The notes below the pieces were generated by a model. That model did no database searches. It was not told where the DNA came from and worked only from the letters and a program-made list of their open reading frames with translations. A DNA stretch of 64,000 nucleotides from Dehalococcoidia bacterium (GTDB lineage: Bacteria > Chloroflexota > Dehalococcoidia > Lucifugimonadales > Australimonadaceae), in NCBI GenBank assembly GCA_965247635.1, contig CBDFHJ010000010.1:261918-325917 (forward strand). The letters run 5' to 3'. The position numbers were made by a program, and so were the translations under genes. Positions 1 through 64,000 of the stretch are shown one piece after another; within the stretch, counting starts at the first letter, position 1, and each line of letters begins with the position of its first letter.

Positions 1-471
1 CTCAGCCGTTGATTCAATGGCGATTCCATCCGCATACTGTGCACCTAGATAGACGTCTTCGATCAACTCAGGGGCCTTCAGACGCCTGAAGCGCTGTTCG
101 GCGACCATCAACATTTTCCAGATCACCGCTATCGCCCGATCGACCCTCTTGTAGCGCTTGGCGGCATCGGTCCGAAGCCTGAGGGCCGCGAAGGGTGATT
201 CTACCGGGTTCGTCGTGCGAAGGTGCCCCCAGTGCTCCTTTGGGAAGTCATAGAAGGTGACCATGCGGTCCCAGTCCCGCTCCAAGGCCTCTGAGGCCGC
301 CTCGTAGGAATGGTCGCCGCACCACCTGGTGAACACCGTCCTGAGCCGCTCAGCCTCTGTCCGAGTCGGCGCGTAGGGGATAGTACGCAGCATGAGCTTG
401 GCCTGGTCCTGTTGTCGCTTTGGAAGCTTGGCGAGCACGTTTACGATCTTGTGGTTCCAGCAGCGTTGCTC
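1..471 (-). pseudogene. IS256-family transposase, 3' fragment (truncated by the window edge and at its 5' side)
   Basis: The reverse complement of 1..471 matches 1325..1795 of the adjacent full copy with only a few mismatches. Similarity stops exactly at 471/472, where the left inverted repeat of the next element starts. Confidence 0.85.
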
Positions 472-1840
472 GAGGTATCTTCAAAGAGTGTGTAAACAGT
501 CAGGCGGTGTACCCTCTCTCTGAACAACACGGGCTCGAGGCCCAAGAGAGGAGATAGACCGCCCATGAGGAAGGAAAGCACTGAGAGTAGGTCGGAGTCA
601 AGGCCGGAGTGGGAGCAGTTGGAGGATTGGGTGCGAAGCCAGGTCCAGAGGCTGATCCAGGAGTTGCTGGAGGAGGAGGTGACGGCGTTTCTGGGAAGGG
701 CGAAGTCGGCGCTCAGATCCGACTCGGACAACGATACCGGCTATCGGAACGGATACGGCAGAGCCCGGAGGCTTACGCTGAGTTCGGGAACGATACAGCT
801 GAGGCGGCCGCGAGTCCGCGATACCGAGGAGCAGTTCGAGAGCCGGCTGCTGCCGCTGTTCGTCAACAGGACCAGGAAGGTTGCTGAGTTGATCCCCGAG
901 CTGTACCTGCACGGTCTATCCGAAGGCGACTTCGATCTGGCTTTGCGGGGGCTGCTGGGAGAGGACGCACCGGTATCGGCGAGCACGGTGGCCCGGTTGA
1001 AGTCCAAGTGGAACGATGAAGCTTGCCCAATGGCGCAGCCGGCCCCTAGATGACCTGGAAGTGGTCTACATGTGGGTGGATGGAGTCTACGTCAAGGCTG
1101 GTCTTGAGAAGGAGAAGGCGGCAGTACTGGTGGTGGTGGCGGCCCTGAGCGACGGGAGCAAGGTGGTGGTGAGCGCTGTTCCCGGATACAGGGAGTCCAC
1201 AGAGAACTGGTCCGATGTGCTCAGGGACATGAGGCGCCGCGGGCTGGAGTGCCCGAGGCTGGTGGTTGGGGACGGACACCTGGGCATCTGGGGAGCTCTG
1301 CGCAACGTCTATCCGCAGGCGGCAGAGCAACGCTGCTGGAACCACAAGATCGTAAACGTGCTCGCCAAGCTTCCAAAGCGACAACAGGACCAGGCCAAGC
1401 TCATGCTGCGTACTATCCCCTACGCGCCGACTCGGACAGAGGCTGAGCGGCTCAGGACGGTGTTCACCAGGTGGTGCGGCGACCATTCCTACGAGGCGGC
1501 CTCAGAGGCCTTGGAGCGGGACTGGGACCGCATGGTCACCTTCTATGACTTCCCAAAGGAGCACTGGGGGCACCTTCGCACGACGAACCCGGTAGAATCA
1601 CCCTTCGCGGCCCTCAGGCTTCGGACCGATGCCGCCAAGCGCTACAAGAGGGTCGATCGGGCGATAGCGGTGATCTGGAAAATGTTGATGGTCGCCGAAC
1701 AGCGCTTCAGGCGTCTGAAGGCCCCTGAGTTGATCGAAGACGTCTATCTCGGTGCACAGTATGCGGATGAAATCGCCATTGAATCAACGGCTGAGAAGGT
1801 CGCCGCCTGATGTCGTTTACACACCTATTGACGTAACCTC
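472..1840 (+). mobile_element. IS256-family insertion sequence
   Basis: Imperfect terminal inverted repeats gaggtatcttcaaagagtgtgtaaaca (472..498) and gtttacacacctattgacgtaacctc (1815..1840) enclose a Mutator/IS256-type transposase reading frame. Confidence 0.8.
565..1810 (+). pseudogene. IS256-family transposase, split by a +1 frame change near 1016..1053
   Basis: ORFs 565..1053 and 1016..1810 together give the usual single roughly 400-aa IS256 transposase (LKSKWNDE / QWRSRPLDDLEVVYMWVDGVYVK, CWNHKIVNVL, TTNPVESPF). The family normally has one ORF. Confidence 0.8.
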
Positions 1841-2047
1841 GACGTCGACGCCAAAGCCCCAGCCGACTGTGGACATGGGCGTGCCGCCTGCTGACCCGGT
1901 AGAAACAGGGAATGCCTACGACTTCAAGTTCGGGACTGTAGACCGTCAGCGATAATGGGACACATATAAGGGTAGGAAAACCCGAGAGTCGGAGGGTGGT
2001 GTGAGCTCCTGAAATGAGGGTAGAGCTACCCACAGAAAGGAGCAGAT

Positions 2048-2455
2048 GTGTCCCAATTAGAAGTAAGCAAAGCAGAGGCCGCCGAGGAACGAAGCGAGCA
2101 GACCAGGTCTTTCGTCCGCACAGTGAAGGCGGCTGCCCGACGTAAGTACACCCCCGAAGAGAAGATCCGAATTGTTCTGGAGGGCTTCCGCCGCGAGGTC
2201 ACAGTCAACGACCTGTGCCGGCGGGAGGGGATCAAGCCCCACTCCTACTACTCGTGGACCAAAGAGTTCATGGAGGCGGGCAAGGAGAGGTTGACCCGTG
2301 ACTCGGTTCGGGACGCCACTCAGCATGAGGTAGGGCAACTCAAGCGAGAGAACGGGGAACTCAAGGAGCTAGTGGCCGATCTGTCGCTGGAGGCGTACCG
2401 TCTCAAAAAAACGGCCATCCCCATGCCCCAGGACGCCACCGGTACCAGCGGATGA
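2048..2455 (+). CDS. IS-A OrfA (HTH and leucine-zipper transposase N-terminal protein)
   Basis: 135-aa ORF identical to the orfA of other copies. Has a GTG start and a coiled-coil tail LKRENGELKELVADLSLEAYRLKK. Confidence 0.85.
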   Translation: MSQLEVSKAEAAEERSEQTRSFVRTVKAAARRKYTPEEKIRIVLEGFRREVTVNDLCRREGIKPHSYYSWTKEFMEAGKERLTRDSVRDATQHEVGQLKRENGELKELVADLSLEAYRLKKTAIPMPQDATGTSG

Positions 2456-3436
2456 GCGCCCCGGAGAAGGCAGAGGTAGTTACCAAAGTATCCTCGTCTC
2501 CCTCCCCAAGCGAAAGGTCCTCAGAGAGCTGGGCATCCCTAAGAGCACCTACTACCGGTGGCTCAGACGCCAAGACCAACAAGGACTTGAGGACCGACCA
2601 GGAGGCGATCAGCCACCATGGAACCGTCTTACTATTCAGGAAGAACGCTCAGTCCTGTTATCAGCCAGGGAGATGCCAGAGCTGAGCTGCCGTCAGCTGG
2701 CCGCGGGGATCACCGACAACCAGGGCTTCTCAGTCTCAGAGTCCAGCGTCTACCGTATCCTGGGCAGGGAGGGCCTAGTGAAGAGGCCTGAGATGCGGTT
2801 GGCCGCGGGGAAGGAGTACCACCTCAAGACCACAGGACCTCACCAGATGTGGGCCACCGATGCCTCATACTTCAGGGTGGTTGGGTGGGGCTACTACTAC
2901 CTGGTCACCGTTATGGACGACTACTCCCGCTTCATCCTGGCTCACAGGCTTCAGCAAGATATGACGGCCGACTCCTTCATCGAGGTGGTCCAGGATGCTG
3001 TGGACACGACCAGCATGGACCAAGTTCCAGTCACAGACCGCACCAGGCTGCTGAGTGACAACGGTCCAGGCTATGTCTCAAGAGCATTCAGGGACTACCT
3101 GGGGATGGTTGGCATCAAGCACATCCTAGCAACTCCTTTCCACCCTCAGACCAACGGGAAGTGGAGCGCTACCACCAGACCATCAAACGGGACGTCAACC
3201 AGGTGCCTTATGAGTTGCCCGCCGACCTTGAGGCTGCTATCGCGGCCTTCGTCAGCTACTACAACTACCGGCGCTATCACAAGGCTCTGGGCAACGTGAC
3301 ACCATCAGACGTGCTCAAGGGAAGACGGCAAGAGATCCTACAACGCAGGAAGGAGGTGAAGGCTCAAACCACCGAACGGCGACGACGCTACAACAGGGCC
3401 CTCAGGGAGCTCGCCAGACCTCCATCCAGCCCCTGA
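2452..3436 (+). pseudogene. IS-A OrfB (DDE integrase-like transposase), two 1-nt deletions
   Basis: Compared with intact orfB 19208..20194, one C is lost in the run tctcccctcccc and one in aagctggag. The reading frame breaks into 2452..2685, 2673..3299 and 3161..3436. Confidence 0.9.
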
Positions 3437-3479
3437 TCTCTCGGCTCCCAATGTGTCCCACTTTTGCTGGTTGCTAACA

Positions 3480-3699
3480 ATTGAGACTCTGTGTCCAGAA
3501 TCCAGGAAGTGCCAAAAAACTGCGCCTATGGCTAGTCCTCCGACTAAGGTAAGTACGGCCGTACCGAAGAGGCTATCCGAGGTAGCAAGCCTTCTGGTGG
3601 CGCACAAGATGTAGAACGCCGCGGGTGAGAAGACCGTGGTGGCTAGCGCAAAGGATGCGATTCTCGCGGCCAACGAAAGCAGGTCGACTGCCGCCAGAA
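3480..3699 (-). pseudogene. Orphan fragment of a hydrophobic (membrane) protein trapped between two IS ends
   Basis: Open minus-strand frame of about 73 hydrophobic codons (ILAAVDLLSLAARIASFALATTVF..GGLAIGAVFW). It runs directly into IS ends on both sides, with no start or stop of its own. Confidence 0.3.
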
Positions 3700-3850
3700 T
3701 GACCTGCCCCCAATAGTTGTACCACAAATCATGAGACACTGATAGCGCTTGGAGCAGAGGAGGTGAGGATGGCCTCTGGAGCAGGAGGGCGATAGCCCAG
3801 GGCGCTGTGGGGGCGTTGGTGGTTGTACTCGTGGCGCCACTCTCGGTGAG
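3700..3850 (-). mobile_element. Remnant of an IS3-family (IS407-like) element: terminal repeat plus last ~37 codons of the transposase
   Basis: TGACCTGCCCCC terminal motif at 3700..3711. The minus-strand frame encodes EWRHEYNHQRPHSALGYRPPAPEA, the typical C-terminus of IS3-family OrfB. Confidence 0.6.
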
Positions 3851-3947
3851 GACCTGCACCTCCCAGAGGGTATCGAAGAGTGACCTGACCCCCGAAAACT
3901 AGTCCAGAGATAAACTCGCACACTGGATATGTAGAAAGGGGGGACGG

Positions 3948-4226
3948 ATGCCGAGGAAGGGATATACGCCGGAGCAGATCATAGGGAAGCTGCGGGAGGT
4001 GGACGTGCTGGTGCAGCAAGGGCACGCCGTAAGGGAGGCTGTCAGGAGGATAGGAGTGTCTGATCACACTTATTATGTATGGAGGAGGGAGTATGGCGGC
4101 ATGGGTGTAGAGCAGGCCAAGAGACTCAGGGAGTTGGAGAGGGAGAACGTTCGGCTGAAGAGGCTGGTGGCAGACCTGAGCTTGGACAAGGACATCCTTA
4201 AGGAGGCACTTCGGGGAAACTCCTGA
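3948..4226 (+). CDS. IS-C OrfA
   Basis: 92-aa ORF with an HTH and a leucine zipper (LRELERENVRLKRLVADLSLDKDILKEAL). Confidence 0.8.
   Translation: MPRKGYTPEQIIGKLREVDVLVQQGHAVREAVRRIGVSDHTYYVWRREYGGMGVEQAKRLRELERENVRLKRLVADLSLDKDILKEALRGNS
4214..4220 (+). promoter_or_regulatory. Candidate -1 programmed frameshift heptamer G GGA AAC (IS-C orfA to orfB)
   Basis: The X XXY YYZ motif is in the orfA zero frame (CGG GGA AAC). The -1 frame is open from here and reads GKLLSPPRRRKLVERVCEQLGVSQRRAC, a typical OrfB N-terminus. Confidence 0.5.
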
Positions 4227-4249
4227 GCCCGCCTAGGAGACGGAAGCTG

Positions 4250-5003
4250 GTGGAGAGAGTATGTGAGCAATTGGGAGTGTCTCAGAGGCGGGCGTGCCAG
4301 GTGATCACCCAGCCCAGAGCAACCCAGAGGTACTCTCAGGGCAGGGATCTAGATAAAGATGCGCTGGTCAATAGGATAGTGGAGTTGGCCACTAGGTATG
4401 GTAGGTACGGTTATCGTAGGGTGACAGCCCTGTTGAAGAGCGAAGGGTGGAGGGTGAACCACAAGAGAGTGGAACGTATATGGAGGATTGAGGGATTGAA
4501 AGTACCCGGTAAACAGCCTAAGAGAGGCCGGTTATGGCTGAACGATGGGTCGTGTATAAGGCTTAGGCCGGAGCGCAAAGACCATGTGTGGAGCTACGAC
4601 TTCGTGGCGGCAAGGACCGCAGATGGCAGGGCTTTCCGTATCCTGGCGATCGTGGACGAGTACACCAGGGAGTGTTTAGCCATGGTGGTGAAGCGGAGCA
4701 TCACATCACAGGATGTCCTGGACCAGCTCTACATGCTGTTCCTGGTCAGAGGGGTGCCGGAGCACATACGCTCGGACAACGGCCCAGAGTTCACCCCCAA
4801 AGCGGTGAGGGAATGGCTATCTAACCTGGGGGTGATGGCCCTGTTCATAGAGCCGGGTAGTCCTTGGGAAAATGGTTACGTCGAGTCATTCAACGGGAAG
4901 CTGAGGGATGAGTTCCTAAATGGTGAATTGTTCAATACCCTTGCTGAAGCCCGGATACTCATTGAATGGTGGAGAAAAGAGTATAACCAGGTAAGGCCTC
5001 ACA
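4250..5003 (+). pseudogene. IS-C OrfB, C-terminally truncated
   Basis: DDE-type motifs are present (WSYDF, SDNGPEF, NGYVESFNGKLRDE). The last ~25 codons are replaced by unrelated sequence. Confidence 0.8.
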
Positions 5004-6372
5004 GTGGCCAGTACAGTCCACTCGGCCGCGACGTTAGTGAGGCCGCGCAGTAGGAACTTCCGTGCCCCCTGTTGCTCCTTGATAATTCCGAATACCGGTT
5101 CGACCAGGTGCTTTCTCAGCCTGTAAGCCTCTTTGGCTGTCCAGGTGGACATCCAGGCACGATGACGACGCAGCACTGCATCGTGCGGCCCTACCGCCAG
5201 GCTGCGGCCGGTCTCTCCGGCCTTCGTACAGACTCCGAAAGCTGGGCACACCTGACAGACGGCACCCGAGGCCCGGTACAGACGCAACGGGACTCCATTG
5301 GTGTGTTGGATACGGACGAACTTGAGCGCCTGTCCCTGTGGACACGTAAAGCTGTCGCTCTGCTCGTGATAGGTGAATTGGTCCTTGTGATAGGGGTCTT
5401 TGAGGAACCGTTGTCATGACTCGGACACCACCACGTGCTGACCGCGACGGGAGCACTCTTGCAGGTGACTCGCAGCGAAATATCCGGTATCGGCCAATGT
5501 CATCTGCGACTTCGTCCCCGTAGTCTCCTCGGCCTGCTCCATCATCGGCACCAACATGGCATTGTCATTGGCTTGATCCACCACGTCCACGGCAGTGACC
5601 AACATGCCGGTCGCTCCCCTATCCGGCTCCATGGGTGAGACCATAGCCTGGGCGTTGTAGCCAGCCACGATGCCCTGCCTACCCTTCATCAGTCGGGCCT
5701 CTCTGTCAGTCAGGTTGATCCGCTTGTGGCGCTTTTGACTCGTAAGATCGGCCATCACCTGCCTCACCTGCTCTCTTAAGACCTCCTTATCGGCCAACTC
5801 CTCAGGCAGATGGACAGCAGCAGCGTCTTCTCCCCCTTCGTTCTGAGCCTCAAGGTCGGCTATCGCCCTCTCCAAACGCTCCAACAACCCACGCAGTCCC
5901 TCGACATCATAGCTCCTGTTCACTGATGCGTTGGCGACCACCTTCGTACCATCCACCGCTTGAACCGCCAGGTCCACCAACTCCATGGCCACCGCCGTGC
6001 GCACGGTACGCTCAAATAGCTTCCTCATAGCCTGCCGATTCCCTCGGTAGAACCTCCACAGGGTGTTGTGGTCCGGATGCTGCCACAGATACGGTATCTG
6101 GTCCCGGCAGGCCACCTCCAGCTTCCGACACGAGCGCACCCCGCTCATGAAGCCGTATAGCCCCACACACCCAGCAATGCGCGAGGGTGGTATGCTGGCG
6201 CCCCAAGCACCTCCCCGTCTATCTCCACCCCAAGCTCTGACCAGCCCTCCCTATCCAACGCGTCCACGAACTCGGCCACGAATCGCGCCGGATGGTCCAA
6301 CGGCAACAGTTCGTCAAGTGTCGGCGGCAACATCCACATCTGCTCTCGGCCCATTGGTCGAAGCGGCATCTC
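5004..6372 (-). pseudogene. IS1182-family transposase/element, truncated at both ends with multiple frame breaks
   Basis: Minus-strand ORF pieces are 6145..6369 (MGREQMWMLPPTLDELLPLDHPARF..GAPAYHP), 5414..6166 (SCRKLEVACRDQIPYLW..DTGYF) and 5004..5287 (CQVCPAFGVCTK..VEPVFGIIKEQQGARKFLLRGL). Confidence 0.75.
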
Positions 6373-6406
6373 TGAGGTCGGACGTAAATAGTGGACACCA
6401 AACCTT

Positions 6407-7270
6407 TCATGCTGCTGGTAGTCCGGCATAGAATCTCTGCTCATACGCCGCGGGTGACAGGAACCCCAGCCTGGCCTGGCGGCGCTGGCGGTTATAGAAG
6501 AGCTCGATATATTCCGTGATCTCTCGAGCTGCCTCCTGCCTGCTTCTGTAATGACGGTGGTGGACCAACTCCTGCTTGAGTGTAGCCCAGAAGCTCTCCA
6601 TCGGAGCATTATCAAAGCAGTTCCCCTTCCCGCTCATGGAAGATCGCAGGCCAGACCGCTCGAGAAGACCTCTGTATTCCTGGGAGCAATACTGACTGCC
6701 TCGGTCAGAGTGATGCATCAGGCCCCTCGCTGGACGTTTGGCTCTCAGCGCCCGGAATAGAGACTGACTAACCAGGTTCTTGGTCATCCGCTCTCCCATG
6801 GCATAGCCCACAATCTCTCCGGTGAACAGGTCCTTGTGACCCGCCAGATATAGCCAGCCCTCATCGGTCGGTATATAGGTGATGTCACTCACCCACACAG
6901 TGTTCGGCCTCCAGACCTTGAACTGCTGGCCCAATATGTTATCCGCAACCGGTAGTCTGTGCCCGGAGTCGGTGGTGGCCTTGAATCTCCTCTTCTGCCT
7001 GCAGCGTATGCCAAGCTTCTTTCGGATACGCTTGATGCGACAGATGCCCACCCGAACGCCATGCTCCGCCAGGTCGCGCTGTAACCGTTCCGGGCCATAG
7101 GTCTGTCTCGTCCGCTTGTGGGCTGCCCTGATCTCCAGCTCCAGCCGCACTTCCTCCTGTGCTCGCCTGGACGATGGCCGGTCCACCCAGGCATAGTAGC
7201 CACTGGCCGATACGTTCAACAACCGGCCCAAGACACATTTGGGGTAGTCGAGCCGCAGTTCTTTCATCAT
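6407..7270 (-). CDS. IS-E OrfB transposase
   Basis: 287-aa ORF with the motifs WVSDITYI, HHSDRGSQYCS and GNCFDNAPMESFWATLK. Confidence 0.85.
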   Translation of the reverse strand: MMKELRLDYPKCVLGRLLNVSASGYYAWVDRPSSRRAQEEVRLELEIRAAHKRTRQTYGPERLQRDLAEHGVRVGICRIKRIRKKLGIRCRQKRRFKATTDSGHRLPVADNILGQQFKVWRPNTVWVSDITYIPTDEGWLYLAGHKDLFTGEIVGYAMGERMTKNLVSQSLFRALRAKRPARGLMHHSDRGSQYCSQEYRGLLERSGLRSSMSGKGNCFDNAPMESFWATLKQELVHHRHYRSRQEAAREITEYIELFYNRQRRQARLGFLSPAAYEQRFYAGLPAA

Positions 7271-7560
7271 CGCGTACCGGGCAGCGACTCCCTGGCAAAG
7301 TACGCGGCTGCTTTTTTTAGTATGTCCCGCTCCATCTTCACTTTCGCCAGTTCCTTCTTCGTCCGCGCAAGGTCTATCTCTACTTCTGTCATGGGCCTGT
7401 ACGTCTTGCCCACATCTCCCAGTTTGCCAGCCCTATGTGCCTTCACCCAGTACCCTAATGTCGATGGCGGCAAGGACAGCCGGCGGCCTGCCTCTGGCAA
7501 TGATCGGGACAGATTGCAGCAGACCCGCGGGGGTTGACCATCCAACTTAAGCTCCTGCAC
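7267..7560 (-). CDS. IS-E OrfA
   Basis: 97-aa ORF ending KMERDILKKAAAYFA. It overlaps orfB by 4 nt. Confidence 0.75.
   Translation of the reverse strand: MQELKLDGQPPRVCCNLSRSLPEAGRRLSLPPSTLGYWVKAHRAGKLGDVGKTYRPMTEVEIDLARTKKELAKVKMERDILKKAAAYFARESLPGTR
7312..7318 (-). promoter_or_regulatory. Candidate -1 frameshift heptamer A AAA AAA (IS-E)
   Basis: T7 run on the plus strand. In the orfA frame it reads CTA AAA AAA GCA. Confidence 0.5.
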
Positions 7561-7635
7561 AGGGCTGTCATGGACACCGGCAGAGCGTGGGAGAGATGTC
7601 CATTCAGCTTGAGGCTCCTAATGCCAATCGTGCCT

Positions 7636-10600
7636 CTAGTCGTTTCGTCTCACCATTCGCACCACCTTTCGGACGACGATTGTCACGTCGTCAGTCAGGG
7701 ATCTGGGCGAACTATTGAACACCCATAGCGCCGCTATACGCGCGGCCGTAGTGAGGGCACGAGCTGTGGAATCGAGCGAGCTATGCAGCCAACGCACCGC
7801 CGTGGCTACCCCTCGTGCCATCGTTGTCGGCAGACTGTTGGCTCCCCAAAAGAACCTCGTCCAGCCCCACTTACGTTGCACCCCGGCTACTACGATGCCT
7901 CCGGTGATTGCGCCAATCGCCATACCCCCGATAGCTACGAGCGCCAGGGCCAGCGCAGAGAGTTGTGGGCCACGATCATTCGTCACCGAGGGCATCGGCC
8001 CGGTGGTCTCTGCCGTGTGCTCGGCCGTCGACGTATCGCCGAATTCAACAGGGTCGGACCTCGTGGTCCTGTCGCGGCCGACGTCGAGGTCTGTCAGGTG
8101 GACGAGGTCACGCAGCGCTACGGGGATGGGGCCGGTGAGCTGGTTGCCGCCGAGGTGAAGCTCGGTCAGGTCCGTCAGGTTCCCCAGCTCGGGAGGGAGC
8201 GGACCACTCAGCCCATTCGCACTCAAGCTGAGAACCGTCAGGTTGATGAGGTTGCCAAACTCGGCGGGGATGGGACCACTGAAGCGGTTGACGTTGAGAT
8301 GAAGCTCGGTCAGGTCTGTCAGGTCCCCCAGCTCGGGAGGGAGCGGACCACTCAGCCCATTCGCACTCAAGCTGAGAACCGTCAGGTTGATGAGGTTGCC
8401 AAACTCGGCGGGGATGGGACCACTGAAGCGGTTGACGTTGAGATGAAGCTCGGTCAGGTCTGTCAGGTTCCCCAGCTCGGGAGGGAGCGGACCGGTGAGC
8501 GCGTTGTTGTTGAGGCTCAGGACTGTGAGGCCAGTGAGATTGGCCAGTTGGAGCGGGATGGAGCCGCTGAGCTCGTTGCCCTCGATGCTAAGGTTTGTCA
8601 GGTCGGTGAGGTTGCCTAATTGCGGAGGGATCGCACCGCTCAGTTCATTGTTGCCGAGCGTGAGGATCGTCAGGCTTGTGAGAGTACCTAACTCCATCGG
8701 GATGGGGCCGTCGAGCAGGTTGTCGCTCAACGTCAACTCCCTCAAGTCGGTCAGGCCGCCCAGTTGGTGAGGAATCGCGCCGCTCAGTTCGTTGTTGTTG
8801 AGCGTGAGGACCGTCAGGTATATGAGTTCACCCAACTCCACCGGGATGGGGCCCATGAGCGTGTTGTCGCTCAGTGTCAGCTCCCTAAGATTCGTGAGGT
8901 GCCCCAGTTCGGGGGGGATGACGCCACTCAGCTCATTGTTGCCCAGTGTGAGTTCCCTCAGGTCCGTGAGGTTGCCCAGTTGGTGAGGAATCGCGCCGCT
9001 CAGCCCATTGTTGTTGAGCGTGAGGATCGTCAGGTCGGTGAGGTCGCCTAACTCCACCGGGATGGGGCCGTCGAGCTCATTGTTGCCCAGTGTGAGTTCC
9101 CTCAGGTCCGTGAGGTTGCCCAGTTGGTGAGGAATCGCGCCGCTCAGCCCATTGTTGTTGAGCGTGAGGATCGTCAGGTCGGTGAGGTCGCCTAACTCCA
9201 CCGGGATGGGGCCGTCGAGCTCATTGTTGCCCAGTGTGAGTTCCCTCAGGTCGGTGGGGTTGCCCAGTTGGTGAGGAATCGCGCCGCTCAGCCCGTTGTT
9301 GTTGAGCGTGAGGATCGTCAGGTCGGTGAGGTCGCCTAACTCCACCGGGATGGGGCCGTCGAGCATGTTGTCGCTCAACGTCAACTCCCTCAGGTCGGTG
9401 GGGTTGCCCAGTTGGTGAGGAATAGCGCCGCTCAGTTCGTTATTGTTGAGCGTGAGGATCGTCAGGTCGGTGAGGTCGCCTAACTCCACCGGGATGGGGC
9501 CGTCGAGCATGTTGTCGCTCAACGTCAACTCCCTCAGGTCGGTGAGGTTGCCTAGTTGGTGAGGAATCGCGCCGCTCAGCCCGTTGTTGTTGAGCGTGAG
9601 GATCGTCAGATCTGCCAGGTTGCCCAGTTCGACGGGGATCTGATCGGTGAGCTCGTTGTTGCTGAGATCAAGTTGCGTGAGGCCTGTGAGGGTACCTAGT
9701 TCTGCCGGGATCGATCCGGCTAGGTCGTTTCCGTAGAGATACAGATGCGTCAGAGCGGTCAGGTCGCCCAGCGATGCTGGGATCGGGCCGCTGAGCTCGT
9801 TGGCGTAGAGATAGAGATGTGTCAGAGCGGCCAGGTCGCCCAGCGATGCTGGGATCGGGCCGGTGAGCTCGTTGCTGTGCAGGTTGAGGAGCGAGAGGTT
9901 GGTGAGGTTGCCGAGCTCAGGAGGAATGGAGCCAGTGAGCTCGTTGCCTTGAAGCTGGAGATTCGTCAGGGCGGCCAGGTCCCCCAGCTCTGCGGGGATC
10001 GGGCCAGTGAACTCGTTGCTGTGCAGACTAAGGACCGTCAGGTCTATGAGGTTGCCCAGCTCAGCGGGGATGCGGCCGCTGAGTCCGTTGGCGTAGAGAT
10101 AGAGGAGCGTCAGGTCGGTGAGGTTGCCTAGCTCTGTGGGGATGAGACCGCTCAGCTCGTTGCTGTAGAGGTAGAGCCTTGTCACGTTGGTGAGGTTGCC
10201 GAGCTCCGCGGGAATTGGGCCGGTGAGCTCGTTGCCTTGAAGCTGGAGGTTCGTCAGGGCAGCCATGTCCCCCAGCTCAGTGGGGATGGAGCCAGTGAGC
10301 TCGTTGCTATGCAGGTTGAGGACCGTCAGGTTGGAGAGGTTGCCCAGCTCAGCGGGGATGGGACCGCTGAGTCCGTTGTTGAAGAGGTAGAGGAGCGTCA
10401 GGTCGGTGAGGTTGCCTAGCTCTGCGGGGATGGGACCGCTCAGCTCGTTGCTGTAGAGGTAGAGCCTTGTCACGTTGGTGAGGTTGCCGAGCTCCGCGGG
10501 GATTGGGCCGGTGAGCTCGTTGCTGTGCAGGTTGAGGAGCGAGAGGTTGGTGAGGTTACCGAGCTCAGGAGGAATGGAGCCAGTGAGCTCGTTGCTGTGC

Positions 10601-11625
10601 AGGTTGAGGAGCGAGAGGTTGGTGAGGTTACCGAGCTCAGGAGGAATGGAGCCAGTGAGCTCGTTGCTGTGCAGGTTGAGGACCGTCAGGTCTGTGAGAT
10701 TGCCCAGCTCTGCGGGGATCGGGCCGGTGAGTTCGTTGCCGTCGAGGTAGAGGAGCTTCAAGTTGGAGAGGTCGCCAAGCACTGCCGGGATCGGGCCGGT
10801 CAGTCCATCGCTGCGAAGATTGAGCGCCACCAAGTTGGTGAGATTGCCCAACTCAGGAGGGATTGAGCCGGTGAGACTGTTGTCGGCGAGGTAAAGCTCG
10901 AGCAGCCTGGGGAGGTCGCCCAGCTCTGCGGGGATGGAGCCGGTGAGTCCGTTGTTGAAGAGGTAGAGGAGCGTTAGGTTGGCCAGGTTGCCCAACTCAG
11001 GAGGGATTGAGCCGGTAAGATTGTTGCCGTCGAGGTAGAGTTCGGTCAGGTTAGAGAGGTTGCCCAGCTCAACGCGTAGGGAGCCGCTGATCTCGTTATT
11101 GCGGAGATTGAGGACCGTCAGGTCTGTGAGATTGCCCAGCTCTACGGGGATCGAGCCGCTGAGGTCTCTCCTTCTGAGCTGGAGTTTCGCGACCCTGCCA
11201 CGTGAAACGGAGACACCTTCCCAGTTAGCGATGGGCGTGTTGACGCTCCAGTCCAACACATTTTCCGGGTCGAGTGTTGCCTTGACATCAAGCAGGGTCT
11301 CGCAATTGGCGACGAGGCCTACCTCTTGGCCGGGCACGGCTATACCGTTGTCGCAGCCGTGGCTGTTGGCAAAAACGGGGTGCTCTAATGTGGCAGCAGC
11401 CGCAAACAGGAAGACGATAAAGGCAGCAATACCCAGCTTGACTGGGATGTTGCGGGTTCTCTGACTCGCGGTGGGAACGCGATCGGCTATCACCCCAAGG
11501 CCTCGGCGTGATAGCCGTTGTTTCAAGTTTGATTTGCCCAACGATCTTCCTTTGGCGACAATCCTCACCCATTCTTCCCAGTACGGAGACAGTGAAGCGC
11601 CAACTTCGACCGGAGAGCGCGCCAC
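7636..11625 (-). CDS. Giant membrane-anchored leucine-rich-repeat protein (plant-type 24-residue LRRs, receptor-like-protein architecture, no kinase)
   Basis: 1329-aa ORF. It has an N-terminal hydrophobic anchor (KLGIAAFIVFLFAAAA) and an LRRNT-like cap (CETLLDVKATLDPENVLDWSVNTPIANWEGVSV). About 43 repeats follow, of the form LxxLxxLxLxxNxL(S/T)GxIPxELGxLxx. Near the C-terminus is a TM segment (LSALALALVAIGGMAIGAITGGIVVAGV) and a tail of about 90 aa. Confidence 0.9.
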   Translation of the reverse strand: MARSPVEVGASLSPYWEEWVRIVAKGRSLGKSNLKQRLSRRGLGVIADRVPTASQRTRNIPVKLGIAAFIVFLFAAAATLEHPVFANSHGCDNGIAVPGQEVGLVANCETLLDVKATLDPENVLDWSVNTPIANWEGVSVSRGRVAKLQLRRRDLSGSIPVELGNLTDLTVLNLRNNEISGSLRVELGNLSNLTELYLDGNNLTGSIPPELGNLANLTLLYLFNNGLTGSIPAELGDLPRLLELYLADNSLTGSIPPELGNLTNLVALNLRSDGLTGPIPAVLGDLSNLKLLYLDGNELTGPIPAELGNLTDLTVLNLHSNELTGSIPPELGNLTNLSLLNLHSNELTGSIPPELGNLTNLSLLNLHSNELTGPIPAELGNLTNVTRLYLYSNELSGPIPAELGNLTDLTLLYLFNNGLSGPIPAELGNLSNLTVLNLHSNELTGSIPTELGDMAALTNLQLQGNELTGPIPAELGNLTNVTRLYLYSNELSGLIPTELGNLTDLTLLYLYANGLSGRIPAELGNLIDLTVLSLHSNEFTGPIPAELGDLAALTNLQLQGNELTGSIPPELGNLTNLSLLNLHSNELTGPIPASLGDLAALTHLYLYANELSGPIPASLGDLTALTHLYLYGNDLAGSIPAELGTLTGLTQLDLSNNELTDQIPVELGNLADLTILTLNNNGLSGAIPHQLGNLTDLRELTLSDNMLDGPIPVELGDLTDLTILTLNNNELSGAIPHQLGNPTDLRELTLSDNMLDGPIPVELGDLTDLTILTLNNNGLSGAIPHQLGNPTDLRELTLGNNELDGPIPVELGDLTDLTILTLNNNGLSGAIPHQLGNLTDLRELTLGNNELDGPIPVELGDLTDLTILTLNNNGLSGAIPHQLGNLTDLRELTLGNNELSGVIPPELGHLTNLRELTLSDNTLMGPIPVELGELIYLTVLTLNNNELSGAIPHQLGGLTDLRELTLSDNLLDGPIPMELGTLTSLTILTLGNNELSGAIPPQLGNLTDLTNLSIEGNELSGSIPLQLANLTGLTVLSLNNNALTGPLPPELGNLTDLTELHLNVNRFSGPIPAEFGNLINLTVLSLSANGLSGPLPPELGDLTDLTELHLNVNRFSGPIPAEFGNLINLTVLSLSANGLSGPLPPELGNLTDLTELHLGGNQLTGPIPVALRDLVHLTDLDVGRDRTTRSDPVEFGDTSTAEHTAETTGPMPSVTNDRGPQLSALALALVAIGGMAIGAITGGIVVAGVQRKWGWTRFFWGANSLPTTMARGVATAVRWLHSSLDSTARALTTAARIAALWVFNSSPRSLTDDVTIVVRKVVRMVRRND
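8161..8448. repeat. Two nearly identical 144-bp tandem units (two LRRs each) inside the LRR gene
   Basis: Direct reading: 8161..8304 and 8305..8448 differ at only a few bases. Confidence 0.85.
8765..9600. repeat. Array of 144-bp-period near-identical coding repeats inside the LRR gene
   Basis: The motif tggtgaggaatcgcgccgctcag recurs at 8981, 9125, 9269, 9413 and 9557 (exact 144-bp spacing) and at 8765. Confidence 0.85.
10511..10680. repeat. 72-bp tandem coding repeat (about 2.3 copies) inside the LRR gene
   Basis: gtgagctcgttgctgtgcaggttgaggagcgagaggttggtgaggttaccgagctcaggaggaatggagcca restarts at 10511, 10583 and 10655. Confidence 0.85.
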
Positions 11626-11697
11626 AGGGCCGCTTCAGATGCGCCCCAGCATAATTTCCCAAGATACAAGATAAATGTTGATGAATTATTAGCTAAT

Positions 11698-11727
11698 TGT
11701 AGACCAGCAGCGATAATGTGACACATC
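11698..11727 (+). mobile_element. Solo left-end remnant of an IS-A-related element
   Basis: tgtagaccagcagcgataatgtgacacatc matches the IS-A left repeat tgtagaccgtcagcgataatgggacacat. It is followed immediately by an IS-B end. Confidence 0.6.
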
Positions 11728-12090
11728 TGATTCAAGTGGACCCCATCATCAGGACAGCGGTGAGGCTAAAATAAGAGAGTCTACCGCTGGGGTGTCTCGT
11801 AAACCTTCATCCGATGGTAAGGCTCGTTGATGTTCCAGTAAACACCTTTGTGGGCTCACCGCTTGGAACACCTGACCCGGTGACCGATAGCCCAGGGCTT
11901 GATGGGGCCGCTCTTGGTTGTAGAAGGCCAGATAAGCCCCAATCCCCTTTCTGGCCTCAGTCCCATTTTGGTATGCCTTCAGGTACACCTCCTCGTACTT
12001 GATGCTGCGCCACAGCCGTTCCACGAAGACATTGTCCATGCACCGGCCCCTGCCGTCCATGCTCACTTGAACGCCTTGCGCCAGCAGCAT
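11728..12090 (-). pseudogene. IS3-family element IS-B, 3' fragment (last 113 codons of OrfB plus terminal repeat)
   Basis: Near-identical to 17434..17800 of the full IS-B copy. ORF 11749..12090 equals the OrfB C-terminus. Confidence 0.85.
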
Positions 12091-12094
12091 GGAC

Positions 12095-12388
12095 CAGATG
12101 CAACCGACACAAAAACCTGCGGTACTCCTGGGCGGTTGATTTGGATGCAGCGAGCGGAGACGGTCGCATATCCTAGCTGGTTTGGCGTCGCCAGCTCGTT
12201 GATCTGACGCCGAACGGCCTGATGACGGGTCCGAGTCTCAATACGTGGGCCGGCGCATGGTCCTGGTAGACCTGGCGGACCGTCAGGCCGGCACGCTCTG
12301 CGTACTCGGTGCAGGCGTGGATCTGAACGCCGAGGTCCTAGCGTTCGTCGTTTGTGCTCACTCTGGCATAGATCACGACGCTCGGCAT
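12095..12388 (-). pseudogene. Serine recombinase (resolvase/invertase-type) N-terminal remnant
   Basis: The minus frame from 12388 reads MPSVVIYARVSTNDER-stop-DLGVQIHACTEYAERAGLTV. The YARVST catalytic-serine motif is present but there is an in-frame TAG at codon 17 and the frame is lost later. Confidence 0.4.
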
Positions 12389-12683
12389 TGGATCACCAGC
12401 CTATCCGCCCACAGTGCGGGCATGCGCTCCATACCACGCGCCGCCACTCGGCGGACGACCGGGGAGACTCACTCTGGACCTGGCCTCCACCCTTCAACGT
12501 TGGCTGAAGGTCTGGCGGTCAAGGGCGTCAGCATGCGCCGGAGCGGTCAAACCGCCGTCAACCGGGAGGCCGACGGAAGGGAAAGGCTGATACCCCGTTT
12601 CTCGGCAGCGAAATGCGCCATAGTCAAACACGCGCTGGGAGCGCCTCCTGGACGATATGCTGTCCGTCCCCGGCTGAGGGCGC

Positions 12684-12688
12684 GTGAC
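12684..12688 (+). other. Displaced 5' end (GTG start plus first two bases of codon 2) of the dihydropyrimidinase gene whose body starts at 57570
   Basis: ctGAGGGcgcGTGAC at 12674..12688. Joining it to 57570 (dropping one GAC copy) gives GTG ACG TCG GTA CTG ATA AAG = MTSVLIK. Confidence 0.6.
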
Positions 12689-12731
12689 TGTTAGCAACCA
12701 GCAAAAGTGGGACACATTGGGAGCCGAGAGA

Positions 12732-13717
12732 TCAGGGGCTGGATGGAGGTCTGGCGAGCTCCCTGAGGGCCCTGTTGTAGCGTCGTCGCCGTTCGGTGGT
12801 TTGAGCCTTCACCTCCTTCCTGCGTTGTAGGATCTCTTGCCGTCTTCCCTTGAGCACGTCTGATGGTGTCACGTTGCCCAGAGCCTTGTGATAGCGCCGG
12901 TAGTTGTAGTAGCTGACGAAGGCCGCGATAGCAGCCTCAAGGTCGGCGGGCAACTCATAAGGCACCTGGTTGACGTCCCGTTTGATGGTCTGGTGGTAGC
13001 GCTCCACTTCCCGTTGGTCTGAGGGTGGAAAGGAGTTGCTAGGATGTGCTTGATGCCAACCATCCCCAGGTAGTCCCTGAATGCTCTTGAGACATAGCCT
13101 GGACCGTTGTCACTCAGCAGCCTGGTGCGGTCTGTGACTGGAACTTGGTCCATGCTGGTCGTGTCCACAGCATCCTGGACCACCTCGATGAAGGAGTCGG
13201 CCGTCATATCTTGCTGAAGCCTGTGAGCCAGGATGAAGCGGGAGTAGTCGTCCATAACGGTGACCAGGTAGTAGTAGCCCCACCCAACCACCCTGAAGTA
13301 TGAGGCATCGGTGGCCCACATCTGGTGAGGTCCTGTGGTCTTGAGGTGGTACTCCTTCCCCGCGGCCAACCGCATCTCAGGCCTCTTCACTAGGCCCTCC
13401 CTGCCCAGGATACGGTAGACGCTGGACTCTGAGACTGAGAAGCCCTGGTTGTCGGTGATCCCCGCGGCCAGCTGACGGCAGCTCAGCTCTGGCATCTCCC
13501 TGGCTGATAACAGGACTGAGCGTTCTTCCTGAATAGTAAGACGGTTCCATGGTGGCTGATCGCCTCCTGGTCGGTCCTCAAGTCCTTGTTGGTCTTGGCG
13601 TCTGAGCCACCGGTAGTAGGTGCTCTTAGGGATGCCCAGCTCTCTGAGGACCTTTCGCTTGGGGAGGGGAGACGAGGATACTTTGGTAACTACCTCTGCC
13701 TTCTCCGGGGCGCTCAT
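12732..13717 (-). pseudogene. IS-A OrfB, frameshifted at the NGK-LERYH catalytic-Glu region
   Basis: ORFs 12869..13717 and 12732..13007 together equal the intact 328-aa OrfB apart from a 1-nt deletion. Confidence 0.9.
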
Positions 13718-14121
13718 CCGCTGGTACCGGTGGCGTCCTGGGGCATGGGGATGGCCGTTTTTTTGAGACGGTACGCCTCCAGCGACAGATCGGCCACTAG
13801 CTCCTTGAGTTCCCCGTTCTCTCGCTTGAGTTGCCCTACCTCATGCTGAGTGGCGTCCCGAACCGAGTCACGGGTCAACCTCTCCTTGCCCGCCTCCATG
13901 AACTCTTTGGTCCACGAGTAGTAGGAGTGGGGCTTGATCCCCTCCCGCCGGCACAGGTCGTTGACTGTGACCTCGCGGCGGAAGCCCTCCAGAACAATTC
14001 GGATCTTCTCTTCGGGGGTGTACTTACGTCGGGCAGCCGCCTTCACTGTGCGGACGAAAGACCTGGTCTGCTCGCTTCGTTCCTCGGCGGCCTCTGCTTT
14101 GCTTACTTCTAATTGGGACAC
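13714..14121 (-). CDS. IS-A OrfA
   Basis: 135-aa ORF identical to 2048..2455. Confidence 0.85.
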   Translation of the reverse strand: MSQLEVSKAEAAEERSEQTRSFVRTVKAAARRKYTPEEKIRIVLEGFRREVTVNDLCRREGIKPHSYYSWTKEFMEAGKERLTRDSVRDATQHEVGQLKRENGELKELVADLSLEAYRLKKTAIPMPQDATGTSG

Positions 14122-14232
14122 ATCTGCTCCTTTCTGTGGGTAGCTCTACCCTCATTTCAGGAGCTCACACCACCCTCCGACTCTCGGGTTTTCCTACCCT
14201 TATATGTGTCCCATTATCGCTGACGGTCTACA

Positions 14233-14564
14233 GTGTTGTGGAGCCCCCGGTAATCCTGTCTGGGTTGCCACATAGGTTCCCACAGGTAGCGGGGCATCCC
14301 CCCCACTTCGTCCGTAGAGAAGCAGCGCAGTATTAGGGATTCGGGTTCCCACTCCGCCCAGGCCCAGAGTCTTCCCTCTTCAGCTTGCTCCGAATCCACT
14401 GAGTCAATCCAAGCTCCGTCAATTTCAAGAAACTTGCGTCCATGGGAGTTATTGCAGCCGTTAGGTTTCCTGGTTGGATTCCACTCCTTCCAATCGCCGT
14501 GATCCGGAGAGTGCTCTCTTCCCGGGTGAGGGAATTGGATGAAGCGTCGATTATCGGATGCCAT
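14233..14564 (-). pseudogene. Hypothetical protein, 3' end cut by IS-A copy 2 (second gene of the UDG-like operon)
   Basis: ORF 14214..14564 (MASDNRRFIQFPHPGREHSPDHGDWKEWNP..). Its last six codons (TVDRQR) belong to the IS end. The start overlaps the upstream gene by 14 nt. Confidence 0.5.
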
Positions 14565-15327
14565 GCCGCCACCACTCTTTCACAATCCTACCCGCTTGCC
14601 TCTTTTGCTCATGGCTCAATCCAGCCAGGGGTTTCTGTGACGCCGGAACGTGCGCTATGAGGGCGCGTTTCCCAGTGGAAAGCGCGAACCAGCGGACCGC
14701 GATTCCTATTGGCCGGCTGCGCCGATTGCCATCTCTGGTCAGGTCAAACGTGTGGATTCGTTCCCAATCGGTGAGCGGCGTGAATTCAACCAACTCCAGC
14801 CACCGCCGCGCCGTGGACTGGAGCAAAACATCCGGCTGAAGCCGCTCAATGAGCCGGTGCCAAAGCGGTACGCCTTCCCTGGTCAGTCTCCAGCGTACAG
14901 GAGGGTCAAGACCGCTCCAAGTGGGATCGGTGGGAAGCGCTGACCCGGTGTCAGTATGCAGGGCTACGTTCTCCGTTCCTCCGTAGTAGGACGATCCCAT
15001 TCCCTTCAGAGCCTGCTCATAGAAATCGAACCACGAACTGTATGGCGAATTCTGGAAGTATGCAAAGAGAGACCGTAGGTAGGAGCTGTCATCATCCGAA
15101 TCGGCTTCGGGAAATCGGCTGAACGGAGTCTCCATCGGAAACTCGTGCCGTGACGGATTCAATCCCACAGTGGCCACTCGGAATTGCGATGTTTCGAATC
15201 CGGGAAGGTCACCGAAAAAGAGCACAGGCGCAGAGGGCTTTACTACCCAATTCTGTTCACGGTTTGCTTGGTAAGAGGTGGTCTCGTTTGTCTGAACAGC
15301 GCTGCCCGGTTTGATAAGTGGAATCAC
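14551..15327 (-). CDS. Uracil-DNA-glycosylase-superfamily-like protein (tentative); first five codons lie inside the IS-F terminal repeat
   Basis: 258-aa ORF. VATVGLNPSRHEF resembles UDG-superfamily motif 1 (GxNPG/S of the Mug/SMUG families). LIAHVPASQKPL is placed like motif 2. Judged by eye only. Confidence 0.45.
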   Translation of the reverse strand: MIPLIKPGSAVQTNETTSYQANREQNWVVKPSAPVLFFGDLPGFETSQFRVATVGLNPSRHEFPMETPFSRFPEADSDDDSSYLRSLFAYFQNSPYSSWFDFYEQALKGMGSSYYGGTENVALHTDTGSALPTDPTWSGLDPPVRWRLTREGVPLWHRLIERLQPDVLLQSTARRWLELVEFTPLTDWERIHTFDLTRDGNRRSRPIGIAVRWFALSTGKRALIAHVPASQKPLAGLSHEQKRQAGRIVKEWWRHGIR

Positions 15328-15338
15328 GCTGCCGTGCG

Positions 15339-16166
15339 TTAGGCCGCCGCGGACTCGGCAGGCGCTCTGTCAAAGAACTGGTCCGGCGTCATTCCCCCAA
15401 GGCTCGAATGGGGCCGTCCGGCATTGTAAAACTCGAAGTACCGCCCGAGTCCAGTTCTGGCTTCCGGGACCGATTCGTAGGCTCTCAGGTACACCTCCTC
15501 GTACTTGACGCTCTTCCACAGCCGTTCGACGAACACATTATCCTTCCAGCTTCCCTTCCCGTCCATGCTGATCTGGATCCCATTGGCTTTCAGCAGGCCG
15601 GTGAAGGCGTCACTTGTGAACTGGCTTCCCTGATCTGTGTTGAATATCTCCGGCGCGCCGTGGCGTCCCAGGGATTCTTCGAGCGCCTCCACGCAGAAGT
15701 CTGCGTCCATTGTGACCGATACCCGCCAGGCCAGCACCTTGCGGCTATGCCAGTCCATCACTGCGGCTAGGTACACGAACCCCCTGGCCATCGGAATGTA
15801 CGTGATATCCATTGCCCACACCTGGTTGGGCCTGCTCACCTCAAGCCCGCGCAGCAGGTACGGATACACCGTATGGCCGGGCCGTCGCCGGCTGGTGTTG
15901 GGCTTGCGGTACAGCGCCTCGATGCCCATCCGCCGCATCAGTGTGGCGATGTGCCTACGCCCGGAGGAGAGTCCCTCCTGGCGGAGCAGGCCTCGCATCA
16001 TCCTACTGCCTGCAAACGGATACTCAAGGTGCAGCTCATCGATGCGGCGCATCAGTCCGAGACCGGCTTCGCCCACCGGCCGTGGCCGGTAGTAGATGCT
16101 CCCGCGGCTGATGCCCACTGCCTTTGCCTGGCGGGCGAGAGGCAGCTTGTGATCACGGTCGATCAT
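15339..16166 (-). CDS. IS-F OrfB transposase
   Basis: 275-aa ORF with the motifs [24 protein letters not shown] and [19 protein letters not shown]. Confidence 0.85.
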   Translation of the reverse strand: MIDRDHKLPLARQAKAVGISRGSIYYRPRPVGEAGLGLMRRIDELHLEYPFAGSRMMRGLLRQEGLSSGRRHIATLMRRMGIEALYRKPNTSRRRPGHTVYPYLLRGLEVSRPNQVWAMDITYIPMARGFVYLAAVMDWHSRKVLAWRVSVTMDADFCVEALEESLGRHGAPEIFNTDQGSQFTSDAFTGLLKANGIQISMDGKGSWKDNVFVERLWKSVKYEEVYLRAYESVPEARTGLGRYFEFYNAGRPHSSLGGMTPDQFFDRAPAESAAA

Positions 16167-16468
16167 CGCCTTGCGCCCGGCAATCCCGCCTTCGTGAGCG
16201 CGGCCTCTAAAAAATCGTTCTCCAACGCAAGCTCACCGATCTTAGCGTGAAGGACCTTCATATCTACCGGCTTTTCAGCCTGCCCTGTCCCGGCGCCAAA
16301 TAACTGCGCCGCCCGATCCAGCAACTGGGTCTTCCATTGCGTGATCTGGTTCGGGTGCACATCGAACTGGCTTGCCAGCTCCGAAAGTGTCCGGTCGCCG
16401 CGTACTGCGGCAAGAGCCACCTTCGCCTTGAACTCTGCCGAGTGGTTACGGCGGGGTCGTCTCCTCAT
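16163..16468 (-). CDS. IS-F OrfA
   Basis: 101-aa ORF ([37 protein letters not shown]). Confidence 0.8.
   Translation of the reverse strand: MRRRPRRNHSAEFKAKVALAAVRGDRTLSELASQFDVHPNQITQWKTQLLDRAAQLFGAGTGQAEKPVDMKVLHAKIGELALENDFLEAALTKAGLPGARR
16208..16214 (-). promoter_or_regulatory. Candidate -1 frameshift heptamer T TTT TTA (IS-F)
   Basis: The minus strand reads GAT TTT TTA GAG in the orfA frame. Confidence 0.45.
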
Positions 16469-16729
16469 CTCTCGCTCCTGTCTCCGAGAGCACTATCATG
16501 CCCTCAATCAGGCAGCGATTCCACTTATCCCCCTGTTCAGATTTCCGGAGCCACTTCTCATAGTCCGGTTCTGAAGAACCCACCAATAAACGAGACCGGC
16601 CCAGGGAACCATTCGCTGGGCCGTTGATGTTGAAAGCGGCTTAGTTGTAAAGGCTCAATCGCGGGGTGCTCGCACGCGTTGCGCACATGCTTGCTAGGGC
16701 TCCCAGGAGGTTCAATATTAGGTACCTGA

Positions 16730-17089
16730 AAGAGCGAGTTCAAGCTTCCCGATGTAGTTGCCCCTAGCTCAAAATCGCTGCGGCAGCATCGAAATCCAGT
16801 CGTTCTTGCCAGAGAGCTACAACAATCACTGGATTCGGGCCAATGGGCGGATGCTGCAGATCTAGCCCGAGGCCTAGGCGTCTCAAGGGCCAGGGTTACT
16901 CAGCTCCTTGGGGTTCTGCACCTTGCCCCGGCCGCCATTCAGCACATCGAGGGGCTTGGGGACAGATGGTCCACACGACTTGTAGGCGAACACACGTTGC
17001 GGGATCTTGTCCATCTCCCCGAGGAGAGCCAACTCAAGAGGGTGCAGTATCTATCCAGGGCACAAGCCAATCCCTCTCGGCATGCGTGA
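16730..17089 (+). pseudogene. ParB/KorB-like HTH fragment without a start codon
   Basis: 120-codon open frame with no ATG or GTG near its 5' end. It reads ..LARELQQSLDSGQWADAADLARGLGVSRARVTQLLGVLHLAPAAIQHI.., matching the HTH region typical of ParB-family partition proteins. Confidence 0.4.
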
Positions 17090-17157
17090 AAGTTCGAATC
17101 CCAGAACTTTCGAACTCGCACTGCAGCTGTCGCTGTGACGGCGCTCCGGCTTCTGAA

Positions 17158-17346
17158 TCACTGCTTCTTACGAGCCGACAGACCGGCGCCGATTGCAAGC
17201 CCCGCCCCTGACCCAACGGGCAACAAAAATGCCAACCCGAAGTTGCCTATCGCAGCGCCAATAAGTATTCCAATGGCCCCGATGCCTGTGCCTAGGACCA
17301 GACCCATGCCAATGAGTTTCCTATTGTTCTCCGGCTCAGTGGACAT
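17158..17346 (-). CDS. Small glycine-zipper membrane protein
   Basis: 62 aa counted from the internal ATG at 17346, which has an AGGAGAGG SD. Sequence: MSTEPENNRKLIGMGLVLGTGIGAIGILIGAAIGNFGLAFLLPVGSGAGLAIGAGLSARKKQ. Confidence 0.6.
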   Translation of the reverse strand: MSTEPENNRKLIGMGLVLGTGIGAIGILIGAAIGNFGLAFLLPVGSGAGLAIGAGLSARKKQ

Positions 17347-17482
17347 AGCTAATTCCTCTCCTTTGCAAGTTAGGGATACTCTGAACAAGTCTGGGCATAG
17401 TAGCATAGGGAATAGCACTGTGTTCGGGGAGATTCAAGTGGACCCCATCATGAGGACAGCGGTGAGGCTAAAATAAGAGAGT

Positions 17483-18385
17483 CTACCGCTGGGGTGTCTC
17501 GTAACCTTCATCCGATGGTAAGGCTTGTGGATGTTCCAGTAAACACCTTTGTGGGCTCACTGCTTGGAACACCTGACCCGGTGACCGATAGCCCAGGGCT
17601 TGATGGGGCCGCTCTTGGTTGTAGAAGGCCAGATAAGCCCCAATCCCCTTTCTGGCCTCAGTCCCATTTTGGTATGCCTTCAGGTACACCTCCTCGTACT
17701 TGATGCTGCGCCACAGCCGTTCCACGAAGACGTTGTCCATGCACCGGCCCCTGCCGTCCATGCTCACTTGAACGCCTTGCGCCAGCAGCATGCTGGTGAA
17801 GGCCTCGCTGGTGAACTGGCTGCCCTGGTCGGTGTTGAAGATCTGTGGCCGACCCTTGCTCAAGGCCTCTTCCAGAGCCGCAACACAGAAGTCTACCTCC
17901 AGGGTGTTGGACAGCCGCCAGGCCAGCACGTAGCGGCTGTGCCAGTCCATGGTGGCCACCAAGTAGAGGAAACCCCGAGCCATGGGTATGTAGGTGATGT
18001 CGGTGGCCCACACCTGGTTGACCCGGTTGATCTCCAGCCCCCTGAGCAGGTACGGATAGACCTTATGCCCTGGGTTTGGCTTGCTGGTGTTGGGACGCCG
18101 GTAGATGGCCTCCAGGCCTATCAGCTGCATCAGCCGGCGGACCCGCTTGCGGTTGACCTGGTGTCCGTGATTTCTGAGCCAGGCAGTCATCCTTCTGGAG
18201 CCGTAGAAAGGTGTCTTCAGGTACTGTTGGTCTATGAGGGCCATCAACTCCAAGTCCTCGGCGCCGGCCTCGGTTGGCAGGTAGTACAACGAGGAGCGGC
18301 TGATACCCAGCAAGGCGCACTGGCGCACCAGAGACAGCTTCGGTTCTTCTCGGTCAATCATGGCCCGGCGTTGGGACCGGCTCAC
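17483..18385 (-). CDS. IS-B OrfB transposase
   Basis: 300-aa ORF with the motifs [24 protein letters not shown] and [19 protein letters not shown]. Confidence 0.85.
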
Positions 18386-18666
18386 AACCCGAAGCTCCGT
18401 GACAAAAAATCCCGTTCCACCTTGAGCTGCCCAATCTGTTGGTAGAGCTGGGCAGTGAGGACCTCTTGGTCCTTCTCCTGGCGTCCAGCACCATTTTCAA
18501 AGAGGTGCGGCGCCCCCTGAGTCAAGGCCTTCTTCCAGGCATGGATCTGGCTCGGGTGGACTTCAAACCGGCTGGCCAGCTCTGCAATGGTGTGCTCCCC
18601 CTGGAGCGCGGCCAAAGCCACTTTGGCCTTGAAGACTGGGCTGTGCTTCTTACGTGTTTGCTTCAT
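18382..18666 (-). CDS. IS-B OrfA
   Basis: 94-aa ORF ([37 protein letters not shown]). Confidence 0.8.
18403..18409 (-). promoter_or_regulatory. Candidate -1 frameshift heptamer T TTT TTG (IS-B)
   Basis: The minus strand reads GAT TTT TTG TCA in the orfA frame. Confidence 0.45.
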
Positions 18667-18805
18667 GTCCTGCTCCTTCTTTCCGTCCTATTTTAGGAGC
18701 GGGACTCTCTCTTAGCCACCTGTCCGAATTTTGGGGTCCACCTCACTGCGCCGGTCCCATTTCGGGTCAGACCCGACCCGAGAAGGCCCGGGAAAGATTA
18801 TCGCA

Positions 18806-19211
18806 GTCCCAATTAGAAGTAAGCAAAGCAGAGGCCGCCGAGGAACGAAGCGAGCAGACCAGGTCTTTCGTCCGCACAGTGAAGGCGGCTGCCCGACGTA
18901 AGTACACCCCCGAAGAGAAGATCCGAATTGTTCTGGAGGGCTTCCGCCGCGAGGTCACAGTCAACGACCTGTGCCGGCGGGAGGGGATCAAGCCCCACTC
19001 CTACTACTCGTGGACCAAAGAGTTCATGGAGGCGGGCAAGGAGAGGTTGACCCGTGACTCGGTTCGGGACGCCACTCAGCATGAGGTAGGGCAACTCAAG
19101 CGAGAGAACGGGGAACTCAAGGAGCTAGTGGCCGATCTGTCGCTGGAGGCGTACCGTCTCAAAAAAACGGTCATCCCCATGCCCCAGGACGCCACCGGTA
19201 CCAGCGGATGA
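18806..19211 (+). pseudogene. IS-A OrfA with native GTG start destroyed
   Basis: gatGTGtccc in other copies reads gcaGTccc here. The frame stays open upstream to an ATG at 18654 inside antisense IS-B sequence (ORF 18654..19211). Confidence 0.6.
19161..19167 (+). promoter_or_regulatory. A7 slippery run, candidate -1 frameshift site joining IS-A OrfA to OrfB
   Basis: CTC AAA AAA ACG in the orfA frame. The -1 frame is open from here to the orfB ATG at 19208 (..NGHPHAPGRHRYQRM). The orfA stop and orfB start also overlap as ATGA. Confidence 0.5.
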
Positions 19212-20194
19212 GCGCCCCGGAGAAGGCAGAGGTAGTTACCAAAGTATCCTCGTCTCCCCTCCCCAAGCGAAAGGTCCTCAGAGAGCTGGGCATCCCTAAG
19301 AGCACCTACTACCGGTGGCTCAGACGCCAAGACCAACAAGGACTTGAGGACCGACCAGGAGGCGATCAGCCACCATGGAACCGTCTTACTATTCAGGAAG
19401 AACGCTCAGTCCTGTTATCAGCCAGGGAGATGCCAGAGCTGAGCTGCCGTCAGCTGGCCGCGGGGATCACCGACAACCAGGGCTTCTCAGTCTCAGAGTC
19501 CAGCGTCTACCGTATCCTGGGCAGGGAGGGCCTAGTGAAGAGGCCTGAGATGCGGTTGGCCGCGGGGAAGGAGTACCACCTCAAGACCACAGGACCTCAC
19601 CAGATGTGGGCCACCGATGCCTCATACTTCAGGGTGGTTGGGTGGGGCTACTACTACCTGGTCACCGTTATGGACGACTACTCCCGCTTCATCCTGGCTC
19701 ACAGGCTTCAGCAAGATATGACGGCCGACTCCTTCATCGAGGTGGTCCAGGATGCTGTGGACACGACCAGCATGGACCAAGTTCCAGTCACAGACCGCAC
19801 CAGGCTGCTGAGTGACAACGGTCCAGGCTATGTCTCAAGAGCATTCAGGGACTACCTGGGGATGGTTGGCATCAAGCACATCCTAGCAACTCCTTTCCAC
19901 CCTCAGACCAACGGGAAGCTGGAGCGCTACCACCAGACCATCAAACGGGACGTCAACCAGGTGCCTTATGAGTTGCCCGCCGACCTTGAGGCTGCTATCG
20001 CGGCCTTCGTCAGCTACTACAACTACCGGCGCTATCACAAGGCTCTGGGCAACGTGACACCATCAGACGTGCTCAAGGGAAGACGGCAAGAGATCCTACA
20101 ACGCAGGAAGGAGGTGAAGGCTCAAACCACCGAACGGCGACGACGCTACAACAGGGCCCTCAGGGAGCTCGCCAGACCTCCATCCAGCCCCTGA
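19208..20194 (+). CDS. IS-A OrfB transposase, intact
   Basis: 328-aa ORF with the motifs MWATDASYF, LLSDNGPGYVS and HPQTNGKLERYHQTIK. Confidence 0.9.
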   Translation: MSAPEKAEVVTKVSSSPLPKRKVLRELGIPKSTYYRWLRRQDQQGLEDRPGGDQPPWNRLTIQEERSVLLSAREMPELSCRQLAAGITDNQGFSVSESSVYRILGREGLVKRPEMRLAAGKEYHLKTTGPHQMWATDASYFRVVGWGYYYLVTVMDDYSRFILAHRLQQDMTADSFIEVVQDAVDTTSMDQVPVTDRTRLLSDNGPGYVSRAFRDYLGMVGIKHILATPFHPQTNGKLERYHQTIKRDVNQVPYELPADLEAAIAAFVSYYNYRRYHKALGNVTPSDVLKGRRQEILQRRKEVKAQTTERRRRYNRALRELARPPSSP

Positions 20195-20237
20195 TCTCTC
20201 GGCTCCCAATGTGTCCCACTTTTGCTGGTTGCTAACA

Positions 20238-20729
20238 ATTCTATTGGTCGCCATGCGGTCGGTCCGCTACGCAGTCGTCACGCTGATCCCGGTTGGGCTG
20301 GTCGTGGCCTGGCTGTACGGTATCATGTACGCGGCGGGGTTCTCGCTCAACTTCGTCACCGCCACCATCGGCGCGATCTCGATCGGCGTGGGCATCGACT
20401 TCTCCATTCACATGACCGAACGCTTCCGAGAAGAGCTAGCGCGGTCACCAGGCAACACGCAGGCGCTGACGAGGGCGCTGGGTGGCACTGGCATGGCCCT
20501 GATTGCGTCTGCCGGATCGAGCATCGTGGGCTTCCTCATCATGAGCATGGCACCAATGCCACCCTTCGCCGCCTATGGGCTCTTGACGGCCGTGATGATA
20601 CTGTTGGCACTCATGGCCTCGGTCATCGTGCTTCCGTCGCTGCTGATCCTGGTGACTCCGGATTTGAAACCTGAGGCGGCTGCGGAGGTAGTTGGAGAAC
20701 GGCTGCAGAGGCTCAACGACAAAGCATGA
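20238..20729 (+). pseudogene. MMPL/RND-superfamily transporter, C-terminal fragment (5' part removed by IS-A copy 3)
   Basis: The frame starts at the IS end. It reads ..RSVRYAVVTLIPVGLVVAWLYGIMYAAGFSLNFVTATIGAISIGVGIDFSIHM.., typical of the second MMPL transmembrane domain. Confidence 0.7.
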
Positions 20730-20757
20730 GCCATTGCGGAGTGGCATAGCGTGCTGG

Positions 20758-20779
20758 GGGCCCCGTCACGGCGGGGCCC
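20758..20779 (+). terminator. GC-rich hairpin downstream of the MMPL fragment (weak T tract)
   Basis: GGGCCCCG-tcacgg-CGGGGCCC followed by tcgatgttt. Confidence 0.35.
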
Positions 20780-20819
20780 TCGATGTTTCCCTGACGGTCC
20801 GGAGTGGCCCACCAATCAT

Positions 20820-20827
20820 GACCCTTC
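20820..20827. repeat. 8-bp target-site duplication (left) of the IS1-family transposon
   Basis: gacccttc lies immediately outside the left inverted repeat. An identical octamer is at 23771..23778. Confidence 0.85.
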
Positions 20828-20836
20828 GGTAGTGTA

Positions 20837-21691
20837 TCAATTTGAACGGTCAAGTAATCCAAGTAGGTCTTCGATTGTCCAGATTCGATCAGTTAGGCCA
20901 GCGGCCATCGCGGGACTCCGGTGATAGGGGTTCGCAAGGCTCTTGTGAGGTCGGCAGAAGTTGTAGTGTACAAAGTACAGGGCCAGAGCATAAGTGTGAT
21001 TCTCTAGCTTCTTGCTAAAGGCGTTGGTTAGCCGAGTGAACCGCCGCATCGACATTCGCATCGTCAGGTTGTGGCGCTCGACGTAGCTGGTAGAGATGTG
21101 GCCCGCATTTGGATCGCCTTGGATCACTTGGGCCTCAGTGCCCACACACTCGGCAGGACTGTAACGCCGCCTAGCTTCGCGTTCAGGCTCGGTTGAACCG
21201 TACAGCTTGACTAGCATCGCGTAGTCGATATCTGAGCCAAAAGCCCCGTCCACAGCCTCTAGGTATGCCCTGTGTCCGTCCGTCGTAAGCTGGACACGGT
21301 TGCTCAGCCGTGCCGATAAGTCCCTCACGAACGTCCAAGCATCTCGACCGCTCCGACCGCCGACGTGCCAGCACGGAACGAGCTTCGTGTCGGCGTCTAT
21401 GGCCGTCCACGTCCACACGTCGCCGAAACCAAACTCGCCTTGATGTTCAACGGGTACATTCTTGGCCTTGCTGTAAACGAAGCTCCAGATTTCATCGCAC
21501 TGAAGCCGTTTGCACTGTAGGCCGTGCATTACCTCGTCATGGTAGTCCAGACACGCTGAGCCAAGCTCAGTCAGGAGCTTCACGACCGTGTTGACGGCGG
21601 TTCCAGTCATACGAGCCGTGCTACGAATGGAGTTTCCCTCACAAAGTGCATTAACGATCTGGACCTGGCGTTCGCGCTTTAGCCTATTCAT
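20837..21691 (-). CDS. IS1-family transposase (single-ORF type)
   Basis: 284-aa ORF with the motifs [57 protein letters not shown] and [10 protein letters not shown]. Confidence 0.85.
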
Positions 21692-21744
21692 AATGACTAT
21701 ATTATACTTAACCGATCATGTTTTATCAAGGTACTACTGAAGTC

Positions 21745-21766
21745 AGTTTGCATTTATGCGCAAACT
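21745..21766. promoter_or_regulatory. Palindromic candidate operator in the divergent promoter region
   Basis: AGTTTGC-atttatgc-GCAAACT in the AT-rich 91-bp spacer between the transposase and the HTH gene. It overlaps a TTGCAT -35-like hexamer. Confidence 0.35.
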
Positions 21767-21782
21767 TTAATACTCTTCGCTC

Positions 21783-22928
21783 ATGGAATATACACAATCG
21801 GACCACCGAACGCCAGGGCAACTCTTGGAGGATTTGTTGGAGGAACGAGGTTGGAGCAAGAGAGTATTGGCAGTTGTACTCGGAGTAGACGAGACTGGAG
21901 TCAACCGACTTGTCTCAGACAAGCGCCAGGTCACCGCTGAGATGGCCCTCGCCCTGGAGGAGGTGTTTGAGGTCCCCGCTGAGCGATTCCTCGAACTCCA
22001 GAAGTCTTACGACCTAGCCAAGGCACGGATTTCCGCCAGGCCAGACCCGCGAAGGAACACTCGCGCACAGCTCTTTAGCGGCCTCCCAGTCGGGGAGATG
22101 ATCAAGCGCGGTTGGATTGACGCTTCAGACGTTCGCGATGTCCCCGCTGTCGAGGCAGCTCTTGCGAAGTTCTTCGGCGTTCCGTCGCCGGACGAGATAG
22201 AGATACTGCCCCACGCCGCCAAGAAGACAATGGTGAGTACGGAGGTAACGCCCGTCCAGCTAGCTTGGTTGTATCGAGTCAAAGAGATTGCTAGCGAGAT
22301 GATGGTTGCCCGTTATTCTCGTCGGGCTGTCCGTGCTGCCGTTCCGAAACTCAGCGCCCTGCTCGCAGTTCGCGAGGAAGCTAGGAAGGTCCCGAGGATT
22401 CTGGCCGAGAGCGGTATTCGCTTTGTCATTGTAGAGTCGTTGTCGTCAGCGAAAATAGATGGTGTTTGCTTCTGGCTCGATGACACTTCACCAGTTATCG
22501 GGATGTCTCTGCGATATGACCGAATTGACAACTTTTGGTTTGTCCTCCGCCACGAGCTTGAACATGTCCTACGTCTTGATGGACGATCGGCCATGATTCT
22601 TGATGCTGAACTTGAGGGGGATAGGGCTGGAATAGGTCCCGATCTCTCTGAAGAGGAACGGGCAGCCAACCAAGAGGCTGCGGAATTCTGCGTGCCCCGT
22701 GATCCGCTAGAGAATTTCATGGCTCGTAAGTCCCCATTTTTCGCCGAGCGGGACATCTTGGGTTTTGCCCGCACCATGAATATCCATCCGGGACTGATCG
22801 CCGGCCAGCTCCAGCATAATACCAACAGGTATGACAGATGGCGCAAGCACTTGGCGAAGATCAGGTCTGTGGTAACACCGAGTGCGATGGTAGACGGCTG
22901 GGGCGATGTCGCTCCAGTCGGACTCTAA
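21783..22928 (+). CDS. HigA/XRE-type HTH fused to an ImmA/IrrE (M78) zinc metallopeptidase domain
   Basis: 381-aa ORF. The N-terminus (WSKRVLAVVLGVDETGVNRLVSDKRQVTAEMALALEEVFEVPAERFLELQKSYDL) is HigA-like. HELEHV (an HExxH motif) lies in the C-terminal half. Confidence 0.75.
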   Translation: MEYTQSDHRTPGQLLEDLLEERGWSKRVLAVVLGVDETGVNRLVSDKRQVTAEMALALEEVFEVPAERFLELQKSYDLAKARISARPDPRRNTRAQLFSGLPVGEMIKRGWIDASDVRDVPAVEAALAKFFGVPSPDEIEILPHAAKKTMVSTEVTPVQLAWLYRVKEIASEMMVARYSRRAVRAAVPKLSALLAVREEARKVPRILAESGIRFVIVESLSSAKIDGVCFWLDDTSPVIGMSLRYDRIDNFWFVLRHELEHVLRLDGRSAMILDAELEGDRAGIGPDLSEEERAANQEAAEFCVPRDPLENFMARKSPFFAERDILGFARTMNIHPGLIAGQLQHNTNRYDRWRKHLAKIRSVVTPSAMVDGWGDVAPVGL

Positions 22929-22943
22929 ATCAAGGAGGTTACA

Positions 22944-23435
22944 GTGGCAACGAAGAATCAGGAGAGGCAGCGCCTAATCCGGCTCTACAAGCAGGAGACG
23001 GGTGAGACAGAAGTAGACATGCACCAGGTTGCATCGTTTGCAACACGAGTGGGGTGGCCGCTTCCAAGGCCCACCAACCCCCTTGACCTTCTCGCTTCAC
23101 AGTTCTCCCAGGCTGCTAGGGAGGAAACCAAACGTGACGAACAGACTGGCAGACCATATCGCGTGAACCATGCGGTTCCCACGATGCAAACGGGGAGACA
23201 GCTATCCTACCTTTGGGTCGATATCGACGAGGCACCCCGTGGCCCAATGGTCAAGTCACTGATCGGCAGGCGTGAGCAAATGGTTGGCGACGCCTTGCAG
23301 TTGGACCTCGACGCCGAACATTGGAACAACATTCATCCTGAGGAACAACCGATCCAGCTTCCCTTGGATTTCACAGATGATGTTGAATGGAGAAAGAACG
23401 CGCCCGATGAGGAGGCTAGCGAGAAGGCTAGCTAG
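22944..23435 (+). CDS. Hypothetical 163-aa protein (passenger gene)
   Basis: GTG start 8 nt after an AAGGAGG SD and 16 nt after the upstream stop. No motif recognised. Confidence 0.55.
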   Translation: MATKNQERQRLIRLYKQETGETEVDMHQVASFATRVGWPLPRPTNPLDLLASQFSQAAREETKRDEQTGRPYRVNHAVPTMQTGRQLSYLWVDIDEAPRGPMVKSLIGRREQMVGDALQLDLDAEHWNNIHPEEQPIQLPLDFTDDVEWRKNAPDEEASEKAS

Positions 23436-23715
23436 GTGAACTTCCCCACCTGGCTGCCGCCGCCTTCCGAGCAATCTCGCTACGCCGTTCCGGTGTGAGC
23501 TTTGCGGCCCTAGCTTTGCCACCCTTCTTCCCGCCCAGGCGGCCTAGAGCGACGGCGGCGGGGTCCTTTCCCTGCAGGTCTTCCTGTTGATCGACTTCCT
23601 CTCCAGCCCTCTCGGGTTGGGGAGGAACATCTTGGTCAGTGGCTTCTTGCACAACGCGGAACGCAGTCACCGCGAAGTCGTGGTCGTCCTTCTTCTTGCT
23701 TGAGCGCTTAGCCAT
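23428..23715 (-). CDS. Small basic protein with KGGKARAAKLTPERRSEIARKAAAARW tail
   Basis: 95-aa ORF. The C-terminal motif is common in small phage- and plasmid-associated proteins. Confidence 0.5.
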   Translation of the reverse strand: MAKRSSKKKDDHDFAVTAFRVVQEATDQDVPPQPERAGEEVDQQEDLQGKDPAAVALGRLGGKKGGKARAAKLTPERRSEIARKAAAARWGSSPS

Positions 23716-23770
23716 ACTCCAAGGCTAGCACTGTCACCCCATCCCGTCAAATTCAAATTGATACACTACC

Positions 23771-23778
23771 GACCCTTC
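23771..23778. repeat. 8-bp target-site duplication (right) of the IS1-family transposon
   Basis: gacccttc, identical to 20820..20827. Confidence 0.85.
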
Positions 23779-24072
23779 GTAGCGCTCGTGGTGAAATACT
23801 GCCGGAGGTGGACTCTCTGGCGAAAGCGTCCCTGGCTTGCTGCGGGATGCCCGTCGACTAGCCCACATCAAGTCCGGGATCAATCCCAATAATTACACCT
23901 GCTGCCTAAAACCCTAGAAGTGTGCGGACCACCCTAGTCCTGTCAAACAAGCTAAAGCTTATTCCGGGAAGACAACGAGAAGAGATCAACTTCACGGTGA
24001 ACAAGCCTTGGCTATTTCAGTTCAGGTCGCAACGGGCTTAACGAGCTCCTGGGCACATCGCCCGTACGGCCC

Positions 24073-24243
24073 CTAGTCGGCTGCAGCGGCGGGCGCGGAC
24101 TCCCGCTCTCCCTCCGCCGAGATCCTTGGCAGCCACCGGAGCCATGACGGCAACCACCAGTTCCAGTCGCCCAGCAGTTTCATGCTGGCTGGCAATAGCA
24201 CAGCCCGAATAATGGTGGCGTTCTGGATAGCGGCGGTGCTCAT
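24073..24243 (-). pseudogene. MMPL-family transporter, extreme C-terminal remnant (56 codons)
   Basis: The minus frame reads MSTAAIQNATIIRAVLLPASMKLLGDWNWWLPSWLRWLPR.., the conserved MMPL tail. It is preceded by two in-frame stops, so no upstream body is left. Confidence 0.6.
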
Positions 24244-24310
24244 TCATCAGGGCACCGAAAAGCACCCACGATGGGCTTTTGTTCCAACCTGTGGCCTGAC
24301 TTACGATCCA

Positions 24311-24700
24311 TCAGACAACCTTGGAGAACACGTACACCTCGATTCCATTGGGGTCAACCAGCCGAAAGCTACGATGTCCCCATTCCTGGTCCGTCAACTC
24401 CTCCTTGATAGGAAGCCCCTTGTCCAGAACACGCCCGTACCAGGCGTCTACGTTATCAGTCTCGATAACTATCCAGGCACCTTGCGGCTGCCGGTAGTCC
24501 CACACCAAGTCGGGCGCTTGCTGCCGCGGTAGCTTTAGCACCTCGATCAGCCCAGATGCGGCACGGAATAGGGTCCCTTGGTCATCTGGCCCGTGGTCCC
24601 AGGACTCTACGACAGGCAGCTCCAACCCGTCCCGGTAGTAGGCCGTAGTGCTATCGTAGTCGCTAGCGTGAAAAGCGAAACGAAACTCACCACTCACCAT
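24311..24700 (-). CDS. VOC (glyoxalase/bleomycin-resistance) family protein
   Basis: 129 aa from the internal ATG at 24700 (MVSGEFRFAFHASDYDSTTAYYRDGLELPV..HRSFRLVDPNGIEVYVF). The longer ORF up to 24934 looks like a non-coding extension. Confidence 0.7.
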   Translation of the reverse strand: MVSGEFRFAFHASDYDSTTAYYRDGLELPVVESWDHGPDDQGTLFRAASGLIEVLKLPRQQAPDLVWDYRQPQGAWIVIETDNVDAWYGRVLDKGLPIKEELTDQEWGHRSFRLVDPNGIEVYVFSKVV

Positions 24701-24892
24701 GGTTGCGTTGCTCCTTAGGACGGTGTGGCTTTCAACATCTACTGACTCTACGCCACTAAGCAACACCCGTCTCGGAGCAGCCTTCTTTGTGATCCGTGCC
24801 CACGGCGCACCCGAACGGCTTGTCAAAGGCCCTCCCAAGGCCCAAACTCGGAGAGTAAGTCCAGCCTGGCCTGACAAGCCTGGGAGACCTCC

Positions 24893-24985
24893 ATGCGCTG
24901 TCTGATCTGCGGCCACGCCATGGTATCCATCCACTGCAAGCTGCTATGCCACAACTGCGGCTACACCATCGACTGTAGTGACTGA
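24893..24985 (+). CDS. 30-aa cysteine-rich micro-ORF (zinc-ribbon-like)
   Basis: MRCLICGHAMVSIHCKLLCHNCGYTIDCSD, with a GGGAGA SD 5 nt upstream. It is below the ORF-track size cutoff. Confidence 0.3.
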   Translation: MRCLICGHAMVSIHCKLLCHNCGYTIDCSD

Positions 24986-25011
24986 GCGGCGACCTCTATG
25001 AACAGTACGAT

Positions 25012-25920
25012 ATGAAGGTGCTTGTCACCGGGGCTACCGGGTTCATCGGCCGCGCCTTGTGCCAACGGCTGCGGGACGCCGGTCACGGCGTGGTAGCGCT
25101 CTCGCGCGACCCCGCCGCGGCCCAACGCCGCCTGCCGGAGCTAGACCAAGCCTTCCCGTGGTCGCCGCTCACCTCCGAGCCATCGCCCGAGGCGTTCGCG
25201 GGTGTCGAGGCGGTGGTACACCTGGCCGGCGAACGCATCCACGGCCGCTGGACCGCTGCGAAAAAACGAGCGATTCTCGACAGCCGCGTCCTCGGCACCC
25301 GAAACCTGGTGGCGGGTATCGGACGGCTGGAGAACAGGCCCGCGGTGCTGGTTTCCACCAGTGCAATCGGCTGGTACGGCGACCGGGGCGACGACCCGTT
25401 GACCGAAGAGGAGCCCGCAGGCCTCGACTTCCTGGCTGGCGTCTGCCGGCAGTGGGAGGCGGAGGCCACCCGCGCCGAGGACGTGGGCGTTCGCGTGGTT
25501 CGGCTGCGCAACGGGTTCGTGCTCGGCCGGGGCGGTGGGTTCCTCGTCCCGCAGCTCCCCCTTTACCGGCTGGGGCTGGGCGGCCCCCTGGGGTCGGGCC
25601 GGCAGTGGTGGTCGTGGATACACGTCGCCGACATCACCCGCCTGATTATTGCGCTCCTGGAGCAGCCGGTCAGCGGAGCGGTCAACGCCGCAGCGCCGAC
25701 ACCGGTGCGCCAGCGGGAGTTCGCCGCTACCCTGGGCCGCGTGCTCAGGCGTCCGGCGTTCCTCCCCGCGCCACGCCTCGCGCTGCGGCTGGTGCTGGGA
25801 GAGTTCTCGGGAGAGGTGTTGACGAGTAGACGGGTCCTGCCGCACCGGGCCCAGGAGCTGGGGTTCCGTTTCGACTTTCCCGAGCTGGAGCCCGCCATGC
25901 GGGACGCGCTCGGGCGATAG
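25012..25920 (+). CDS. TIGR01777/YfcH-type NAD-dependent epimerase-like protein (DUF1731 C-terminus)
   Basis: 302-aa ORF with VLVTGATGFIGRAL Rossmann motif. The overall pattern is that of the SDR-like YfcH family. Confidence 0.75.
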   Translation: MKVLVTGATGFIGRALCQRLRDAGHGVVALSRDPAAAQRRLPELDQAFPWSPLTSEPSPEAFAGVEAVVHLAGERIHGRWTAAKKRAILDSRVLGTRNLVAGIGRLENRPAVLVSTSAIGWYGDRGDDPLTEEEPAGLDFLAGVCRQWEAEATRAEDVGVRVVRLRNGFVLGRGGGFLVPQLPLYRLGLGGPLGSGRQWWSWIHVADITRLIIALLEQPVSGAVNAAAPTPVRQREFAATLGRVLRRPAFLPAPRLALRLVLGEFSGEVLTSRRVLPHRAQELGFRFDFPELEPAMRDALGR

Positions 25921-26004
25921 ACGCAAGGCACGGTGGGGACCGCAAGACAACAGCCTGGGGAATGCTACAATCCTCCCCACAACGCTAGCACGGAGCGAGG
26001 AGCG

Positions 26005-26487
26005 ATGCTTCGAAAACTACTGGTCCCGTTGGACGGTTCGCGCCTGAGCGCCAAGGCCATACCAGTGGCCCTAGAGCTGGGCCGCGGCTTGGGTGCGGAG
26101 GTGGTCGTGCTGCGCGTGGTGCAGCCCAAGAGCATCGCGGGTGGGCTGGCGTTCAGTGGGGAGCCTATGACGGACATCGCCTACCCAGAAACGGTGCAGA
26201 TGGTGGCGGAGCAGGCCGCGCTGGAGGACCGAAGAAACCTTCAGACGGCCGGGCGATACCTGGACCGGTACGTCAGAATGCTGCGTCAGGAAGGGGTGGG
26301 CGCGGCCAAACAGGTGGTGCTGGGAGAGCCCACACCAGCCATTCTGGACGTTTGCCGAAGGGAAGGGGTAGACCTCGTGGTGATGACGACCCGAAGCCGG
26401 GGCAGGTTTCGTCGAGCGCTCCTCGGCAGCGTTGCCGACCACGTGATGCGGTCGTCCCGAGTGCCGGTCCTGGTCGTTCGACCATAA
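26005..26487 (+). CDS. Universal stress protein (UspA family)
   Basis: Starts at the ATG at 26005 after GGAGCGAGGAG. Contains MLRKLLVPLDGS.. and a C-terminal GSVADHVMRSSRVPVLVV motif. Confidence 0.8.
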   Translation: MLRKLLVPLDGSRLSAKAIPVALELGRGLGAEVVVLRVVQPKSIAGGLAFSGEPMTDIAYPETVQMVAEQAALEDRRNLQTAGRYLDRYVRMLRQEGVGAAKQVVLGEPTPAILDVCRREGVDLVVMTTRSRGRFRRALLGSVADHVMRSSRVPVLVVRP

Positions 26488-26516
26488 CGCATCTCATAAT
26501 GCGAAGGGCATGTCCA

Positions 26517-26592
26517 GGGCGGATAGCTCAGTGGTGAGAGCACCTGCTTTACACGCAGGGGGTCGCAGGTTCGAGTCCTGCTCCGCCCACCA
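26517..26592 (+). tRNA. tRNA-Val: tRNA-Val (anticodon TAC), CCA encoded
   Basis: Cloverleaf folded by hand: acceptor GGGCGGA/TCCGCCC, D arm GCTC..GAGC, anticodon stem CCTGC/GCAGG with loop TTTACAC, T arm GCAGG-TTCGAGT-CCTGC, then discriminator A and CCA. Confidence 0.9.
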
Positions 26593-26710
26593 AACTGGAC
26601 AAAATCAAGAACTTTCACCTTAAGGTTCAAGTTGGCGCTATAGCTAAGCACTCACAAGGGACCAAGATTTGCCACGACACAACAAAATGCGCGTTAGCGG
26701 CCCGCAGAGG

Positions 26711-27316
26711 CTACCGATCGTGAGTTAATGGTACTCCTCCCGAAGCGGCGGTGAGTTCCAGAGGGAACTCGGTCTTGATAACCTGTCGCGCTCGGTCGAT
26801 CCCCTGTGCCTTGTCAAGCTGCTCAGTGGTCTCTACGCCCACTCGCATTCCTGAGAAATCCGGGAGTGGTCCCGCCTCAACGACGTTCACCCCTGTCCCG
26901 GCGAGATCAAGTTCGACAAGTCGCCTTGCCTCTCCCTGCAGCTCGCTGAGTGAATAGCGTCGATCAACGACTCGGACTGGGACGCTAGCTCGCAAAGCCT
27001 GGACAAGCGCGGCCATCGTGGGAGGGACTTGCCCTTTCCAGTAGAGGACCACTTCCCTTCTGGCGTTGTCGAGCCTTATCCCTGTGAAGCCTTGAAGTTC
27101 TGCTGTCTGCCAAAGCTCGTGGATCTGACTCGCCGCATCCGCCAGAGGCATCTGCGCAGCGATTCGAGGGTCTATCTCTCGAACGGAGTCGGCCTCCTCA
27201 TATACTGTCGGCGTGTTGCCGTCGTTGCTTCGGACGCTTAAGACCCCCGCAATGGCGATTGACGCCAACACAGCTACAAGAATAGCCACATATATAGGTA
27301 TAGGTTTCCGATGCAT
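26711..27316 (-). CDS. Membrane-anchored secreted protein, protease-prodomain-like pattern
   Basis: 201-aa ORF with N-terminal anchor IPIYVAILVAVLASIAIAGVL. No family recognised with certainty. Confidence 0.55.
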   Translation of the reverse strand: MHRKPIPIYVAILVAVLASIAIAGVLSVRSNDGNTPTVYEEADSVREIDPRIAAQMPLADAASQIHELWQTAELQGFTGIRLDNARREVVLYWKGQVPPTMAALVQALRASVPVRVVDRRYSLSELQGEARRLVELDLAGTGVNVVEAGPLPDFSGMRVGVETTEQLDKAQGIDRARQVIKTEFPLELTAASGGVPLTHDR

Positions 27317-27318
27317 GG

Positions 27319-27660
27319 TCAGGTGTTCCGCATCTGGTAAGGGACCCCAAAGAAGTACTTCCCGTCTCCCAATATCAGCTTTATGGCTTCCCGATCCCTC
27401 GCCGTCGCATACAGGATTTGGATGTCGGCCCTTCCGGGGCAGCTGAGCGTATTGATGTCCAGAACCGTGAATCCGGGGTTGATAGACTCTATCTGACGGA
27501 CGACTTCCTGGTGCTGGTCAATGACTCGCCGAACTTCGTCAGGGGTGGGCCATTGGTCGCACGGCACGCGGTGGGGCTTCGATCCGGACACAGTCTCCAT
27601 GAGCAAGTCACGGCCATAGTAGGTTCTTGCTTCCACGACTGTCAGGACGAGAATACCCAA
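27319..27660 (-). CDS. Hypothetical protein (TTG start; start uncertain)
   Basis: 113-aa ORF immediately upstream of 26711..27316. The frame is open about 20 more codons upstream (..FFKLRRLRYVFGLALLGILVL) but has no ATG or GTG there. Confidence 0.45.
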   Translation of the reverse strand: MGILVLTVVEARTYYGRDLLMETVSGSKPHRVPCDQWPTPDEVRRVIDQHQEVVRQIESINPGFTVLDINTLSCPGRADIQILYATARDREAIKLILGDGKYFFGVPYQMRNT

Positions 27661-28034
27661 CAGCGCTAGCCCGAAGACGTAGCGCAGACGCCGGAGCTTA
27701 AAGAACGTGGCATTTTCACTCTAAGACGCGCCTCACCAACGGAGGATTGGCCTACCTTTAGGCCATCATTCTACCATTTCGGAAACATGAAATCTGATGG
27801 ATAGGAGCACCCTGATCGGATATAATCTAACCTGGGTTTGCCGCTTCTTCCTGGGGGAATAGGGTCCAGTCTTCGTAGTTCCCCTAGTGGCTTCCTCCAT
27901 CGGGCTTATCCGTGACGGCGGCGCAGGCTTCAACATGGGGGTGTGTATCGCATGAACGCCAGAAGGTCCTCAGCAGGCATGTTCTGCCCCGACCTTCAAC
28001 GGTTCGAATCAATGGTATTCCGACTGGCTTTTAG

Positions 28035-28754
28035 GTGAGTGAATTGAGGAATCAGAAGCGTGGGACTAGGGCGGCGGTGGTTGGTGGCGCTGCAGGCCTC
28101 ATTCCCGCTATCGCGCTGGCCTTCTACTCGTTCTTGTCACAGGAACCCGATGTCGCCGAACAGCGTGTGGGCTATGTAGTGTTGGCCCTGCTCTTCCTTT
28201 CGCCGTATGTACTGGCGCTCATTGCCTCTAGGGTGCGAGAACCTGGTGTACGTGGTGGACTGCTTTTGGGTGTAGGTCTGCTGTCGTTGGTCGCAAGTTT
28301 CTCAACTCTCTCGTCACTCTTTTTCGTTTTTCTGCCTGCGACATTCGTGATTTGGTTCGCCGCTATCAGAAGTCTAACTGTCGCGCGGCGCCCGTTGGCG
28401 ACTGTGGCACCAACTACTGTCGCTGGGATGTTGATCGCTGCGATCGTGGGATTCGGCTTCTTTTCTCTGTTATGGATGCAGAACCAGGACTCGGAGGTTC
28501 GTTGTTGGGTGCTGACTCGAGGCCCAGACGGACACTCCAGTTGGGAGTCACGACCCAACGTCGGGGTCCAGGGGAGTGTTAGCGTCGGAGCCATAGGTGG
28601 CGAGCGGTCCAAATGCATCAGCGGCGTCATCACCAACTCCGAGGCCGCGATGAGTATTGGTGCGGTTGCCATAGCTATCCTGGGTATGTTGATGGTGTCA
28701 AGGTGGTCAGGACATCTAGGACGGCCCAGCTACGGGGAATCCCGGCAGCTCTAG
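28035..28754 (+). CDS. Polytopic membrane protein, unknown function
   Basis: 239-aa ORF with a GTG start and several hydrophobic spans. Confidence 0.55.
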   Translation: MSELRNQKRGTRAAVVGGAAGLIPAIALAFYSFLSQEPDVAEQRVGYVVLALLFLSPYVLALIASRVREPGVRGGLLLGVGLLSLVASFSTLSSLFFVFLPATFVIWFAAIRSLTVARRPLATVAPTTVAGMLIAAIVGFGFFSLLWMQNQDSEVRCWVLTRGPDGHSSWESRPNVGVQGSVSVGAIGGERSKCISGVITNSEAAMSIGAVAIAILGMLMVSRWSGHLGRPSYGESRQL

Positions 28755-29218
28755 CATTTCCTTCTATACGGATAGACGTTCACTTCCTAGATACCCAATC
28801 ATATCCAAGCCCACAACCCACGAGTACCGTCATTCTCCCTTGCGGTTGCCTGTAACCATTAACCTGGCGGCCACGGCAACGCCCGCCCCCAGGTGAGTGA
28901 AATCCTGTGGCCCACTTCGAAAGGTGCTGGTAGTCCGGTCTCCACCTGCACCGATACGACCGGATCGCTTCAGTGAGGGAACGCTTTCTTGGTTTGAAGC
29001 GTACTATCAAGTGGGGGCTCATCTGAACGCCGCAGGAGATCGCCGCAGTGGGGGCGGACGAACATCACGGTCGGCTTCGTTGCTATCGGGGAACTTTTCC
29101 TTGAGCCGATGCGTCATACTTATTATGGGCTCACTTGGAAGCAGGACGGCAGTCGCGTGTCGGTACGGGGGCTTTCCTGTGGCGACGCAATATCCGATAG
29201 AGAGGGACGGTCTATACG

Positions 29219-32200
29219 ATGAGGCTTCACAGCAAGGAGCTGGGATTGAGCGGGCGATTGGGGGTACCAAAGCTTGGCATCGTTGGAGGACTGTTGGTCC
29301 TCCTAATGTTGGTCTCTGCGGCTTGCGATGATAAGGCACAACCCACTGGACCCACGGCTACTCAGGAGTCACCAGGTACCGGCACACAGACCCAACAGGT
29401 GGCCACACCTACGACCACGCCATCTCCACACGTTCCCGGCTCCATCACACCGGCACCTGCCTCCGAGAGGTACAGGCTGGACCTGGGTGGCGATGTGGTA
29501 GTCGCCTTCGTGGAGGGGCTGTCGCCAGAGCACTCGGGCAAGGTCGCTTACGTCACTCACGTGCCCTCCGGCTCGCAACTCGTGTTAGACCCAGCTGGTC
29601 GGACCGTCGAGCGGCATGATGGACGAGGCGATGGCCCATCCCGACTGGACGGGGTTCTAGAGGGCGAGGACAAGATGGAACGGATCTTGCAGGGTCTCCA
29701 GGGTGATGAGAGTCTCCGCTCCCGCGCGTCGGCTGCCGACTGGTTCCACGCCATTCAGTTCGACGGTATCACCTACTTGGCCAAGGGCAGCTTGGGTGGA
29801 CCTATCATCACCGAAGGAGAGCGTGCCCTGACTATTGACGACTTAGGCTCAGAGCTATACCGGGTCGCCTTCCGGATCGACGGTTATGGCGGCCACTTTC
29901 ACCAGGACGGCGACGCAACTTACCTGAATCCGGGCACTCCGGTTTACGAGGTCAAGGGATACGCACCGGAGTTTCGACTGGCGGCGCTGGAAGATGGTAG
30001 AGCCAGGCTATTCGAGGCGGACACCAACACTGCGGCCAAGACCGGCGAGGACCTGTTGGACATTCGAGGCAAGGTCACGTTCATCGACATCAACAGCGAA
30101 ATGAACTCGATCAAGGTGCTCGGCACGAAAGAGGAAGATGAGGAGGATGTGGTCCTCGGAACGATAGAGGAAGGACGCGCCGTCGAGCGGTTCGTCGAAT
30201 TGGTGCTCGAGTCGCCGGTGGACCAGGGGCGTCGTGACCATGAGGGGCCGCGCTATTTCCTCAACTTTCGGCTCGCCGACGGCACGTCGGTGGTGCGCGC
30301 CTTCTGGTTGGAGTCCGGTGAGCTCTCCCGAGGCATCATGACCGACCCCCTGGTAGCAACGCTCGTGCGTAGCGCGCTCGGGAAGGAAGGAGGCACGCAG
30401 AGTGCCAACAGACAGTGGGGTGGCGGCACTGGAATTCGGTTGAGCGCACCTTCAGCTGCGGTGCAGCAGTCGGTTGCCGGGAACCGGATTCAGCTGCCCC
30501 AGGCCGTCGAACAGGCTTTCGCCGCCCAACCTTCGCCAGACTGGAATTTGGTCGAAGCGCCGGGCCTCGGTGACCAGCCAGGTTTCTCTCTTCGTCTACC
30601 TAGAGGTTGGGAGTTGCGTGAGACCCGGCCACTTGATTCCTATGTAGGCGAACTCGTAGGTGATGGCGTTGTGCTCAGGTTCGACTACGGCCGATTCTCG
30701 TCGAGCCTTGACCCCGCAGGGAAACTCGAGACCATCTACGTCTTGGGGTACGAAGACATTGGGGGCTATGAGGCCAAGCTAGTAATTCCTCTGAAAGCCT
30801 CCGGCGGGCTCACCGGCGTCCACTTCCGGGCGATGGATGGCCTCAGACTGACCGTTTCGGGGGAAGACCTGACGCCCGAGCAACAGCGCACCGCATTCGC
30901 CATCTTCAGGACCATCCGGAGCGCCAATAGAACCGCTGATGGTTCATCTGAGGAACCTGGCGCCTCCAAGTCGACTTCACGTCTGGTCATACGTAGAGGG
31001 CCTATGTCGGTTACTCATGAAGGCATCGACTACGAGGCCGTCGCTGGGCCAATACGAGAGGAACTGCTAGACGTAGATCGACTCGAACCGACCCAACTGG
31101 CGCTAAACGATAGTGGGCTGAGAGACAGTAAAGGTGGTCGAGTTTACCTTCTCCCCGGAGTGCCCCTTGAGCAGGGTTTCCTGGTGCGGTCTACAGAACA
31201 GGGGTTGTACAAGGACATCTGGTATCTTGATCCGGAGACGGCATACCCCGTGTGTCAGCCCGGAGCACGCAACTACTTCTACGTCGCCGAGGGGACCTCG
31301 CCAACGCCCTCGTCTGTCCCTGGTACCGATACTCCCACGATTGCGACAGACCTGTCGTCGGAGGGATTGCTGGACGCAGGTTGGCCACTCGTGAACATGG
31401 CCAATCTGCGGATCGAGTTCCGGGGAGTGGAGTACAACTACGTTGACCACAGCCACTTCGGCGGCTACGTGCAGATAGAGGAGCTAGAAACGCTGGCTAT
31501 CGACTATCACCTTGACTTCGGGCCGTTGCCGTCTCCCGCTCTGCAGGAGATAGCCACAGGCGCCACAGTCCAAGACCGAATCCGAATCTACCGGCTTCCG
31601 AAGAGGCCGGTCGGCGAGGTCATCCTGGTCAGCCAGTGTCCGGGCGACCTTCACGGGCAACAGTTCGTCTACTATCGGCAAACCGGGCTACATAGGAAGT
31701 ACACATCTGAGGCCCCGAAGCTGGCCGCTACCCCTACGCCGGAGCCATTGCATCCGGGCACCAAAAGGACCATGCCGCCTGACCACGTGAGGCTTGACCT
31801 CGACCCCAAGGTCGTGGTTGCGTTTATTGACGACGATGACCGCGGCCGCATCGCCTACGTCACTCACGTACCGTCGGGGACTCAGGTGGCGTTGGACGCA
31901 GAGAGCAATGTGTTTGAGAAACACTCTGGCTCCACCGCGGGCGACAGAGCAATTAACATGGCGCTCCGAGACGCCGATGTCAGGGAGCGAATCAGGAGAG
32001 GTCTCCAATACGAGGGCGACCTTCCTGGCAACGCGATCATGGACTGGGTCAACTTCATTCGGTTCGGCGGGCACGAGTACCTCTCGAAAGCGAGGCGGGG
32101 CGGTGGCGACCAAGTCGAAGAATCCCGATTGGGCGAGGTGCTGTACCGAGTAGCCTTCCACGTTGACGCCAATCTGGTGCCCGGCGACTATCGGCCCAGA

Positions 32201-32368
32201 GACGGCGACGCCGCCTTTCTGCCACCGGGGACGGCTATACACAGCGTCGATGGCCATTCACCGTCCGAGACGCTCGCCGCAGCGGTGGATGGAGAGGTGT
32301 GGTTGTTCAGAAAGTCGTCTCCGGGCCCTTCAACCCCTACGCCTGTTGTCGTGCCTCGCAAGCCCTGA
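29219..32368 (+). CDS. Large secreted protein (1049 aa) with duplicated ~185-aa terminal domains
   Basis: Signal-like N-terminus (LLVLLMLVSAAC) and a Thr/Pro linker. Residues 83..267 and 855..1035 are clearly homologous (RLDLGGDVVVAF..VAYVTHVPSGSQL vs RLDLDPKVVVAF..IAYVTHVPSGTQV). Confidence 0.7.
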   Translation: MRLHSKELGLSGRLGVPKLGIVGGLLVLLMLVSAACDDKAQPTGPTATQESPGTGTQTQQVATPTTTPSPHVPGSITPAPASERYRLDLGGDVVVAFVEGLSPEHSGKVAYVTHVPSGSQLVLDPAGRTVERHDGRGDGPSRLDGVLEGEDKMERILQGLQGDESLRSRASAADWFHAIQFDGITYLAKGSLGGPIITEGERALTIDDLGSELYRVAFRIDGYGGHFHQDGDATYLNPGTPVYEVKGYAPEFRLAALEDGRARLFEADTNTAAKTGEDLLDIRGKVTFIDINSEMNSIKVLGTKEEDEEDVVLGTIEEGRAVERFVELVLESPVDQGRRDHEGPRYFLNFRLADGTSVVRAFWLESGELSRGIMTDPLVATLVRSALGKEGGTQSANRQWGGGTGIRLSAPSAAVQQSVAGNRIQLPQAVEQAFAAQPSPDWNLVEAPGLGDQPGFSLRLPRGWELRETRPLDSYVGELVGDGVVLRFDYGRFSSSLDPAGKLETIYVLGYEDIGGYEAKLVIPLKASGGLTGVHFRAMDGLRLTVSGEDLTPEQQRTAFAIFRTIRSANRTADGSSEEPGASKSTSRLVIRRGPMSVTHEGIDYEAVAGPIREELLDVDRLEPTQLALNDSGLRDSKGGRVYLLPGVPLEQGFLVRSTEQGLYKDIWYLDPETAYPVCQPGARNYFYVAEGTSPTPSSVPGTDTPTIATDLSSEGLLDAGWPLVNMANLRIEFRGVEYNYVDHSHFGGYVQIEELETLAIDYHLDFGPLPSPALQEIATGATVQDRIRIYRLPKRPVGEVILVSQCPGDLHGQQFVYYRQTGLHRKYTSEAPKLAATPTPEPLHPGTKRTMPPDHVRLDLDPKVVVAFIDDDDRGRIAYVTHVPSGTQVALDAESNVFEKHSGSTAGDRAINMALRDADVRERIRRGLQYEGDLPGNAIMDWVNFIRFGGHEYLSKARRGGGDQVEESRLGEVLYRVAFHVDANLVPGDYRPRDGDAAFLPPGTAIHSVDGHSPSETLAAAVDGEVWLFRKSSPGPSTPTPVVVPRKP

Positions 32369-32428
32369 TGTCCAACTTCCAGGACGTTGAGATCGTCAGG
32401 CAACGGTCGGGCTAAGGAAGGTATCGCC

Positions 32429-33061
32429 ATGAATAGGAGGACAGCCATTGTCTTATCCACTACCGTCGTGCTGCTGGCTGTGATCGGGACGACAGCATTA
32501 CTAGCCCAACGAGCGGATAACCCGCCGCCCAACCCGCACGTGGTCGAACCAAGCCCGATCCCGGAGGTCGTCGATCTAAGCCAGATCAAGGAGGACGTGG
32601 TCAAGGAGCTGTTCTACAGTAGCGGAAGAATGATAAATCCGGATAGGCAGCTAGCCGAGGTGGCGAGGGATCACGAAGGCGGTTTCGGTGGCTACTACTT
32701 CGCCGAAACTGACAAGAGCATCGTCTACGTCTACATGCTGGACGTTACGAAGACAGCTGCTGCTGAGGCCGCCTTCCACGCAGCATATCACGGTGATCGT
32801 GAGATCACCCAGATAATCCCGGTTCAAGGCGACTACTCTCTCGACCAGTTGGTCGAGTGGTTCTACATCCTCGACAGAGCTTTGATTGAGAGCGGCATAC
32901 CCCCGGCCAGGGCATCCGTGCGGGAGATCGAAAACCGCATCCGGATCGGACTGTTCGATGCGGCTCAAATCGACGATGCTCTGCACATAATGGAAAGGCT
33001 CGGGATTCCCGAAGGGGCTGTAGTGCTTAATGAAGACTACCTAAGACCGCTCGCGGAGTAA
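32429..33061 (+). CDS. Secreted/anchored hypothetical protein
   Basis: ATG at 32429 after an AAGGAAGG SD, with N-terminal hydrophobic segment TAIVLSTTVVLLAVIGTTALLA. Confidence 0.6.
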   Translation: MNRRTAIVLSTTVVLLAVIGTTALLAQRADNPPPNPHVVEPSPIPEVVDLSQIKEDVVKELFYSSGRMINPDRQLAEVARDHEGGFGGYYFAETDKSIVYVYMLDVTKTAAAEAAFHAAYHGDREITQIIPVQGDYSLDQLVEWFYILDRALIESGIPPARASVREIENRIRIGLFDAAQIDDALHIMERLGIPEGAVVLNEDYLRPLAE

Positions 33062-33067
33062 GGGAAC

Positions 33068-34942
33068 GTGAGGGCGAAGTGGAGCTTGCTATTGAATATA
33101 CTGTTGACGGTGATGGGCGTAGTCGCGTTCAGTTCACTCGTCGTCGCCTGCGGGACAACAGACGAGCCCGAAACCGCTCGGCCCACAGCCACAGCGGAGC
33201 TTCTCACTGGTGCAACCGACGCCCCTGGTGATGGTCCCCTCACCGCCGCAGAGATTCTTGCTCATGCTCAAGGGGCGATGGACCGGCAGAGCTTCCGGGG
33301 AAGCTTCGCCTTCGCACCCTCCCGGCCTGCGCCAGTATTCACCTATGCTCCAGGCCTCACTCTCCTTCAAGACATAGGTGGCGATTGGCCTCCATTCCTC
33401 CTCCTTTCCAACGGTACGGCCTTGTCCTCTGAGAGTGGCACTCGTTGGCTAACGTCGCCTGACAACTCCAGCTCTGGACTCTTCTTCGGCGTCATTTCAG
33501 ACCCACGGGTCGCACTACACTTCGCCGATTCTCCAGAGATCATCGGGGAGGAAGCCATCGACGGTCGTACGTACCTGATCGTGTCCACGGGCCTCGACGT
33601 ACAGGCTATCCTGGATATGACGCCTCCCCTGGAGTCGCACGTCCGCACTAGTATGAGCTTCCCGTACCCGGAAGGGGCCGACGCCCAGGAGCTTGAGGGG
33701 CTGGGCTATGAGGTGTTCGGCCACCTGCTGGAGGACTCCGCCAAGTGGGAGGCGTTCAAGGGACCCTACCAGCTGAGCTTCTCCGAGCGGGCCGACCGTC
33801 CAGGTCAGCCCCGAGAAGAATGGAACGTACGAGTCACCGTCATCGTCCAGGGGATCACCACGTTGGAAGCTTCGGCGAAACAGGAGCTCCGGGCAGCCCT
33901 GGAGGGCTACGGCGCCGACCCGGACCTCGTCGAGAACATGCGCGTCATGCCCGTTGCCCAGGACGCAGGTGAGTACATTAGTCAGCAGCTACAGGAGGTG
34001 AGGGTCCGGCTATGGATAGACCCACAATCCGGCCTGGTGGGTCGCATGGCCATCGGCCCAAGCTTTTCAGACACGGATGAAGTTGCGGTCGGGTTCTGGG
34101 GTTACGATGACGATATCCAGTTGCAAACGCCCAGCCAAGTCATGGAACTCCGACGGGCTGAAGCTCTGAATGGGGTAGCTCGACGGGGCTTTCACGCGCT
34201 CAACGAGGCGCTGCAGCGCTACGAAGAGGAGCGCGGCCACTACCCTGATGCGCTGACGCCCGAGACCTTGGGTGATGCCCTGGAAGCCCTCGGGCTTGTA
34301 TGGCCCACCAACCCGTTCAAAGATGCCCCCGTGCGCCACGCCCCGGGCAGCCCCGGAGATTTCAGCTACACCGGGTATGGGAACGACTACACCTTCGAAG
34401 TACAGGGCTGGGACCACCCGGTGACGTCCAGAACGGCGGCGTCCGGTGAAACAGAGGACGCTCCGAAGGCGGACACGCTGGAGAAGGACTTAGAGTTCAT
34501 CAGGTCCTTGGACTTCCCCGTGTTCTGGCTGGGGCTGAAGTCAGGTGCACCGGACCAGGACGAAGTGGCGCTACTTCCACTGACGTTGACAGAGGCTATG
34601 GCATGCCCACCGGAGCCAGCCTGCATCTGGCCTGTCAGATTGGTCTATGGGACAGAGGAACAAGGTTCCAGGCTCTTGTCGTTCTTGGAAAGACCCCGCG
34701 TTGAGAGCGATACCCCGGAGGGCGAGCAGATGGAGATTGCAGGGCTAAAGGCGACCGTGGCTGTCTCAAAGGAACCATTCCCAGCCCGCGCCGACCTTTC
34801 AGTATGGCAGGCCACTGTGTGGCTGCCAGAGAGCGTCATACGAGTCGCAGCGACCACCATCACAGAGGACCCTGAGGGGAATCCCTTCAATAGCGAGCTT
34901 GGCCTCACTGCCGCCGTCCAATTGCTGATGGAGCTGCGGTAG
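33068..34942 (+). CDS. Putative lipoprotein (624 aa)
   Basis: Signal peptide with lipobox-like VVAC (..VVAFSSLVVACG). Confidence 0.65.
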   Translation: MRAKWSLLLNILLTVMGVVAFSSLVVACGTTDEPETARPTATAELLTGATDAPGDGPLTAAEILAHAQGAMDRQSFRGSFAFAPSRPAPVFTYAPGLTLLQDIGGDWPPFLLLSNGTALSSESGTRWLTSPDNSSSGLFFGVISDPRVALHFADSPEIIGEEAIDGRTYLIVSTGLDVQAILDMTPPLESHVRTSMSFPYPEGADAQELEGLGYEVFGHLLEDSAKWEAFKGPYQLSFSERADRPGQPREEWNVRVTVIVQGITTLEASAKQELRAALEGYGADPDLVENMRVMPVAQDAGEYISQQLQEVRVRLWIDPQSGLVGRMAIGPSFSDTDEVAVGFWGYDDDIQLQTPSQVMELRRAEALNGVARRGFHALNEALQRYEEERGHYPDALTPETLGDALEALGLVWPTNPFKDAPVRHAPGSPGDFSYTGYGNDYTFEVQGWDHPVTSRTAASGETEDAPKADTLEKDLEFIRSLDFPVFWLGLKSGAPDQDEVALLPLTLTEAMACPPEPACIWPVRLVYGTEEQGSRLLSFLERPRVESDTPEGEQMEIAGLKATVAVSKEPFPARADLSVWQATVWLPESVIRVAATTITEDPEGNPFNSELGLTAAVQLLMELR

Positions 34943-34975
34943 AGCACCGATGACGATGGGAAGGGCACGCAAAGA

Positions 34976-35647
34976 GTGAATCGCTGGCAACAATCTGGAG
35001 TTTATACCCTGGGACTGGCGGTAATTCTTGCCTGTGCCGTGGCTTGTTCGGAACCACTGCGGCCACCAGAGAATCTCTCGATGGGGAAGTTCCCAAGTGG
35101 CACCTTCGCCCTCTTGCAGTGGAATAATCCGAACCAACGCGCTATATCATTCGAGTTACAATGGCGGTTCAGCGATGTACCTCACTGGGTACCCCTAGCC
35201 TCCACCCCTCCAGGGGCAACTACGCATCCAGATTCTGGTCCCGGCCATATCGCTGAATGGAACTTCACCGGTTATTGCTATCGAGGGCGCGCGGTACTCG
35301 GCAACTCAACGTCCGAATGGTCGGATGAGTTATGTGCTGACATGGGAGCTGGGGAGCCACACCCACCCCCCTATTGGCCTCCACCAGCAAGGGAAGTGAG
35401 CGCAGAATCAACGGATGGAGGAGTGAGGATAACCTGGGAAGCTCATGACGCTGGGCAGTTCGGCTTACCCGACGCACTGGTACTCCGACGAGAATCAACG
35501 GAGGGGGCATACGACGTCATTGCCACCTTGCCCTACGGGACCTTCGATTTCACTGACGGTGAAGGCGGCCGTGACCACTGCTACAGGATTGGCACGAGTT
35601 TCAGGGACCGAGGGAAGAGTGTCAGTGGAGATGTGTGCCTGCGTTGA
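34976..35647 (+). CDS. Putative secreted protein with Fn3-like repeats (223 aa)
   Basis: GTG start and signal-like LGLAVILACAVACSE. Two segments have beta-sandwich-like W/Y/C spacing. The family call is tentative. Confidence 0.55.
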   Translation: MNRWQQSGVYTLGLAVILACAVACSEPLRPPENLSMGKFPSGTFALLQWNNPNQRAISFELQWRFSDVPHWVPLASTPPGATTHPDSGPGHIAEWNFTGYCYRGRAVLGNSTSEWSDELCADMGAGEPHPPPYWPPPAREVSAESTDGGVRITWEAHDAGQFGLPDALVLRRESTEGAYDVIATLPYGTFDFTDGEGGRDHCYRIGTSFRDRGKSVSGDVCLR

Positions 35648-35716
35648 TACGGACTGATCATCGGGCGACAAAGGCCTCTTCACGGGCAGTTCATCGAGTT
35701 TAAGCGAGGGGCTCGA

Positions 35717-36556
35717 CTACTTCCACCACAGCCCCAGCGTGAGCACACGCCGGACCCACCGCACCAGCGCCCGCCTGGCCCGCTCCCTCTGGATGTTCGC
35801 CAGCGCCCTCTCCCGCCAGTCCAGCTCGGCTCCCCTGGCGAAGTCGTCCAGGGGAGATGTTCCTGGGGGCAGAGTCAGCTTGTACTCACCCAGCATGGCG
35901 ATCTCCAGCTCCATGATCCGCTCCCTGGTCTTGGCCTGGGTGAGCTTGGTTCCGACCTCCCGCTCCTTCATCAGCCGCCGCCACTCCTCAACCAGAGGCA
36001 TCCCAGGACCATATGAAAGCTCTTCGTTGGGATGGGGCTCTTTGGAGATCACGCCGAAACCGAAGTAGCTACTGTGATAAACGCGCCTGGCCTCCCTCCC
36101 TGAATCAGCGGCATTTAGCTCCGCATCCTCCGGTGCCTTCTCCTTGGCTTGCTCCAGCCGAGTGAGCCTGTCCTTCGTCTCGCTCAACGCCTCGTCGAAT
36201 TCGTCGAGCCTACTATTCAGCTCTCTCCAGACCTCAGGGGGTCCGGCTTCGAGAGCGGTGCGCATCTCCTGCTCCAACGCCTCCACACGCCGCTCCATCT
36301 CCTCCATTCTCTGCTCCCGCGAGTCGTTGCCCTCTCGCTGAGAGGCCCCCGCGCCAACCTCTGACCCCAGCCCCCGCTCCATCGCCTCGCGAACCCGCCA
36401 GGAAATACTTCCCCCTTCCATGCTGGCAGCTACCGTCCTGGGGTCTATCTTCAGAGCCGTCGCCGCTCCTCTGACCCCTCTCTGCCTCACCAGCTCACGA
36501 AGCAGCGCCATGAGCCGCTCATCGGACATCTCCTCCATACTCTTGCCTTCGTTCAT
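35717..36556 (-). CDS. Coiled-coil protein with N-terminal HTH-like segment
   Basis: 279 aa from the ATG at 36556, which is preceded by an AGGAGAG SD. Contains LMALLRELVRQRGVRGAATALKIDPRTVAA and a long Glu/Arg-rich heptad region. Divergent from the ATPase gene. Confidence 0.6.
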   Translation of the reverse strand: MNEGKSMEEMSDERLMALLRELVRQRGVRGAATALKIDPRTVAASMEGGSISWRVREAMERGLGSEVGAGASQREGNDSREQRMEEMERRVEALEQEMRTALEAGPPEVWRELNSRLDEFDEALSETKDRLTRLEQAKEKAPEDAELNAADSGREARRVYHSSYFGFGVISKEPHPNEELSYGPGMPLVEEWRRLMKEREVGTKLTQAKTRERIMELEIAMLGEYKLTLPPGTSPLDDFARGAELDWRERALANIQRERARRALVRWVRRVLTLGLWWK

Positions 36557-36647
36557 GATTGACTCTCCTGATTCCATTTGGGCAGCCCCGATGCAATCGG
36601 TGCCTTCCGCCGGAGCCACCGTTCAACGACCCCCACCTCTTCCCGCA

Positions 36648-36659
36648 TGCAACTTGCAA
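36648..36659. promoter_or_regulatory. TGCAACTTGCAA repeat, copy 1 (candidate operator/iteron)
   Basis: The exact 12-mer recurs at 36797..36808. Related half sites (ATGCAACG, CTTGCAAAC, CCTTGCAT) lie between and around them. Confidence 0.35.
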
Positions 36660-36796
36660 AAAAGACCTGAGTTTTGCACATTCTCCATGCAACGCCCCCT
36701 TAACCCCAAATAACCCAAAGTGCTTGCAAACATGACGCTGTCATCATCCTGTAGGGGCTGAATTCCTTCTGAAATGGCCTCATTCACGACTCGACG

Positions 36797-36808
36797 TGCA
36801 ACTTGCAA
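36797..36808. promoter_or_regulatory. TGCAACTTGCAA repeat, copy 2
   Basis: Identical 12-mer 149 bp from copy 1, followed in both copies by an A-rich tail. Confidence 0.35.
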
Positions 36809-36906
36809 CAAAACTCATTTCTCTGTACAGCCCCCTGACCTCAACAGGGGCTCCGATGCCTAATGGCCCTTGCATCTGGAGATTGAATGGCTCACACTAG
36901 TCTATA

Positions 36907-36920
36907 AGAACACATGTTCT
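36907..36920. promoter_or_regulatory. LexA (Cheo-box type, GAAC-N4-GTTC) candidate operator
   Basis: AGAACACATGTTCT fits the core of CGAACRNRYGTTYC (12 of 14 positions, all core positions). It overlaps a TATAAG -10-like hexamer and sits 114 bp upstream of the ATPase gene. Confidence 0.45.
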
Positions 36921-36944
36921 CTCACATGTCCAGGAGGTGACGAC

Positions 36945-37037
36945 ATGGTCCTGCCATCGACTGGCCGGTCAACACAGCGAAATCATGAGAACGAGTACCC
37001 GCTAACAGAATCAAGATACGAGGAGGATCCACTATGA
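36945..37037 (+). CDS. 30-aa upstream ORF translationally coupled to the ATPase gene
   Basis: AGGAGG SD 7 nt before the ATG at 36945. Sequence MVLPSTGRSTQRNHENEYPLTESRYEEDPL. Its TGA overlaps the ATG at 37034 (ATGA). Confidence 0.3.
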   Translation: MVLPSTGRSTQRNHENEYPLTESRYEEDPL

Positions 37038-39646
37038 AACTGAATCCCATTAGTTGGCTGTTTAACCGATCTACACGCAAGGCCCCTGTGCTTCTGTCGG
37101 TGACGTCGCCAAGGACCGGAGAGCGCACCCTGCTGGGGGTGGAGAACTTCCTCAGGTCCATCGCCATTCCCGAGCCCTTCTCCCTGGAGCTGGCGGGGGA
37201 CATGGACGGCGTGACCCTGATGGCCCGATGCCGGGACAAGGAGGTGGTCCAGAATCAGATATCGATTCACTACCCCCAGGCCCGCATCGCCGAGGTGACC
37301 CCAGAGGAGGAGCCCCTGCGTCTGGAAGAGAATGATGAGGCCTGGGGAATGAGCCTGAGGGTGCAGGGCCCTCCCTATGTTCCCCTGAGGACTTTCCGGG
37401 ACGACGACCTTTTGGACCCCGGCTCAGACCCCATCCTCGCCCTCCTAGGGACGATGGCGTCGCTGCGCCCTGGAGAGCGCATGGTGGCCAGACTGGTGCT
37501 GTCCTCCCTGGGACCCGGCTGGTCTCAGCCCTACCTGGACAAGGCTCTGCCGAAGCCCGTGACCGAGCGAAGGGACGCCTCCTACACCTACCAGACCAAA
37601 CCTCTGCAGACCGACGGCGCACTGATGGCCGTCCTGGGTTTGATAGCCCTGGGGTCCTTGCAGGGCTACTTCTGGATGCAGGGCGGGGAGCTGTGGAAGA
37701 CGGTACTCTTGGGCATCGGAGTAGTCGCCGGGACCGTGGTGGCGGGCTGGGGATGGTGGCGTTGGAAGAAGAGGCGATCCCGCGTCTACGACCCCATACT
37801 AGTCAAGGAGAAGGTCTCCAGCCTGGCCTTCGACTCCCACCTCCAGGTTACTGCCATCCTCCCCAAGAGTGATGGAAAGGAGCGGGCCAAGGCGCTCCTG
37901 GAATCGGTGGCGGCAGCCTACCGCCACTACGACAACCTCGCAGGAGCCCATTTCAAGGTGAGCAAGATCAGGCAGGTGGTTCCCACCGCTTCCTTTCACA
38001 TCCCCGGCCCAGGGCTCTTCGGGTCGAGAACCATATTGGGCGTGAGGGAGGTGGCCTCTCTATGGCACCCGCTCGGGGCCAGGGACGACACCCCCCTGGT
38101 GGCGCGCTCGGGGGCCAAGGTACTCCTGCCTTCCTCCGGGGGAGTGAGGGAGGGAGCCCTCATAGGCCACTCCACCGCAGGGACGGCCCAAAGGGACATT
38201 CGCTTCCCCGAGGACCTGCTGCGCCGCCATCACCTCTACGTGGCAAGGACCCGCATGGGCAAGTCCACCCTCATGCACCACATCGTCTCCCACAAGCTCC
38301 AGCAGAAGGCCGAGGGGAAGGACTCCGACGCCATCGTGGTCATCGATCCCCATGCGGACCTCGTTGAAGGGCTGCTCAACCAGGTGCCAGAATCCCTGGT
38401 TGACCGGGTGCGCCTCATAGACCTGGCAGACGACCGGAACGCTCCCGGCATCAACCTCCTGGACAGCAGGGTCTTCTCCGACAGGGACCGCACCGCCGAC
38501 TCGGTAGTGCGGATAGCCAAGGGGTTGTGGGAGCAGTGGGGACCGAGGATGCAGTCCATTCTGGAGCAAACGGTGAAGAGCCTTCACGAGGCCAACGAGC
38601 ACCCTTCAACCGACGCCTCCGAGCAGTACACTATCCTGGACGGGCTGAAACTCCTTTCGGACGACAAGTTCAGAAGCAGGGTCTTGGCCAAGGTCAGCGA
38701 CCCCTACCTGCTGGAGTGGTGGGGCCGGGACTTCCGTAGCTGGCACCGCCAGTACAAGGCCGATGCCCTGGCCCCCGTACAGACCCGGTTGTCCTACTAC
38801 GCCTCATCCAAGAAAGCCAGGGCCATCCTGGGACAGTCCCGCTCCACCATCGACATGCGCCGAGTGATCCAAGATGGTGGGGTGCTCCTGGTCTCCACCT
38901 CCCAGGGGACGGCTGGCAGGGACGTATCGGCCCTGGTGGGAGCCTCCATCCTGAATCTGGTGGACGGCGTGATACGGGAGCAGGGGAGCGTGCCTATAGG
39001 TCAAAGGAGAGGTGTGCTGGTAGTGGTGGATGAGATGCAGTCCATGCCAGGGGTGGACTACGAGGGGATGCTATCAGAGCTGGGGAAGTTCGGGGCTTCA
39101 TTCATCCTGGCAACCCAGAGCCTGGCCAAGCTCTCCGACCTCTCCCGCACCATGCAGGACACCCTGCTGGCCAACATCGGCTGCCTGGCCGTCTTCCAGG
39201 TGGCCGGAGCCGACGCTCGAACCCTGGTGTGGGAGCTGGGCAAGGACCGGGTCTCCGAGGATGACATCACCTCCCTGCCGGTGCACCAGTGCTACGTCCG
39301 AGGCACCGTGGGGGAGGAGCGGATGCCGGCATTCTCAATGAAGGTGCGCAAGCCCGATGAGGGTGAACCCGAGATCGCCGTCCGCATTCGAGCGGCCGCA
39401 TCTTCCTACACCACCCCAGTGAAGGAGACCGTCACCAAAGAGGCGGAGTCGGAGGTGTTGGTGGAGAAGTACAGAGCGGGCATAGAGGCCCTTGAGAAAG
39501 GTGAAGCCCCGAAGTCCGGTAATGGCGCTGCCCCAAAACCAGCCAAGCGGCGCAGGCAGCGCTCCCGTAAGCCCAAGGATGATGTTGGACAGGAAGCGGA
39601 GGCCACCGAAGAGAACGTCTCTCCTAGTGTCGAGGAAGGGCAATGA
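37034..39646 (+). CDS. Membrane-anchored coupling-protein-like (TraD/TraG/VirD4, FtsK-HerA superfamily) ATPase
   Basis: 870-aa ORF with two central TM helices (LMAVLGLIALGSL.., TVLLGIGVVAGTVVAGWGWW). Walker A is ARTRMGKST and Walker B is VLVVVDEMQ, followed by a GASFILATQSLAKL motif as in TraG-D_C domains. Confidence 0.75.
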   Translation: MKLNPISWLFNRSTRKAPVLLSVTSPRTGERTLLGVENFLRSIAIPEPFSLELAGDMDGVTLMARCRDKEVVQNQISIHYPQARIAEVTPEEEPLRLEENDEAWGMSLRVQGPPYVPLRTFRDDDLLDPGSDPILALLGTMASLRPGERMVARLVLSSLGPGWSQPYLDKALPKPVTERRDASYTYQTKPLQTDGALMAVLGLIALGSLQGYFWMQGGELWKTVLLGIGVVAGTVVAGWGWWRWKKRRSRVYDPILVKEKVSSLAFDSHLQVTAILPKSDGKERAKALLESVAAAYRHYDNLAGAHFKVSKIRQVVPTASFHIPGPGLFGSRTILGVREVASLWHPLGARDDTPLVARSGAKVLLPSSGGVREGALIGHSTAGTAQRDIRFPEDLLRRHHLYVARTRMGKSTLMHHIVSHKLQQKAEGKDSDAIVVIDPHADLVEGLLNQVPESLVDRVRLIDLADDRNAPGINLLDSRVFSDRDRTADSVVRIAKGLWEQWGPRMQSILEQTVKSLHEANEHPSTDASEQYTILDGLKLLSDDKFRSRVLAKVSDPYLLEWWGRDFRSWHRQYKADALAPVQTRLSYYASSKKARAILGQSRSTIDMRRVIQDGGVLLVSTSQGTAGRDVSALVGASILNLVDGVIREQGSVPIGQRRGVLVVVDEMQSMPGVDYEGMLSELGKFGASFILATQSLAKLSDLSRTMQDTLLANIGCLAVFQVAGADARTLVWELGKDRVSEDDITSLPVHQCYVRGTVGEERMPAFSMKVRKPDEGEPEIAVRIRAAASSYTTPVKETVTKEAESEVLVEKYRAGIEALEKGEAPKSGNGAAPKPAKRRRQRSRKPKDDVGQEAEATEENVSPSVEEGQ

Positions 39647-41295
39647 CAGGAAAGGATTGCTATTTGGACACCCTGCGGTGCCTGGCCTCCATGCCCTTCC
39701 TTGACCGTCTGGAGTTGGCGGCCCTATCCGGCGGGGCTGACCGCACCACCTACAACGCCGTAGCCGACCTGGAGCGTCGGCGGTTGGCAGCTTCCCTTCC
39801 CCATGCTACAGACCTACTGAGGACGACGCAGCGATTCTATGTCACCGCAGCAGGGCTTCGGTACCTGGCATCGGCGGATGGTATGAGCCTGGACCGGTTG
39901 CTTCACGTCTATCCCGTCTCCGCCCAGTGGCGGCGCATCCTGCTGGAAAGGCTGGACGCGGTAGCGGTGGTCTACCGGCTGGCAGCGACAACCGCTGATG
40001 AGGAAGATGACATAGCCTTTAGATGGTATCGAACAGGGCCGCTGGATGCCGCCATGTCCCTGCCTGGTGGTCGGACTATTGGGATCGTGAGGCAGGGAGC
40101 CACTGCTGACAGGACAGCCTTCGCCAAGAGGCTCTGGAAGCTGCGGGAGGGGCCTCTGCCCGGGGCCGTCCTTCTATTAGCTCCCGACGCCGTGCGTCTT
40201 CACCACGCCCGGAGGTTGCTTGCCGGACTCCCCACGGCGGCCTTTCTAGCCCAAGAGGAGGATGCGGCCCTGGCCGGTTGCGACGATCCCGTATGGCATC
40301 CCCCGTCCATCTCCGCCTCCCTCGACCTCCGCTACATCCTGTCACGCATGAGTCAAGGCGGCACCCTTCCGGAGGACTCTGAGCTCTCACGAGTGACCCT
40401 CCCCAAGGACATCGCCGTGGATGGCGAAGGAGGGGCTGTCCCCGGCCACCTGCTACCCGCCCTGCTAAAGCCCGCCGAGAAGCGCACCTTGGACATTCTC
40501 TCCGACTGGCCCTGGATCACTTCGGTAGATCTGTGTCAGTTGCTGGGCTTCTCTAAAGCTCGGCTGTCCCAGGTCGTGGTTCCCTTGGAAAGGGCTGGGC
40601 TAGTACGGAGACCCTTTGCCGAGGGACGCCGCCTTGCCTTGACCGATAGCGCCATCGACCTCCTGGCCCGCAGGGACCGCGCCGCCGTGGGAGCGGCCAG
40701 GAAGCGCTGGAGTACTACGGGCCTCGACTCACAGGCTCCCACGGACTGGCGTAGGGTTTCGGGAAGGCGAAGCCGCCAGCTCCTCAGGAACATCGATCAC
40801 ACCGACGCCGTGCACGGGTTCGTGGCGACGCTGGCCGAGCAAGCCAGGTCTCAAGGTTGGGAAGTGGCGCAGCTGGACCCCCCTGGACGGGCAGCTAGGT
40901 ACTTCAGGTATGGTGACAAGCTGCGTTCCATTCACCCCGACGCATTCGGAATCCTGCGCAAGAGCGACTATACGTGGCCCTTCTTCCTGGAATGGGAGCG
41001 CCGGGCGGTGCGCCCGGTGACCATGGCGGCACGGCTAGCTCCCTATCTTCGTTACTACTCGTCACACCGGCCCACCGACGACCACGGCACGCAGCCCATC
41101 GTCCTCGTGGTCTTCCACAACGACCTGGCAGAGACCCACTTCCTACGGGTGGCCAGGAAGGAGATGGAGCACGCCAGGGTCAGGGTGCCGCTTTGGGTAT
41201 CCCACAGGAGGTACTTGGAGGAGTTGGGACCTTTGGGACGGGCTTGGCGCACACCCGATAGCTGGGAGCCTACCTATGCTCTTGGGGGAGGGTGA
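39643..41295 (+). CDS. Replication-relaxation (Replic_Relax) family protein, unusually long (550 aa)
   Basis: ATGA overlap with the ATPase gene. Has a MarR-like wHTH (ITSVDLCQLLGFSKARLSQVVVPLERAGLVRR) and an HPDAFGIL..FFLEWERRAV motif typical of the family. A second wHTH-like segment lies near the N-terminus. Confidence 0.6.
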   Translation: MTGKDCYLDTLRCLASMPFLDRLELAALSGGADRTTYNAVADLERRRLAASLPHATDLLRTTQRFYVTAAGLRYLASADGMSLDRLLHVYPVSAQWRRILLERLDAVAVVYRLAATTADEEDDIAFRWYRTGPLDAAMSLPGGRTIGIVRQGATADRTAFAKRLWKLREGPLPGAVLLLAPDAVRLHHARRLLAGLPTAAFLAQEEDAALAGCDDPVWHPPSISASLDLRYILSRMSQGGTLPEDSELSRVTLPKDIAVDGEGGAVPGHLLPALLKPAEKRTLDILSDWPWITSVDLCQLLGFSKARLSQVVVPLERAGLVRRPFAEGRRLALTDSAIDLLARRDRAAVGAARKRWSTTGLDSQAPTDWRRVSGRRSRQLLRNIDHTDAVHGFVATLAEQARSQGWEVAQLDPPGRAARYFRYGDKLRSIHPDAFGILRKSDYTWPFFLEWERRAVRPVTMAARLAPYLRYYSSHRPTDDHGTQPIVLVVFHNDLAETHFLRVARKEMEHARVRVPLWVSHRRYLEELGPLGRAWRTPDSWEPTYALGGG

Positions 41296-41351
41296 AGAGA
41301 GTCACCAAACGGGTTGGTCATCTGGATCATCTTCCCCAATCATGGCAAATA

Positions 41352-41360
41352 TGGTATGAT
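41352..41360 (+). promoter_or_regulatory. Extended -10 promoter element TGgTATGAT upstream of vapBC
   Basis: Sequence only. It lies about 30 nt upstream of the vapB start. Confidence 0.35.
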
Positions 41361-41392
41361 GTACTAAACATGGAATTCATATGAGGTTAGGC

Positions 41393-41608
41393 ATGAGAAT
41401 ATCCGAAAGAGGGCAGATCACCATCCCCAAGAGACTGAGAGATCGCTTTGGTATGAATCAAGATGTCGAGGTGGAGATCACGCCAACCGAGGATGGACTA
41501 CTCATCCAGAAGCGGGCAGCATCCAAGCATCCCGTGGAGAGGGTCAGTGGGATCCTCGACGGGGCTGTCGATGTAGACCAATACATAGAAGAGACCAGGG
41601 GAAGGTGA
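41393..41608 (+). CDS. vapB: AbrB/SpoVT-fold antitoxin (VapB type)
   Basis: MRISERGQITIPKRLRDRFG.. with a GAGG SD upstream. An alternative ATG is at 41381. Overlaps vapC as GTGA. Confidence 0.8.
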   Translation: MRISERGQITIPKRLRDRFGMNQDVEVEITPTEDGLLIQKRAASKHPVERVSGILDGAVDVDQYIEETRGR

Positions 41609-42000
41609 TTACTTCAGTCGATACCAACGTCCTGCTGGACGTATTCATATCCGATGCGCCGCACCACTCCCAATCGCAGGAGTGGCTTACGCACGCCTAC
41701 GATAGAGGAGCTATCCTCGTCTGCGATGTGGTCTATGCAGAGCTGGTTCCGGCCTTCGGTGACCGCTCCTCTTTGGATGGAGCGCTGCGGGAGATCAACG
41801 CAACGATTTCGCCCATTGACACCGATATCGCATATGAAGCTGGACTCCGGTGGTTGCAATATCGACAGGCTGGTGGGCCGAGAGGCCGGATCATCTCCGA
41901 CTTCCTGATAGGTGCCCATGCGTCTGCCAATGCCGACACCTTTCTGACCAGGGATCGTGGCTTCTACGCCACCTACTTCCCAGAGTTGCAAAAACCTTAG
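41605..42000 (+). CDS. vapC: PIN-domain toxin (VapC type)
   Basis: 131-aa ORF with ITSVDTNVLLDVF N-terminal acidic motif and size typical of the PIN fold. Confidence 0.8.
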   Translation: MITSVDTNVLLDVFISDAPHHSQSQEWLTHAYDRGAILVCDVVYAELVPAFGDRSSLDGALREINATISPIDTDIAYEAGLRWLQYRQAGGPRGRIISDFLIGAHASANADTFLTRDRGFYATYFPELQKP

Positions 42001-42019
42001 CCATCAGGAGAACTCAATC

Positions 42020-43681
42020 ATGAAACATAAACAAGCCCTCACACCAGCAGCCCTCTACGCCAGGGTGTCCAGTGACCGGCAGGACGTGGACCTCTCGATA
42101 GCCGCCCAACTCCGGGCGCTCAGGAACTACGCCCAGGCCAATGGCTACATTGTTGCACGAGAATACGTCGACGAGGCCGAGAGCGGGCGCGTCGCCGACC
42201 GGCCCCAGTTCCGCATGATGATAGAGGAGGGGAGCAAGCCCAATGCCCCCTTCCAAGAGATTCTAGTGTGGAAGTTCTCCCGGTTCACCCGCAAGCGGGA
42301 GCATGCTGTGGCCTTCAAGTCCATGCTGCGTAGGAAGGGTGTCAGGGTAGTCTCCATCACCGAGCACGCCGACGACTCCCCTACTGGCAAGCTCATGGAA
42401 GCCATCATCGAGAGCGTGGACGAATTTTACTCGGAAAATCTTGCCCAGGAGGTCACACGGGGTATGCGGGAGGCCGCGTCACGGGGCTTCTTCCTGGGTT
42501 CCAAGGCTCCCTTCGGATACAAGCGGGTCAAAGTATCCGACGGGGCAAAGGAGCGTCCTACGTTGAAGCTTGACCCCGCCACGGCTCCGATAGTGAGGGA
42601 GGTGTTCGAGAGTTCTCTCATGGGTAACGGCCTGAAGGAGATATGCAAGGAGCTGAACGAGTGGGGCATCACCAATAAGGGATGGCGCTGGCACAAGACC
42701 GGCCTTCACTACCTGCTGACCAACGAAGCCTACACAGGGACTTCGGTCTGGGGCAGAACGACGAAGGGTGACAAGGAGCCCGACCCTGTACGAGTGGAGG
42801 GAGCTTGGGAGGCACTGGTCTCAAGAGACTTGTTCGAGAACGTGCAGCAGGGCCTAAAGGAACGCGCGCCGAAAGTGCAGAGACCGGCCCGCGTGGGGAG
42901 CAAGTTCCTGTTGAGTGGGTTGCTGCTCTGTGGTACCTGCGGCAAGCCCTACATCGGCCAGGGAGCCAAGAGCGGTCAGTACGGCTACTACGTCTGCGGC
43001 ACCCTTCACCGGCAAGGGGCAGGAACCTGCCAAGCCAGCTACCTGAACGCTCCCAAAGTGGAGGGCTTCGTCATCGACAAGATTAAAGAGCGCATCCTCA
43101 CCGACGAGACCATCACTGAGCTGGTAACCATCGTCGCCGAAGAGATAGACGCCATGGCCGGGGAGCTTGACGGAAGACTCGGGGCTGTCGAGGCCGAGCT
43201 TGGAGATGTTGAGAGCAGGCTGGGGAACTTATACGAAGCCCTGGAGACCAAGCATCTGACTTTGGAGGCCCTCTCGCCCCGCATTCTGGCCCTGAAGCAT
43301 CGCCAGGACCAGCTCACTGGGGCGAAGGAAGAAGCAGAGAGCCAACTGGAGCAGAGAAGGGTCGATCTACCCGGCACCGAGGAGATCAGAGGTTATGTGG
43401 AGGACCTCCGCACGTGTCTGCAAGAAGGAACGATGCTAGAGCGAAAAGCCCTCATTCGGAACTTCGTGAAGGGCATCGAAATCGTTGGCGACGAAGCTAC
43501 CCTTACCTACACGATACCCATGCCAAGGGATGGGGTGACCAGTGAGGGGGCCTCGGTTCTTGATTTTGTCCAGTCCGGCCCACCAACGTGTACTGAACTG
43601 CGAACTACTGGGCCGTGGAGAGCCACCTCTGCGGCGTCTCCGCCCCCTATCGGGCTGTCCGGCGGCGTGGGTAGGGTGTAG
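42020..43681 (+). CDS. Large serine recombinase
   Basis: ATG at 42020 with an AGGAG SD. Contains ALYARVSSDRQ catalytic motif, a recombinase domain, a zinc ribbon (CGTCGKPY..YYVCG) and a coiled-coil. The longer ORF start at 41957 lies inside vapC and was not used. Confidence 0.85.
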   Translation: MKHKQALTPAALYARVSSDRQDVDLSIAAQLRALRNYAQANGYIVAREYVDEAESGRVADRPQFRMMIEEGSKPNAPFQEILVWKFSRFTRKREHAVAFKSMLRRKGVRVVSITEHADDSPTGKLMEAIIESVDEFYSENLAQEVTRGMREAASRGFFLGSKAPFGYKRVKVSDGAKERPTLKLDPATAPIVREVFESSLMGNGLKEICKELNEWGITNKGWRWHKTGLHYLLTNEAYTGTSVWGRTTKGDKEPDPVRVEGAWEALVSRDLFENVQQGLKERAPKVQRPARVGSKFLLSGLLLCGTCGKPYIGQGAKSGQYGYYVCGTLHRQGAGTCQASYLNAPKVEGFVIDKIKERILTDETITELVTIVAEEIDAMAGELDGRLGAVEAELGDVESRLGNLYEALETKHLTLEALSPRILALKHRQDQLTGAKEEAESQLEQRRVDLPGTEEIRGYVEDLRTCLQEGTMLERKALIRNFVKGIEIVGDEATLTYTIPMPRDGVTSEGASVLDFVQSGPPTCTELRTTGPWRATSAASPPPIGLSGGVGRV

Positions 43682-44966
43682 AAGACCGTCGCCTTTCCTG
43701 GCTTGACCTTGATCTCCTTGACGAAGGACTTGATGAAGGCCCTCGATTCGGTGATTTCGCTGGTCATCAGGAAGTCGCTCATGTCCTCGGCGAAGGCGGC
43801 GATGGTGTCCACGTTGTCCAGCACGGCCCGGCGCTCTGAGAGCAATGCCCTGGCCTCCTCTGCGGCGATCTCCAGCTTCTCCTGACGCTCCCGGTGCTCT
43901 CTGATGCGGGAGGTGGCGTCGGATATGTCGAGTTCCGAGTTCTCGATGACGTGCCACACCCGGTCCAAGCGCCGCCGCACCTCGATAAGCTCCGCTTCGA
44001 TGTTTTCCAGCCTCTCCCGCTGCTCAGCAGCCACTCCGTCCATCTCCTCGTCCATCAGTCTAACCAGGTCCCGGATGTTGCTTTCCGTGAGGATGTTTGC
44101 GCGAATCTGCTCGATCATCAGCTTCTCAAAGCGCTTGGAGTTGAGGCGAGGCGTCTTGCAGGTTCCCTTGCCCTTTTTCAGCAGTGAGTGGCAGACGTAG
44201 TAGCTGTACTTGCCGCTCTTGGCCTCAGCCGCAGTGAGCGCCTTTCCGCACTTCTCACATTTCACCAAGCCGCTGAGGAGGTAGGGGCTGGATGCCCGCC
44301 GGGGGTTGACCCTGGCCGGGGCCTTGGAGCGAAGGGAGCGGGTGATGCGTCGGAACTCCTGCTTGGTGACTATTGCGGGGAATGCGTCCTCCACCCGCAC
44401 CGGTGGCGCTCCGTCCTTGGCATCGACGCCCCAGACCAGCGTTCCTGTATACGCTTCGTTGGAGAGGATGCGGTGCACAGTGGACTTCAACCAGTGCTTG
44501 CCCGTTGGGTGGGGATGCCCTCACCATTCAGCGTCTTGGTGATGTCCAGGGTGCTCTTGCCCTGTAGGGCCATCAGGAAGATGCGCCGGATCACTGATTC
44601 CGCCGGCGGGTCCAGCTCCAGCTTGGGCCGCTTCTTTGCTCCGTCCTGGACCGACACCTTCCTGTACCCGAAGGGAGCGTAGGTGGAGACCCAGAAGCCC
44701 CGTATGGCGGCTTCCCGCATCCCTCGGACGACTTCTTGGGCCAAGTTTTCAGAGTAGAACTCGTCCACGCTCTCGATGATGGCCTCCATGAGCTTGCCGG
44801 TGGGAGAGTCGTCGGCGTGCTCGGTGATAGAGACGACTTTGATACCCCGCTTCCTTAGCATGGACTTGAAAGCCACGGCGTGCTCCCGTTTGCGGGTGAA
44901 CCGTGAGAACTTCCAAACAAGAATCTCATGGAAGGGAGAGTTGGGCTTGCTGGCCTCATCCAGCAT
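43507..44966 (-). pseudogene. Second large serine recombinase, N-terminus removed by IS-A copy 4 and one internal frame break
   Basis: ORFs 44487..44966 and 43507..44490 are paralogous to 42020..43681 but lack the catalytic-Ser region. Its 3' end overlaps the other recombinase gene by 175 bp. Confidence 0.85.
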
Positions 44967-44967
44967 C

Positions 44968-46377
44968 TGTTAGCAACCAGCAAAAGTGGGACACATTGGG
45001 AGCCGAGAGATCAGGGGCTGGATGGAGGTCTGGCGAGCTCCCTGAGGGCCCTGTTGTAGCGTCGTCGCCGTTCGGTGGTTTGAGCCTTCACCTCCTTCCT
45101 GCGTTGTAGGATCTCTTGCCGTCTTCCCTTGAGCACGTCTGATGGTGTCACGTTGCCCAGAGCCTTGTGATAGCGCCGGTAGTTGTAGTAGCTGACGAAG
45201 GCCGCGATAGCAGCCTCAAGGTCGGCGGGCAACTCATAAGGCACCTGGTTGACGTCCCGTTTGATGGTCTGGTGGTAGCGCTCCAGCTTCCCGTTGGTCT
45301 GAGGGTGGAAAGGAGTTGCTAGGATGTGCTTGATGCCAACCATCCCCAGGTAGTCCCTGAATGCTCTTGAGACATAGCCTGGACCGTTGTCACTCAGCAG
45401 CCTGGTGCGGTCTGTGACTGGAACTTGGTCCATGCTGGTCGTGTCCACAGCATCCTGGACCACCTCGATGAAGGAGTCGGCCGTCATATCTTGCTGAAGC
45501 CTGTGAGCCAGGATGAAGCGGGAGTAGTCGTCCATAACGGTGACCAGGTAGTAGTAGCCCCACCCAACCACCCTGAAGTATGAGGCATCGGTGGCCCACA
45601 TCTGGTGAGGTCCTGTGGTCTTGCGGTGGTACTCCTTCCCCGCGGCCAACCGCATCTCAGGCCTCTTCACTAGGCCCTCCCTGCCCAGGATACGGTAGAC
45701 GCTGGACTCTGAGACTGAGAAGCCCTGGTTGTCGGTGATCCCCGCGGCCAGCTGACGGCAGCTCAGCTCTGGCATCTCCCTGGCTGATAACAGGACTGAG
45801 CGTTCTTCCTGAATAGTAAGACGGTTCCATGGTGGCTGATCGCCTCCTGGTCGGTCCTCAAGTCCTTGTTGGTCTTGGCGTCCTGGGGCATGGGGATGGC
45901 CGTTTCTTTGAGACGGTACGCCTCCAGCGACAGATCGGCCACTAGCTCCTTGAGTTCCCCGTTCTCTCGCTTGAGTTGCCCTACCTCATGCTGAGTGGCG
46001 TCCCGAACCGAGTCACGGGTCAACCTCTCCTTGCCCGCCTCCATGAACTCTTTGGTCCACGAGTAGTAGGGGTGGGGCTTGATCCCCTCCCGCCGGCACA
46101 GGTCGTTGACTGTGACCTCGCGGCGGAAGCCCTCCAGAACAATTCGGATCTTCTCTTCGGGGGTGTACTTACGTCGGGCAGCCGCCTTCACTGTGCGGAC
46201 GAAAGACCTGGTCTGCTCGCTTCGTTCCTCGGCGGCCTCTGCTTTGCTTACTTCTAATTGGGACACATCTGCTCCTTTCTGTGGGTAGCTCTACCCTCAT
46301 TTCAGGAGCTCACACCACCCTCCGACTCTCGGGTTTTCCTACCCTTATATGTGTCCCATTATCGCTGACGGTCTACA
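44968..46377 (-). mobile_element. IS-A copy 4 with 135-bp internal deletion fusing orfA to out-of-frame orfB sequence
   Basis: Both terminal repeats are present. The deletion lies between two GACGCCA direct repeats. OrfB (45011..45775) lacks its N-terminal 74 codons. Confidence 0.9.
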
Positions 46378-46397
46378 GTCGCTGATCGCAGAAACCA

Positions 46398-46435
46398 CAG
46401 GGGCAGCCATCGTTTGAAGACGGTAGCTGCCCCTG
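46398..46435 (+). terminator. 10-bp-stem hairpin (orphan terminator-like), T run 20 nt downstream
   Basis: CAGGGGCAGC..18 nt..GCTGCCCCTG, followed later by gggcttttttcg. No intact gene lies upstream. Confidence 0.25.
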
Positions 46436-46826
46436 CCTATCCATATGTGTGGGCTTTTTTCGTTGCACGAAAACCCCGCATAATGAATCCAGGAACCGAT
46501 CACAGATGTGCCACCATTTACTCAATTGAAAAGCAAGAAACTTCATTGACAGAAATGCCGGAAAGTCGGATGATCCAATGGGATGTACCGTTTCTTCATC
46601 TAGGAACGAGAGTTCTCCCTGTCAACTCTCTTCAGTAACCTTTGGTGACAGCGTTGCAGGCAGCGGCACACCCGCTGACCCGCTCTCCGGACTGGCCAAA
46701 GTCAGCGAGCCGACAGTAGGCTCCTCCGAGAGTCCCTGTCCCTTGCCGGCTCTGCTTCATCCCGCCGTAGAATCCTAGCGTCGAGGGTCCGGTGGGCGAT
46801 TAGACTTGCGTGCGAAAGGAAGATAC

Positions 46827-47747
46827 ATGAATGAGAGCGTGATTCGGACAGATGGGCTGACGAAGCGATATGGCGACATCCTTGCCGTAGACGACCTCTC
46901 ACTGGAGGTGCCCCGCGGACAGGTATTTGGTCTTCTCGGTCCCAACGGATCGGGCAAGACGACCACCATGGGCATGTTGCTTGGGCTGGTCAGACCGACA
47001 ATGGGCAGCTTCAGCCTGTTTGGTGGAAGTACATCCCATCAGAATGCGCTCCATCGTGTCGGCGCCATAGTGGAGACCCCCTCTTTCTACCCGTACATGT
47101 CGGGCCGCGACAACCTCGCCTACTACCAGGGCATCACCGGCAGGGGCAACCGGAAAGAGTTGGACGACTTGCTGAGCAAGGTAGGCCTTGCCGACCGCGC
47201 GAAGAGCCGCTTTCGCACCTACTCCCTGGGCATGAAGCAGCGCCTGGGCTTGGCCTACGCGCTGCTGGGCGATCCTGAGCTCCTGTTCCTGGACGAGCCG
47301 ACCAACGGCATGGACCCTGCGGGCATGGCCGAAGTACGGGAGATGATCCGAAGTCTCGGCACCGGTGGACGCACGGTGTTGTTGTCGAGCCATCTGCTGC
47401 ACGAGGTCGAGCAGGTGTGCGACAGCGTGGCCATCCTCTCCAAGGGGAGGCTCATCGCCCAGGGGAAGGTCGCCGACCTGGTGCATTCCCGAGCGGGCGA
47501 GCGGGTGCGCTTGCGTACCACGGACAATGCGAAGGCCATCGAAGTCCTGTCGGCGCTGGAGTGGGTGGGGGACGTAAGGATAGAAGGCGAGTCGGTGATA
47601 GTGGAGGCTCCGAGCGAGCGGTCGTCGGAGCTGAGTGCTGCTCTGGGCCAGTCTGAGGTCTACGTCACGGAGATGGCAGCCGATGAGATGTCACTGGAGC
47701 AGTACTTCCTGGACATAACTGGCGACGATCAGAAGGAGACTCGATGA
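46827..47747 (+). CDS. ABC transporter ATP-binding protein (ABC-2/DrrA-like)
   Basis: ATG at 46827 after a GAAAGGAAG SD. Walker A GPNGSGKTT, signature YSLGMKQRL and Walker B LLFLDEPT are present. Confidence 0.9.
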   Translation: MNESVIRTDGLTKRYGDILAVDDLSLEVPRGQVFGLLGPNGSGKTTTMGMLLGLVRPTMGSFSLFGGSTSHQNALHRVGAIVETPSFYPYMSGRDNLAYYQGITGRGNRKELDDLLSKVGLADRAKSRFRTYSLGMKQRLGLAYALLGDPELLFLDEPTNGMDPAGMAEVREMIRSLGTGGRTVLLSSHLLHEVEQVCDSVAILSKGRLIAQGKVADLVHSRAGERVRLRTTDNAKAIEVLSALEWVGDVRIEGESVIVEAPSERSSELSAALGQSEVYVTEMAADEMSLEQYFLDITGDDQKETR

Positions 47748-48811
47748 TCGTCCCGGTCCTCCGCCTCACCCGCTGGGAGTGGTTCAAGCTCCGCAAGCGA
47801 TGGATGCCGTGGATACTCGTATTCGTTGCCGTCGCCATCGCCCAGGCCACTCTATGGGGCATGTTCTACTCGTACAACGACCGTCCGTCCGTTGAAGAGC
47901 AGACCACCTTTTACTTGCCGGGGCCAGTGGATGCAGCTGGGAACTCTGCTGCTATTCCCGTAAGCTGCGTCGACATCTGGGAGGGCACCGCCGATGCCAA
48001 GGTGGAGCAGAGTGATGAAAAGCTTCGAGAGGACGCACTCAAGACGGTGGAGTTCCTGCGGGAGGTAGTGTGCCAAGACCAGATTGAGGAGGAAGCTCGG
48101 TTCCGCGACAACACCCGCCAGAGTTTCGTCCTCCCCAACAGTCTTTCCAACGGGCTCGCCGTTGCTCATAGCATCGGGGCCGTCCTCATCATGATCCTGG
48201 CCGCCTCTGTGCTCGGCACCGAGTACGGTTGGGGCACCTTGCGAGCGACCTTAGCCAGAGGTGTCAATCGCTGGCAGTTCCTGGGGTCGAAGGCGTTGTC
48301 GCTTCTGCTGTTGGGCGCCGGTGGGTTCATCATCGTGGCTCTGACCGTCGCGGTCAGCAGCCTGATCGCCGCTTCGCTGCTCGTTGACGACGGAGGGCTT
48401 ACAGACTCCGGCGAGTGGTCTACTGCGGCGGTGATGTTTGGCAAGGCGGTCTACGGGCTGATGCCGTACGCCATCCTGGCGCTGTTCCTCTCGGTGCTGA
48501 CTTCATCATCGAGCATGGGGATCGCCTTCTCTCTGGCGTACTTCTTCGTCGAGTCGATTCTCGTCCAGATACTTGACGAACTGTTCGAGTGGTTCGGCAA
48601 CGTGACCGACTTCCTGCTGGGTCCCAGCGTTACCTCATGGATGACCGAGACGGGCATCCGCACGACCGGTCAGGGGTCCATGTTCCCCGTGAGCCATCCG
48701 TCGAGTCAGCTGCACGCCTTCCTCGTCATCACGGCGTACATCATTATCATCGGTGTAGCTGCCTTCTGGCTCTTCCAGCGTAAGGACATCGCCGGAGCGA
48801 GGGGCGAATGA
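47744..48811 (+). CDS. ABC-2-type permease, paralog 1
   Basis: 355 aa. ATGA overlap with the ATPase gene. N-terminus MIVPVLRLTRWEWFKLRKRWMPWIL, six predicted TM spans and a large first external loop. Confidence 0.8.
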   Translation: MIVPVLRLTRWEWFKLRKRWMPWILVFVAVAIAQATLWGMFYSYNDRPSVEEQTTFYLPGPVDAAGNSAAIPVSCVDIWEGTADAKVEQSDEKLREDALKTVEFLREVVCQDQIEEEARFRDNTRQSFVLPNSLSNGLAVAHSIGAVLIMILAASVLGTEYGWGTLRATLARGVNRWQFLGSKALSLLLLGAGGFIIVALTVAVSSLIAASLLVDDGGLTDSGEWSTAAVMFGKAVYGLMPYAILALFLSVLTSSSSMGIAFSLAYFFVESILVQILDELFEWFGNVTDFLLGPSVTSWMTETGIRTTGQGSMFPVSHPSSQLHAFLVITAYIIIIGVAAFWLFQRKDIAGARGE

Positions 48812-49878
48812 TCGTCCCAGTCCTTCGCCTCACCCGCTGGGAGTGGTTCAAGCTTCGCAAGAGATGGATGCCGTGGATTCTGCTTGGCATCGTTGCCATT
48901 GTGACCCAGATATCGGTATGGGGCAGCTTCTCGGCCTACCAGAGTTCCCGAGCGCCCCTCGCTGCGGAGTTCAGTGCTAGCTTTGAATCCAGCGTAACCC
49001 ACCCCGACGGCGGCCTCATTGAGTTGAGCGTTCAGTGCGGCGATACCCTAGACCAGACTGTGCCACAGGAAGTGCTGTCGCGCCTCAGCGATGAGGACCG
49101 CGCAAGACTCGATGAAGAGATTGGCTGGGAACTACGCCGTTGCGCGGGCCTGTCGGTGCGGGAATCCCATCGACAGGAAGCGAGGGAGAGATTTGTGCTC
49201 CCAGACAGTCTCGCCAACGCACTCGGAGTCGCCCATTACATCGGCCTTCTCCTCGTTATGATCCTGGGAGCGTCGACAGTCGGCGCGGAGTACGGTTGGG
49301 GCACCTTACGAACAGCGTTGACGAAGGGTACCGGCAGGTGGCAGTTCCTGGGGGCGAAATCGTTGTCGCTCGTGCTATTGAGTGTTGCCGGGCTGCTTGT
49401 CGTATCCCTGACCGTCGTGGTCAGCAGCCTGATCGCCGCTTCACTCACACTAGGCGACGGCGGTGGGCTGGCCGGTGCCGGCCAGTGGTCAACGGTGGCG
49501 GTGATGTTTGGCAAGGCGACCTATGTGCTGGTCGCGTACGCTATCCTTGCGCTGTTCCTCACGGTACTGACCTCATCGTCAAGTATGGGGATCGCGATGT
49601 CTCTTGCTTACTACTTCGCTGAGCTCATACTCGGACGCATCCTGGGTGACCTTTTCGCCTGGTTCGACAAGGTGTCCGACTTCCTGATTGGATTCAACAC
49701 GGCCGCCTGGATGACCGAAACCGGGGTGGTGACGACCGAGGGGACCCTGTTCCCCGTCAGTGACCCGCCTGGTGTGCTGCACGCCTTTCTTGTCCTGCTG
49801 GCCTACATCGTCGTGCTGGGCGCGGCGGCGTTCTGGCTCTTCCAACGCAGAGACGTGGCAGGCGCGAGAGGAGAATGA
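48808..49878 (+). CDS. ABC-2-type permease, paralog 2
   Basis: 356 aa, with ATGA overlap. The N-terminal 25 residues are identical to paralog 1. Confidence 0.8.
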   Translation: MIVPVLRLTRWEWFKLRKRWMPWILLGIVAIVTQISVWGSFSAYQSSRAPLAAEFSASFESSVTHPDGGLIELSVQCGDTLDQTVPQEVLSRLSDEDRARLDEEIGWELRRCAGLSVRESHRQEARERFVLPDSLANALGVAHYIGLLLVMILGASTVGAEYGWGTLRTALTKGTGRWQFLGAKSLSLVLLSVAGLLVVSLTVVVSSLIAASLTLGDGGGLAGAGQWSTVAVMFGKATYVLVAYAILALFLTVLTSSSSMGIAMSLAYYFAELILGRILGDLFAWFDKVSDFLIGFNTAAWMTETGVVTTEGTLFPVSDPPGVLHAFLVLLAYIVVLGAAAFWLFQRRDVAGARGE

Positions 49879-50930
49879 TCGTCACGGTACTACGCCTCAC
49901 CCGTTGGGAATTCTTCAAGCTACGCAGCCGATGGATGCCGTGGATACTTCTTGGCATCGTCATCCTCATCACCCAGTTCTTCCTCTGGGGCAGCCACATT
50001 GCATACCACAATAAGTCGGTGCAGGAGCTCTTCTCAGGGTCGGTTGGTCCGATCAAGGCGACGATTGAGAAGGACGGTCAACCTGTACCCATAGAATTGA
50101 CCTGCGACGACATCCTAAGCGGAAACATCCCCCCAGAGATCGAGGCCCTCCCTGAAAGTGAATGGGAGGGCCTTCTGGGAGACGTGGAGGCGTTCCGAGC
50201 CGACTGTGCAGAGGTATACGGACGTGAGGTGCTTCGCGAGGGCTTCACTCTCCCGAGCGGCGTTACCGGGGGTATCGGAGTGGCGCACGGCCTTGTCGGC
50301 TTCCTCATCTTGATTCTTGCAGCGTCCCTTACAGGTGCTGAGTATGGGTGGGGCACTCTGCGTAACGCCCTGACCAGAGGCGTCGGGCGCTGGCAACTCC
50401 TTGCGTCCAAGCTCCTCTTGCTCCTGTTGCTCGGGGCGGCCGCCATCATCGTCGTATCCATCCTGATCGCCGTCGCCAGCGTCATAACCGCCATCATTCC
50501 TCCAGACGAGACGGGAGGGCTCTTCGGTTCCGGCAAGTGGTCCGAAGCCGCGGTGACGTTTGGCAAATCGGTCTATGGGATGGCCCCATTCATCGTGCTG
50601 GCCACGTTCCTAGCGGTGCTGACCCAGTCATCCTCCACAGGCATCTCTTTGTCCCTGGGGTATTACGTCACTGAGATGATAGTCACTCCTATCTTCCTTT
50701 TCACCTCCTGGCTTCAAAACGTCCCCTACTACCTGATCGGCCAGAACGTGAACCTTTGGATGAGCCAGGCCGCTGTCTTCAGTGCTGAAGTCACGAGGGA
50801 TGGTGTGCCGCTCGAACCTCCAGGCACGCTGCACGCCTTTCTCGTGCTGCTTGCGTACATTATCGTGCTCGGCGCTGCCACCTTCTGGCTGTTCCAGCGC
50901 AGAGACGTGACTGGAGCAAAGGGTGAGTGA
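49875..50930 (+). CDS. ABC-2-type permease, paralog 3
   Basis: 351 aa, with ATGA overlap and the same architecture. Confidence 0.8.
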   Translation: MIVTVLRLTRWEFFKLRSRWMPWILLGIVILITQFFLWGSHIAYHNKSVQELFSGSVGPIKATIEKDGQPVPIELTCDDILSGNIPPEIEALPESEWEGLLGDVEAFRADCAEVYGREVLREGFTLPSGVTGGIGVAHGLVGFLILILAASLTGAEYGWGTLRNALTRGVGRWQLLASKLLLLLLLGAAAIIVVSILIAVASVITAIIPPDETGGLFGSGKWSEAAVTFGKSVYGMAPFIVLATFLAVLTQSSSTGISLSLGYYVTEMIVTPIFLFTSWLQNVPYYLIGQNVNLWMSQAAVFSAEVTRDGVPLEPPGTLHAFLVLLAYIIVLGAATFWLFQRRDVTGAKGE

Positions 50931-51010
50931 TTGTCCACATCCTGCGCCTCCCACGAGGGGAGCGGTTCAAGCTCCGGCGCGGGAAGCCCCACGGTTGTCG
51001 CCCTCTACTA
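50927..51010 (+). pseudogene. Decayed start of a fourth permease paralog
   Basis: GTGA overlap. (V)IVHILRLPRGERFKLRRGKP compares with MIVPVLRLTRWEWFKLRKRWMP. Similarity is lost after about 25 codons. Confidence 0.6.
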
Positions 51011-51274
51011 CATCAAATCCCACTGCCCACGAGTACCAGAATCTTAAGTGTGGAGCTACCCTCGCTTAATTCCTCTCCAATAGGGAAGTTAAACATGACT
51101 CGTGGCACCCATGTGTGCTGATTTCGCCGCCTTGGGGACGTGGGAACTCTAGGACGACACCTCTGGGCCTGCTAGGGCACATGGGGTCACGAAGGTAGCC
51201 GCAGCGTCATCCCTAAGGTGACCTAGCCAGGTCTTGTGGAGATAGTGGAAGCAACAGGAGAGTATGCACCCAAG

Positions 51275-51616
51275 CTATTCGATCAGGATTCCTTCCTCGA
51301 ACAGGCTCTCACAAGTGGTGTGGTTCGTGGCGATTTCTCTGTTGATGATGACGTAGTCGTCGGATCCCGAGGAGCTGACATGCCAGCTACAGCCATGCTC
51401 CGTTCGTTCTCCTTTAACAATATACATGCGACTGTTGTCCAGCTCTTCTCCCCTGCGGTAAATGACAATCCCATCTTGTTGTAGCCATTCGGCAACAACG
51501 GGATCATCCACTTCCAGGCTGGGCTGGAACGGCCACAGCATGAAGTAATAGGCAGCGAAGAGGATAAATCCGACTACTAGGACCACGCCGACAACTATGG
51601 GGATTGAATATCTCAT
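51275..51616 (-). CDS. Small N-terminally anchored hypothetical protein
   Basis: 113-aa ORF with anchor IPIVVGVVLVVGFILFAAYYF. Confidence 0.5.
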   Translation of the reverse strand: MRYSIPIVVGVVLVVGFILFAAYYFMLWPFQPSLEVDDPVVAEWLQQDGIVIYRRGEELDNSRMYIVKGERTEHGCSWHVSSSGSDDYVIINREIATNHTTCESLFEEGILIE

Positions 51617-51644
51617 ACGGGGTTAATTGTAGCCCAAATCTACT

Positions 51645-52002
51645 CCGGGAGCCATGTGATGGAGTACGTGCGGTCCACGTTGCGCCCCAGCGTGCTGCCC
51701 GCCGCTGCGGTAGAGGAGATGGATGATGGGAACGTAGTTGTGGTGGCGGATGGCCCGTGGCTAGGCAACTTCCCAGGGGTCAGCACGGGACGGTGTTCGT
51801 GACCATCGAGGACGAGACGGGGAATGTGCAGCTCATCCTGTGGCCTAGGGTCTTTGCCCGGTGCCGCAGGGCGCTGGGGAACCAGGTAATCCTTGCCAGG
51901 GGCAGGGTCTCCCGGTGGGACGGCGCCACCAACGTGGTCGTGTCAGAAGTGGAGCGCATCGGCGCGAAGGTCGCCATGCTAACTGCCCATGATTGGCACT
52001 AG
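51645..52002 (+). pseudogene. dnaE2: Error-prone DNA polymerase DnaE2-type C-terminal remnant (OB-fold region), 5'-truncated and frameshifted
   Basis: SHVMEYVRSTLRPSVLPAAAVEEMDDGNVVVVA, then a frame change near 51750, then ARQLPRGQHGTVFVTIEDETGNVQLILWPRVF... The pattern matches the last ~115 residues of DnaE-type alpha subunits. Confidence 0.6.
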
Positions 52003-52163
52003 ACGGGAAGGTATTTGGGGAAGTGCAACCGAGGTCTATTCTTGGCGGAGATGCCGCCAAAGTGGGATAATTGAGAGGAACTATGAAAGGAATGGAACGG
52101 CGATTCTGCTCCGCTAATTTAGTGGAATCGGGACGTGGAATCGTCTTTCCCAACTGAACGTAG

Positions 52164-52886
52164 ATGTGTGGAAGATACAGCCTGATAGCGGGCATAGGAG
52201 AGCTGCAAGAGCGGTTCGGATCTGACGGCTCTGAACTGACCCACGTTCCCCGCTACAACATAGCCCCTACCCAGATGGCCCTCTCCGTGACTAACGGCGG
52301 CAGAAGGCGGGGCTCCTACATGCGGTGGGGACTGATACCCTCCTGGGCCAAAAGCGCATCGGTGGGTAGCCGCATGATAAACGCTCGCGCCGAGACCCTG
52401 GCCGAGCGGTCCAGCTTCCGCACTGCGTTACAGAGACGACGGTGCCTGGTCCTCGCCGACGGGTTCTACGAGTGGCAGGGGAAAGGCTCCAGCAGGAGGC
52501 CCATGCGGATCGTGATGGCGTCGAGGGAGCCCTTCGCCTTCGCGGGTCTCTGGGATGGATGGCGGGACCCGAAGGGCGAGGTCGTCCGGTCCTGCGCCAT
52601 CATCACCACGTCGGCCAACGAGTTGCTTAGCCCCATCCACGACCGGATGCCGGTCGTCCTACCGAGGGAGCTGGAGTCCCTCTGGCTGGACCATGACATA
52701 CAGGACTACGCCGCCCTCGCCGGAATTCTGACTCCTTACATCACCGACGAGATGGAGGCATACGAAGTCTCCTCCCTGGTCAACAGCCCCGCCAACGACG
52801 GACCGGAAATGGTCGTTCCTGTAGGGCAGGTCAGGCCGTGCGACGGCCCTGCTCTGAGGTTGCCACTATGGAGGGAGACGCCGTGA
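52164..52886 (+). CDS. SOS-response-associated peptidase (SRAP/YedK, DUF159) family protein
   Basis: MCGRYSL with catalytic Cys2, plus YNIAPTQ, RWGLIPSWAK, INARAETL and ADGFYEW. Confidence 0.9.
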   Translation: MCGRYSLIAGIGELQERFGSDGSELTHVPRYNIAPTQMALSVTNGGRRRGSYMRWGLIPSWAKSASVGSRMINARAETLAERSSFRTALQRRRCLVLADGFYEWQGKGSSRRPMRIVMASREPFAFAGLWDGWRDPKGEVVRSCAIITTSANELLSPIHDRMPVVLPRELESLWLDHDIQDYAALAGILTPYITDEMEAYEVSSLVNSPANDGPEMVVPVGQVRPCDGPALRLPLWRETP

Positions 52887-53638
52887 CGATTGCTCTTCCC
52901 AAATGGGATTTCTTGGTGACGGCTGGATTTGCCGCTATTGCGGGCGCGGGTGTCGCGTCGAGCTTCACGGTGTTTGACGACGCCAGCACATGGTACCTTG
53001 GTCTGGTTGCGGTAGTCACGCTGGGCGCGTACCCCCTTCTTGCGGGCTCGCTATCGCCACCGCTCAGAAATGTTGCGCTCTTCCCCATCAGCATATTGTT
53101 CGGCCTTTCAGTCGCGTGGGCTATCGACGGGCCGCTCTCTTCAGATTCACATCCCATCTGGTTCATCTTCGTCCTCACCATATTCTATGGTGGCGGGGCA
53201 TCTGTGGGATTCTGTGTGGGCTGGATAGCTAGGCAGTACCTTCTCCGGTTACGGGGACATAGGATGCCCATGAGCCACCTGGCCATGGCGTCGCTGGTGG
53301 CTGTTTGTCTCTCGTTCGCCCTCACTGTGCTCTATTTTGGGTTCGCTGCCATTCCCGATCTGAGTGGATTGATAGGAGTCGTTGCGGGGACCGCGATCAT
53401 CTGGAGTGATCGCCACAGGGGTCGTTGGAGTTCGCTTGGACTTGGACTTTCCCTGCTCTACCTGGGGGCATCAATAGGAACGCCGGTCTACTGGGGGGCA
53501 TCTGTCGTCAAAGTATTGGTCTACACGGCAACAGGGTATGGGTATGGGTGGGTCGCGCTGGCTCTGGTCGGGCTTGCGGTTTGGAACATTCTCAAATGGA
53601 GGCAAGGCGGCGAAAGAGCCGCCTTGGGTGATTCGTAA
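52868..53638 (+). CDS. Polytopic membrane protein, unknown function (start uncertain)
   Basis: ORF 52838..53638, with ATG at 52868 preferred. Multiple hydrophobic helices. Overlaps the SRAP gene's 3' end. Confidence 0.5.
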   Translation: MEGDAVTIALPKWDFLVTAGFAAIAGAGVASSFTVFDDASTWYLGLVAVVTLGAYPLLAGSLSPPLRNVALFPISILFGLSVAWAIDGPLSSDSHPIWFIFVLTIFYGGGASVGFCVGWIARQYLLRLRGHRMPMSHLAMASLVAVCLSFALTVLYFGFAAIPDLSGLIGVVAGTAIIWSDRHRGRWSSLGLGLSLLYLGASIGTPVYWGASVVKVLVYTATGYGYGWVALALVGLAVWNILKWRQGGERAALGDS

Positions 53639-53806
53639 TCGATGACGGTACTGCCGTTGTGTTGACCATTACCGAAATCGAAAAGGATGAGATTGAAGAA
53701 TAGGCGGTCCAGGCCATCAAGTATACAGCTATGTGCCCTGGCAGTTGGGGAGTCGGCACGAGCGTTAGCAGTTGGTTTGACATCGGCTAGCGGCAGAGTG
53801 CACTAG

Positions 53807-54490
53807 ATGAAGCGGCTTAGTCTCTTACACAGGTTCTACAGCGCCTTATGTGGTGAGAAGCTCTTCTCCTCATCGCCAGGACACAGGGTATCGCACAGCC
53901 GGCAGGTTGTAGACCTGCCTATTCTTCACTTTGCGGAGCCGGACAGCTTCACGTTCGAGCCATTGGTGCTGGATGTTTCTCATCTCGGCATGGGGTTCCG
54001 CCTCAAACAGTGGGGGTCCACCGAATCTGGCCGCTGCAACTTCCTGAGCATGTGTTACGTGTCGCCCGCATTCGACAGTCCGTCACGCTGCATCCAGGTC
54101 GACCAGCGCGACCTGGTAAAGTCTAACGTTATCCCCGATCCATCCGTCTCAGACGAAGGGAGGCAAGAGGTCCGGCTAATTAGACATCAGGAGCTGTACC
54201 CCGAACCAGACCGGGAGCTATGGTTCCATCACACCACCAAGGAGGCTGTTGCAATAGATGCTCTGGGGCCGAATGCGGTCATGGACTCGTGGCAAGGCCC
54301 ACGGCGGAGTTATCAGGTCGTACGGAGCTTTCTGGGTGGAGTCGAGCTCGTGGCCGTACTGTCGGCCATGGACGGGCAGGAGGCCCTCAGCCTGTTGGAA
54401 CGGCTTGTTCCGATCGTGGCTGATAGCCCCCTGGCCCGGTGGCATGACGCCCAGCAGGAGGCGTACATGCACCTTCTGGAGACACTTTAG
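53807..54490 (+). CDS. Hypothetical protein (227 aa)
   Basis: ORF only. The C-terminal third (..VELVAVLSAMDGQEALSLLERLVPI) resembles the C-terminus of the next gene product. Confidence 0.45.
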   Translation: MKRLSLLHRFYSALCGEKLFSSSPGHRVSHSRQVVDLPILHFAEPDSFTFEPLVLDVSHLGMGFRLKQWGSTESGRCNFLSMCYVSPAFDSPSRCIQVDQRDLVKSNVIPDPSVSDEGRQEVRLIRHQELYPEPDRELWFHHTTKEAVAIDALGPNAVMDSWQGPRRSYQVVRSFLGGVELVAVLSAMDGQEALSLLERLVPIVADSPLARWHDAQQEAYMHLLETL

Positions 54491-54552
54491 TGCGGCATAG
54501 CCTCCGCTCAATATTTCGTGCAGTCGCGCGAAAGGGGGGCACTAATGGCCTC

Positions 54553-54643
54553 CGTAGACCGTCAACGAGGGTTGGACACGTCCGAGGGACACAGAACCCG
54601 AGAGTGTGAGTGGTATGAGGTCCCCAAACGAAAGTAGAGTACC
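54553..54643 (+). mobile_element. Diverged remnant of an IS-A-family left end (terminal repeat plus leader)
   Basis: cgtagaccgtcaacga..ggacac..gaacccgagagtgtgag..aaagtagagtacc aligns with IS-A tgtagaccgtcagcga..gggacac..aaacccgagagtcggag..agggtagagctacc. Confidence 0.5.
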
Positions 54644-54814
54644 TTGGATGCGGCGCATCCCTGCTTGCGGGTCAGGCAGGATGTCGTGGCGCACAGTTCA
54701 TCCGGCAAGTCGAAAGTCCTATGCCCGAAACGTCTGCTTGGCAGGCTTCCCGGCCATTGGGAGTTGGGCAAGTGGTCATTTTCCCAAGGGACGATGGTCG
54801 ATTGAGCGATAGTT

Positions 54815-55960
54815 ATGGCTGATAATCAACCAGACGGCTTTGTGGAGGCTCAGGCGCGCAATACCCGTTGCCACAGGTGCGGCGGTTTGTTGGGCATGGG
54901 GCAGGCAATGCTACTGCGTGCGGAAACAGGCCAGGTAGATCAGATCCCCCAGGACCAACTTGGCCTCCTCGAATCATCGCTCCAGTGGCACATGGATGAG
55001 ATGGCAAGTGACCCGGCTCGTGTCCTCGAAAAGCTCCGGGAGCAAATGGGCCGGTCGCGAAGCGGTAACGTCCACCCGCTTAGGAGGTTACTGCTCAGGC
55101 TACGCCGGATGTTAAAAGGCCCTGCCCCGATAGGCTATTTCGGCTACGAGGCATTCAAGGGTGATATGTTCTGTCGCACATGTGGGGAGAAGTCGATTGA
55201 AGGAAGAGCAGCTACGTACTCCCAGAAGGACACCGGCAACGTGCTCAAGCGGCTACTGTATCGGCTGAAGGAGAGGCATCTCTTCGTGGCCGCCCTGAGA
55301 CGCAACGCATCCTACGAGACTGTAACGGGCCTCATCGATCTGTCCCGCCTGGTGGCCGATGCTGCATTCCCGGTTTATGGTCTCAAGGGTAGTCCCCTGG
55401 GACTGCGCCTAGAGGACGTAGGCTGGAGTAGCAAAGGGAATGGTCGCAATGTTGATCGTGTCACACTTACCTATGTTGCAGGGGGGCCGAAGGGCGCTCA
55501 ACAGGCCATAGAGCTAAGCCAGCATGCCGACACCACCGGAGTATCCAACGAAAGCCGTCTTTCTAGGGAGTTAGACGCCATCCTTATCCTGGTGAAGTCT
55601 CACGGCTCAGAGAAGTTGAGGCGAGAGTATCAGCGCAGAGGCAACATCCACCGCGACTGGAATCTGGCGCGCATCAGCAGCGCCGAGGGTCGAAGGTTGA
55701 CTGTCGAAGTGGATGGAGCACCAGCTGACGTGGAACTGGCCTTCTGGTGGGAGCCGGAACCGGTGGGTCTGGCCCACATCATGCGAGACGGTGACTCGAT
55801 CCTGGCTACGTCGATCGGCATCACGCATGTACGGCTGCTCAGCCTACTCAAGACGATGGTAGTGCTCCAAAGGGACCCTGAAACCCTAGCGGGGCACCAG
55901 CAGGAACGCGAGCAGACTTACAGATACAGGACAAGCCCCCAGCGCGGGACACCATCCTAG
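54815..55960 (+). CDS. Hypothetical protein with two CxxC pairs (381 aa)
   Basis: ORF with CHRCGG and CRTCGEK motifs and a C-terminal beta-rich domain (VEVDGAPADVELAFWWEP..ILATSIGITHVRLLSLLKTMVVL). Confidence 0.5.
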   Translation: MADNQPDGFVEAQARNTRCHRCGGLLGMGQAMLLRAETGQVDQIPQDQLGLLESSLQWHMDEMASDPARVLEKLREQMGRSRSGNVHPLRRLLLRLRRMLKGPAPIGYFGYEAFKGDMFCRTCGEKSIEGRAATYSQKDTGNVLKRLLYRLKERHLFVAALRRNASYETVTGLIDLSRLVADAAFPVYGLKGSPLGLRLEDVGWSSKGNGRNVDRVTLTYVAGGPKGAQQAIELSQHADTTGVSNESRLSRELDAILILVKSHGSEKLRREYQRRGNIHRDWNLARISSAEGRRLTVEVDGAPADVELAFWWEPEPVGLAHIMRDGDSILATSIGITHVRLLSLLKTMVVLQRDPETLAGHQQEREQTYRYRTSPQRGTPS

Positions 55961-56064
55961 AACAATGCGAAGCATATTGAGGTTCAGCTTTGCTCAATAG
56001 GCCCTACTGGAGACAGTCTCCTGTTAGCAACCAGCAAAAGTGGGACACATTGGGAGCCGAGAGA

Positions 56065-57051
56065 TCAGGGGCTGGATGGAGGTCTGGCGAGCTCCCTGAG
56101 GGCCCTGTTGTAGCGTCGTCGCCGTTCGGTGGTTTGAGCCTTCACCTCCTTCCTGCGTTGTAGGATCTCTTGCCGTCTTCCCTTGAGCACGTCTGATGGT
56201 GTCACGTTGCCCAGAGCCTTGTGATAGCGCCGGTAGTTGTAGTAGCTGACGAAGGCCGCGATAGCAGCCTCAAGGTCGGCGGGCAACTCATAAGGCACCT
56301 GGTTGACGTCCCGTTTGATGGTCTGGTGGTAGCGCTCCAGCTTCCCGTTGGTCTGAGGGTGGAAAGGAGTTGCTAGGATGTGCTTGATGCCAACCATCCC
56401 CAGGTAGTCCCTGAATGCTCTTGAGACATAGCCTGGACCGTTGTCACTCAGCAGCCTGGTGCGGTCTGTGACTGGAACTTGGTCCATGCTGGTCGTGTCC
56501 ACAGCATCCTGGACCACCTCGATGAAGGAGTCGGCCGTCATATCTTGCTGAAGCCTGTGAGCCAGGATGAAGCGGGAGTAGTCGTCCATAACGGTGACCA
56601 GGTAGTAGTAGCCCCACCCAACCACCCTGAAGTATGAGGCATCGGTGGCCCACATCTGGTGAGGTCCTGTGGTCTTGAGGTGGTACTCCTTCCCCGCGGC
56701 CAACCGCATCTCAGGCCTCTTCACTAGGCCCTCCCTGCCCAGGATACGGTAGACGCTGGACTCTGAGACTGAGAAGCCCTGGTTGTCGGTGATCCCCGCG
56801 GCCAGCTGACGGCAGCTCAGCTCTGGCATCTCCCTGGCTGATAACAGGACTGAGCGTTCTTCCTGAATAGTAAGACGGTTCCATGGTGGCTGATCGCCTC
56901 CTGGTCGGTCCTCAAGTCCTTGTTGGTCTTGGCGTCTGAGCCACCGGTAGTAGGTGCTCTTAGGGATGCCCAGCTCTCTGAGGACCTTTCGCTTGGGGAG
57001 GGGAGACGAGGATACTTTGGTAACTACCTCTGCCTTCTCCGGGGCGCTCAT
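56065..57051 (-). CDS. IS-A OrfB transposase, intact
   Basis: 328 aa, identical to 19208..20194. Confidence 0.9.
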   Translation of the reverse strand: MSAPEKAEVVTKVSSSPLPKRKVLRELGIPKSTYYRWLRRQDQQGLEDRPGGDQPPWNRLTIQEERSVLLSAREMPELSCRQLAAGITDNQGFSVSESSVYRILGREGLVKRPEMRLAAGKEYHLKTTGPHQMWATDASYFRVVGWGYYYLVTVMDDYSRFILAHRLQQDMTADSFIEVVQDAVDTTSMDQVPVTDRTRLLSDNGPGYVSRAFRDYLGMVGIKHILATPFHPQTNGKLERYHQTIKRDVNQVPYELPADLEAAIAAFVSYYNYRRYHKALGNVTPSDVLKGRRQEILQRRKEVKAQTTERRRRYNRALRELARPPSSP

Positions 57052-57455
57052 CCGCTGGTACCGGTGGCGTCCTGGGGCATGGGGATGACCGTTTTTTTGA
57101 GACGGTACGCCTCCAGCGACAGATCGGCCACTAGCTCCTTGAGTTCCCCGTTCTCTCGCTTGAGTTGCCCTACCTCATGCTGAGTGGCGTCCCGAACCGA
57201 GTCACGGGTCAACCTCTCCTTGCCCGCCTCCATGAACTCTTTGGTCCACGAGTAGTAGGAGTGGGGCTTGATCCCCTCCCGCCGGCACAGGTCGTTGACT
57301 GTGACCTCGCGGCGGAAGCCCTCCAGAACAATTCGGATCTTCTCTTCGGGGGTGTACTTACGTCGGGCAGCCGCCTTCACTGTGCGGACGAAAGACCTGG
57401 TCTGCTCGCTTCGTTCCTCGGCGGCCTCTGCTTTGCTTACTTCTAGTTGGGACAC
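57048..57455 (-). CDS. IS-A OrfA
   Basis: 135 aa. Confidence 0.85.
   Translation of the reverse strand: MSQLEVSKAEAAEERSEQTRSFVRTVKAAARRKYTPEEKIRIVLEGFRREVTVNDLCRREGIKPHSYYSWTKEFMEAGKERLTRDSVRDATQHEVGQLKRENGELKELVADLSLEAYRLKKTVIPMPQDATGTSG
57092..57098 (-). promoter_or_regulatory. A7 slippery run (candidate -1 frameshift site) of IS-A copy 5
   Basis: T7 on the plus strand, at the same position as 19161..19167 in copy 3. Confidence 0.5.
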
Positions 57456-57537
57456 ATCTGCTCCTTTCTGCGGGTAGCTCTACCCTCATTTCAGGAGCTC
57501 ACACCACCCTCCGACTCTCGGGTTTTCCTACCCTTAT

Positions 57538-58974
57538 ATGTGTCCCATTATCGCTGACGGTCTACAGACGTCGGTACTGATAAAGGGTGGACGTATCGTT
57601 ACGGCCGTGGACGACTACACCGCGGACATCCTCATCGATGATGGTCGGGTGCGGACTATCGGCCTGGATATCTCCGTCGGCGCCAACGTGGAGGTGCACG
57701 ACGCCACGGGGCTGCTGGTGCTACCGGGCGGCGTGGATGTCCATACCCACCTGGACTGGGAGTTCGGCGCCGCCCGCACCGCCGACACGTTCGGGACCGG
57801 GACCACGGCGGCGGCCTTCGGCGGCACCACAACGCTGGTGGACTTCGCCGCCCAAACGCGAGGGCAAAGCCCCCTGGCCGGGCTGGAGGACTGGCACCGA
57901 CGCGCCCAGAGTGCCTGCGTGGACGTCGGCGCGCACATGATCATGATCGATGTCAACGCGCAAACCCTGGAGGACATGAAGACGCTGCTCACCCATGAAG
58001 GCGTCACCACGATCAAGCTCTTCATGGCGTACCCTGGCGTGCTCATGGTGGACGACGCAAACCTCTTCCGAGCCATGCGAATCGTGGGGGCAAACGGCGG
58101 CATGGTGTGCGTGCACGCCGAGAACGGGCAGGTTATCCAGGTCCTCGTTGAAGAGGCGCGCGCCCAGGGACACACCGGGCCCAAGTACCATATGCTGACC
58201 CGTCCAACCGTGATGGAAGGGGAAGCCACGCATCGGGCTATCCGCATTTCGGAGCTTGCGGAGGCGCCCATCTACATCGTCCACCTCTCCGCTCTGGAGG
58301 CCCTCAGCGCGGTCACGGAGGCGCGAGACCGCGGAATTCCCATCCACGCGGAGACGTGCCCGCACTACCTGTTCCTGACCGACGAAGAGTACGACCGGCC
58401 GGGCTTCGAGGCGGCCAAGTTCGTGATGACGCCGCCGCTGCGCACTCGCGAACACCAGGCGGCCCTCTGGCGGGGCCTGCAGACCGACGACCTCCAAGTC
58501 ATCTCGACCGATCACTGCCCCTTCTGCTTCCAAGCGCAGACCTTGGGGATGAAGTTCTCCAAGGAGCTGGGACGCGAGGACTTTAGCAAGATCCCCAACG
58601 GCGCCCCCGGTGTCGAGGCACGGCTTCCTTTGGTGTTCGACGGCGGCGTCCGAGACAACGGCATGTCCCTGAACCGCTTCGTGGAGCTGACCTCGACGGC
58701 CCCCGCGAAGCTGTTCGGGCTCTTCCCAAAGAAGGGCACCATCGCGGTGGGCTCCGACGGAGACATCGTCCTGTTCGACCCCAACGAGACGTGGACCATC
58801 ACCGCCGCGGAGCAGCATAGCCGAGCGGACTACACCCTGTTCGAGGGACGCTCGGTCACGGGACGCGTGGCGAAGGTCTTCCTCCGCGGGGAGCTTATCG
58901 TCGATGGAGCACAGTGGCGTGGGCGGGAGGGCATGGGGGAGTTCGTCCATCGCGGCGAGGCGGGCAAGGCGTAG
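57538..58974 (+). CDS. Dihydropyrimidinase / D-hydantoinase; first 10 codons supplied by the IS-A end
   Basis: GGVDVHTHLD metal motif, plus IKLFMAYPG, VHAENG and STDHCPF. Codons 1..10 (MCPIIADGLQ) lie inside the IS left repeat. The native sequence starts at TSVLIKGGRIV (57568). Confidence 0.85.
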   Translation: MCPIIADGLQTSVLIKGGRIVTAVDDYTADILIDDGRVRTIGLDISVGANVEVHDATGLLVLPGGVDVHTHLDWEFGAARTADTFGTGTTAAAFGGTTTLVDFAAQTRGQSPLAGLEDWHRRAQSACVDVGAHMIMIDVNAQTLEDMKTLLTHEGVTTIKLFMAYPGVLMVDDANLFRAMRIVGANGGMVCVHAENGQVIQVLVEEARAQGHTGPKYHMLTRPTVMEGEATHRAIRISELAEAPIYIVHLSALEALSAVTEARDRGIPIHAETCPHYLFLTDEEYDRPGFEAAKFVMTPPLRTREHQAALWRGLQTDDLQVISTDHCPFCFQAQTLGMKFSKELGREDFSKIPNGAPGVEARLPLVFDGGVRDNGMSLNRFVELTSTAPAKLFGLFPKKGTIAVGSDGDIVLFDPNETWTITAAEQHSRADYTLFEGRSVTGRVAKVFLRGELIVDGAQWRGREGMGEFVHRGEAGKA

Positions 58975-59205
58975 CGCTTGATAAGCGGTCCGCTTGCCCC
59001 CTCTTGCTTGCGGGTCAAGCCGTGATAGCAGTTGGGAAATGTTGGAGGTCCCATGACAGACCAACACGAAGCTAGTAGTCTGTCCGGGAAATACGTTTCA
59101 TCTCTTTGTCACCCTGAGAGTGGCGAAGGGTCTCTCGGGTGAGAGATTCTTCGTCCGCCTGCGGTGGCCTCAGAATGACAGGAACTTCGTGGACTAAGCA
59201 CTAGT

Positions 59206-60441
59206 ATGACCGTAGCGGAGATAAACGGCGACCGCCTCTGGCAGCGGCACATGGAGATGGCCCAGGTTGGCGCAACCGGACGTGGCGGCGTCAATCGCCA
59301 GGCCCTCACGCCGGAGGACGCACAGGCCCGTGTCCTGCTGCTGGGTTGGGCAGCGTCCAGGGGCTTTTCAGCGGAGCTCGACCCCATCGGCAACCTGTTC
59401 ATCCGCCGCCCAGGCCGCGATCCATCAGCAAGCCCGGTGCTGGCCGGGTCACACCTGGACACCCAGCCCGCGGGAGGGAACTTCGACGGAGTCTTTGGCG
59501 TCCTCGCGGCCTTTGAAGCGCTGGAAACATTGGAGGATGCGGGTACCACGACCCAGCGTCCCCTGGAGGTCGTGGTGTGGACCAACGAGGAGGGCGCCAG
59601 GTTCCAACCGACAACCATGGGCTCAGCCGTCTTCGCCGGCGCGCTGGCCCTAAGCGATGTTCTCAATACGACGGACAGGGCTGGCGTTACCGTAGCGGAG
59701 GCCCTTGGCGAGACGCTGAAGGCCTTGCCTGGCACCGGGCGGCGCGGTCTGGGGTTCCCGGTACACGCATACCTGGAGGCCCACATCGAGCAGGGGCCAG
59801 TCCTAGAGGCGACTGGGACCACCATCGGCGCGGTGACTGCCATCCAGAGCCTCCGTTGGTTCACCGTTGAGGTCCATGGCGAAGAGGCCCATGCCGGGAC
59901 GACCCCTCGACGGTCGAGGCGGGACGCGCTCGCGGCCGCCGTGCGCATGGTGACGGCCCTGGAGGAGCTGATGCGAGATGAGGCGGACACGGTGCGCTTT
60001 ACCGTGGGACGGTTCGAGGTCTCGCCCAACTCCCCAAACACCGTGCCGGGCCGCGTGCTCTTCACCATCGACTTCCGCCATCCGGAGCGCGAAGTGCTTG
60101 CCCGCCTCGGAGGCCAGGTGGAGCAGGTCTGCCGTCTCCACCAGGGTGACTGCACCGTAACCGTTACCGAGACGCTCAACTCATCTCCCACCAGGTTGGA
60201 CTCCACGGTGCTTGACGTCGTTAGGCGGGCAGCTCGGCGCTTGGAATTGCCGCAGATGGACATCGTCTCGGGAGCAACCCACGACGCCAAGTACATGGCG
60301 GGGCTCTGTCCCACTGGCATGGTATTCGTGCCGTGTCTACAGGGGATCAGTCACAGTGAAGCCGAGCGCGCATCCCCCGAGGACCTTGTCTCAGGGGCGC
60401 GTGTCCTCGCGGAGGCGCTGGTGGAGCTGGCCGGCCGCTGA
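59206..60441 (+). CDS. M20-family amidohydrolase (N-carbamoyl-amino-acid / beta-ureidopropionase / allantoate amidohydrolase type)
   Basis: 411-aa ORF with SHLDTQPAGGNFDG and WTNEEGARF, which are typical metal-binding motifs of the family. Confidence 0.8.
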   Translation: MTVAEINGDRLWQRHMEMAQVGATGRGGVNRQALTPEDAQARVLLLGWAASRGFSAELDPIGNLFIRRPGRDPSASPVLAGSHLDTQPAGGNFDGVFGVLAAFEALETLEDAGTTTQRPLEVVVWTNEEGARFQPTTMGSAVFAGALALSDVLNTTDRAGVTVAEALGETLKALPGTGRRGLGFPVHAYLEAHIEQGPVLEATGTTIGAVTAIQSLRWFTVEVHGEEAHAGTTPRRSRRDALAAAVRMVTALEELMRDEADTVRFTVGRFEVSPNSPNTVPGRVLFTIDFRHPEREVLARLGGQVEQVCRLHQGDCTVTVTETLNSSPTRLDSTVLDVVRRAARRLELPQMDIVSGATHDAKYMAGLCPTGMVFVPCLQGISHSEAERASPEDLVSGARVLAEALVELAGR

Positions 60442-60462
60442 ACAACAAGGGGGGGCATCCCG

Positions 60463-61737
60463 CTAGCCGACTTCGGTCTCCGCCACCACCGTAGACTCCT
60501 CGCCAAAGCCCCTTAGCTCGCGCAGCTGAGGACTGAGTACGCCCGCCAAAGCGACGACCACGAACACCATGAACGCTCCGCCACCCACCGCCAGCGGGGC
60601 CCCTACGAAGTTCGCGGTCACCCCGAGGGTAGCCGCGCCTAGCGGCACCATGCTCCACCGAAGGCTCTGCAGTCCCATGACGCGGCCCCGAAGCGCGTCA
60701 GGTACGATCATTTGTATCGCGATGGTGATGAGCGTCACGTTGGAAAAGGCGAAAAAGCCCAGGAACGGCATCAGCGCCACCGATAGGACGTACCAATGAC
60801 TGAACGCGAAGGCCATTAGGATGCCGCACGCCATTAGCAGCTGGACGGTCAACAGTTTGCCCACGTGGAACCGCTGCGCCAGCAGCGGGGTCGTGAAAGT
60901 CCCGACGATAGAGCCCACCCCCGTGGCGGAAGCCAATAATCCGAGGCCGCGGGCATCCACGTGGAGAATGTCCTTGGCGAATATCGGCATGAGCATCATG
61001 TAGCTGAAGGCAAACATGCCTGAGAAAAAACTGAGGCCGATAAGTATCCGGACCGTCTTTTCCCTCCAACAGTAGCGGGCCCCCTCTTTAAGGTCTTCCA
61101 GTGGACTTGCCGAGCTGGCTCTAGGCATCCGGCTTACCCGGACCAACCGGACCGCAATGGTCAAAATAGCGAAGGACATAGCCGAAACAAGGAAGCTTTG
61201 ACCAGCGCCGGCGTAAGCGATAACAAACCCAGCAATGGCTGGTGCGACCACGCTGGTAACCTGCCATATGGCTGAGAATACGGTCACCGCGTTCACGAGC
61301 TGGGAGCGGTCTGGCAACAAAAGTGGATACAGTGACATACGACTGGGGTTTTCGAATGATTGCGTCGCGCCGATGAAGAACGCCGCTACCATCAGGTGCC
61401 ACAATTCCACTAGGCCAGCTATGGTGAGAGAGGCCAGCGTGCCTACGACTACCATGGCCACTAGCTGAACCGTAATAATCACGTAGCGCTTGTCCAGCCG
61501 GTCGGCGGCAACGCCTCCCAACATCGTTAGCGCAATCGTAGGTATGGCCTGGAAGAGCGCAACGTAGCCTAGGGACAAAGGAGAGCCGGTCAGGTCGAAA
61601 GCGAGCCAGCCCAAAGTGAAGAGCAGCATCATCTGGCCCGTCACCTGCACCAAGAGGCCGGACCAGAATACGCGGAAGTCCCGGAACCGTAGAACGGCCA
61701 ATACGTGAAGAGGGTTGGTGTGTGTAGCCGTCTTCAT
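60463..61737 (-). CDS. MFS transporter
   Basis: 424-aa ORF with about 12 hydrophobic spans and a GGVAADRLDKR loop motif. Confidence 0.8.
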   Translation of the reverse strand: MKTATHTNPLHVLAVLRFRDFRVFWSGLLVQVTGQMMLLFTLGWLAFDLTGSPLSLGYVALFQAIPTIALTMLGGVAADRLDKRYVIITVQLVAMVVVGTLASLTIAGLVELWHLMVAAFFIGATQSFENPSRMSLYPLLLPDRSQLVNAVTVFSAIWQVTSVVAPAIAGFVIAYAGAGQSFLVSAMSFAILTIAVRLVRVSRMPRASSASPLEDLKEGARYCWREKTVRILIGLSFFSGMFAFSYMMLMPIFAKDILHVDARGLGLLASATGVGSIVGTFTTPLLAQRFHVGKLLTVQLLMACGILMAFAFSHWYVLSVALMPFLGFFAFSNVTLITIAIQMIVPDALRGRVMGLQSLRWSMVPLGAATLGVTANFVGAPLAVGGGAFMVFVVVALAGVLSPQLRELRGFGEESTVVAETEVG

Positions 61738-61959
61738 CTCGTCAGTTGTGCACTACGCCCCGGAATAGCCAACCCTTCGCAAGAAATGCCCCGCTTTTCC
61801 AAGCACCGGTCCCCCTATCATATGGCAGAGGGTGATAACGCCTGAAGTGCCTAATCTACTACCGATGGACCGAATGAGCGAGTCTAGCGTAAAGCTCGAC
61901 TCTCCCCCATCTCGACCGCTAACGAGCACTTCTCATTCCACTGCTGATAAACTGGCGAC

Positions 61960-62270
61960 GTGCGTACCCTTGTGCCGTGGGTACTAGGCTTTGCCGCGGG
62001 CCTGCTACTTCTGGCGGCCTGCACCCAGCCGGGCTCGACTCCTGACACAACCCCGGACTTCACACCGACGGCCACCTCCGCGTCGGCAACTCCCACACGG
62101 TCACTCACGCCGACACCCAGCCCTTCGCAGACCACAGCGGCGCCATCACCGACGGCCACTGCTACGGTACCGACGCCATCACTCACACCCACGCTGATGC
62201 CATCTCCCACGCCGTCGCCGACCCCCACGCTGCCCCCAGGGCCCGCGCCCACCCTTGAGGTCGGATGCGC
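61960..62270 (+). pseudogene. Lipoprotein signal peptide plus Pro/Thr-rich linker, probably the detached 5' part of 62265..63590
   Basis: MRTLVPWVLGFAAGLLLLAAC has a canonical LAAC lipobox and is followed by a PT-rich linker. The frame degenerates after about 62260 while the next frame becomes protein-like. Confidence 0.45.
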
Positions 62271-63590
62271 CTTCACCCGCGTCCCGCTGGACCAGCGAGT
62301 GAGGTGTGGGTCCACTCCGAGGACGACATCGAAACGCTCTCCTGGTCCGCCCCGGGCGGCTCGCCCGACACGGGTAGCGACAACACGTTCTGGCCACGCT
62401 TTTCCTCCCTGGGCGAGGCCTTCATAGCCCTGGAGGCGTGTAATCGGGGGGCCTGCACAACCGCGGTGCACTACTTCCAGGTCGTCGAGGATGCCAGGAC
62501 CTGGATCGGGCCGCCTGAGTGCTCAGGCAAGGACGTGAAGTTCACGGCGTCACCCATGGGCTCGGACGCGCTCGTGGGCATAACGCCCATGGGGCAGATG
62601 GGGGATGATCACGTGACACCCACCGACCACACCTACTTCTACCACGATCAGCCGGAGGTGTTCCCTCTACCGTACGACATCAGGGCGCTGGCTGACGGGT
62701 ACATCGTCAAGCTCAGGACGATGCCTGGGCATCTGAGGCCCAGCCCTGAGGACCCGGACGGTCTGTGGGAGGACTGGCGCCTCATCATTTGGCACTCCTG
62801 CACCATCTCCACGATCTACATCCACGTGGGCGGCATCGCTCCGGAGATTCTCGATCAGGCGGAAAACGACCGGGAGTGGCCGGAGTACCGTTGGGAAGGG
62901 TCTCCCGCCATACCGGTCAAGGCGGGGCAAGTCATTGGGAAGGCTCACTATCGATACTCCCTTGACTTCAGCGTCCACGATATCTCGGTTATCCTCAGCG
63001 GCTTCATGGTCCCGTCTCACTATACAAGCGCCTGGAAGATCCACACCATGGACCCCTTCGACTACTTCGCGGAGCCCCTAAGGAGTCAGCTCCTGGAGAA
63101 GAATGCCAGGACCGCGGAGCCCAGGGGCGGCAAGATCGACTTCGACATCGACGGCCGGCTGGTGGGAAACTGGTTCCTAGACGGTACCGTGACTTACAAC
63201 GCCTCTAGGCCCCTGAGTGTCCCCTACAAGTGGTACGGGCATCTCTCCATCGTCTACGACCACTACGACCCGGCGCTGATCAGGATCAGCATCGGGGCCG
63301 ATACGGGAATCAACGAGGAAGGATGCAGCCAGTGCGCTGGCACCTACGGGGTGAGAGGCAACGCTCCCGACCCCGCCGCGATCACCGTGGATTCAGGGCT
63401 CGTGAAATACGAGCTCCTCGACCGCTCCGGATATCCTAGCATGAGTGAGCGGAACGACGAGCGCAGAACGCTTGGGGTCTTCCTGGCACAGATGATCGAC
63501 GACCGGACTATCCAGGTCGAAGTGGTCCCAGACCAGACCGCCGACGAGGTGTACGGCTTCTCCGACGCCGCAAGCATTTACCGCAGGTAG
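62265..63590 (+). CDS. Hypothetical secreted protein (441-aa ORF; true 5' end probably in 61960..62270 via a frameshift)
   Basis: Long ORF with ordinary amino-acid composition. No motif recognised. Confidence 0.55.
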   Translation: MRLHPRPAGPASEVWVHSEDDIETLSWSAPGGSPDTGSDNTFWPRFSSLGEAFIALEACNRGACTTAVHYFQVVEDARTWIGPPECSGKDVKFTASPMGSDALVGITPMGQMGDDHVTPTDHTYFYHDQPEVFPLPYDIRALADGYIVKLRTMPGHLRPSPEDPDGLWEDWRLIIWHSCTISTIYIHVGGIAPEILDQAENDREWPEYRWEGSPAIPVKAGQVIGKAHYRYSLDFSVHDISVILSGFMVPSHYTSAWKIHTMDPFDYFAEPLRSQLLEKNARTAEPRGGKIDFDIDGRLVGNWFLDGTVTYNASRPLSVPYKWYGHLSIVYDHYDPALIRISIGADTGINEEGCSQCAGTYGVRGNAPDPAAITVDSGLVKYELLDRSGYPSMSERNDERRTLGVFLAQMIDDRTIQVEVVPDQTADEVYGFSDAASIYRR

Positions 63591-63804
63591 CCAAGCGCAC
63601 ATTGCGCCAACGAGGGCGGCTGGCGGCACGTACCGAATTCAATAGGCTGGTAGCGAGATCGCGTGGCTTTCTCAGGGAGTCCAGGATAGCTTTGGGGGGC
63701 TGGGCTTCGTCCCTCTCCATCTCCACCAGTAACAAGCGTTCGCCTATTGGCAAATTGGCCTAATTTCCTGTTCTGTTATTACAAACTGGGACAGGCTGGG
63801 AGGT

Positions 63805-64000
63805 TCAGTCGGCGGCTCCGTCGGGGAGCGGAACTCGCGCGCCGTGCGTCACGATAGTTCCGGCAGCTCGTGCTGGCTCGCCGTTCACCGTGCCCTCGAC
63901 GTAGAACGTCACCGTGATAGTGTCCGCTATGCCGCTGTCCGCCGATGGATCTTCCGCTATGTAATCGAAGTTGCTGGCCAGTTGGTTTAGCGCTCGCGCG
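63805..64000 (-). CDS. Partial CDS (C-terminal 64 codons), unknown function
   Basis: The minus frame is open to the window edge: ..FDYIAEDPSADSGIADTITVTFYVEGTVNGEPARAAGTIVTHGARVPLPDGAAD-stop. Confidence 0.4.
   Translation of the reverse strand, partial: ARALNQLASNFDYIAEDPSADSGIADTITVTFYVEGTVNGEPARAAGTIVTHGARVPLPDGAAD

What the first reader, a model, noticed from the sequence alone, without database searches (positions are those of the whole stretch)
7636..11625. Bacterial receptor-like protein made of ~43 plant-type LRRs with very recent internal repeat amplification
The repeat consensus is LxxLxxLxLxxNxL(S/T)GxIPxELGxLxxLxx. With the cap sequence (..LLDVKATLDPENVLDWSVNTPIANWEGVSV), it resembles the plant-specific LRR and LRRNT_2 pattern of plant receptor kinases and receptor-like proteins. 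It does not resemble the shorter bacterial LRR types.

The protein is anchored at both ends: an N-terminal hydrophobic segment and a C-terminal TM followed by a tail of about 90 aa. It has no enzymatic domain.

At the DNA level, blocks of 144 bp (two LRRs) and 72 bp are repeated almost identically (8161..8448, 8765..9600, 10511..10680). This implies recent expansion and a locus prone to slippage or recombination and to assembly collapse. The gene is boxed in by IS elements on both sides.
Basis: partly seen in the sequence, partly recalled or inferred. Interest (0 to 1): 0.65.

Follow-up and report, generated by a model that had tools for sequence, protein, structure and literature searches.

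The report
Giant bacterial surface leucine-rich-repeat protein
An uncultured Dehalococcoidia bacterium encodes a membrane-anchored surface protein made of 43 perfect 24-residue "plant-type" leucine-rich repeats; it is real and its repeat number varies between genomes, but such repeat arrays are common in bacteria, so it is a new member of a known kind, not a gene borrowed from plants.

Summary
ORF 7636..11625 (-) is intact and contains 43 uninterrupted 24-aa repeats with consensus LTxLxLxxNxLxGxIPxELGNLTx, the plant-specific (PS) LRR class. The best PDB matches are plant receptor ectodomains. DNA blocks of 144 bp (two LRRs) are 94-100% identical, and IS elements abut both ends.

Corrections:
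- The true start is most likely the GTG at 11493 (1285 aa). The N-terminal hydrophobic segment then reads as a cleavable signal peptide, not a second anchor.
- The cap does not reach the Pfam LRRNT_2 threshold. It belongs to a widespread bacterial N-cap module (862 representative clusters).
- PS-type arrays occur in over 8000 bacterial or metagenomic proteins. These are closer (58-64% identity) than the one plant receptor alignment inspected (roughly half identical, by eye).
- Orthologs in seven Dehalococcoidia MAGs share the ends but carry 41, 41, 42, 44, 48, 48, 55 and about 78 repeats. The near-identical blocks are shared with three of them, so the amplification is clade-level, not strain-private.

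Best reading: a Sec-exported, C-terminally membrane-anchored surface binding protein whose repeat array expands, contracts and recombines. It fits the known "eukaryote-like repeat protein" class of symbiont genomes. Its ligand and habitat are unknown. The repeat number in this window could not be checked with long reads.

The parts
7636..11493 (-). Most likely CDS (1285 aa incl. signal peptide); the mechanical ORF extends to the GTG at 11625 (1329 aa)
   Evidence: Start: the GTG at 11493 aligns with the ATG of orthologs L005-L008, which have stop codons 13-15 codons upstream. A public gene call (P0136) starts at the same codon, MIADRVPTASQ.
11368..11493 (-). Predicted Sec signal peptide (42 aa): basic n-region, h-region LGIAAFIVFLFAAAATL, c-region EHPVFA|NS
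   Evidence: Hydropathy gives only two hydrophobic segments in the protein. The V-x-A motif is conserved in orthologs as VSA|SS. Cleavage is inferred from the -3/-1 rule and was not tested.
11194..11367 (-). N-terminal cap: C-x16-C-E-T-LL-x-x-K-x-x-L-D-P...LDW...P-I-x-x-W-x-G-V-x-V...G-R-V
   Evidence: LRRNT_2 scores only 13.8 bits against a cut-off of 20.7. The 64-aa module matches 862 representative clusters, often several copies per protein. The AF2 confidence for this part is low.
8098..11193 (-). Array of 43 uninterrupted 24-aa plant-specific-class LRRs
8962..9609 (-). Block A: 144-bp (two-LRR) unit repeated 4.5 times, 94-100% identical (units 23-31)
   Evidence: Also present in L001-L003, fewer in L004, absent in L005-L008.
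8170..8457 (-). Block B: 144-bp unit repeated twice, 97-100% identical (units 39-42)
10474..10689 (-). Block C: three 72-bp units, 89-96% identical (units 8-10)
9898..10473 (-). Block D: units 11-18, a four-LRR (288-bp) higher-order repeat, 85-97% identical at offset 4
7963..8097 (-). Degenerate 44th repeat and a Thr/Ser/Pro/acidic linker without cysteines
   Evidence: The linker is duplicated in ortholog L005.
7879..7962 (-). Single transmembrane helix LSALALALVAIGGMAIGAITGGIVVAGV, followed by QRKW (positive-inside)
   Evidence: Kyte-Doolittle maximum 2.29. Conserved in all orthologs.
7639..7878 (-). 80-aa cytoplasmic tail, lineage-restricted, no known domain
   Evidence: No Pfam hit even at E<=10. 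Only 3 fragmentary relatives in 5.8 billion proteins. dN/dS mostly 0.26-0.55 for the 153-codon C-terminal module that contains the tail, with one close pair at 1.12. The AF2 model is uninformative, pLDDT 45.7.
11494..11732 (-). Conserved 5' leader/promoter region shared with orthologs up to the IS border
   Evidence: Homology with L001-L003 runs to 11732. One weak sigma-70-like match lies at 11724-11696, which is no more than chance.
7504..7635 (-). Conserved 3' flank, cut short at 7503/7504 by an IS3 insertion
   Evidence: The sequence that replaces the IS in other samples equals the native flank of L001-L004.
6407..7503 (-). IS3-family element (orfA, then orfB with rve/HTH_21) abutting the 3' end of the gene
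11733..12091 (-). Terminal fragment of another IS3-type element (rve_3); a 98% copy lies at 17431-17792
12689..14234 (-). Complete 1546-bp IS (HTH_Tnp_1 + rve); an inverted 99.9% copy at 1935-3479 brackets the LRR gene

Best explanation
The gene encodes a Sec-exported, type-I membrane-anchored cell-surface protein of an uncultured Dehalococcoidia (Chloroflexota) bacterium.

Domain order:
- A 42-aa signal peptide.
- A bacterial-type LRR N-cap.
- A rigid solenoid of 43 plant-specific-class LRRs displayed outside the cell.
- A flexible linker.
- One transmembrane helix.
- A conserved 80-aa cytoplasmic tail.

It most likely works as a binding or adhesion module. The variable residues on the concave beta-sheet face of the solenoid would contact a ligand on a host, another cell or a particle. 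The TM-plus-tail module is a reusable anchor.

The array evolves by unequal recombination or slippage between near-identical 72/144/288-bp units, and by recombination between alleles. This changes repeat number always in whole 24-codon steps. The gene sits in IS-dense DNA without conserved synteny.

Shown: the architecture, the repeat class, the copy-number variation and the bacterial relatives. Inferred: signal-peptide cleavage, surface exposure, binding function, and any host association.
For: Architecture and repeat class:
- 43 in-register 24-aa repeats, and only LRR Pfam families.
- Consensus matches the PS class, with variability concentrated at x-positions 3, 5, 7, 8, 10 (also 17 and 24). 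Scaffold positions are near-invariant.
- PDB sequence and fold matches are led by plant LRR ectodomains.
- The LRR part of the AF2 model is confident.

Topology:
- Only two hydrophobic segments exist: the signal-peptide h-region and one TM helix followed by QRKW.
- The start codon and a V-x-A cleavage motif are conserved in orthologs.

Bacterial, not plant:
- Orthologs lie on 2-3.3 Mb Dehalococcoidia MAG contigs.
- More than 8000 LRR relatives were found, many on Mb-size prokaryote-sized contigs.
- Ten-repeat segments are 58-64% identical, gap-free, to such proteins. The one plant receptor alignment inspected (RGFR1) is roughly half identical by eye; no figure was computed.
- The N-cap occurs in 862 representative clusters.
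- Gene GC content equals that of its surroundings.

Functional constraint:
- The frame is kept over 41-55 repeats in seven other copies.
- dN/dS is 0.16-0.34 for the N-terminal module. It is mostly 0.26-0.55 for the C-terminal module, with one very close pair (few substitutions) at 1.12.

Adhesion reading:
- A variant in another genome (L009) has the same signal peptide and cap and the same TM and tail. Its ectodomain is a shorter LRR array plus cadherin and fibronectin-III domains.
- Between orthologous units, nonsynonymous changes are enriched at the concave-face x-positions: 154/56 nonsyn/syn versus 213/216 elsewhere.

Dynamics:
- Whole-unit indels separate the alleles.
- L001 carries a large internal duplication.
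- dS is 0.65-0.73 at the N-terminus but 0.14-0.15 at the C-terminus for the same genome pairs, which indicates a mosaic history.
- There is no synteny beyond 100-440 bp, and IS copies bracket the gene here and in L001.

Literature: LRR, cadherin and FN3 'eukaryote-like' proteins are enriched and laterally transferred in sponge-symbiont MAGs, including Chloroflexota/SAR202 (PMC8163846, PMC6306507).
Against: - There is no experimental or expression evidence. The sequencing runs found are of unknown type and coded origin.
- The habitat of the organism could not be established, so a 'host' is conjecture.
- No signal-peptide predictor was available. An uncleaved signal anchor cannot be excluded.
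- The substitution-pattern test uses non-independent genome pairs and could be inflated by mis-paired units or gene conversion.
- AF2 models of the cap and of the tail are low-confidence.
- One ortholog (L001) carries frame-disrupting lesions, and L009 carries a frameshift. Some copies may therefore be decaying, or those assemblies contain errors.
- The repeat number in this window is not verified by long reads.
Confidence: 0.6

Rival explanations
1. It is a signal-transducing receptor analogous to plant receptor-like proteins. Ligand binding by the LRR solenoid would be relayed across the membrane through the conserved 80-aa tail to an unidentified cytoplasmic partner.
For: The topology (signal peptide, cap, PS-LRRs, TM, short tail) mirrors plant RLPs. 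The C-terminal module containing the tail is mostly under purifying selection and is conserved at 87-97% among orthologs. The same TM and tail are kept when the ectodomain changes.
Against: The tail has no recognisable domain and no confident fold. No kinase or regulator gene is adjacent: the neighbours are IS elements and synteny is absent. A conserved tail is equally expected of an anchoring or sorting module.
Confidence: 0.15
2. It is a gene recently acquired from a plant or alga (a captured plant RLP ectodomain).
For: The repeat class and best solved structures are plant receptors, e.g. GSO1 at 6e-160. There is a weak LRRNT_2-like pattern at 13.8 bits.
Against: The closest relatives are bacterial or metagenomic, at 58-64% versus roughly half in the one plant alignment inspected. 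The cap belongs to a bacterial module with a different cysteine arrangement. The plant features are missing: LRRNT_2 at threshold, a C-terminal Cys cap and an island domain. Composition is native. Orthologs are restricted to Dehalococcoidia genomes.
Confidence: 0.03
3. It is a secreted or injected effector that acts inside a eukaryotic host cell, like the Xanthomonas LRR effectors XopAE, XopAC and XopL.
For: NCBIfam gives partial matches to XopAE, XopAC and XopL. LRR effectors are a known strategy.
Against: All these scores are far below the family cut-offs (318 vs 600, 244 vs 450, 126 vs 500) and reflect only generic LRR similarity. The protein has a Sec-type signal peptide and a C-terminal TM anchor. 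No secretion-system genes lie nearby.
Confidence: 0.04
4. The locus is a decaying or mis-assembled repeat tract without function: junk trapped in an IS graveyard, or a collapsed or expanded assembly.
For: The surroundings are almost entirely IS elements. L001 has -1 and -17 nt lesions and L009 a frameshift. Short-read contigs fragment the array. The window's own copy number is unverified.
Against: An open frame of at least 1285 codons is intact here and in seven other independently assembled copies, always in whole-repeat multiples. dN/dS is below 1 in both unique end modules in all but one very close comparison. Scaffold residues are near-invariant across 406 repeats. No indels relative to the window appear in contigs of a 98-99% identical strain.
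Confidence: 0.08

Closest known systems
Plant LRR receptor-like proteins and receptor kinase ectodomains (GSO1, FLS2, MIK2, PEPR1, RGFR1, BRI1; RLPs such as RXEG1)
   Same: Same LRR class: 24 aa, LxxLxLxxNxL(S/T)GxIPxxLGxLxx. Sequence matches run gap-free or nearly so over 200-760 residues. The predicted solenoid fold is the same. The overall topology of signal peptide, cap, LRRs, TM and short tail is the same.
   Different: The gene is prokaryotic. There is no kinase. The N-cap does not reach the LRRNT_2 threshold and has its Cys pair upstream of the LL motif rather than in CxWxGVxC. There is no C-terminal Cys cap and no island domain. The array is far more regular and, to my knowledge (not checked here), longer at 43-78 repeats than plant receptor arrays of about 20-32. 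The tail is unrelated.
Bacterial 'eukaryote-like repeat' LRR proteins of symbiont and environmental genomes (e.g. those counted in sponge-symbiont Chloroflexota/SAR202 MAGs; PMC6306507, PMC8163846)
   Same: These are bacterial proteins with Pfam LRR domains and the same PS-type 24-aa repeat and N-cap module. They are often combined with cadherin, FN3 or protease domains. They are associated with mobile elements and lateral transfer in the literature.
   Different: This family has its own lineage-restricted TM-plus-tail anchor. Its ectodomain is LRR-only and exceptionally long. Its habitat is not established here, and no member has been studied experimentally as far as I could find.
Listeria internalins and Leptospira LIC LRR surface proteins
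   Same: These are surface-exposed bacterial LRR proteins used for binding host molecules. The Leptospira LIC structures are the best non-plant bacterial PDB hits.
   Different: To my knowledge, internalins use 22-aa SDS22-like repeats and LPXTG or GW anchoring. Here the internalin NCBIfam model scores 17 bits against a cut-off of 1100. The LIC proteins score three to four times lower than plant ectodomains. This protein uses a C-terminal TM helix.
Xanthomonas type III effectors XopAE, XopAC and XopL
   Same: They share generic LRR similarity picked up by the NCBIfam models.
   Different: The scores are well below the curated cut-offs. There is no effector domain and no T3SS context. A Sec signal peptide and a membrane anchor are present instead.

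Membership tests
Plant-specific (PS) LRR class (Kobe-Kajava / Matsushima classification) | Repeat length 23-25 residues | tested here: met
   All 43 repeats are exactly 24 aa, as are all 406 repeats across the orthologs. The definition is from PMC2946307.
Plant-specific (PS) LRR class (Kobe-Kajava / Matsushima classification) | Consensus LxxLxLxxNxL(t/s)GxIPxxLGxLxx | tested here: met
   The window consensus is LTxLxLxxNxLxGxIPxELGNLTx. Counts out of 43: S/T at position 12 in 36, G13 in 42, I15 in 39, P16 in 42, L19 in 41, G20 in 41.
Plant-specific (PS) LRR class (Kobe-Kajava / Matsushima classification) | Closest solved structures are PS-LRR solenoids | tested here: met
   The top 40 phmmer hits and top 50 Foldseek hits are almost all plant LRR-RK/RLP ectodomains.
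Plant LRR receptor-like protein / receptor kinase | LRRNT_2 (PF08263) N-terminal cap | tested here: not met
   13.8 bits against a gathering cut-off of 20.7 (E 0.072). The ortholog cap of L005 gave no hit.
Plant LRR receptor-like protein / receptor kinase | Cysteine-pair cap after the last LRR, and (in many RLPs) an island domain | tested here: not met
   There is no cysteine after the array and no interruption of the 24-aa register.
Plant LRR receptor-like protein / receptor kinase | Signal peptide, single TM helix and cytoplasmic tail or kinase | tested here: inconclusive
   Hydropathy supports one signal-peptide-like segment and one TM segment, with an 80-aa tail and no kinase. Cleavage and topology are inferred only.
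Plant LRR receptor-like protein / receptor kinase | Encoded in a plant (streptophyte) genome, or phylogenetically nested among plant genes | tested here: not met
   Orthologs lie on 2-3.3 Mb Dehalococcoidia MAG contigs. The nearest relatives are bacterial or metagenomic. No formal phylogeny was made.
Xanthomonas T3SS LRR effectors (NCBIfam XopAE, XopAC, XopL) | Score at or above the curated NCBIfam cut-off | tested here: not met
   318 vs 600, 243.7 vs 450, 125.8 vs 500.
Internalins | Internalin NCBIfam model; 22-aa SDS22-like repeats; LPXTG or GW anchoring | tested here: not met
   internalin_K scores 17 bits against 1100. The repeats are 24-aa PS type. The C-terminus is a TM helix plus tail without LPXTG.
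Bacterial eukaryote-like repeat (LRR) proteins of symbiont genomes | Bacterial gene whose product is dominated by Pfam LRR domains | tested here: met
Bacterial eukaryote-like repeat (LRR) proteins of symbiont genomes | Organism is host-associated, and the protein acts on the host | not testable with these tools
   Run and sample names are coded. The MAG accessions were not found in the paper library.
Unnamed bacterial LRR N-cap module (CxNGIAVP...GLxADCExLL...LxW...PIxxWxGV) | Significant similarity of the 64-aa cap to the module in other proteins | tested here: met
   862 representative clusters at E<=1e-3 and 183 at E<=1e-10, with up to 16 copies per protein. The motif is visible in P0145, P0172, P0186 and P0117.

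The most novel reading that the evidence does not exclude
The family may be a horizontally exchanged, IS-bracketed 'variable surface receptor' cassette of uncultured Dehalococcoidia. A conserved TM-plus-tail anchor and a conserved signal peptide plus cap would frame an ectodomain that is continually remodelled. The remodelling would occur by unit slippage (41 to about 78 LRRs), segmental duplication, inter-allele recombination (mosaic dS) and domain swapping (LRR-only versus LRR-cadherin-FN3), with diversifying change on the concave binding face. That would make it a bacterial analogue of diversifying LRR recognition systems, used to track variable host or phage/partner ligands.
Probability: 0.12. 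Interest if true: 0.6.

Novelty: new member of a known kind. Interest (0 to 1): 0.35.

Why it matters
The finding shows that 'plant-specific' LRR arrays are a misnomer. Bacteria encode thousands of them, and this Dehalococcoidia family builds longer and more regular solenoids (43-78 repeats) than, to my knowledge, any plant receptor.

For annotation, such genes are systematically broken or truncated in short-read assemblies and protein catalogues. The full-length protein is absent from a 5.8-billion-protein collection. Long-read genomes are therefore needed to see them.

Biologically, the family offers a clean natural series of repeat-number alleles on a conserved membrane anchor. This could be used to study how LRR solenoid length and concave-face variation tune binding. 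If the organism is host-associated, it could also be used to study how uncultured symbionts recognise or adhere to their hosts. It does not by itself overturn any current view.

Tried and rejected
- Exact-sequence look-ups of the 1329-aa product, of a neighbouring 870-aa product and of P0121 found nothing.
- Reads: only short-read Logan contigs of related strains (97-99% identical) were available. They break into pieces of about 320 bp or less inside the array, so the repeat number of this window could not be confirmed. Run kind (RNA or DNA) and organism are not disclosed, so neither expression nor habitat could be read off.
- The LRRNT_2 membership test failed at threshold.
- In the AF2 model of the cap plus 8 LRRs, the LRRs are confident but the cap is not (pLDDT 42-71), so the cap fold could not be compared.
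- The AF2 model of the linker, TM helix and tail has pLDDT 45.7 and is uninformative.
- The promoter/terminator scan gave one promoter-like hit, no more than chance, and no terminator.
- No terminal inverted repeats were found for the adjacent IS3 with the default seed.
- A literature search for the MAG accessions gave nothing.
- Searches for a paper on horizontal transfer of PS-LRRs between plants and bacteria did not retrieve one in the held library.
- Opposite-strand ORFs inside the array (e.g. 7783-8619 +, 278 aa) were rejected as by-products of a repeat that lacks stop codons on the other strand.
- The effector, internalin and plant-origin readings were considered and rejected (see the rival explanations and membership tests).

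Full report
**1. What is in the sequence**

The minus-strand ORF 7636..11625 (1329 aa, GTG start) is intact. Printed in a 24-residue register from aa 145, it gives 43 consecutive repeats (aa 145-1176) without a single insertion or deletion. These are followed by one degenerate unit, a Thr/Ser/Pro-rich acidic linker, a 28-residue hydrophobic helix (LSALALALVAIGGMAIGAITGGIVVAGV), then QRKW and an 80-aa tail.

The repeat consensus is LTxLxLxxNxLxGxIPxELGNLTx. Scaffold positions are almost invariant: L4 43/43, N9 41/43, G13 42/43, P16 42/43. Entropy is highest at x-positions 3, 5, 7, 8, 10, 17 and 24.

Pfam reports only LRR families (LRR_1 1e-110, LRR_14, LRR_8, LRR_4) and no catalytic domain. NCBIfam gives only sub-threshold matches to LRR effectors and adhesins.

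**2. DNA-level repeats**

TRF finds 144-bp arrays at 8121-8493 (94% matches) and 8930-9609 (95%), plus 72- and 288-bp periodicities. A unit-by-unit identity matrix gives more detail:
- Units 23-31 (8962-9609): 94-100% identical at offset 2.
- Units 39-42 (8170-8457): 97-100% identical.
- Units 8-10 (10474-10689): 89-96% identical.
- Units 11-18: a four-unit repeat at 85-97%.
- Median for all unit pairs: 64%.

Two of its three ranges lie within a few tens of bases of these blocks. The 8765-9600 range starts about 200 bp early and takes in units 32-34, which are only 75-90% alike.

**3. Start codon and N-terminus**

Eight related loci were recovered from seven Dehalococcoidia MAGs. In four of them (L005-L008) the DNA upstream is homologous but contains stop codons. 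An ATG there aligns exactly with the GTG at window 11493, codon V45 of the long ORF..

From that start the first 42 residues have a basic n-region, a 17-residue h-region and a c-region ending V-F-A|N-S (V-S-A|S-S in the other clade). Hydropathy finds only this segment and the C-terminal helix. I therefore read the N-terminal segment as a cleavable Sec signal peptide, not a second anchor. This rests on the -3/-1 rule and was not tested with a predictor.

**4. Repeat class and nearest structures**

The 24-aa period and consensus match the plant-specific class as defined in PMC2946307: LxxLxLxxNxL(t/s)GxIPxxLGxLxx, 23-25 residues.
- The 40 best PDB sequence matches are almost all plant receptor ectodomains: GSO1 6e-160 (query 125-884 aligned to chain 60-820), FLS2, MIK2, PEPR1, RGFR1, ERL1/2, BRI1. 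SHOC2 and the Leptospira LIC proteins score far lower.
- An AF2 model of the cap plus eight repeats is confident in the repeats (pLDDT 86-96). Its top 50 Foldseek hits are likewise almost all plant LRR ectodomains.

The claim that the repeats are not of the short bacterial type is confirmed.

**5. The cap**

LRRNT_2 scores 13.8 bits against a cut-off of 20.7. The cap of the L005 clade gives no hit. A HMMER scan of 1.84 billion representatives with the 64-aa cap found 862 clusters at E<=1e-3 (183 at E<=1e-10), often with several copies per protein and up to 16.

Examples are P0145, P0172, P0186 and P0117. They show the same motif, C-x-NGIAVP...GL-x-ADCE-x-LL...L-x-W...PI-x-x-W-x-GV...RV-x-x-L, heading blocks of PS-type LRRs. 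The cap is thus a member of a widespread, apparently unnamed, prokaryotic N-cap module. That module resembles LRRNT_2 in pattern but has a different cysteine arrangement.

**6. It is bacterial, and the kind is common**

The full-length search saturated at 8000 hits. The top 120 are 1200-2300-aa proteins from metagenomes and bacterial genomes, several on contigs of 2-6 Mb. They combine long PS-type arrays with metalloprotease, FN3, PPC, subtilase, Big_2, T9SS-sorting and other domains.

Ten-repeat segments of the window protein are 58-64% identical, without gaps, to such proteins. The one plant alignment inspected (RGFR1) is roughly half identical by eye; no figure was computed. The gene's GC content (0.58-0.61) equals that of the window. 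A recent plant origin is therefore not supported. A formal phylogeny was not attempted.

**7. The family and its variation**

The C-terminal 153 aa retrieve loci L001-L008, at 87-97% identity, on 2-3.3 Mb Dehalococcoidia contigs. All share the signal peptide, cap, linker, TM helix and tail. Repeat numbers are 43 (window), 48, 48, 55, 41, 42, 41 and 44, always whole multiples of 24 codons.

L001 would have 78 units. It carries a -1 and a -17 nt lesion in one unit, and a large internal duplication of the C...A...B block pattern.

The near-identical block A is present at the same position in L001-L003, is reduced in L004, and is absent from L005-L008. The amplification is therefore young relative to the family but not private to this strain. 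Gene conversion may also keep the units alike.

Differences between close alleles are mostly whole-unit indels around units 15-21 and 32.

The unique ends are mostly under purifying selection. dN/dS is 0.16-0.34 for the N-terminal module and 0.26-0.55 for the C-terminal module, except for one very close pair at 1.12 based on few substitutions. dS between the two clades is 0.65-0.73 at the N-terminus but only 0.14-0.15 at the C-terminus, which indicates a mosaic, recombining history.

Between orthologous units, nonsynonymous changes are enriched at the concave-face x-positions: 154 nonsynonymous to 56 synonymous, versus 213 to 216 elsewhere (Fisher p about 1e-8). The pairs are not independent, so this is suggestive only.

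**8. The anchor module is reusable**

The tail has no Pfam match. It has only three fragmentary relatives among 5.8 billion proteins.

Locus L009 lies on a 667-kb contig at 6.9x coverage. It encodes the same signal peptide and cap, three LRRs, a frameshift, about 12 LRRs of another subtype, a cadherin domain, an FN3 domain, and then the same TM helix and a related tail. Cadherin and FN3 are extracellular adhesion modules, which supports an outside, adhesive role for the ectodomain carried by this anchor.

**9. Genomic setting**

Homology with the orthologs stops at 7503/7504 and at 11732.
- Below 7504 lies an IS3-family element. In other samples and in L001-L004 the native flank continues there, so this is a strain-specific insertion.
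- Above 11732 lies an IS3 end fragment, and then a 1546-bp IS. That IS has five copies of at least 99.6% identity in the window, some partial. One of them (1935-3479) is inverted on the other side of the gene.
- In L001 the gene is also bracketed by two copies of an IS.
- No synteny is conserved between genomes beyond 100-440 bp.
- The gene ends are 97-99% identical in nucleotides between the window and L001-L004, which are separate species-level representatives. This hints at recent exchange, but ANI could not be computed here.

**10. Assembly caveat**

The available runs are short-read contig sets from related strains. The array is broken into pieces of about 320 bp or less. The full-length protein is absent from the public protein collection. 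The public gene calls of relatives that were examined (P0136, P0195) are frame-shifted fragments; P0136 comes from the low-coverage long contig of L009. No indels relative to the window were seen in a 98-99% identical strain, but the copy number of 43 is unverified.

**11. Interpretation and novelty**

The best-supported reading is a Sec-exported, C-terminally anchored surface LRR binding protein whose array length and binding face vary by recombination. It fits the known category of bacterial 'eukaryote-like repeat' proteins. In the literature these are enriched, together with cadherin and FN3 proteins, in sponge-symbiont MAGs including Chloroflexota/SAR202, and are laterally transferred (PMC6306507, PMC8163846).

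Whether this organism is host-associated could not be determined. The finding is a new, unusually long and regular member of a known kind, not a categorically new system.

Noticed in passing
window 1935-3479, 12689-14234, 18806-20240, 44968-46380, 56022-57567: Five copies of one 1546-bp IS (HTH_Tnp_1 orfA plus rve orfB), some partial, are at least 99.6% identical, which implies very recent transposition bursts. Window 1-22 kb is almost entirely IS elements (Mutator, several IS3, IS5/IS1182-like, IS1-like).
   Followed up: partly
window 26517-44490: An integrative-element-like region lies next to tRNA-Val (26517-26592). It holds several large ORFs without Pfam hits (29219-32368, 33068-34942), a TrwB-like coupling-protein match (37034-39646), a Replic_Relax protein (39643-41295), a serine recombinase (41957-43681) and a truncated second one (43507-44490).
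   Followed up: no
L009 6001-8107 (ENA ERZ26167216, 667-kb contig): A family variant has the same signal peptide and cap and the same TM and tail, but its ectodomain is a short LRR array plus cadherin plus fibronectin-III. It is interrupted by a frameshift, on a contig of only 6.9x coverage.
   Followed up: partly
L001 3962-10462 (CBDFIE010000003.1): An allele with about 78 LRRs was produced by a large internal duplication of the C..A..B block pattern. One unit carries a -1 (CCC to CC) and a -17 nt deletion between CTCAC repeats. This is either a pseudogene or an assembly error.
   Followed up: partly
L007 and L008 (both on CBDFJL010000003.1): One MAG holds two paralogous copies (41 and 44 LRRs) inside a segmental duplication. 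It spans at least 6.5 kb upstream (97-99.6% identical) and 3.2 kb downstream (99.7%). The copies lie about 2 Mb apart.
   Followed up: no
L005 about 10300-10560: The juxtamembrane linker (VEFGDTSTAEHTAE.TGPTPSVTNDSGPQLSAL, 33 aa) is tandemly duplicated in this ortholog. Repeat instability therefore extends beyond the LRR array.
   Followed up: no
window 7639-7878 (tail) and the L009 tail: The cytoplasmic tail looks like three degenerate amphipathic repeats of an (A/V)-A-T-A-V-R-like motif (ARGVATAVRWL / ARALTTAARIAALWV / DDVTIVVRKVVRMV). The pattern is clearer in L009. No fold could be predicted.
   Followed up: partly
window 7783-8619 (+), 9745-10131 (+), 10525-10866 (+) and others: Long opposite-strand ORFs lie inside the LRR array. 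They are by-products of a repeat unit that lacks stop codons in antisense frames and should not be annotated as genes.
   Followed up: yes
window 46806-50930: An ABC-2 type transporter operon has one ATPase and three consecutive ABC2_membrane_2 permease paralogs. It lies between IS copies.
   Followed up: no
window 7400-11800 in runs X3, X5, X14 (sample S2): A 98-99% identical strain is abundant (unique-flank k-mer depth about 95-360). It lacks both IS junctions of the window. The depth of block B contigs is about 4x that of the unique flanks, which hints at more copies of this block or a second gene copy in that strain.
   Followed up: partly

What the first reader, a model, noticed from the sequence alone, without database searches (positions are those of the whole stretch)
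20820..23778. IS1-family element that transposed as a 2.9-kb unit with three passenger genes
Perfect 19-bp inverted repeats at 20828..20846 and 23752..23770 are flanked by an exact 8-bp direct repeat, gacccttc. This is the hallmark of one transposition event, and IS1-family elements make 8-9 bp duplications.

Only about 0.9 kb encodes the transposase. The remainder carries three genes. The first is a HigA-like HTH fused to an ImmA/IrrE HExxH metallopeptidase. The second is a tightly linked unknown 163-aa gene, and the third is a convergent small basic protein with a KGGKARAxKLTPERRSEIARKAAxARW tail.

XRE/ImmA-type sensor-protease modules next to unknown effectors are typical of toxin-antitoxin-like or phage-defence cassettes. 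An IS1 vehicle for one would be an unusual passenger-carrying IS.
Basis: partly seen in the sequence, partly recalled or inferred. Interest (0 to 1): 0.7.

Follow-up and report, generated by a model that had tools for sequence, protein, structure and literature searches.

The report
IS1-like transposon carrying a toxin-antitoxin-like cassette
A 2.9-kb jumping gene related to IS1 moves as one piece together with a two-gene toxin-antitoxin/defence-like cassette, and it belongs to a large, phylum-spanning family of such elements that ferry different small defence or addiction genes in the same internal slot.

Summary
Perfect 19-bp inverted repeats (20828-20846, 23752-23770) and an 8-bp duplication (gacccttc) bound a 2943-bp element.

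It moves as one unit. Other metagenome contigs hold 99%-identical copies that end exactly at the repeats. They lie at three further sites with different perfect 8-bp duplications, and at a fifth site with an imperfect one.

The transposase is a distant, single-ORF IS1-family enzyme. Its DDE triad aligns with InsB, its ends read GGTAGTG, and it makes 8-bp duplications.

This is not a one-off capture. In 44 of 80 species genomes that hold the 163-aa gene, the same four genes and repeats recur across many phyla.

The small basic 95-aa protein is not a passenger. It is a core gene of this IS lineage and sits directly upstream of the transposase when the slot is empty.

The true cargo is the HigA-HTH/ImmA-peptidase protein, a homologue of PD-lambda-2 component B, plus the 163-aa protein, which has no family or fold match. 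Close relatives carry HigBA, PIN, Fic or restriction-modification genes in the same slot.

The cargo is therefore most likely a toxin-antitoxin or defence-type module. Its biochemistry is inferred, not shown.

The parts
20820..20827 (.). left copy of the 8-bp target-site duplication (gacccttc)
   Evidence: Read directly. It is identical to 23771-23778. Other copies of the element carry other 8-bp duplications.
20828..20846 (+). left terminal inverted repeat GGTAGTGTATCAATTTGAA
   Evidence: Homology to five other copies starts exactly here. The family consensus is GGTAGTG(G/T)(G/C)TCAGTTTGAA.
20837..21691 (-). transposase, 284 aa, single ORF, distant IS1 family; the stop codon lies inside the left repeat
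   Evidence: Pfam DDE_Tnp_IS1 scores 29.8 bits against a cut-off of 24.1. NCBIfam transpos_IS1 gives E 1.8e-15 but falls below its cut-off. BLASTP to E. coli InsB and InsA. hhalign aligns D66/D138/E205 with the InsB DDE triad. Homologues are named IS1 family transposase by NCBI.
21701..21729 (-). promoter-like site for the transposase (TTGATA-17-TATAAT, 11 of 12)
   Evidence: The -10 element ends 9 nt before the ATG. The -35 region (GTCAAGCATAA on the + strand in relatives) is conserved in transposase-bearing loci only. This is a consensus match, not shown to function.
21745..21766 (.). palindrome AGTTTGC-N8-GCAAACT, putative operator of the HTH-peptidase protein
   Evidence: The same palindrome (CAGTTTGCG.TTTTGCGCAAACTG) lies 20-45 bp upstream of the homologous gene in loci of many phyla, with or without the transposase. 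Binding is inferred.
21783..22928 (+). HTX: HigA-like XRE helix-turn-helix fused to an ImmA/IrrE (M78) HExxH metallopeptidase, 381 aa; cargo gene 1
   Evidence: Pfam HTH_3 and Peptidase_M78. TIGR02607 HigA at 61 bits. PADLOC PD-Lambda-2_B at E 2.2e-45, nearly full length. PDB HigA antitoxins match residues 6-86. H257, E258, H261, E292 and N296 are conserved in at least 97% of 74 homologues.
22944..23435 (+). p163: 163-aa acidic protein of unknown fold, 15 bp after HTX with an AAGGAGG ribosome-binding site; cargo gene 2
   Evidence: No Pfam, NCBIfam, PADLOC or PHROG match. There are 644 homologues at 60-78% identity in many phyla, with 24 invariant residues. The AlphaFold model has pLDDT 86 and no fold match in PDB or BFVD. 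The gene lies directly downstream of an HTX gene in nearly all loci.
23428..23715 (-). p95: small basic protein (pI 9.6), core gene of this IS lineage, same strand as the transposase, starts 36 bp inside the right repeat
   Evidence: At least 7778 homologues, all unnamed. In genomes it is found only where the transposase and repeats are present. It is kept next to the repeat in elements with other cargo. It lies directly upstream of the transposase when the slot is empty (L123, L172). It shows no similarity to InsA.
23752..23770 (-). right terminal inverted repeat
   Evidence: Homology to other copies ends exactly here.
23771..23778 (.). right copy of the 8-bp target-site duplication (gacccttc)
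   Evidence: Read directly.

Best explanation
Window 20828-23770 is an intact, recently active transporter insertion sequence (an IS that carries passenger genes) of a distant, single-ORF branch of the IS1 family.

Shown:
- The 2943-bp unit, bounded by 19-bp inverted repeats, inserts as a whole and duplicates 8 bp of target.
- Its backbone is repeat - p95 - [slot] - transposase - repeat, with p95 and the transposase on one strand.
- The slot holds, on the other strand, a two-gene operon: HTX (HigA-type HTH plus ImmA/IrrE HExxH peptidase) and p163.
- The same four-gene layout recurs in dozens of species of many phyla.
- Sister elements with near-identical repeats carry HigB-HigA, an unknown protein plus PIN, Fic, NYN, HicB or aspartic-protease pairs in the same slot. 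They carry methylase, Mrr, GmrSD, HNH, MazF or Panacea genes after the transposase.
- HTX-p163 also occurs on its own in about 30 species, with the same upstream palindrome.

Inferred:
- HTX-p163 is a self-contained, autoregulated toxin-antitoxin-like module of the addiction and/or abortive-infection type.
- HTX binds the conserved palindrome at 21745-21766 through its HigA-like domain and represses its own operon. The palindrome lies 15 bp from the transposase -35 element, so HTX may also influence transposase expression.
- The conserved, apparently active peptidase domain acts as the switch, as in ImmA/ImmR, IrrE/DdrO and CapP/CapH. It would act by cleaving itself or p163 on a stress or phage signal.
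- p163 is the effector.
- The module pays for its ride by stabilising the element or its replicon, or by protecting the host from phage.
- p95 is a transposition-associated regulator or DNA-binding factor. It occupies the position that insA has in IS1 but is not homologous to InsA.
For: Unit mobility:
- The 2943-bp element occurs at 98.9-99.4% identity in L001, L002, L003 and L006, with truncated or interrupted copies in L004 and L005. All end exactly at the repeats.
- Four sites have distinct perfect 8-bp duplications.
- Across all fetched loci, 72 repeat-bounded elements of 1.8-6.4 kb have perfect 8-bp duplications.

IS1 relationship:
- Pfam PF03400 scores above its cut-off.
- The DDE triad aligns with InsB and the ERHNL...FSK motif matches. 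The N-terminal HTH resembles that of InsA.
- The termini are GGTAGTG here, against GGTAATG/GGTGATG in IS1A.

Family:
- Of 80 species loci, 44 have the transposase in the same divergent position, together with the repeats and p95.
- Transposase and p163 divergence are correlated: Mantel r 0.42, with 0 of 2000 permutations reaching it.

Slot and cargo:
- L094 carries HigB plus HTH_3 in an 1835-bp element.
- L089 (Dehalogenimonas etheniformans) carries PIN plus a 307-aa protein, and a methyltransferase-Mrr fusion.
- Pfam census of 71 slot ORFs and 61 tail ORFs.
- The slot is empty in L123 and L172.

HTX:
- PD-Lambda-2_B at E 2e-45 and a HigA-like N-terminus.
- HExxH and the downstream E..AN..F motif are conserved in at least 97% of homologues.
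- The operator-like palindrome is conserved across phyla.
- PD-lambda-2 is an experimentally shown abortive-infection, TA-like defence system (PMC9519451).

Analogy: TA pairs are embedded in the transposition module of Tn3-family transposons (PMC7157771).
Against: - No toxicity, neutralisation, DNA-binding, cleavage or phage assay exists for HTX or p163. Which partner is toxic is unknown.
- p163 is acidic (pI 5.0). That is more typical of an antitoxin or inhibitor than of an RNA-targeting toxin.
- In PD-lambda-2 the HTX-like component B was itself toxic, and the neutraliser was a HigB-like protein that is absent here.
- p163 matches neither PD-Lambda-2_A nor C, so this is not a PD-lambda-2 system.
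- The NCBIfam IS1 model scores below its cut-off (57 against 100 bits). hhalign probability to InsB is only 54%.
- Transposase and HTX divergence are not significantly correlated (r 0.14, 179 of 2000), so modules recombine between elements.
- No empty site was recovered for the window's own insertion.
- The p95 model is of low confidence (pLDDT 63), and its role rests on position and co-occurrence only.
Confidence: 0.75

Rival explanations
1. The element is the same, but the roles within the cargo are reversed. HTX is the growth-inhibiting component, as PD-lambda-2 component B is, and the acidic p163 is its neutraliser, inhibitor or sensor rather than the effector.
For: [quoted passage not shown]
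- p163 is acidic, with pI 5.0.
- HTX-like proteins pair with several unrelated downstream partners in other elements (L148).
Against: - HTX carries a HigA antitoxin-type DNA-binding domain and a conserved operator, the usual attributes of the antitoxin or regulator.
- p163 has 24 invariant, mostly polar or charged residues. That suits an enzyme better than a simple inhibitor.
- No HigB-like neutraliser is present, yet the pair is stable in hundreds of genomes.
Confidence: 0.3
2. HTX and p163 are not selfish or defence cargo. They are dedicated regulators of transposition: a stress-sensing switch that controls the neighbouring transposase promoter.
For: - The four genes stay together across phyla while the transposases have diverged to about 57% mean identity.
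- The palindrome lies 15 bp from the transposase -35 element.
- ImmA-type peptidases control mobile-element induction elsewhere (established knowledge of ICEBs1 ImmR/ImmA).
Against: - HTX-p163 occurs without transposase, repeats or p95 in about 30 species, with the same operator.
- Close relatives of the transposase (74-76% identical) transpose with HigBA, PIN or other modules instead, or with an empty slot. All of these have perfect 8-bp duplications.
Confidence: 0.1
3. All three non-transposase genes, including the 95-aa basic protein, are passengers.
For: - p95 has no recognisable transposition domain.
- It is not similar to InsA.
- It was not detected in 11 of 51 metagenome loci whose left end is present.
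Against: - p95 homologues are as numerous as the transposase (at least 7778 against at least 8000 scored).
- p95 keeps the same place next to the repeat whatever the cargo.
- It is absent wherever HTX-p163 lacks the transposase.
- It abuts the transposase on the same strand when the slot is empty.
Confidence: 0.1
4. The unit is an illusion: an ordinary 0.9-kb IS ends near 21750, and the repeat at 23752 is an unrelated solo end.
For: None was found. The only hint is that about 0.9 kb of the element would suffice for a transposase.
Against: - There is no third copy of the repeat in the window, even with 3 mismatches.
- Five other contigs carry the element with homology ending exactly at 20828 and 23770, and with their own duplications.
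Confidence: 0.01

Closest known systems
IS1 (E. coli IS1A, insA/insB) and the IS1 family
   Same: - DDE transposase with the D, D, E residues and the ERHNL...FSK motif alignable to InsB.
- InsA-like HTH at the transposase N-terminus.
- Termini of the form GGTnnTG.
- Target duplication of 8 bp. IS1 makes 8-9 bp (my knowledge).
- A small basic gene next to one repeat, reading inward and on the same strand as the transposase, as insA does.
   Different: - One uninterrupted 284-aa ORF with no frameshift and no InsA zinc finger.
- The small gene p95 is unrelated to InsA.
- The element is 2.9 kb rather than 768 bp, with a cargo slot between the small gene and the transposase.
- It scores below NCBIfam's IS1 cut-off.
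Tn3-family transposons with embedded toxin-antitoxin pairs (Lima-Mendez et al. 2020, PMC7157771)
   Same: - Type II TA-like pairs sit inside the transposition module, next to the divergent promoter region, rather than among ordinary passengers.
- Several different TA families were acquired independently and exchanged by recombination.
- The role proposed there is stabilisation of the transposon, possibly coupled to transposase expression.
   Different: - A different transposase superfamily and mechanism, with no resolvase or res site.
- The elements are far smaller (1.8-6.4 kb).
- The cargo here includes an HTH-peptidase/p163 pair that is not a recognised TA family.
PD-lambda-2 anti-phage system (Vassallo et al. 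2022, PMC9519451)
   Same: HTX is a nearly full-length homologue of component B, the HigA-like HTH plus C-terminal peptidase (E 2.2e-45). PD-lambda-2 is TA-like and acts by abortive infection.
   Different: - PD-lambda-2 has three genes. Here there is no HigB-like component A upstream; the transposase is there instead.
- p163 does not match component C.
- The same holds for HTX-like genes in sister elements.
Transporter IS (tIS) as defined by ISfinder
   Same: An IS-type element with terminal repeats and one transposase that carries genes unrelated to transposition within its ends (concept as cited in PMC9330008).
   Different: - Here the cargo position is fixed. There is a slot between two core genes, plus a tail site.
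- The cargo is systematically of TA, defence or restriction type.
- One cargo, HTX-p163, is conserved with the backbone across phyla.
- From memory, ISfinder lists an IS1 subgroup (ISMhu11) with lengths up to about 4.6 kb, so cargo-carrying IS1 relatives may already be catalogued. I could not check this: no paper in the library holds that name.
XRE repressor / ImmA-IrrE peptidase switches (ImmR-ImmA, DdrO-IrrE, CapH-CapP)
   Same: An XRE-type HTH together with an M78 HExxH peptidase carrying the conserved E..AN..F motif. There are weak PADLOC matches to CapH and CapP in HTX relatives.
   Different: - The two functions are fused in one polypeptide here.
- The substrate and the signal are unknown.
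- The regulated gene is p163, not a CBASS operon, an ICE or a DNA-repair regulon.

Membership tests
IS1 family of insertion sequences | DDE transposase homologous to IS1 InsB | tested here: met
   Pfam PF03400 scores 29.8 bits against a cut-off of 24.1. BLASTP to InsB gives E 1e-6 over the ERHNL motif. hhalign covers 118 columns at 31% identity (E 1.2e-4), aligning D66/D138/E205. These residues are invariant in 26 homologues. The relationship is distant: NCBIfam gives 57 bits against a cut-off of 100.
IS1 family of insertion sequences | terminal inverted repeats beginning GGnnnTG | tested here: met
   GGTAGTG at both ends. IS1A has GGTAATG and GGTGATG. The motif is conserved throughout the family.
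IS1 family of insertion sequences | target-site duplication of 8-9 bp | tested here: met
   The window has an 8-bp duplication. So do 72 repeat-bounded relatives.
IS1 family of insertion sequences | insA and insB frames joined by programmed -1 frameshifting (classical IS1) | tested here: not met
   The transposase is a single 284-aa ORF. Only the HTH part of InsA is recognisable at its N-terminus, with no zinc finger. From memory, single-ORF subgroups are accepted within the family, so this separates the element from classical IS1, not from the family.
Transporter IS (tIS) | genes unrelated to transposition lie inside the repeats and move with the element | tested here: met
   Full-length copies at four sites have different duplications. 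The cargo is replaceable in relatives.
PD-lambda-2 defence system | component B: HigA-like HTH fused to a peptidase | tested here: met
   PADLOC PDLC03982 at E 2.2e-45, residues 19-362 against profile positions 68-394 of 402.
PD-lambda-2 defence system | component A: HigB-like protein encoded upstream | tested here: not met
   The upstream gene is the divergent transposase. No conserved upstream neighbour exists in loci that lack the transposase.
PD-lambda-2 defence system | component C: protein related to a P4 antitoxin | tested here: not met
   p163 and p95 give no PADLOC match even at E up to 1. Neither matches Pfam SocA_Panacea or any other family.
Type II toxin-antitoxin module | two adjacent co-directional genes, one encoding a DNA-binding antitoxin-type protein | tested here: met
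   HTX and p163 are 15 bp apart on one strand. HTX matches the HigA equivalog TIGR02607 at 61 bits against a cut-off of 47.7 and PDB HigA chains.
Type II toxin-antitoxin module | autoregulation through an operator in the promoter | tested here: inconclusive
   A conserved palindrome lies 20-45 bp upstream of HTX genes in many phyla. Binding and repression have not been tested.
Type II toxin-antitoxin module | one product is toxic and is neutralised by the other | not testable with these tools
   This needs expression experiments. The only indirect support is that recognised toxins (HigB, PIN, Fic, NYN, Gp49) occupy the same slot in sister elements.

The most novel reading that the evidence does not exclude
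The window element is one member of a so far undescribed, phylum-spanning superfamily of IS1-like 'slot' transposons. Their backbone is repeat - p95 - slot - transposase - tail - repeat, and they act as dedicated shuttles for small toxin-antitoxin, restriction and anti-phage genes. p95 would be a new class of transposition-associated protein. HTX-p163 would be a new two-component addiction or defence system whose effector, p163, has a fold without known relatives.
Probability: 0.45. Interest if true: 0.8.

Novelty: new variant of a known kind. Interest (0 to 1): 0.68.

Why it matters
Insertion sequences are usually treated as bare transposase genes that only interrupt host genes. A 2026 metagenome survey still handles them that way (PMC13323075).

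Here a very abundant IS1-like lineage has fixed cargo positions:
- More than 8000 transposase relatives were scored.
- The JGI metagenome scan reached its 600-hit limit with 585 confirmed relatives.
- The cargo positions are filled almost entirely with toxin-antitoxin, restriction and defence-type genes.
- Whole elements of 1.8-6.4 kb carry clean 8-bp duplications.

This would be a small, simple and widespread route by which addiction and defence genes move between replicons and phyla. It parallels what is known for Tn3 and Tn7 but occurs at IS scale.

It also gives three concrete objects for experiment:
- an HTH-peptidase relative of PD-lambda-2B with a new partner;
- a strongly conserved 163-aa protein with no known fold;
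- a small basic protein tied to the transposase.

Tried and rejected
- **Empty site for the window's insertion.** Exact look-ups of three flanking proteins (20211-20729, 24311-24934(-), 25012-25920) found nothing on record. The transposase itself is also not on record.
- **Fold of p163.** The confident AlphaFold model (pLDDT 86) gave no significant match in PDB (best E 1.2) or BFVD (best E 0.2). Faint MarR/PadR-like rows have TM scores of about 0.13 and were disregarded.
- **p95.** There is no PDB sequence match beyond artificial repeat proteins. The model has low confidence, so no fold search was run. Homology to InsA was tested and rejected.
- **A HigB-like or other conserved third gene next to stand-alone HTX-p163.** All-against-all comparison of neighbours found none. 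The neighbour domain census is heterogeneous.
- **PD-lambda-2 A or C in sister elements that have an extra small upstream ORF (L098, L167).** No match.
- **Strict co-divergence of the four genes.** It is only partial. Transposase and HTX are not significantly correlated, and transposon-borne and stand-alone modules are interspersed in the p163 tree. A single ancient capture followed by pure vertical descent is therefore rejected.
- **Literature.** I found no paper in the library on IS1-family elements with TA or defence cargo, and none naming ISMhu11. The FEMS review I tried by PMC id is not held.
- **Terminal repeats of the neighbouring IS3-type element.** None was clear in a quick scan.


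Full report
**1. The observation**

The sequence reads gacccttc | GGTAGTGTATCAATTTGAA ... TTCAAATTGATACACTACC | gacccttc. The repeats lie at 20828-20846 and 23752-23770, and the 8-bp direct repeats at 20820-20827 and 23771-23778. With up to three mismatches the 19-mer occurs only at these two places in the 64-kb window, against none expected from shuffles. The repeat finder extends the arms to 21 nt only because the adjoining duplication bases happen to be complementary. There is no internal repeat near 21750. The four ORFs are as described.

**2. The element moves as one unit**

The exact 163-aa protein is also encoded on a 35-kb metagenome contig (L001).
- BLASTN shows that L001:3884-6827 equals window 20828-23770 at 99.4% identity. 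Homology stops exactly at the repeats.
- That copy is flanked by a different 8-bp duplication, gcgaaaaa.

Close variants of the protein led to four more contigs.
- Full 2943-bp copies lie in L002 (aaagtttt), L003 (gagtaagc) and L006 (imperfect: ggaagccg/ggaagttt, beside an IS1595-type gene).
- L004 is the L002 site with a second IS inserted into the HTH-peptidase gene.
- L005 is the L003 site on a short contig.

Together with the window this gives four independent insertions with perfect 8-bp duplications. The whole 2.9 kb therefore transposes. I could not recover an empty site for the window's own insertion.

**3. The transposase**

The 284-aa ORF passes Pfam DDE_Tnp_IS1 (29.8 bits against 24.1). 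It is below NCBIfam's IS1 cut-off (57 against 100 bits).

Comparison with E. coli IS1A:
- Residues 201-240 match InsB 122-161 across the ERHNL...FSK motif.
- Residues 11-44 match the InsA helix-turn-helix.
- A profile comparison aligns D66, D138 and E205 with the InsB catalytic residues. These are invariant in 26 homologues.
- IS1A ends read GGTAATG and GGTGATG. This element reads GGTAGTG.

NCBI names homologues 'IS1 family transposase', for example in Dehalogenimonas etheniformans. The transposase is thus a distant, single-ORF member of the IS1 family, without the InsA zinc finger or a frameshift.

A near-consensus promoter (TTGATA-17-TATAAT) lies just upstream of its start codon.

**4. A family, not a one-off**

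The 163-aa protein has at least 644 homologues at 60-78% identity, from Chloroflexota, Acidobacteriota, Proteobacteria and others. None has a Pfam domain.

A scan of one genome per species found it in 110 species, and 80 loci were fetched.
- In nearly all of them an HTH-peptidase gene lies directly upstream.
- In 44 of 80 the IS1-like transposase (44-63% identical) lies divergently upstream at the same spacing.
- The 95-aa protein is detected almost only in those loci.
- The repeat consensus GGTAGTG(G/T)(G/C)TCAGTTTGAA is found at both ends of these loci and in none of the transposase-less loci.

Transposon-borne and stand-alone modules are interspersed in a p163 tree. Divergences correlate only partly: transposase-p163 r 0.42, HTX-p163 r 0.48, transposase-HTX r 0.14. 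The parts have therefore travelled together for a long time, but they also recombine and are sometimes left behind.

**5. Backbone and cargo**

Close transposase relatives show what is constant.
- L088 (transposase 82% identical) has the same cargo and the same length.
- The Dehalogenimonas etheniformans element (L089, 4142 bp, duplication GAGGGGAA) keeps the repeats, the transposase (74%) and the 95-aa protein (65%). Between them it carries an unknown 307-aa protein plus a PIN-domain protein. After the transposase it carries a methyltransferase-Mrr fusion.
- L094 is an 1835-bp element with HigB and a HigA-type HTH in the slot.
- L093 has an 82-aa protein plus a 160-aa protein with a DTGA motif.

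A metagenome scan with a transposase profile hit its 600-stretch limit, with 585 confirmed relatives. Of the 80 loci kept:
- 40 are complete, at 2083-6374 bp (median 2890 bp).
- The 95-aa protein is present in 40 of the 51 loci that have the relevant end.
- In L123 and L172 it lies 55-69 bp upstream of the transposase on the same strand, so the slot is empty.

The backbone is therefore repeat - p95 - slot - transposase - tail - repeat.

Cargo census:

| Position | ORFs scanned | Pfam domains found (members) |
|---|---|---|
| Slot | 71 | HTH_3 (11), Peptidase_M78 (6), HigB (3), Fic (2), P63C (2), aspartic protease (2); one each of NYN, HicB, Gp49, PIN, HD; AAA/STAND NTPase domains |
| Tail | 61 | NYN (4), EcoRI methylase (2), GmrSD (2), HNH (2); one each of N6_N4 methylase, Mrr, Panacea, MazF; several proteases |

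The cargo is overwhelmingly of toxin-antitoxin, restriction or defence type.

**6. The cargo in the window**

*HTX (381 aa).*
- It has a HigA-type HTH (TIGR02607 at 61 bits; PDB HigA chains).
- It has an M78 peptidase domain. Its HExxH motif and downstream E..AN..F motif are conserved in at least 97% of 74 homologues.
- It matches the PADLOC model of PD-lambda-2 component B nearly end to end (E 2.2e-45).
- PD-lambda-2 is an experimentally validated, TA-like abortive-infection system. In it, B alone is toxic, the HigB-like A neutralises it, and C is needed for defence (PMC9519451). Neither A nor C is present here.

*Operator.* A palindrome, AGTTTGC-N8-GCAAACT (21745-21766), lies 17 bp upstream of the HTX start. 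The same palindrome is conserved upstream of HTX genes in many phyla, with or without the transposase. In transposon copies it sits next to the conserved -35 region of the transposase promoter.

*p163.*
- It follows HTX after 15 bp and has a strong ribosome-binding site.
- It is acidic (pI 5.0) and has 24 invariant residues.
- Its model is confident (pLDDT 86) but has no detectable fold relative.

*Stand-alone modules.* These have no conserved neighbour. They sit in mixed contexts, some with DarT/Macro, TIR, integrase, resolvase or McrBC genes.

**7. Mechanism**

Shown: the unit structure, its mobility, the family, the replaceable slot and the domain content.

Inferred, in decreasing order of confidence:
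- (a) HTX-p163 is a self-contained, autoregulated TA-like module carried as cargo.
- (b) HTX is the operator-binding regulator, and its peptidase is the switch.
- (c) p163 is the effector.
- (d) The module stabilises the element or its replicon, or aborts phage infection.
- (e) p95 is a transposition-associated factor in the position of insA. It is not homologous to InsA.

The main rival reverses the roles of HTX and p163. A weaker rival makes them regulators of transposition. That rival fits poorly with stand-alone modules and with sister elements that move with other cargo.

**8. Comparison and novelty**

The closest analogue in logic is the Tn3 family, where TA pairs are embedded in the transposition module (PMC7157771). 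A 2025 review of TA systems on mobile elements cites only that case for transposons (PMC12548467).

Transporter IS are a known concept (PMC9330008). From memory, ISfinder lists long members in an IS1 subgroup, so individual elements may already be catalogued. I found no paper describing IS1-type elements with TA or defence cargo, nor this four-gene family.

I rate it a new variant of a known kind.

**9. Context**

- The element has lower G+C (0.554) than the window (0.597). Its divergent promoter region is 0.33.
- It lies about 100 bp downstream of an MMPL gene fragment. That fragment directly follows an IS3-type orfA/orfB pair.
- The closest relatives of the transposase and p95 are from Chloroflexota, mainly Dehalococcoidia. 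The host of the window is probably of that group, but this is not established.

Noticed in passing
window 18654-20729: An IS3-type pair of genes, orfA with HTH_Tnp_1 (18654-19211) and orfB with rve (19208-20194), is followed directly by a C-terminal MMPL fragment (20211-20729). The MMPL gene therefore seems to be interrupted by a second, unrelated IS. A quick scan found no clear terminal repeats.
   Followed up: partly
window 26517-26592: tRNA-Val (anticodon tac). It is the only Rfam or ARAGORN hit in the 64-kb window.
   Followed up: yes
L001 1-12492, especially 12-167: The second copy of the element sits in a phage- or plasmid-like stretch with HTH_36, IstB-like, DNA methylase, HNH and Vsr genes. 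At the edge of the locus a 156-bp piece matches the transposase/HTX intergenic region in reverse at 95.5%. That points to another, diverged or truncated copy upstream.
   Followed up: partly
L001 around 4349 (window position 21291): This copy has one extra G that splits the transposase into two frames. The contig name gives 2.75x coverage, so this may be an assembly error rather than a real inactivation.
   Followed up: partly
L004 3030-4583: At the same insertion site as L002, the left part of the element (transposase and the first 234 codons of HTX) is replaced by an IS4/IS5-type transposase gene (DDE_Tnp_1). This is an IS inserted in, or recombined with, the element.
   Followed up: partly
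L006 5791-6375: This is the only full copy without a perfect duplication (ggaagccg against ggaagttt). An IS1595-type transposase gene abuts its right end, so a later rearrangement is likely.
   Followed up: no
L030 2711-6807 and L031 3820-6807: There are two copies of a distant family member in one Vicinamibacteria genome, each with its own 8-bp duplication. One carries an extra 1.1 kb between the transposase and HTX.
   Followed up: partly
L089 2545-6686 (Dehalogenimonas etheniformans CP058566.2): A 4142-bp sister element in a cultured organism's genome carries PIN plus a 307-aa unknown protein in the slot, and a methyltransferase fused to an Mrr nuclease domain after the transposase.
   Followed up: yes
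L093 324-1041 and L097 912-1796: The slot cargo is a small protein plus a retropepsin-like aspartic protease (DTGA motif; in L097 with a C-terminal SEC-C motif). This is an unusual pairing in a position otherwise filled by TA modules.
   Followed up: no
L098 830-7203: This is the largest element seen (6374 bp, duplication AATTAGGC). Its slot holds a small ORF, an HTX-like gene and a p163-like gene (36% identical). Its tail holds EcoRI-type methylase fragments.
   Followed up: partly
window 21701-21691 and 21783: The transposase -10 element ends only 9 nt before its ATG, and no Shine-Dalgarno sequence precedes the transposase or HTX genes. Both may therefore be translated from leaderless mRNAs. 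p163, in contrast, has a strong AAGGAGG site.
   Followed up: no

Follow-up and report, generated by a model that had tools for sequence, protein, structure and literature searches.

A compact block of genes at 35717–43681 in a Dehalococcoidia genome raised the question of whether these genes form one mobile element and, if so, of which kind. The block lies in a 64,000-nucleotide stretch of DNA, which was analysed in full and is referred to here as the window. The original prediction regarded it as a single mobile-element module, read either as a minimal integrative, mobilisable or conjugative element that might use FtsK-like double-stranded DNA transfer, or as a defence-type pair riding on an integrated element. 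The genes were found to be the transfer and integration core of a ~17-kb mobilizable island at tRNA-Val. It is highly probable (roughly 85% by our estimate) that the region from about 26594 to 43586 is an integrative and mobilizable element (IME) derived from a widespread Dehalococcoidia family of integrative and conjugative elements (ICEs) by deletion of the whole T4SS operon. The single module and its integrative, mobilisable nature were thus borne out, and all predicted ORFs, overlaps and domain calls proved real (sequence, Pfam) with the exception of the HTH of the 300-aa protein; the supposed lack of a relaxase, the double-stranded transfer, the defence pair and the proposed boundaries found no support.

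The 870-aa ATPase (37034–39646, plus strand) was identified on the basis of Pfam matches and synteny as a type IV coupling protein (T4CP) of the VirD4/TrwB type. It matches TrwB_AAD_bind at 25.3 bits (cut-off 20.5), which places it within the T4CP clade, with DUF87 and TraG-D_C falling slightly under their cut-offs. A 190-aa N-terminal domain is followed by a TM hairpin and then by a P-loop NBD, whose Walker A (GKST) and Walker B (DE) motifs fall at residues 409–412 and 666–667, respectively; the two TM helices expected after a long N-terminal domain are present at about 196–214 and 221–243 and are followed by KKRRSR. TrwB_AAD_bind is matched by 34 of its 35 relatives and TraG-D_C by 30, while proteins that carry the same N-terminal domain but are more distantly related match T4SS-DNA_transf. 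Homologues on plasmids, where annotated, are labelled as T4SS coupling proteins. A structure model reached a pLDDT of 49.5, too low for use, and profile searches against PDB sequences returned no T4CP.

The 550-aa protein (39643–41295, plus strand) is a MOB_C relaxase of the Replic_Relax, PD-(D/E)XK type, scoring 34.9 bits against a Replic_Relax cut-off of 25.3 and also matching MarR_2. Among the 120 matches listed, Replic_Relax is annotated on nearly all relatives, and the D/E/E triad is invariant. The protein contains a wHTH-plus-nuclease module twice over, by tandem duplication; its N-terminal half is without the triad, and invariant D433, E450, E452, Y468 and Y471 all lie in its C-terminal half. 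The PDA..E.ER motif noticed earlier corresponds to D433, E450 and E452. It had been stated that no canonical relaxase was visible and that neither partner's role in such a pairing was established; however, the MOB_C relaxase superfamily has been treated as equivalent to Replic_Relax (PF13814) (PMC5357655, Table 1). MOB_C relaxases, e.g., TraX of pAD1 and MobC of CloDF13, have a restriction-endonuclease fold (PMC12857230, PMC6736028) and a DEE motif (PMC6736028).

A survey of the neighbourhood of the pair covered 82 related loci, of which 80 come from Dehalococcoidia MAGs. The relaxase gene is adjacent to and downstream of the T4CP gene in every locus (median gap 36 bp), so this is not an orphan pairing, and a VirB4-like ATPase gene lies upstream of the T4CP gene in 79 (median gap 47 bp). 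TrbL_3 was found in 70 loci, pilin in 71, the coiled-coil gene in 69 and the recombinase in 68. This arrangement of VirB4-like, TrbL-like and pilin genes with T4CP, relaxase and recombinase is that of an ICE family; locus L002 has the full layout by its Pfam labels, including P-loop_TraG (VirB4-like), TrbL_3 and T4SS_pilin. A minimal self-transmissible element moving double-stranded DNA by an FtsK/TraB-like ATPase without a T4SS, as in actinomycete elements, would agree with the lack of mating-pore genes and with the place of the ATPase in the FtsK/HerA superfamily (DUF87 matches). This is very improbable, as FtsK_SpoIIIE is matched by none of the 35 T4CP members that otherwise match TrwB_AAD_bind and TraG-D_C so widely, in 79 of 82 loci the orthologue is the ATPase that comes last in a VirB4/TrbL/pilin operon, and a relaxase, which TraB-type systems do not need, is always attached.

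The same survey argues strongly against the ATPase and the PD-(D/E)XK protein forming a cargo-borne defence pair against phages or plasmids, since in the same 79 loci they are embedded in conjugation operons. The suggestion draws on a PADLOC mad8 match (5.8e-11) over ATPase residues 377–755, a weak Csa3-like wHTH match, the nuclease fold of the partner, and the frequency of defence genes on IMEs, a type I R-M system being present in L001. The mad8 match, the sole one of its kind, is limited to the P-loop core, the other seven mad genes are absent, the plasmid homologues are annotated as coupling proteins and the partner scores above the Replic_Relax cut-off, leaving the defence role scarcely credible.

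No homologues of VirB4, TrbL or pilin were found in the entire 64-kb window, in agreement with the predicted absence of VirB4 and mating-pore genes. A T4SS block of ~6.5 kb is missing only from the window and loci L001, L003 and L004, all of which retain the coiled-coil gene, a control region, a 30-codon uORF, the T4CP, the relaxase and the recombinase. The coiled-coil gene (35717–36619, minus strand), divergent from the transfer operon, belongs to the core of the ICE family, and its homologues in the 69 loci lie on the far side of the T4SS operon. Its 300-aa product, a genuine ORF as predicted, is presumed to be a regulator or accessory protein; its N-terminal HTH is tentative, with a conserved HTH-like motif and sub-threshold HTH_8 matches in two of five relatives.

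The control region (36620–37033), a candidate oriT, contains the palindrome TGCAACTTGCA at 36648 and 36797, 11 of the 60 TGCAA/TTGCA pentamers of the window, and a conserved box, TTTCTCTGTACAGCCCCCTGAC, at 36818–36839. As 17 ICE loci have the same box 199–318 bp ahead of the coiled-coil gene, the control region derives from the ICE regulator–T4SS intergenic region, to which it is homologous, just as the uORF (36945–37037, plus strand) is homologous to the start of the first T4SS gene. The uORF overlaps the T4CP start as ATGA, and the T4CP gene overlaps the relaxase gene in the same way, both as predicted and as read directly from the sequence. It shares with the first T4SS gene of the ICEs the same RBS, similar first codons and the same position relative to the box (MVLPSTGRST in the window, MAVPPTIRRT in L071 and MGAQSTVRRT in L038), and its start is conserved in L001, L003 and L004. 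From these sequence similarities we read the uORF as what remains of the 5′ end of the first gene in the T4SS operon after a deletion that would run from about codon 10–30 of that gene to just upstream of the T4CP gene.

The left end of the element, which had been sought near 35650–35716, is located 9 kb further left at 26594, next to a tRNA-Val(TAC) gene (26517–26592, plus strand; ARAGORN, Rfam tRNA 76.7 bits) that is still intact after integration and is the attachment target. The left junction, attL (26585–26612), consists of the 9-bp repeat GCCCACCAA at 26585–26593, representing the final tRNA-Val bases plus one, followed by the 19-bp arm ACTGGACAAAATCAAGAAC at 26594–26612. The right junction, attR (43556–43586), consists of the arm GTTCTTGATTTTGTCCAGT at 43556–43574, CCG, and GCCCACCAA at 43578–43586. 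The arms form a perfect inverted repeat, also flank the L001 element, and recur near recombinase 3′ ends in about 20 loci. Homology of the window to L003, L004 and L001 stops at 43584–43598. Removal of the IME in silico yields tRNA...CCA|ACGTGTACTG, the exact tRNA/ICE junction of L002 and L006; scans of two metagenomes for the excised circle and the empty site gave no matches.

The large serine recombinase (integrase/excisionase; 42021–43681, plus strand) was confirmed by Resolvase, Recombinase and Zn_ribbon_recom matches, with the motif YARVSSDRQ and CcrB as its best NCBIfam match. It starts with an ATG 20 nt after vapC, as predicted, and because the ORF spans the right junction, its last ~30 codons, up to the stop at 43681, come from flanking DNA. 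The 3′ end of the recombinase gene runs into a convergent tRNA gene in 15 loci. The orientation of the tRNA is unusual, the window tRNA-Val being at the recombinase-distal end; a tRNA or T-arm-like sequence is at the recombinase end in L002-type ICEs and apparently also in L001, L003 and L004, with no recognisable tRNAs in the flanks of these three that were examined. Beyond the right end, 43587–46266 (minus strand) holds the end of a second, inverted L002-type ICE with a frameshifted recombinase truncated at residue ~67 (43561–44969), followed by an IS3-family element (ORFs 45011–46266). This ICE is dead and IS3-truncated, and the IME inserted between tRNA-Val and an ICE already resident at the same tRNA.

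Within the IME, 9 kb of cargo (26711–35647) encodes six predicted envelope proteins, assigned from signal peptides and lipoboxes read from the translations: a 201-aa protein (minus strand), a 239-aa multi-TM protein, a 1049-aa lipoprotein with an internal repeat, a 224-aa protein, and lipoproteins of 624 and 223 aa. None of them matched Pfam, PADLOC or PHROG. At this position L003 and L004 have related, rearranged genes, and L001 has type I R-M and TA genes instead. The VapBC pair was also confirmed, with its GTGA overlap, as vapB (41381–41608, plus strand; MazE/AbrB antitoxin) and vapC (41605–42000, plus strand; PIN toxin), a stabilisation module present only in the window, L003 and L004, with a different PIN pair in L001.

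The retained genes are under purifying selection, with dN/dS of the T4CP at 0.21 (window vs. L001) and 0.11 (window vs. L004) and of the relaxase at 0.21 (vs. L004). The right flanks differ among the window, L003 and L004, which indicates that the T4SS-less element has moved. These observations make it unlikely that the locus is a decaying, immobile ICE remnant, killed by the T4SS deletion and with its remaining genes drifting. The missing T4SS operon itself, the surroundings rich in IS elements and containing a truncated ICE, and a frameshift splitting the L001 relaxase (from decay or from an error in long-read assembly) would suit such a remnant. However, in the window as in L003 and L004 every ORF of the element is complete and translational coupling is preserved, the terminal repeats are perfect, the copies adjoin different flanks, and the dN/dS values of 0.11–0.21 come from a lineage that diverged to 78% amino acid identity after gaining the same deletion architecture.

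The combination of a T4CP with a MOB_C relaxase is that of MobB (coupling protein) and MobC (relaxase) of CloDF13. As in CloDF13, the IME has its own T4CP and a restriction-endonuclease-fold MOB_C relaxase, the T4SS probably being borrowed from another element; it shares with CloDF13 and pAD1 TraX, the MOB_C prototype, a wHTH plus D/E/E metal site (PMC12857230, PMC6736028). Unlike these plasmids it is integrated, its relaxase is twice as long through tandem duplication with a degenerate first copy, its T4CP has the 190-aa domain before the TM hairpin, and no sequence-level match was detectable between CloDF13 ORFs and the window proteins. Small Bacillus plasmids (e.g., CP121709) have a homologous DUF87 ATPase (24% identity, hmmsearch E 4e-21) and nearby a Replic_Relax protein with PD...ExE and two tyrosines, then conjugal-transfer genes, and in a B. 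subtilis plasmid the homologous ATPase lies beside a "replication-relaxation family protein" and conjugal-transfer genes; however, their ATPase is 412–451 aa without N-terminal domain and TM hairpin, their relaxase is single-copy (295 aa), and the replicon is a plasmid.

Streptococcal and other Bacillota IMEs, among which the Rel_PF13814/MobC class is listed, likewise combine an integrase (often a serine recombinase) and a relaxase with or without a T4CP, and have no MPF genes (PMC5357655, PMC5704250). The present IME differs in being from Chloroflexota, in targeting a tRNA 3′ end and in being traceable through a single deletion and a relic uORF to a specific co-resident ICE family. The ssrA-specific islands of Dehalococcoides (DsiB), in the same bacterial class, share a CcrB-like large serine recombinase, insertion at the 3′ end of a tRNA-like gene and arrays beside the target, but are without relaxase or T4CP and use tmRNA, a 20-bp direct repeat and a second small recombinase, DsiA (PMC3146451). 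In Patescibacteria, where MOB_C is the commonest relaxase, often beside t4cp, a monoderm-type (MPF_FATA-like) T4SS has T4SS_pilin/TrbL_3 (PMC12102498), comparable to P-loop_TraG, TrbL_3 and T4SS_pilin of the parental ICEs, whereas the Dehalococcoidia clusters are complete ICEs with relaxase, T4CP and integrase.

In the life cycle that we infer, the recombinase would recombine the two 19-bp-arm sites within the common GCCCACCAA core, giving a circle and a restored tRNA-Val 3′ end. The relaxase would bind via its wHTH domains and nick one strand at oriT, probably in 36620–37033, using the metal site of D433, E450 and E452 in the one nuclease domain that is active. The T4CP of the IME would bring the relaxosome to a T4SS supplied by an ICE of the same family resident in the same cell, and in the recipient the recombinase would insert the IME at a tRNA 3′ end. 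The internally duplicated relaxase and the additional N-terminal domain on the T4CP are variant features of this IME. As it descends from a common Dehalococcoidia ICE family minus the mating-pore genes, it is an element of a recognisable kind, with no new mechanism, in a host group that is little studied.

The window was found to carry an element at roughly 26594-43586, next to a tRNA-Val gene. A perfect 19-bp inverted repeat was identified by repeat search at 26594-26612 and 43556-43574 (the arms), with the left arm starting two bases past the CCA of the intact tRNA-Val (26517-26592), and a 9-bp core repeat, GCCCACCAA, is present at both junctions (26585-26593 and 43578-43586). The related element in L001, one of 82 loci found to hold relatives of the 870-aa ATPase and its 550-aa partner, bears identical arms at 675-693 and 16810-16828, and the 19-bp arm also adjoins recombinase 3′ ends in approximately 20 loci. 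Homology to the elements of L001, L003 and L004 ends at 43584-43598. The element thus measures about 17 kb and not the 8 kb of the module originally drawn at 35717-43681, with the arms marking its ends at tRNA-Val. We considered and rejected a transposon reading, in which the inverted repeats would be terminal and the 9-bp repeat a target duplication, as the GCCCACC core recurs at independent copies and no DDE transposase accompanies the element.

All ORFs and overlaps listed in the original prediction were confirmed on the ORF map and sequence. The gene of a 300-aa coiled-coil protein (35717-36619, minus strand) is followed by a 30-codon uORF (36945-37037), the stop of which overlaps the ATG of the 870-aa ORF (37034-39646), which in turn overlaps by its stop the ATG of the 550-aa Replic_Relax ORF (39643-41295). 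Further on, vapB (41381-41608; MazE/AbrB Pfam match) overlaps vapC (41605-42000; PIN Pfam match) as GTGA, and the recombinase ORF opens at 42021, leaving a 20-nt gap after vapC. With matches to Resolvase, Recombinase and Zn_ribbon_recom (E-values of 2.6e-32, 6.5e-21, and 9.1e-15, respectively) and the motif YARVSSDRQ at residues 13-21, its product is an intact, three-domain large serine recombinase. The 300-aa protein had been described as an HTH protein; an HTH-like motif is indeed conserved, but Pfam HTH_8 matches are below threshold and were obtained for only two of five relatives.

Six proteins predicted to be secreted, lipidated or membrane-bound are encoded in the left 9 kb of the element (26711-35647), for none of which was a match found in Pfam, PADLOC or PHROGs. 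Lipoboxes and TM segments are seen in this cargo, and one of its products, of 1049 aa, is internally repeated (29544 and 31851). Related but shuffled versions occupy the cargo position in L003 and L004, and restriction-modification and toxin-antitoxin genes are found at the equivalent place in L001. The L001 cargo also has an M78 gene adjoining DUF4411, similar to an HTH_3 + Peptidase_M78 (IrrE-like) gene lying outside the element in the window, where a 163-aa ORF without any family match comes next (21783-23435).

A dense field of insertion sequences, some of them split, occupies 1-21700: a Mutator-type IS (565-1810), IS3/rve-type elements (2673-3299, 4250-5053, 6407-7270, 12869-13717, 15339-16166, 17483-18385, and 18654-20194), a DDE_Tnp_1 element (5414-6166) and an IS1-like element (20837-21691). 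Amid these, on the minus strand, is the gene of a 1329-aa protein consisting almost entirely of leucine-rich repeats (7636-11625; LRR_8, E = 1.8e-83). The local G+C content reaches 0.70 at 25001-26000, compared with about 0.59 elsewhere, over an epimerase gene directly upstream of Usp and tRNA-Val. ORFs of 441 aa lie just past the element in L003 (16995-18320 and 21192-22517), and one of the same length is found in the window at 62265-63590; these may be one insertion sequence, the likeness being one of length only.

The 870-aa ATPase is best classified, from its profile matches, as a coupling protein (T4CP) of the VirD4/TraG/TrwB type. It scores 25.3 against TrwB_AAD_bind (cut-off 20.5) and slightly under the Pfam cut-offs for DUF87 and TraG-D_C, and 34 of 35 family members match TrwB_AAD_bind and 30 match TraG-D_C, which upholds the T4CP-clade placement proposed earlier. 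The Walker A (GKST, residues 409-412) and Walker B (DE, 666-667) motifs are invariant in the 35-sequence alignment, and N-terminal to the nucleotide-binding domain is a TM hairpin of two hydrophobic helices (~196-243) followed by KKRRSR. Its homologues on plasmids carry annotations as T4SS DNA-binding or TraM-recognition proteins. Atypically for VirD4/TraG/TrwB proteins, the hairpin is preceded by a conserved domain of 190 aa, which defines a subfamily of about 495 clusters (50% identity). Full-length proteins in these clusters span 840-1020 aa, and nine of ten tested have T4CP Pfam domains; T4SS-DNA_transf was above its cut-off in two distant relatives having the same N-terminal domain. The structural model places an all-helical stretch (484-598) between the Walker motifs, at a pLDDT of 49.5 from the shallow alignment of 35 sequences. 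ATPase-family profiles matched no T4CP, FtsK or HerA among PDB sequences, even at E = 10. The 824-position profile phrog_5156 (PHROG, function unassigned) matches residues 373-798 (E = 4e-30), which indicates that relatives are present among sequences catalogued as viral.

The 550-aa protein falls within Replic_Relax, as had been proposed, scoring 34.9 bits against PF13814 (gathering cut-off 25.3), and PF13814 is precomputed on nearly all of the 120 relatives listed. According to Table 1 of PMC5357655, PF13814 corresponds to the MOB_C superfamily of relaxases, and it has been assigned to the PD-(D/E)XK fold (PMC3424549). Among MOB_C relaxases, TraX (pAD1) and MobC (CloDF13) have been described as restriction-endonuclease-like, bearing a DEE metal motif and, at the N-terminus, a winged helix (PMC12857230, PMC6736028). 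D433, E450 and E452, which make up the motif first read as PDA..E.ER, are invariant in an alignment of 36 relatives. This triad and the two tyrosines that follow it align with a 'replication-relaxation family protein' (PD...FFVELER) of a B. subtilis plasmid, in which a T4CP homologue precedes it by about 0.5 kb and genes for conjugal transfer lie downstream. A MarR_2 winged helix was located by Pfam at 275-330, N-terminal to the nuclease domain, and MarR structures were matched by profile and by Foldseek. Searching Foldseek with the AlphaFold model (pLDDT 81, pTM 0.83) gave weak whole-chain matches, to FokI at 8e-3 and otherwise to MarR winged-helix domains, which are consistent with the MOB_C assignment and not decisive. 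A tblastn search of 72,556 plasmids with the relaxase gave zero matches, and a family HMM detected none of the CloDF13 ORFs. Through the equivalence given in PMC5357655, the protein is assigned as a putative MOB_C relaxase. The role of the ATPase and its nuclease-fold partner had been regarded as not established; because of the T4CP profile matches and the PF13814/MOB_C equivalence, and in keeping with the annotated homologues, they are read as a coupling protein and a relaxase, which is a characterized pairing.

A scan of GTDB species genomes identified at least 550 T4CP relatives. The best 80, all from Dehalococcoidia MAGs and often in several copies per genome, together with two from an assembly look-up, make up the 82 loci. 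The relaxase gene is downstream of the T4CP gene in every locus (median gap 36 bp), the pair being co-conserved as anticipated, and a VirB4-like (P-loop_TraG) gene is upstream of the T4CP gene in 79 (median gap 47 bp). Of the 82 loci, 70 have TrbL_3 genes, 71 have T4SS_pilin genes, 69 encode a protein homologous to the 300-aa coiled-coil protein and 68 encode a large serine recombinase. The genes are ordered as the divergent coiled-coil gene, the T4SS operon, T4CP, relaxase, variable genes and recombinase. These loci constitute a family of integrative conjugative elements (ICEs) of roughly 20 kb, no description of which was found in the literature on Dehalococcoidia, ICEs and T4SSs.

This synteny bears on two other roles suggested for the pair. 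In the first, the ATPase would be an FtsK/TraB-type translocase moving dsDNA without a T4SS. FtsK/TraB-type systems do not require a relaxase. In these loci a relaxase always adjoins the ATPase and T4SS genes are syntenic, and the FtsK_SpoIIIE profile has no match to the T4CP or to any of the 35 family members; the reading is rejected. The second, a MADS-type defence pair, draws on a PADLOC match of the ATPase to mad8, one gene of the eight-gene mad1-mad8 operon (bioRxiv 10.1101/2023.03.30.534895). However, mad8 alone was matched and over the P-loop core only, PADLOC found no other defence model in the neighbours, and the synteny is conjugative, so this reading is rejected as well.

Across the 82 loci and the window, the T4SS block is absent only from the window and from L001, L003 and L004, the last two being 94-96% identical to the window element at the nucleotide level and L001 about 77%. 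It had been stated that no mating-pore genes were visible, and homologues of VirB4, TrbL, the pilin and the 679-aa protein were indeed absent from the entire 64-kb window. A conserved region of 414-434 bp links the coiled-coil gene to the T4CP gene in these four loci. Part of it matches the ICE intergenic region between regulator and T4SS, and it includes a box, TTTCTCTGTACAGCCCCCTGAC, which in 17 ICE loci likewise precedes the coiled-coil gene, by 199-318 bp. The uORF has the RBS seen in the ICEs at the first gene of the T4SS operon, and its opening codons are similar to those of that gene. Because of the intergenic match and this likeness, the uORF is read as the probable stump of one deletion of ~6.5 kb.

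In the window this control region (36620-37033) has clustered TGCAA/TTGCA, with 11 of the window's 60 such pentamers and two TGCAACTTGCA palindromes, which are candidate operator or oriT sites. The palindromes are confined to the T4SS-less lineage, and TGCAAnTTGCA was dropped as a family-wide operator for this reason. A simple scan for sigma-70 promoters and terminators found none over the shuffled background.

The T4SS-less lineage could be viewed as the dead remnant of an ICE. This is disfavoured by signs of selection, by the intact ORF coupling and by the varied flanks. T4CP identity within the lineage falls to 78%, and dN/dS is 0.21 (window vs. L001) and 0.11 (window vs. L004) for the T4CP and 0.21 for the relaxase, and the copies adjoin differing flanking DNA. 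This pattern is matched better by a functioning mobilizable element than by one in decay. ICEs of the parental family abound in Dehalococcoidia, and the sole copy visible in the window is truncated. The element can be described, on its gene content, as a putative integrative mobilizable element (IME) in which a T4CP and a MOB_C relaxase are accompanied by a serine recombinase. The original prediction was right in calling it mobilizable, but its type, thought to be poorly described, is a recognizable one in an under-studied class.

The truncated ICE is inverted, and its end lies rightward of the IME. Its recombinase, 97-98% identical to that of L002 (a locus with the full ICE layout), contains a frameshift, and an IS3 element truncates it near residue 67. 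Deleting the IME in silico yields tRNA-Val...CCA|ACGTGTACTG, and CCA|ACGTGTACTG is the exact tRNA/ICE junction in L002 (tRNA-Ile) and L006 (tRNA-Ala). The simplest history would comprise two steps, an ICE integrating at the 3′ end of tRNA-Val and the IME then recombining into the same GCCCACCAA core, between tRNA and ICE. The predicted attP junction of the excised circle is ...GTTCTTGATTTTGTCCAGTCCG GCCCACCAA ACTGGACAAAATCAAGAAC... and the predicted empty site is ...CTGCTCCGCCCACCA|ACGTGTACTGAACTG...; two metagenome scans, one for an attP-like arm-spacer-arm site and one for the left end, gave 0 matches each.

Relative to its tRNA, the IME is oriented differently from the ICEs. In 15 loci a convergent tRNA gene is overlapped by the ICE recombinase ORF at the 3′ end of the latter: L002 (19856-19932), L006 (19856-19931), L008, L023, L025, L027, L028, L033, L040, L046, L050, L056, L061, L078, and L080. 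The overlapped tRNAs are those for Ile, Ala (three anticodons), Lys and Val. That recombinases 97-98% identical sit at tRNA-Ile (L002), tRNA-Ala (L006) and tRNA-Val (the remnant in the window) suggests multi-tRNA targeting. Tail-to-tail pairs of serine recombinase genes, linked via the 19-bp arm together with a GGCCCACC/GGTGGGCC core, are seen in at least six loci (L053, L055, L059, L067, L082, and the window at 43556-44969), and this core can face either way where the flanks are similar (window compared with L008 and L059). Just past the right arm and core, L001 (16829-17053) and L003/L004 (16542-16567) have T[A/G]AG..GA.TCGAACC in common, which is the antisense of a tRNA T-arm; in L001 a second copy of the arm follows 195 bp on, after which the left flank of L001 recurs as its reverse complement. 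A tRNA or tmRNA gene was considered for the right flank in L001, L003 and L004, where a T-arm-like GGTTCGAGTCC is present, but ARAGORN and Rfam identified none and the idea was dropped.

The relaxase has an internal duplication (1-255 vs. 262-550; hhalign probability 90%, E = 1.5e-6, 207 columns), and its N-terminal half is without the D/E/E triad. It could be a fused pseudo-dimer of modules that each combine a winged helix with a restriction-endonuclease fold, the triad being in the second only. Restriction-fold enzymes are usually dimeric and cut both strands. A covalent dimer with one live and one dead half would act as a built-in nickase, and this would account for single-strand cutting by MOB_C relaxases, which has been flagged as an open question (PMC12857230). 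The recombinases could recognize the near-universal tRNA 3′ end (...GCCCACCA) via the symmetric 19-bp arms. Such recognition may let near-identical enzymes use tRNA-Ile, -Ala and -Val, and may permit insertion in either orientation and tail-to-tail arrays. The joint reading, a built-in nickase together with recombinases that read the tRNA 3′ end through symmetric arms, is a tentative one, to which we give roughly three chances in ten.

The element leaves current understanding standing, as a new family member in an under-studied class. To our knowledge, routes of gene transfer in Dehalococcoidia are largely unknown, and the ssrA islands of Dehalococcoides are without known transfer machinery. 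The duplicated relaxase and the T4CP subfamily with its N-terminal domain provide leads for MOB_C and T4CP biochemistry. If the reading holds, uncultured soil Dehalococcoidia would harbour an abundant conjugative and mobilizable family, with at least 550 T4CP relatives in GTDB species genomes, and the element would be a clean natural case of the conversion of an ICE to an IME by one deletion, after which the T4CP and relaxase of such an IME would have been kept under selection.
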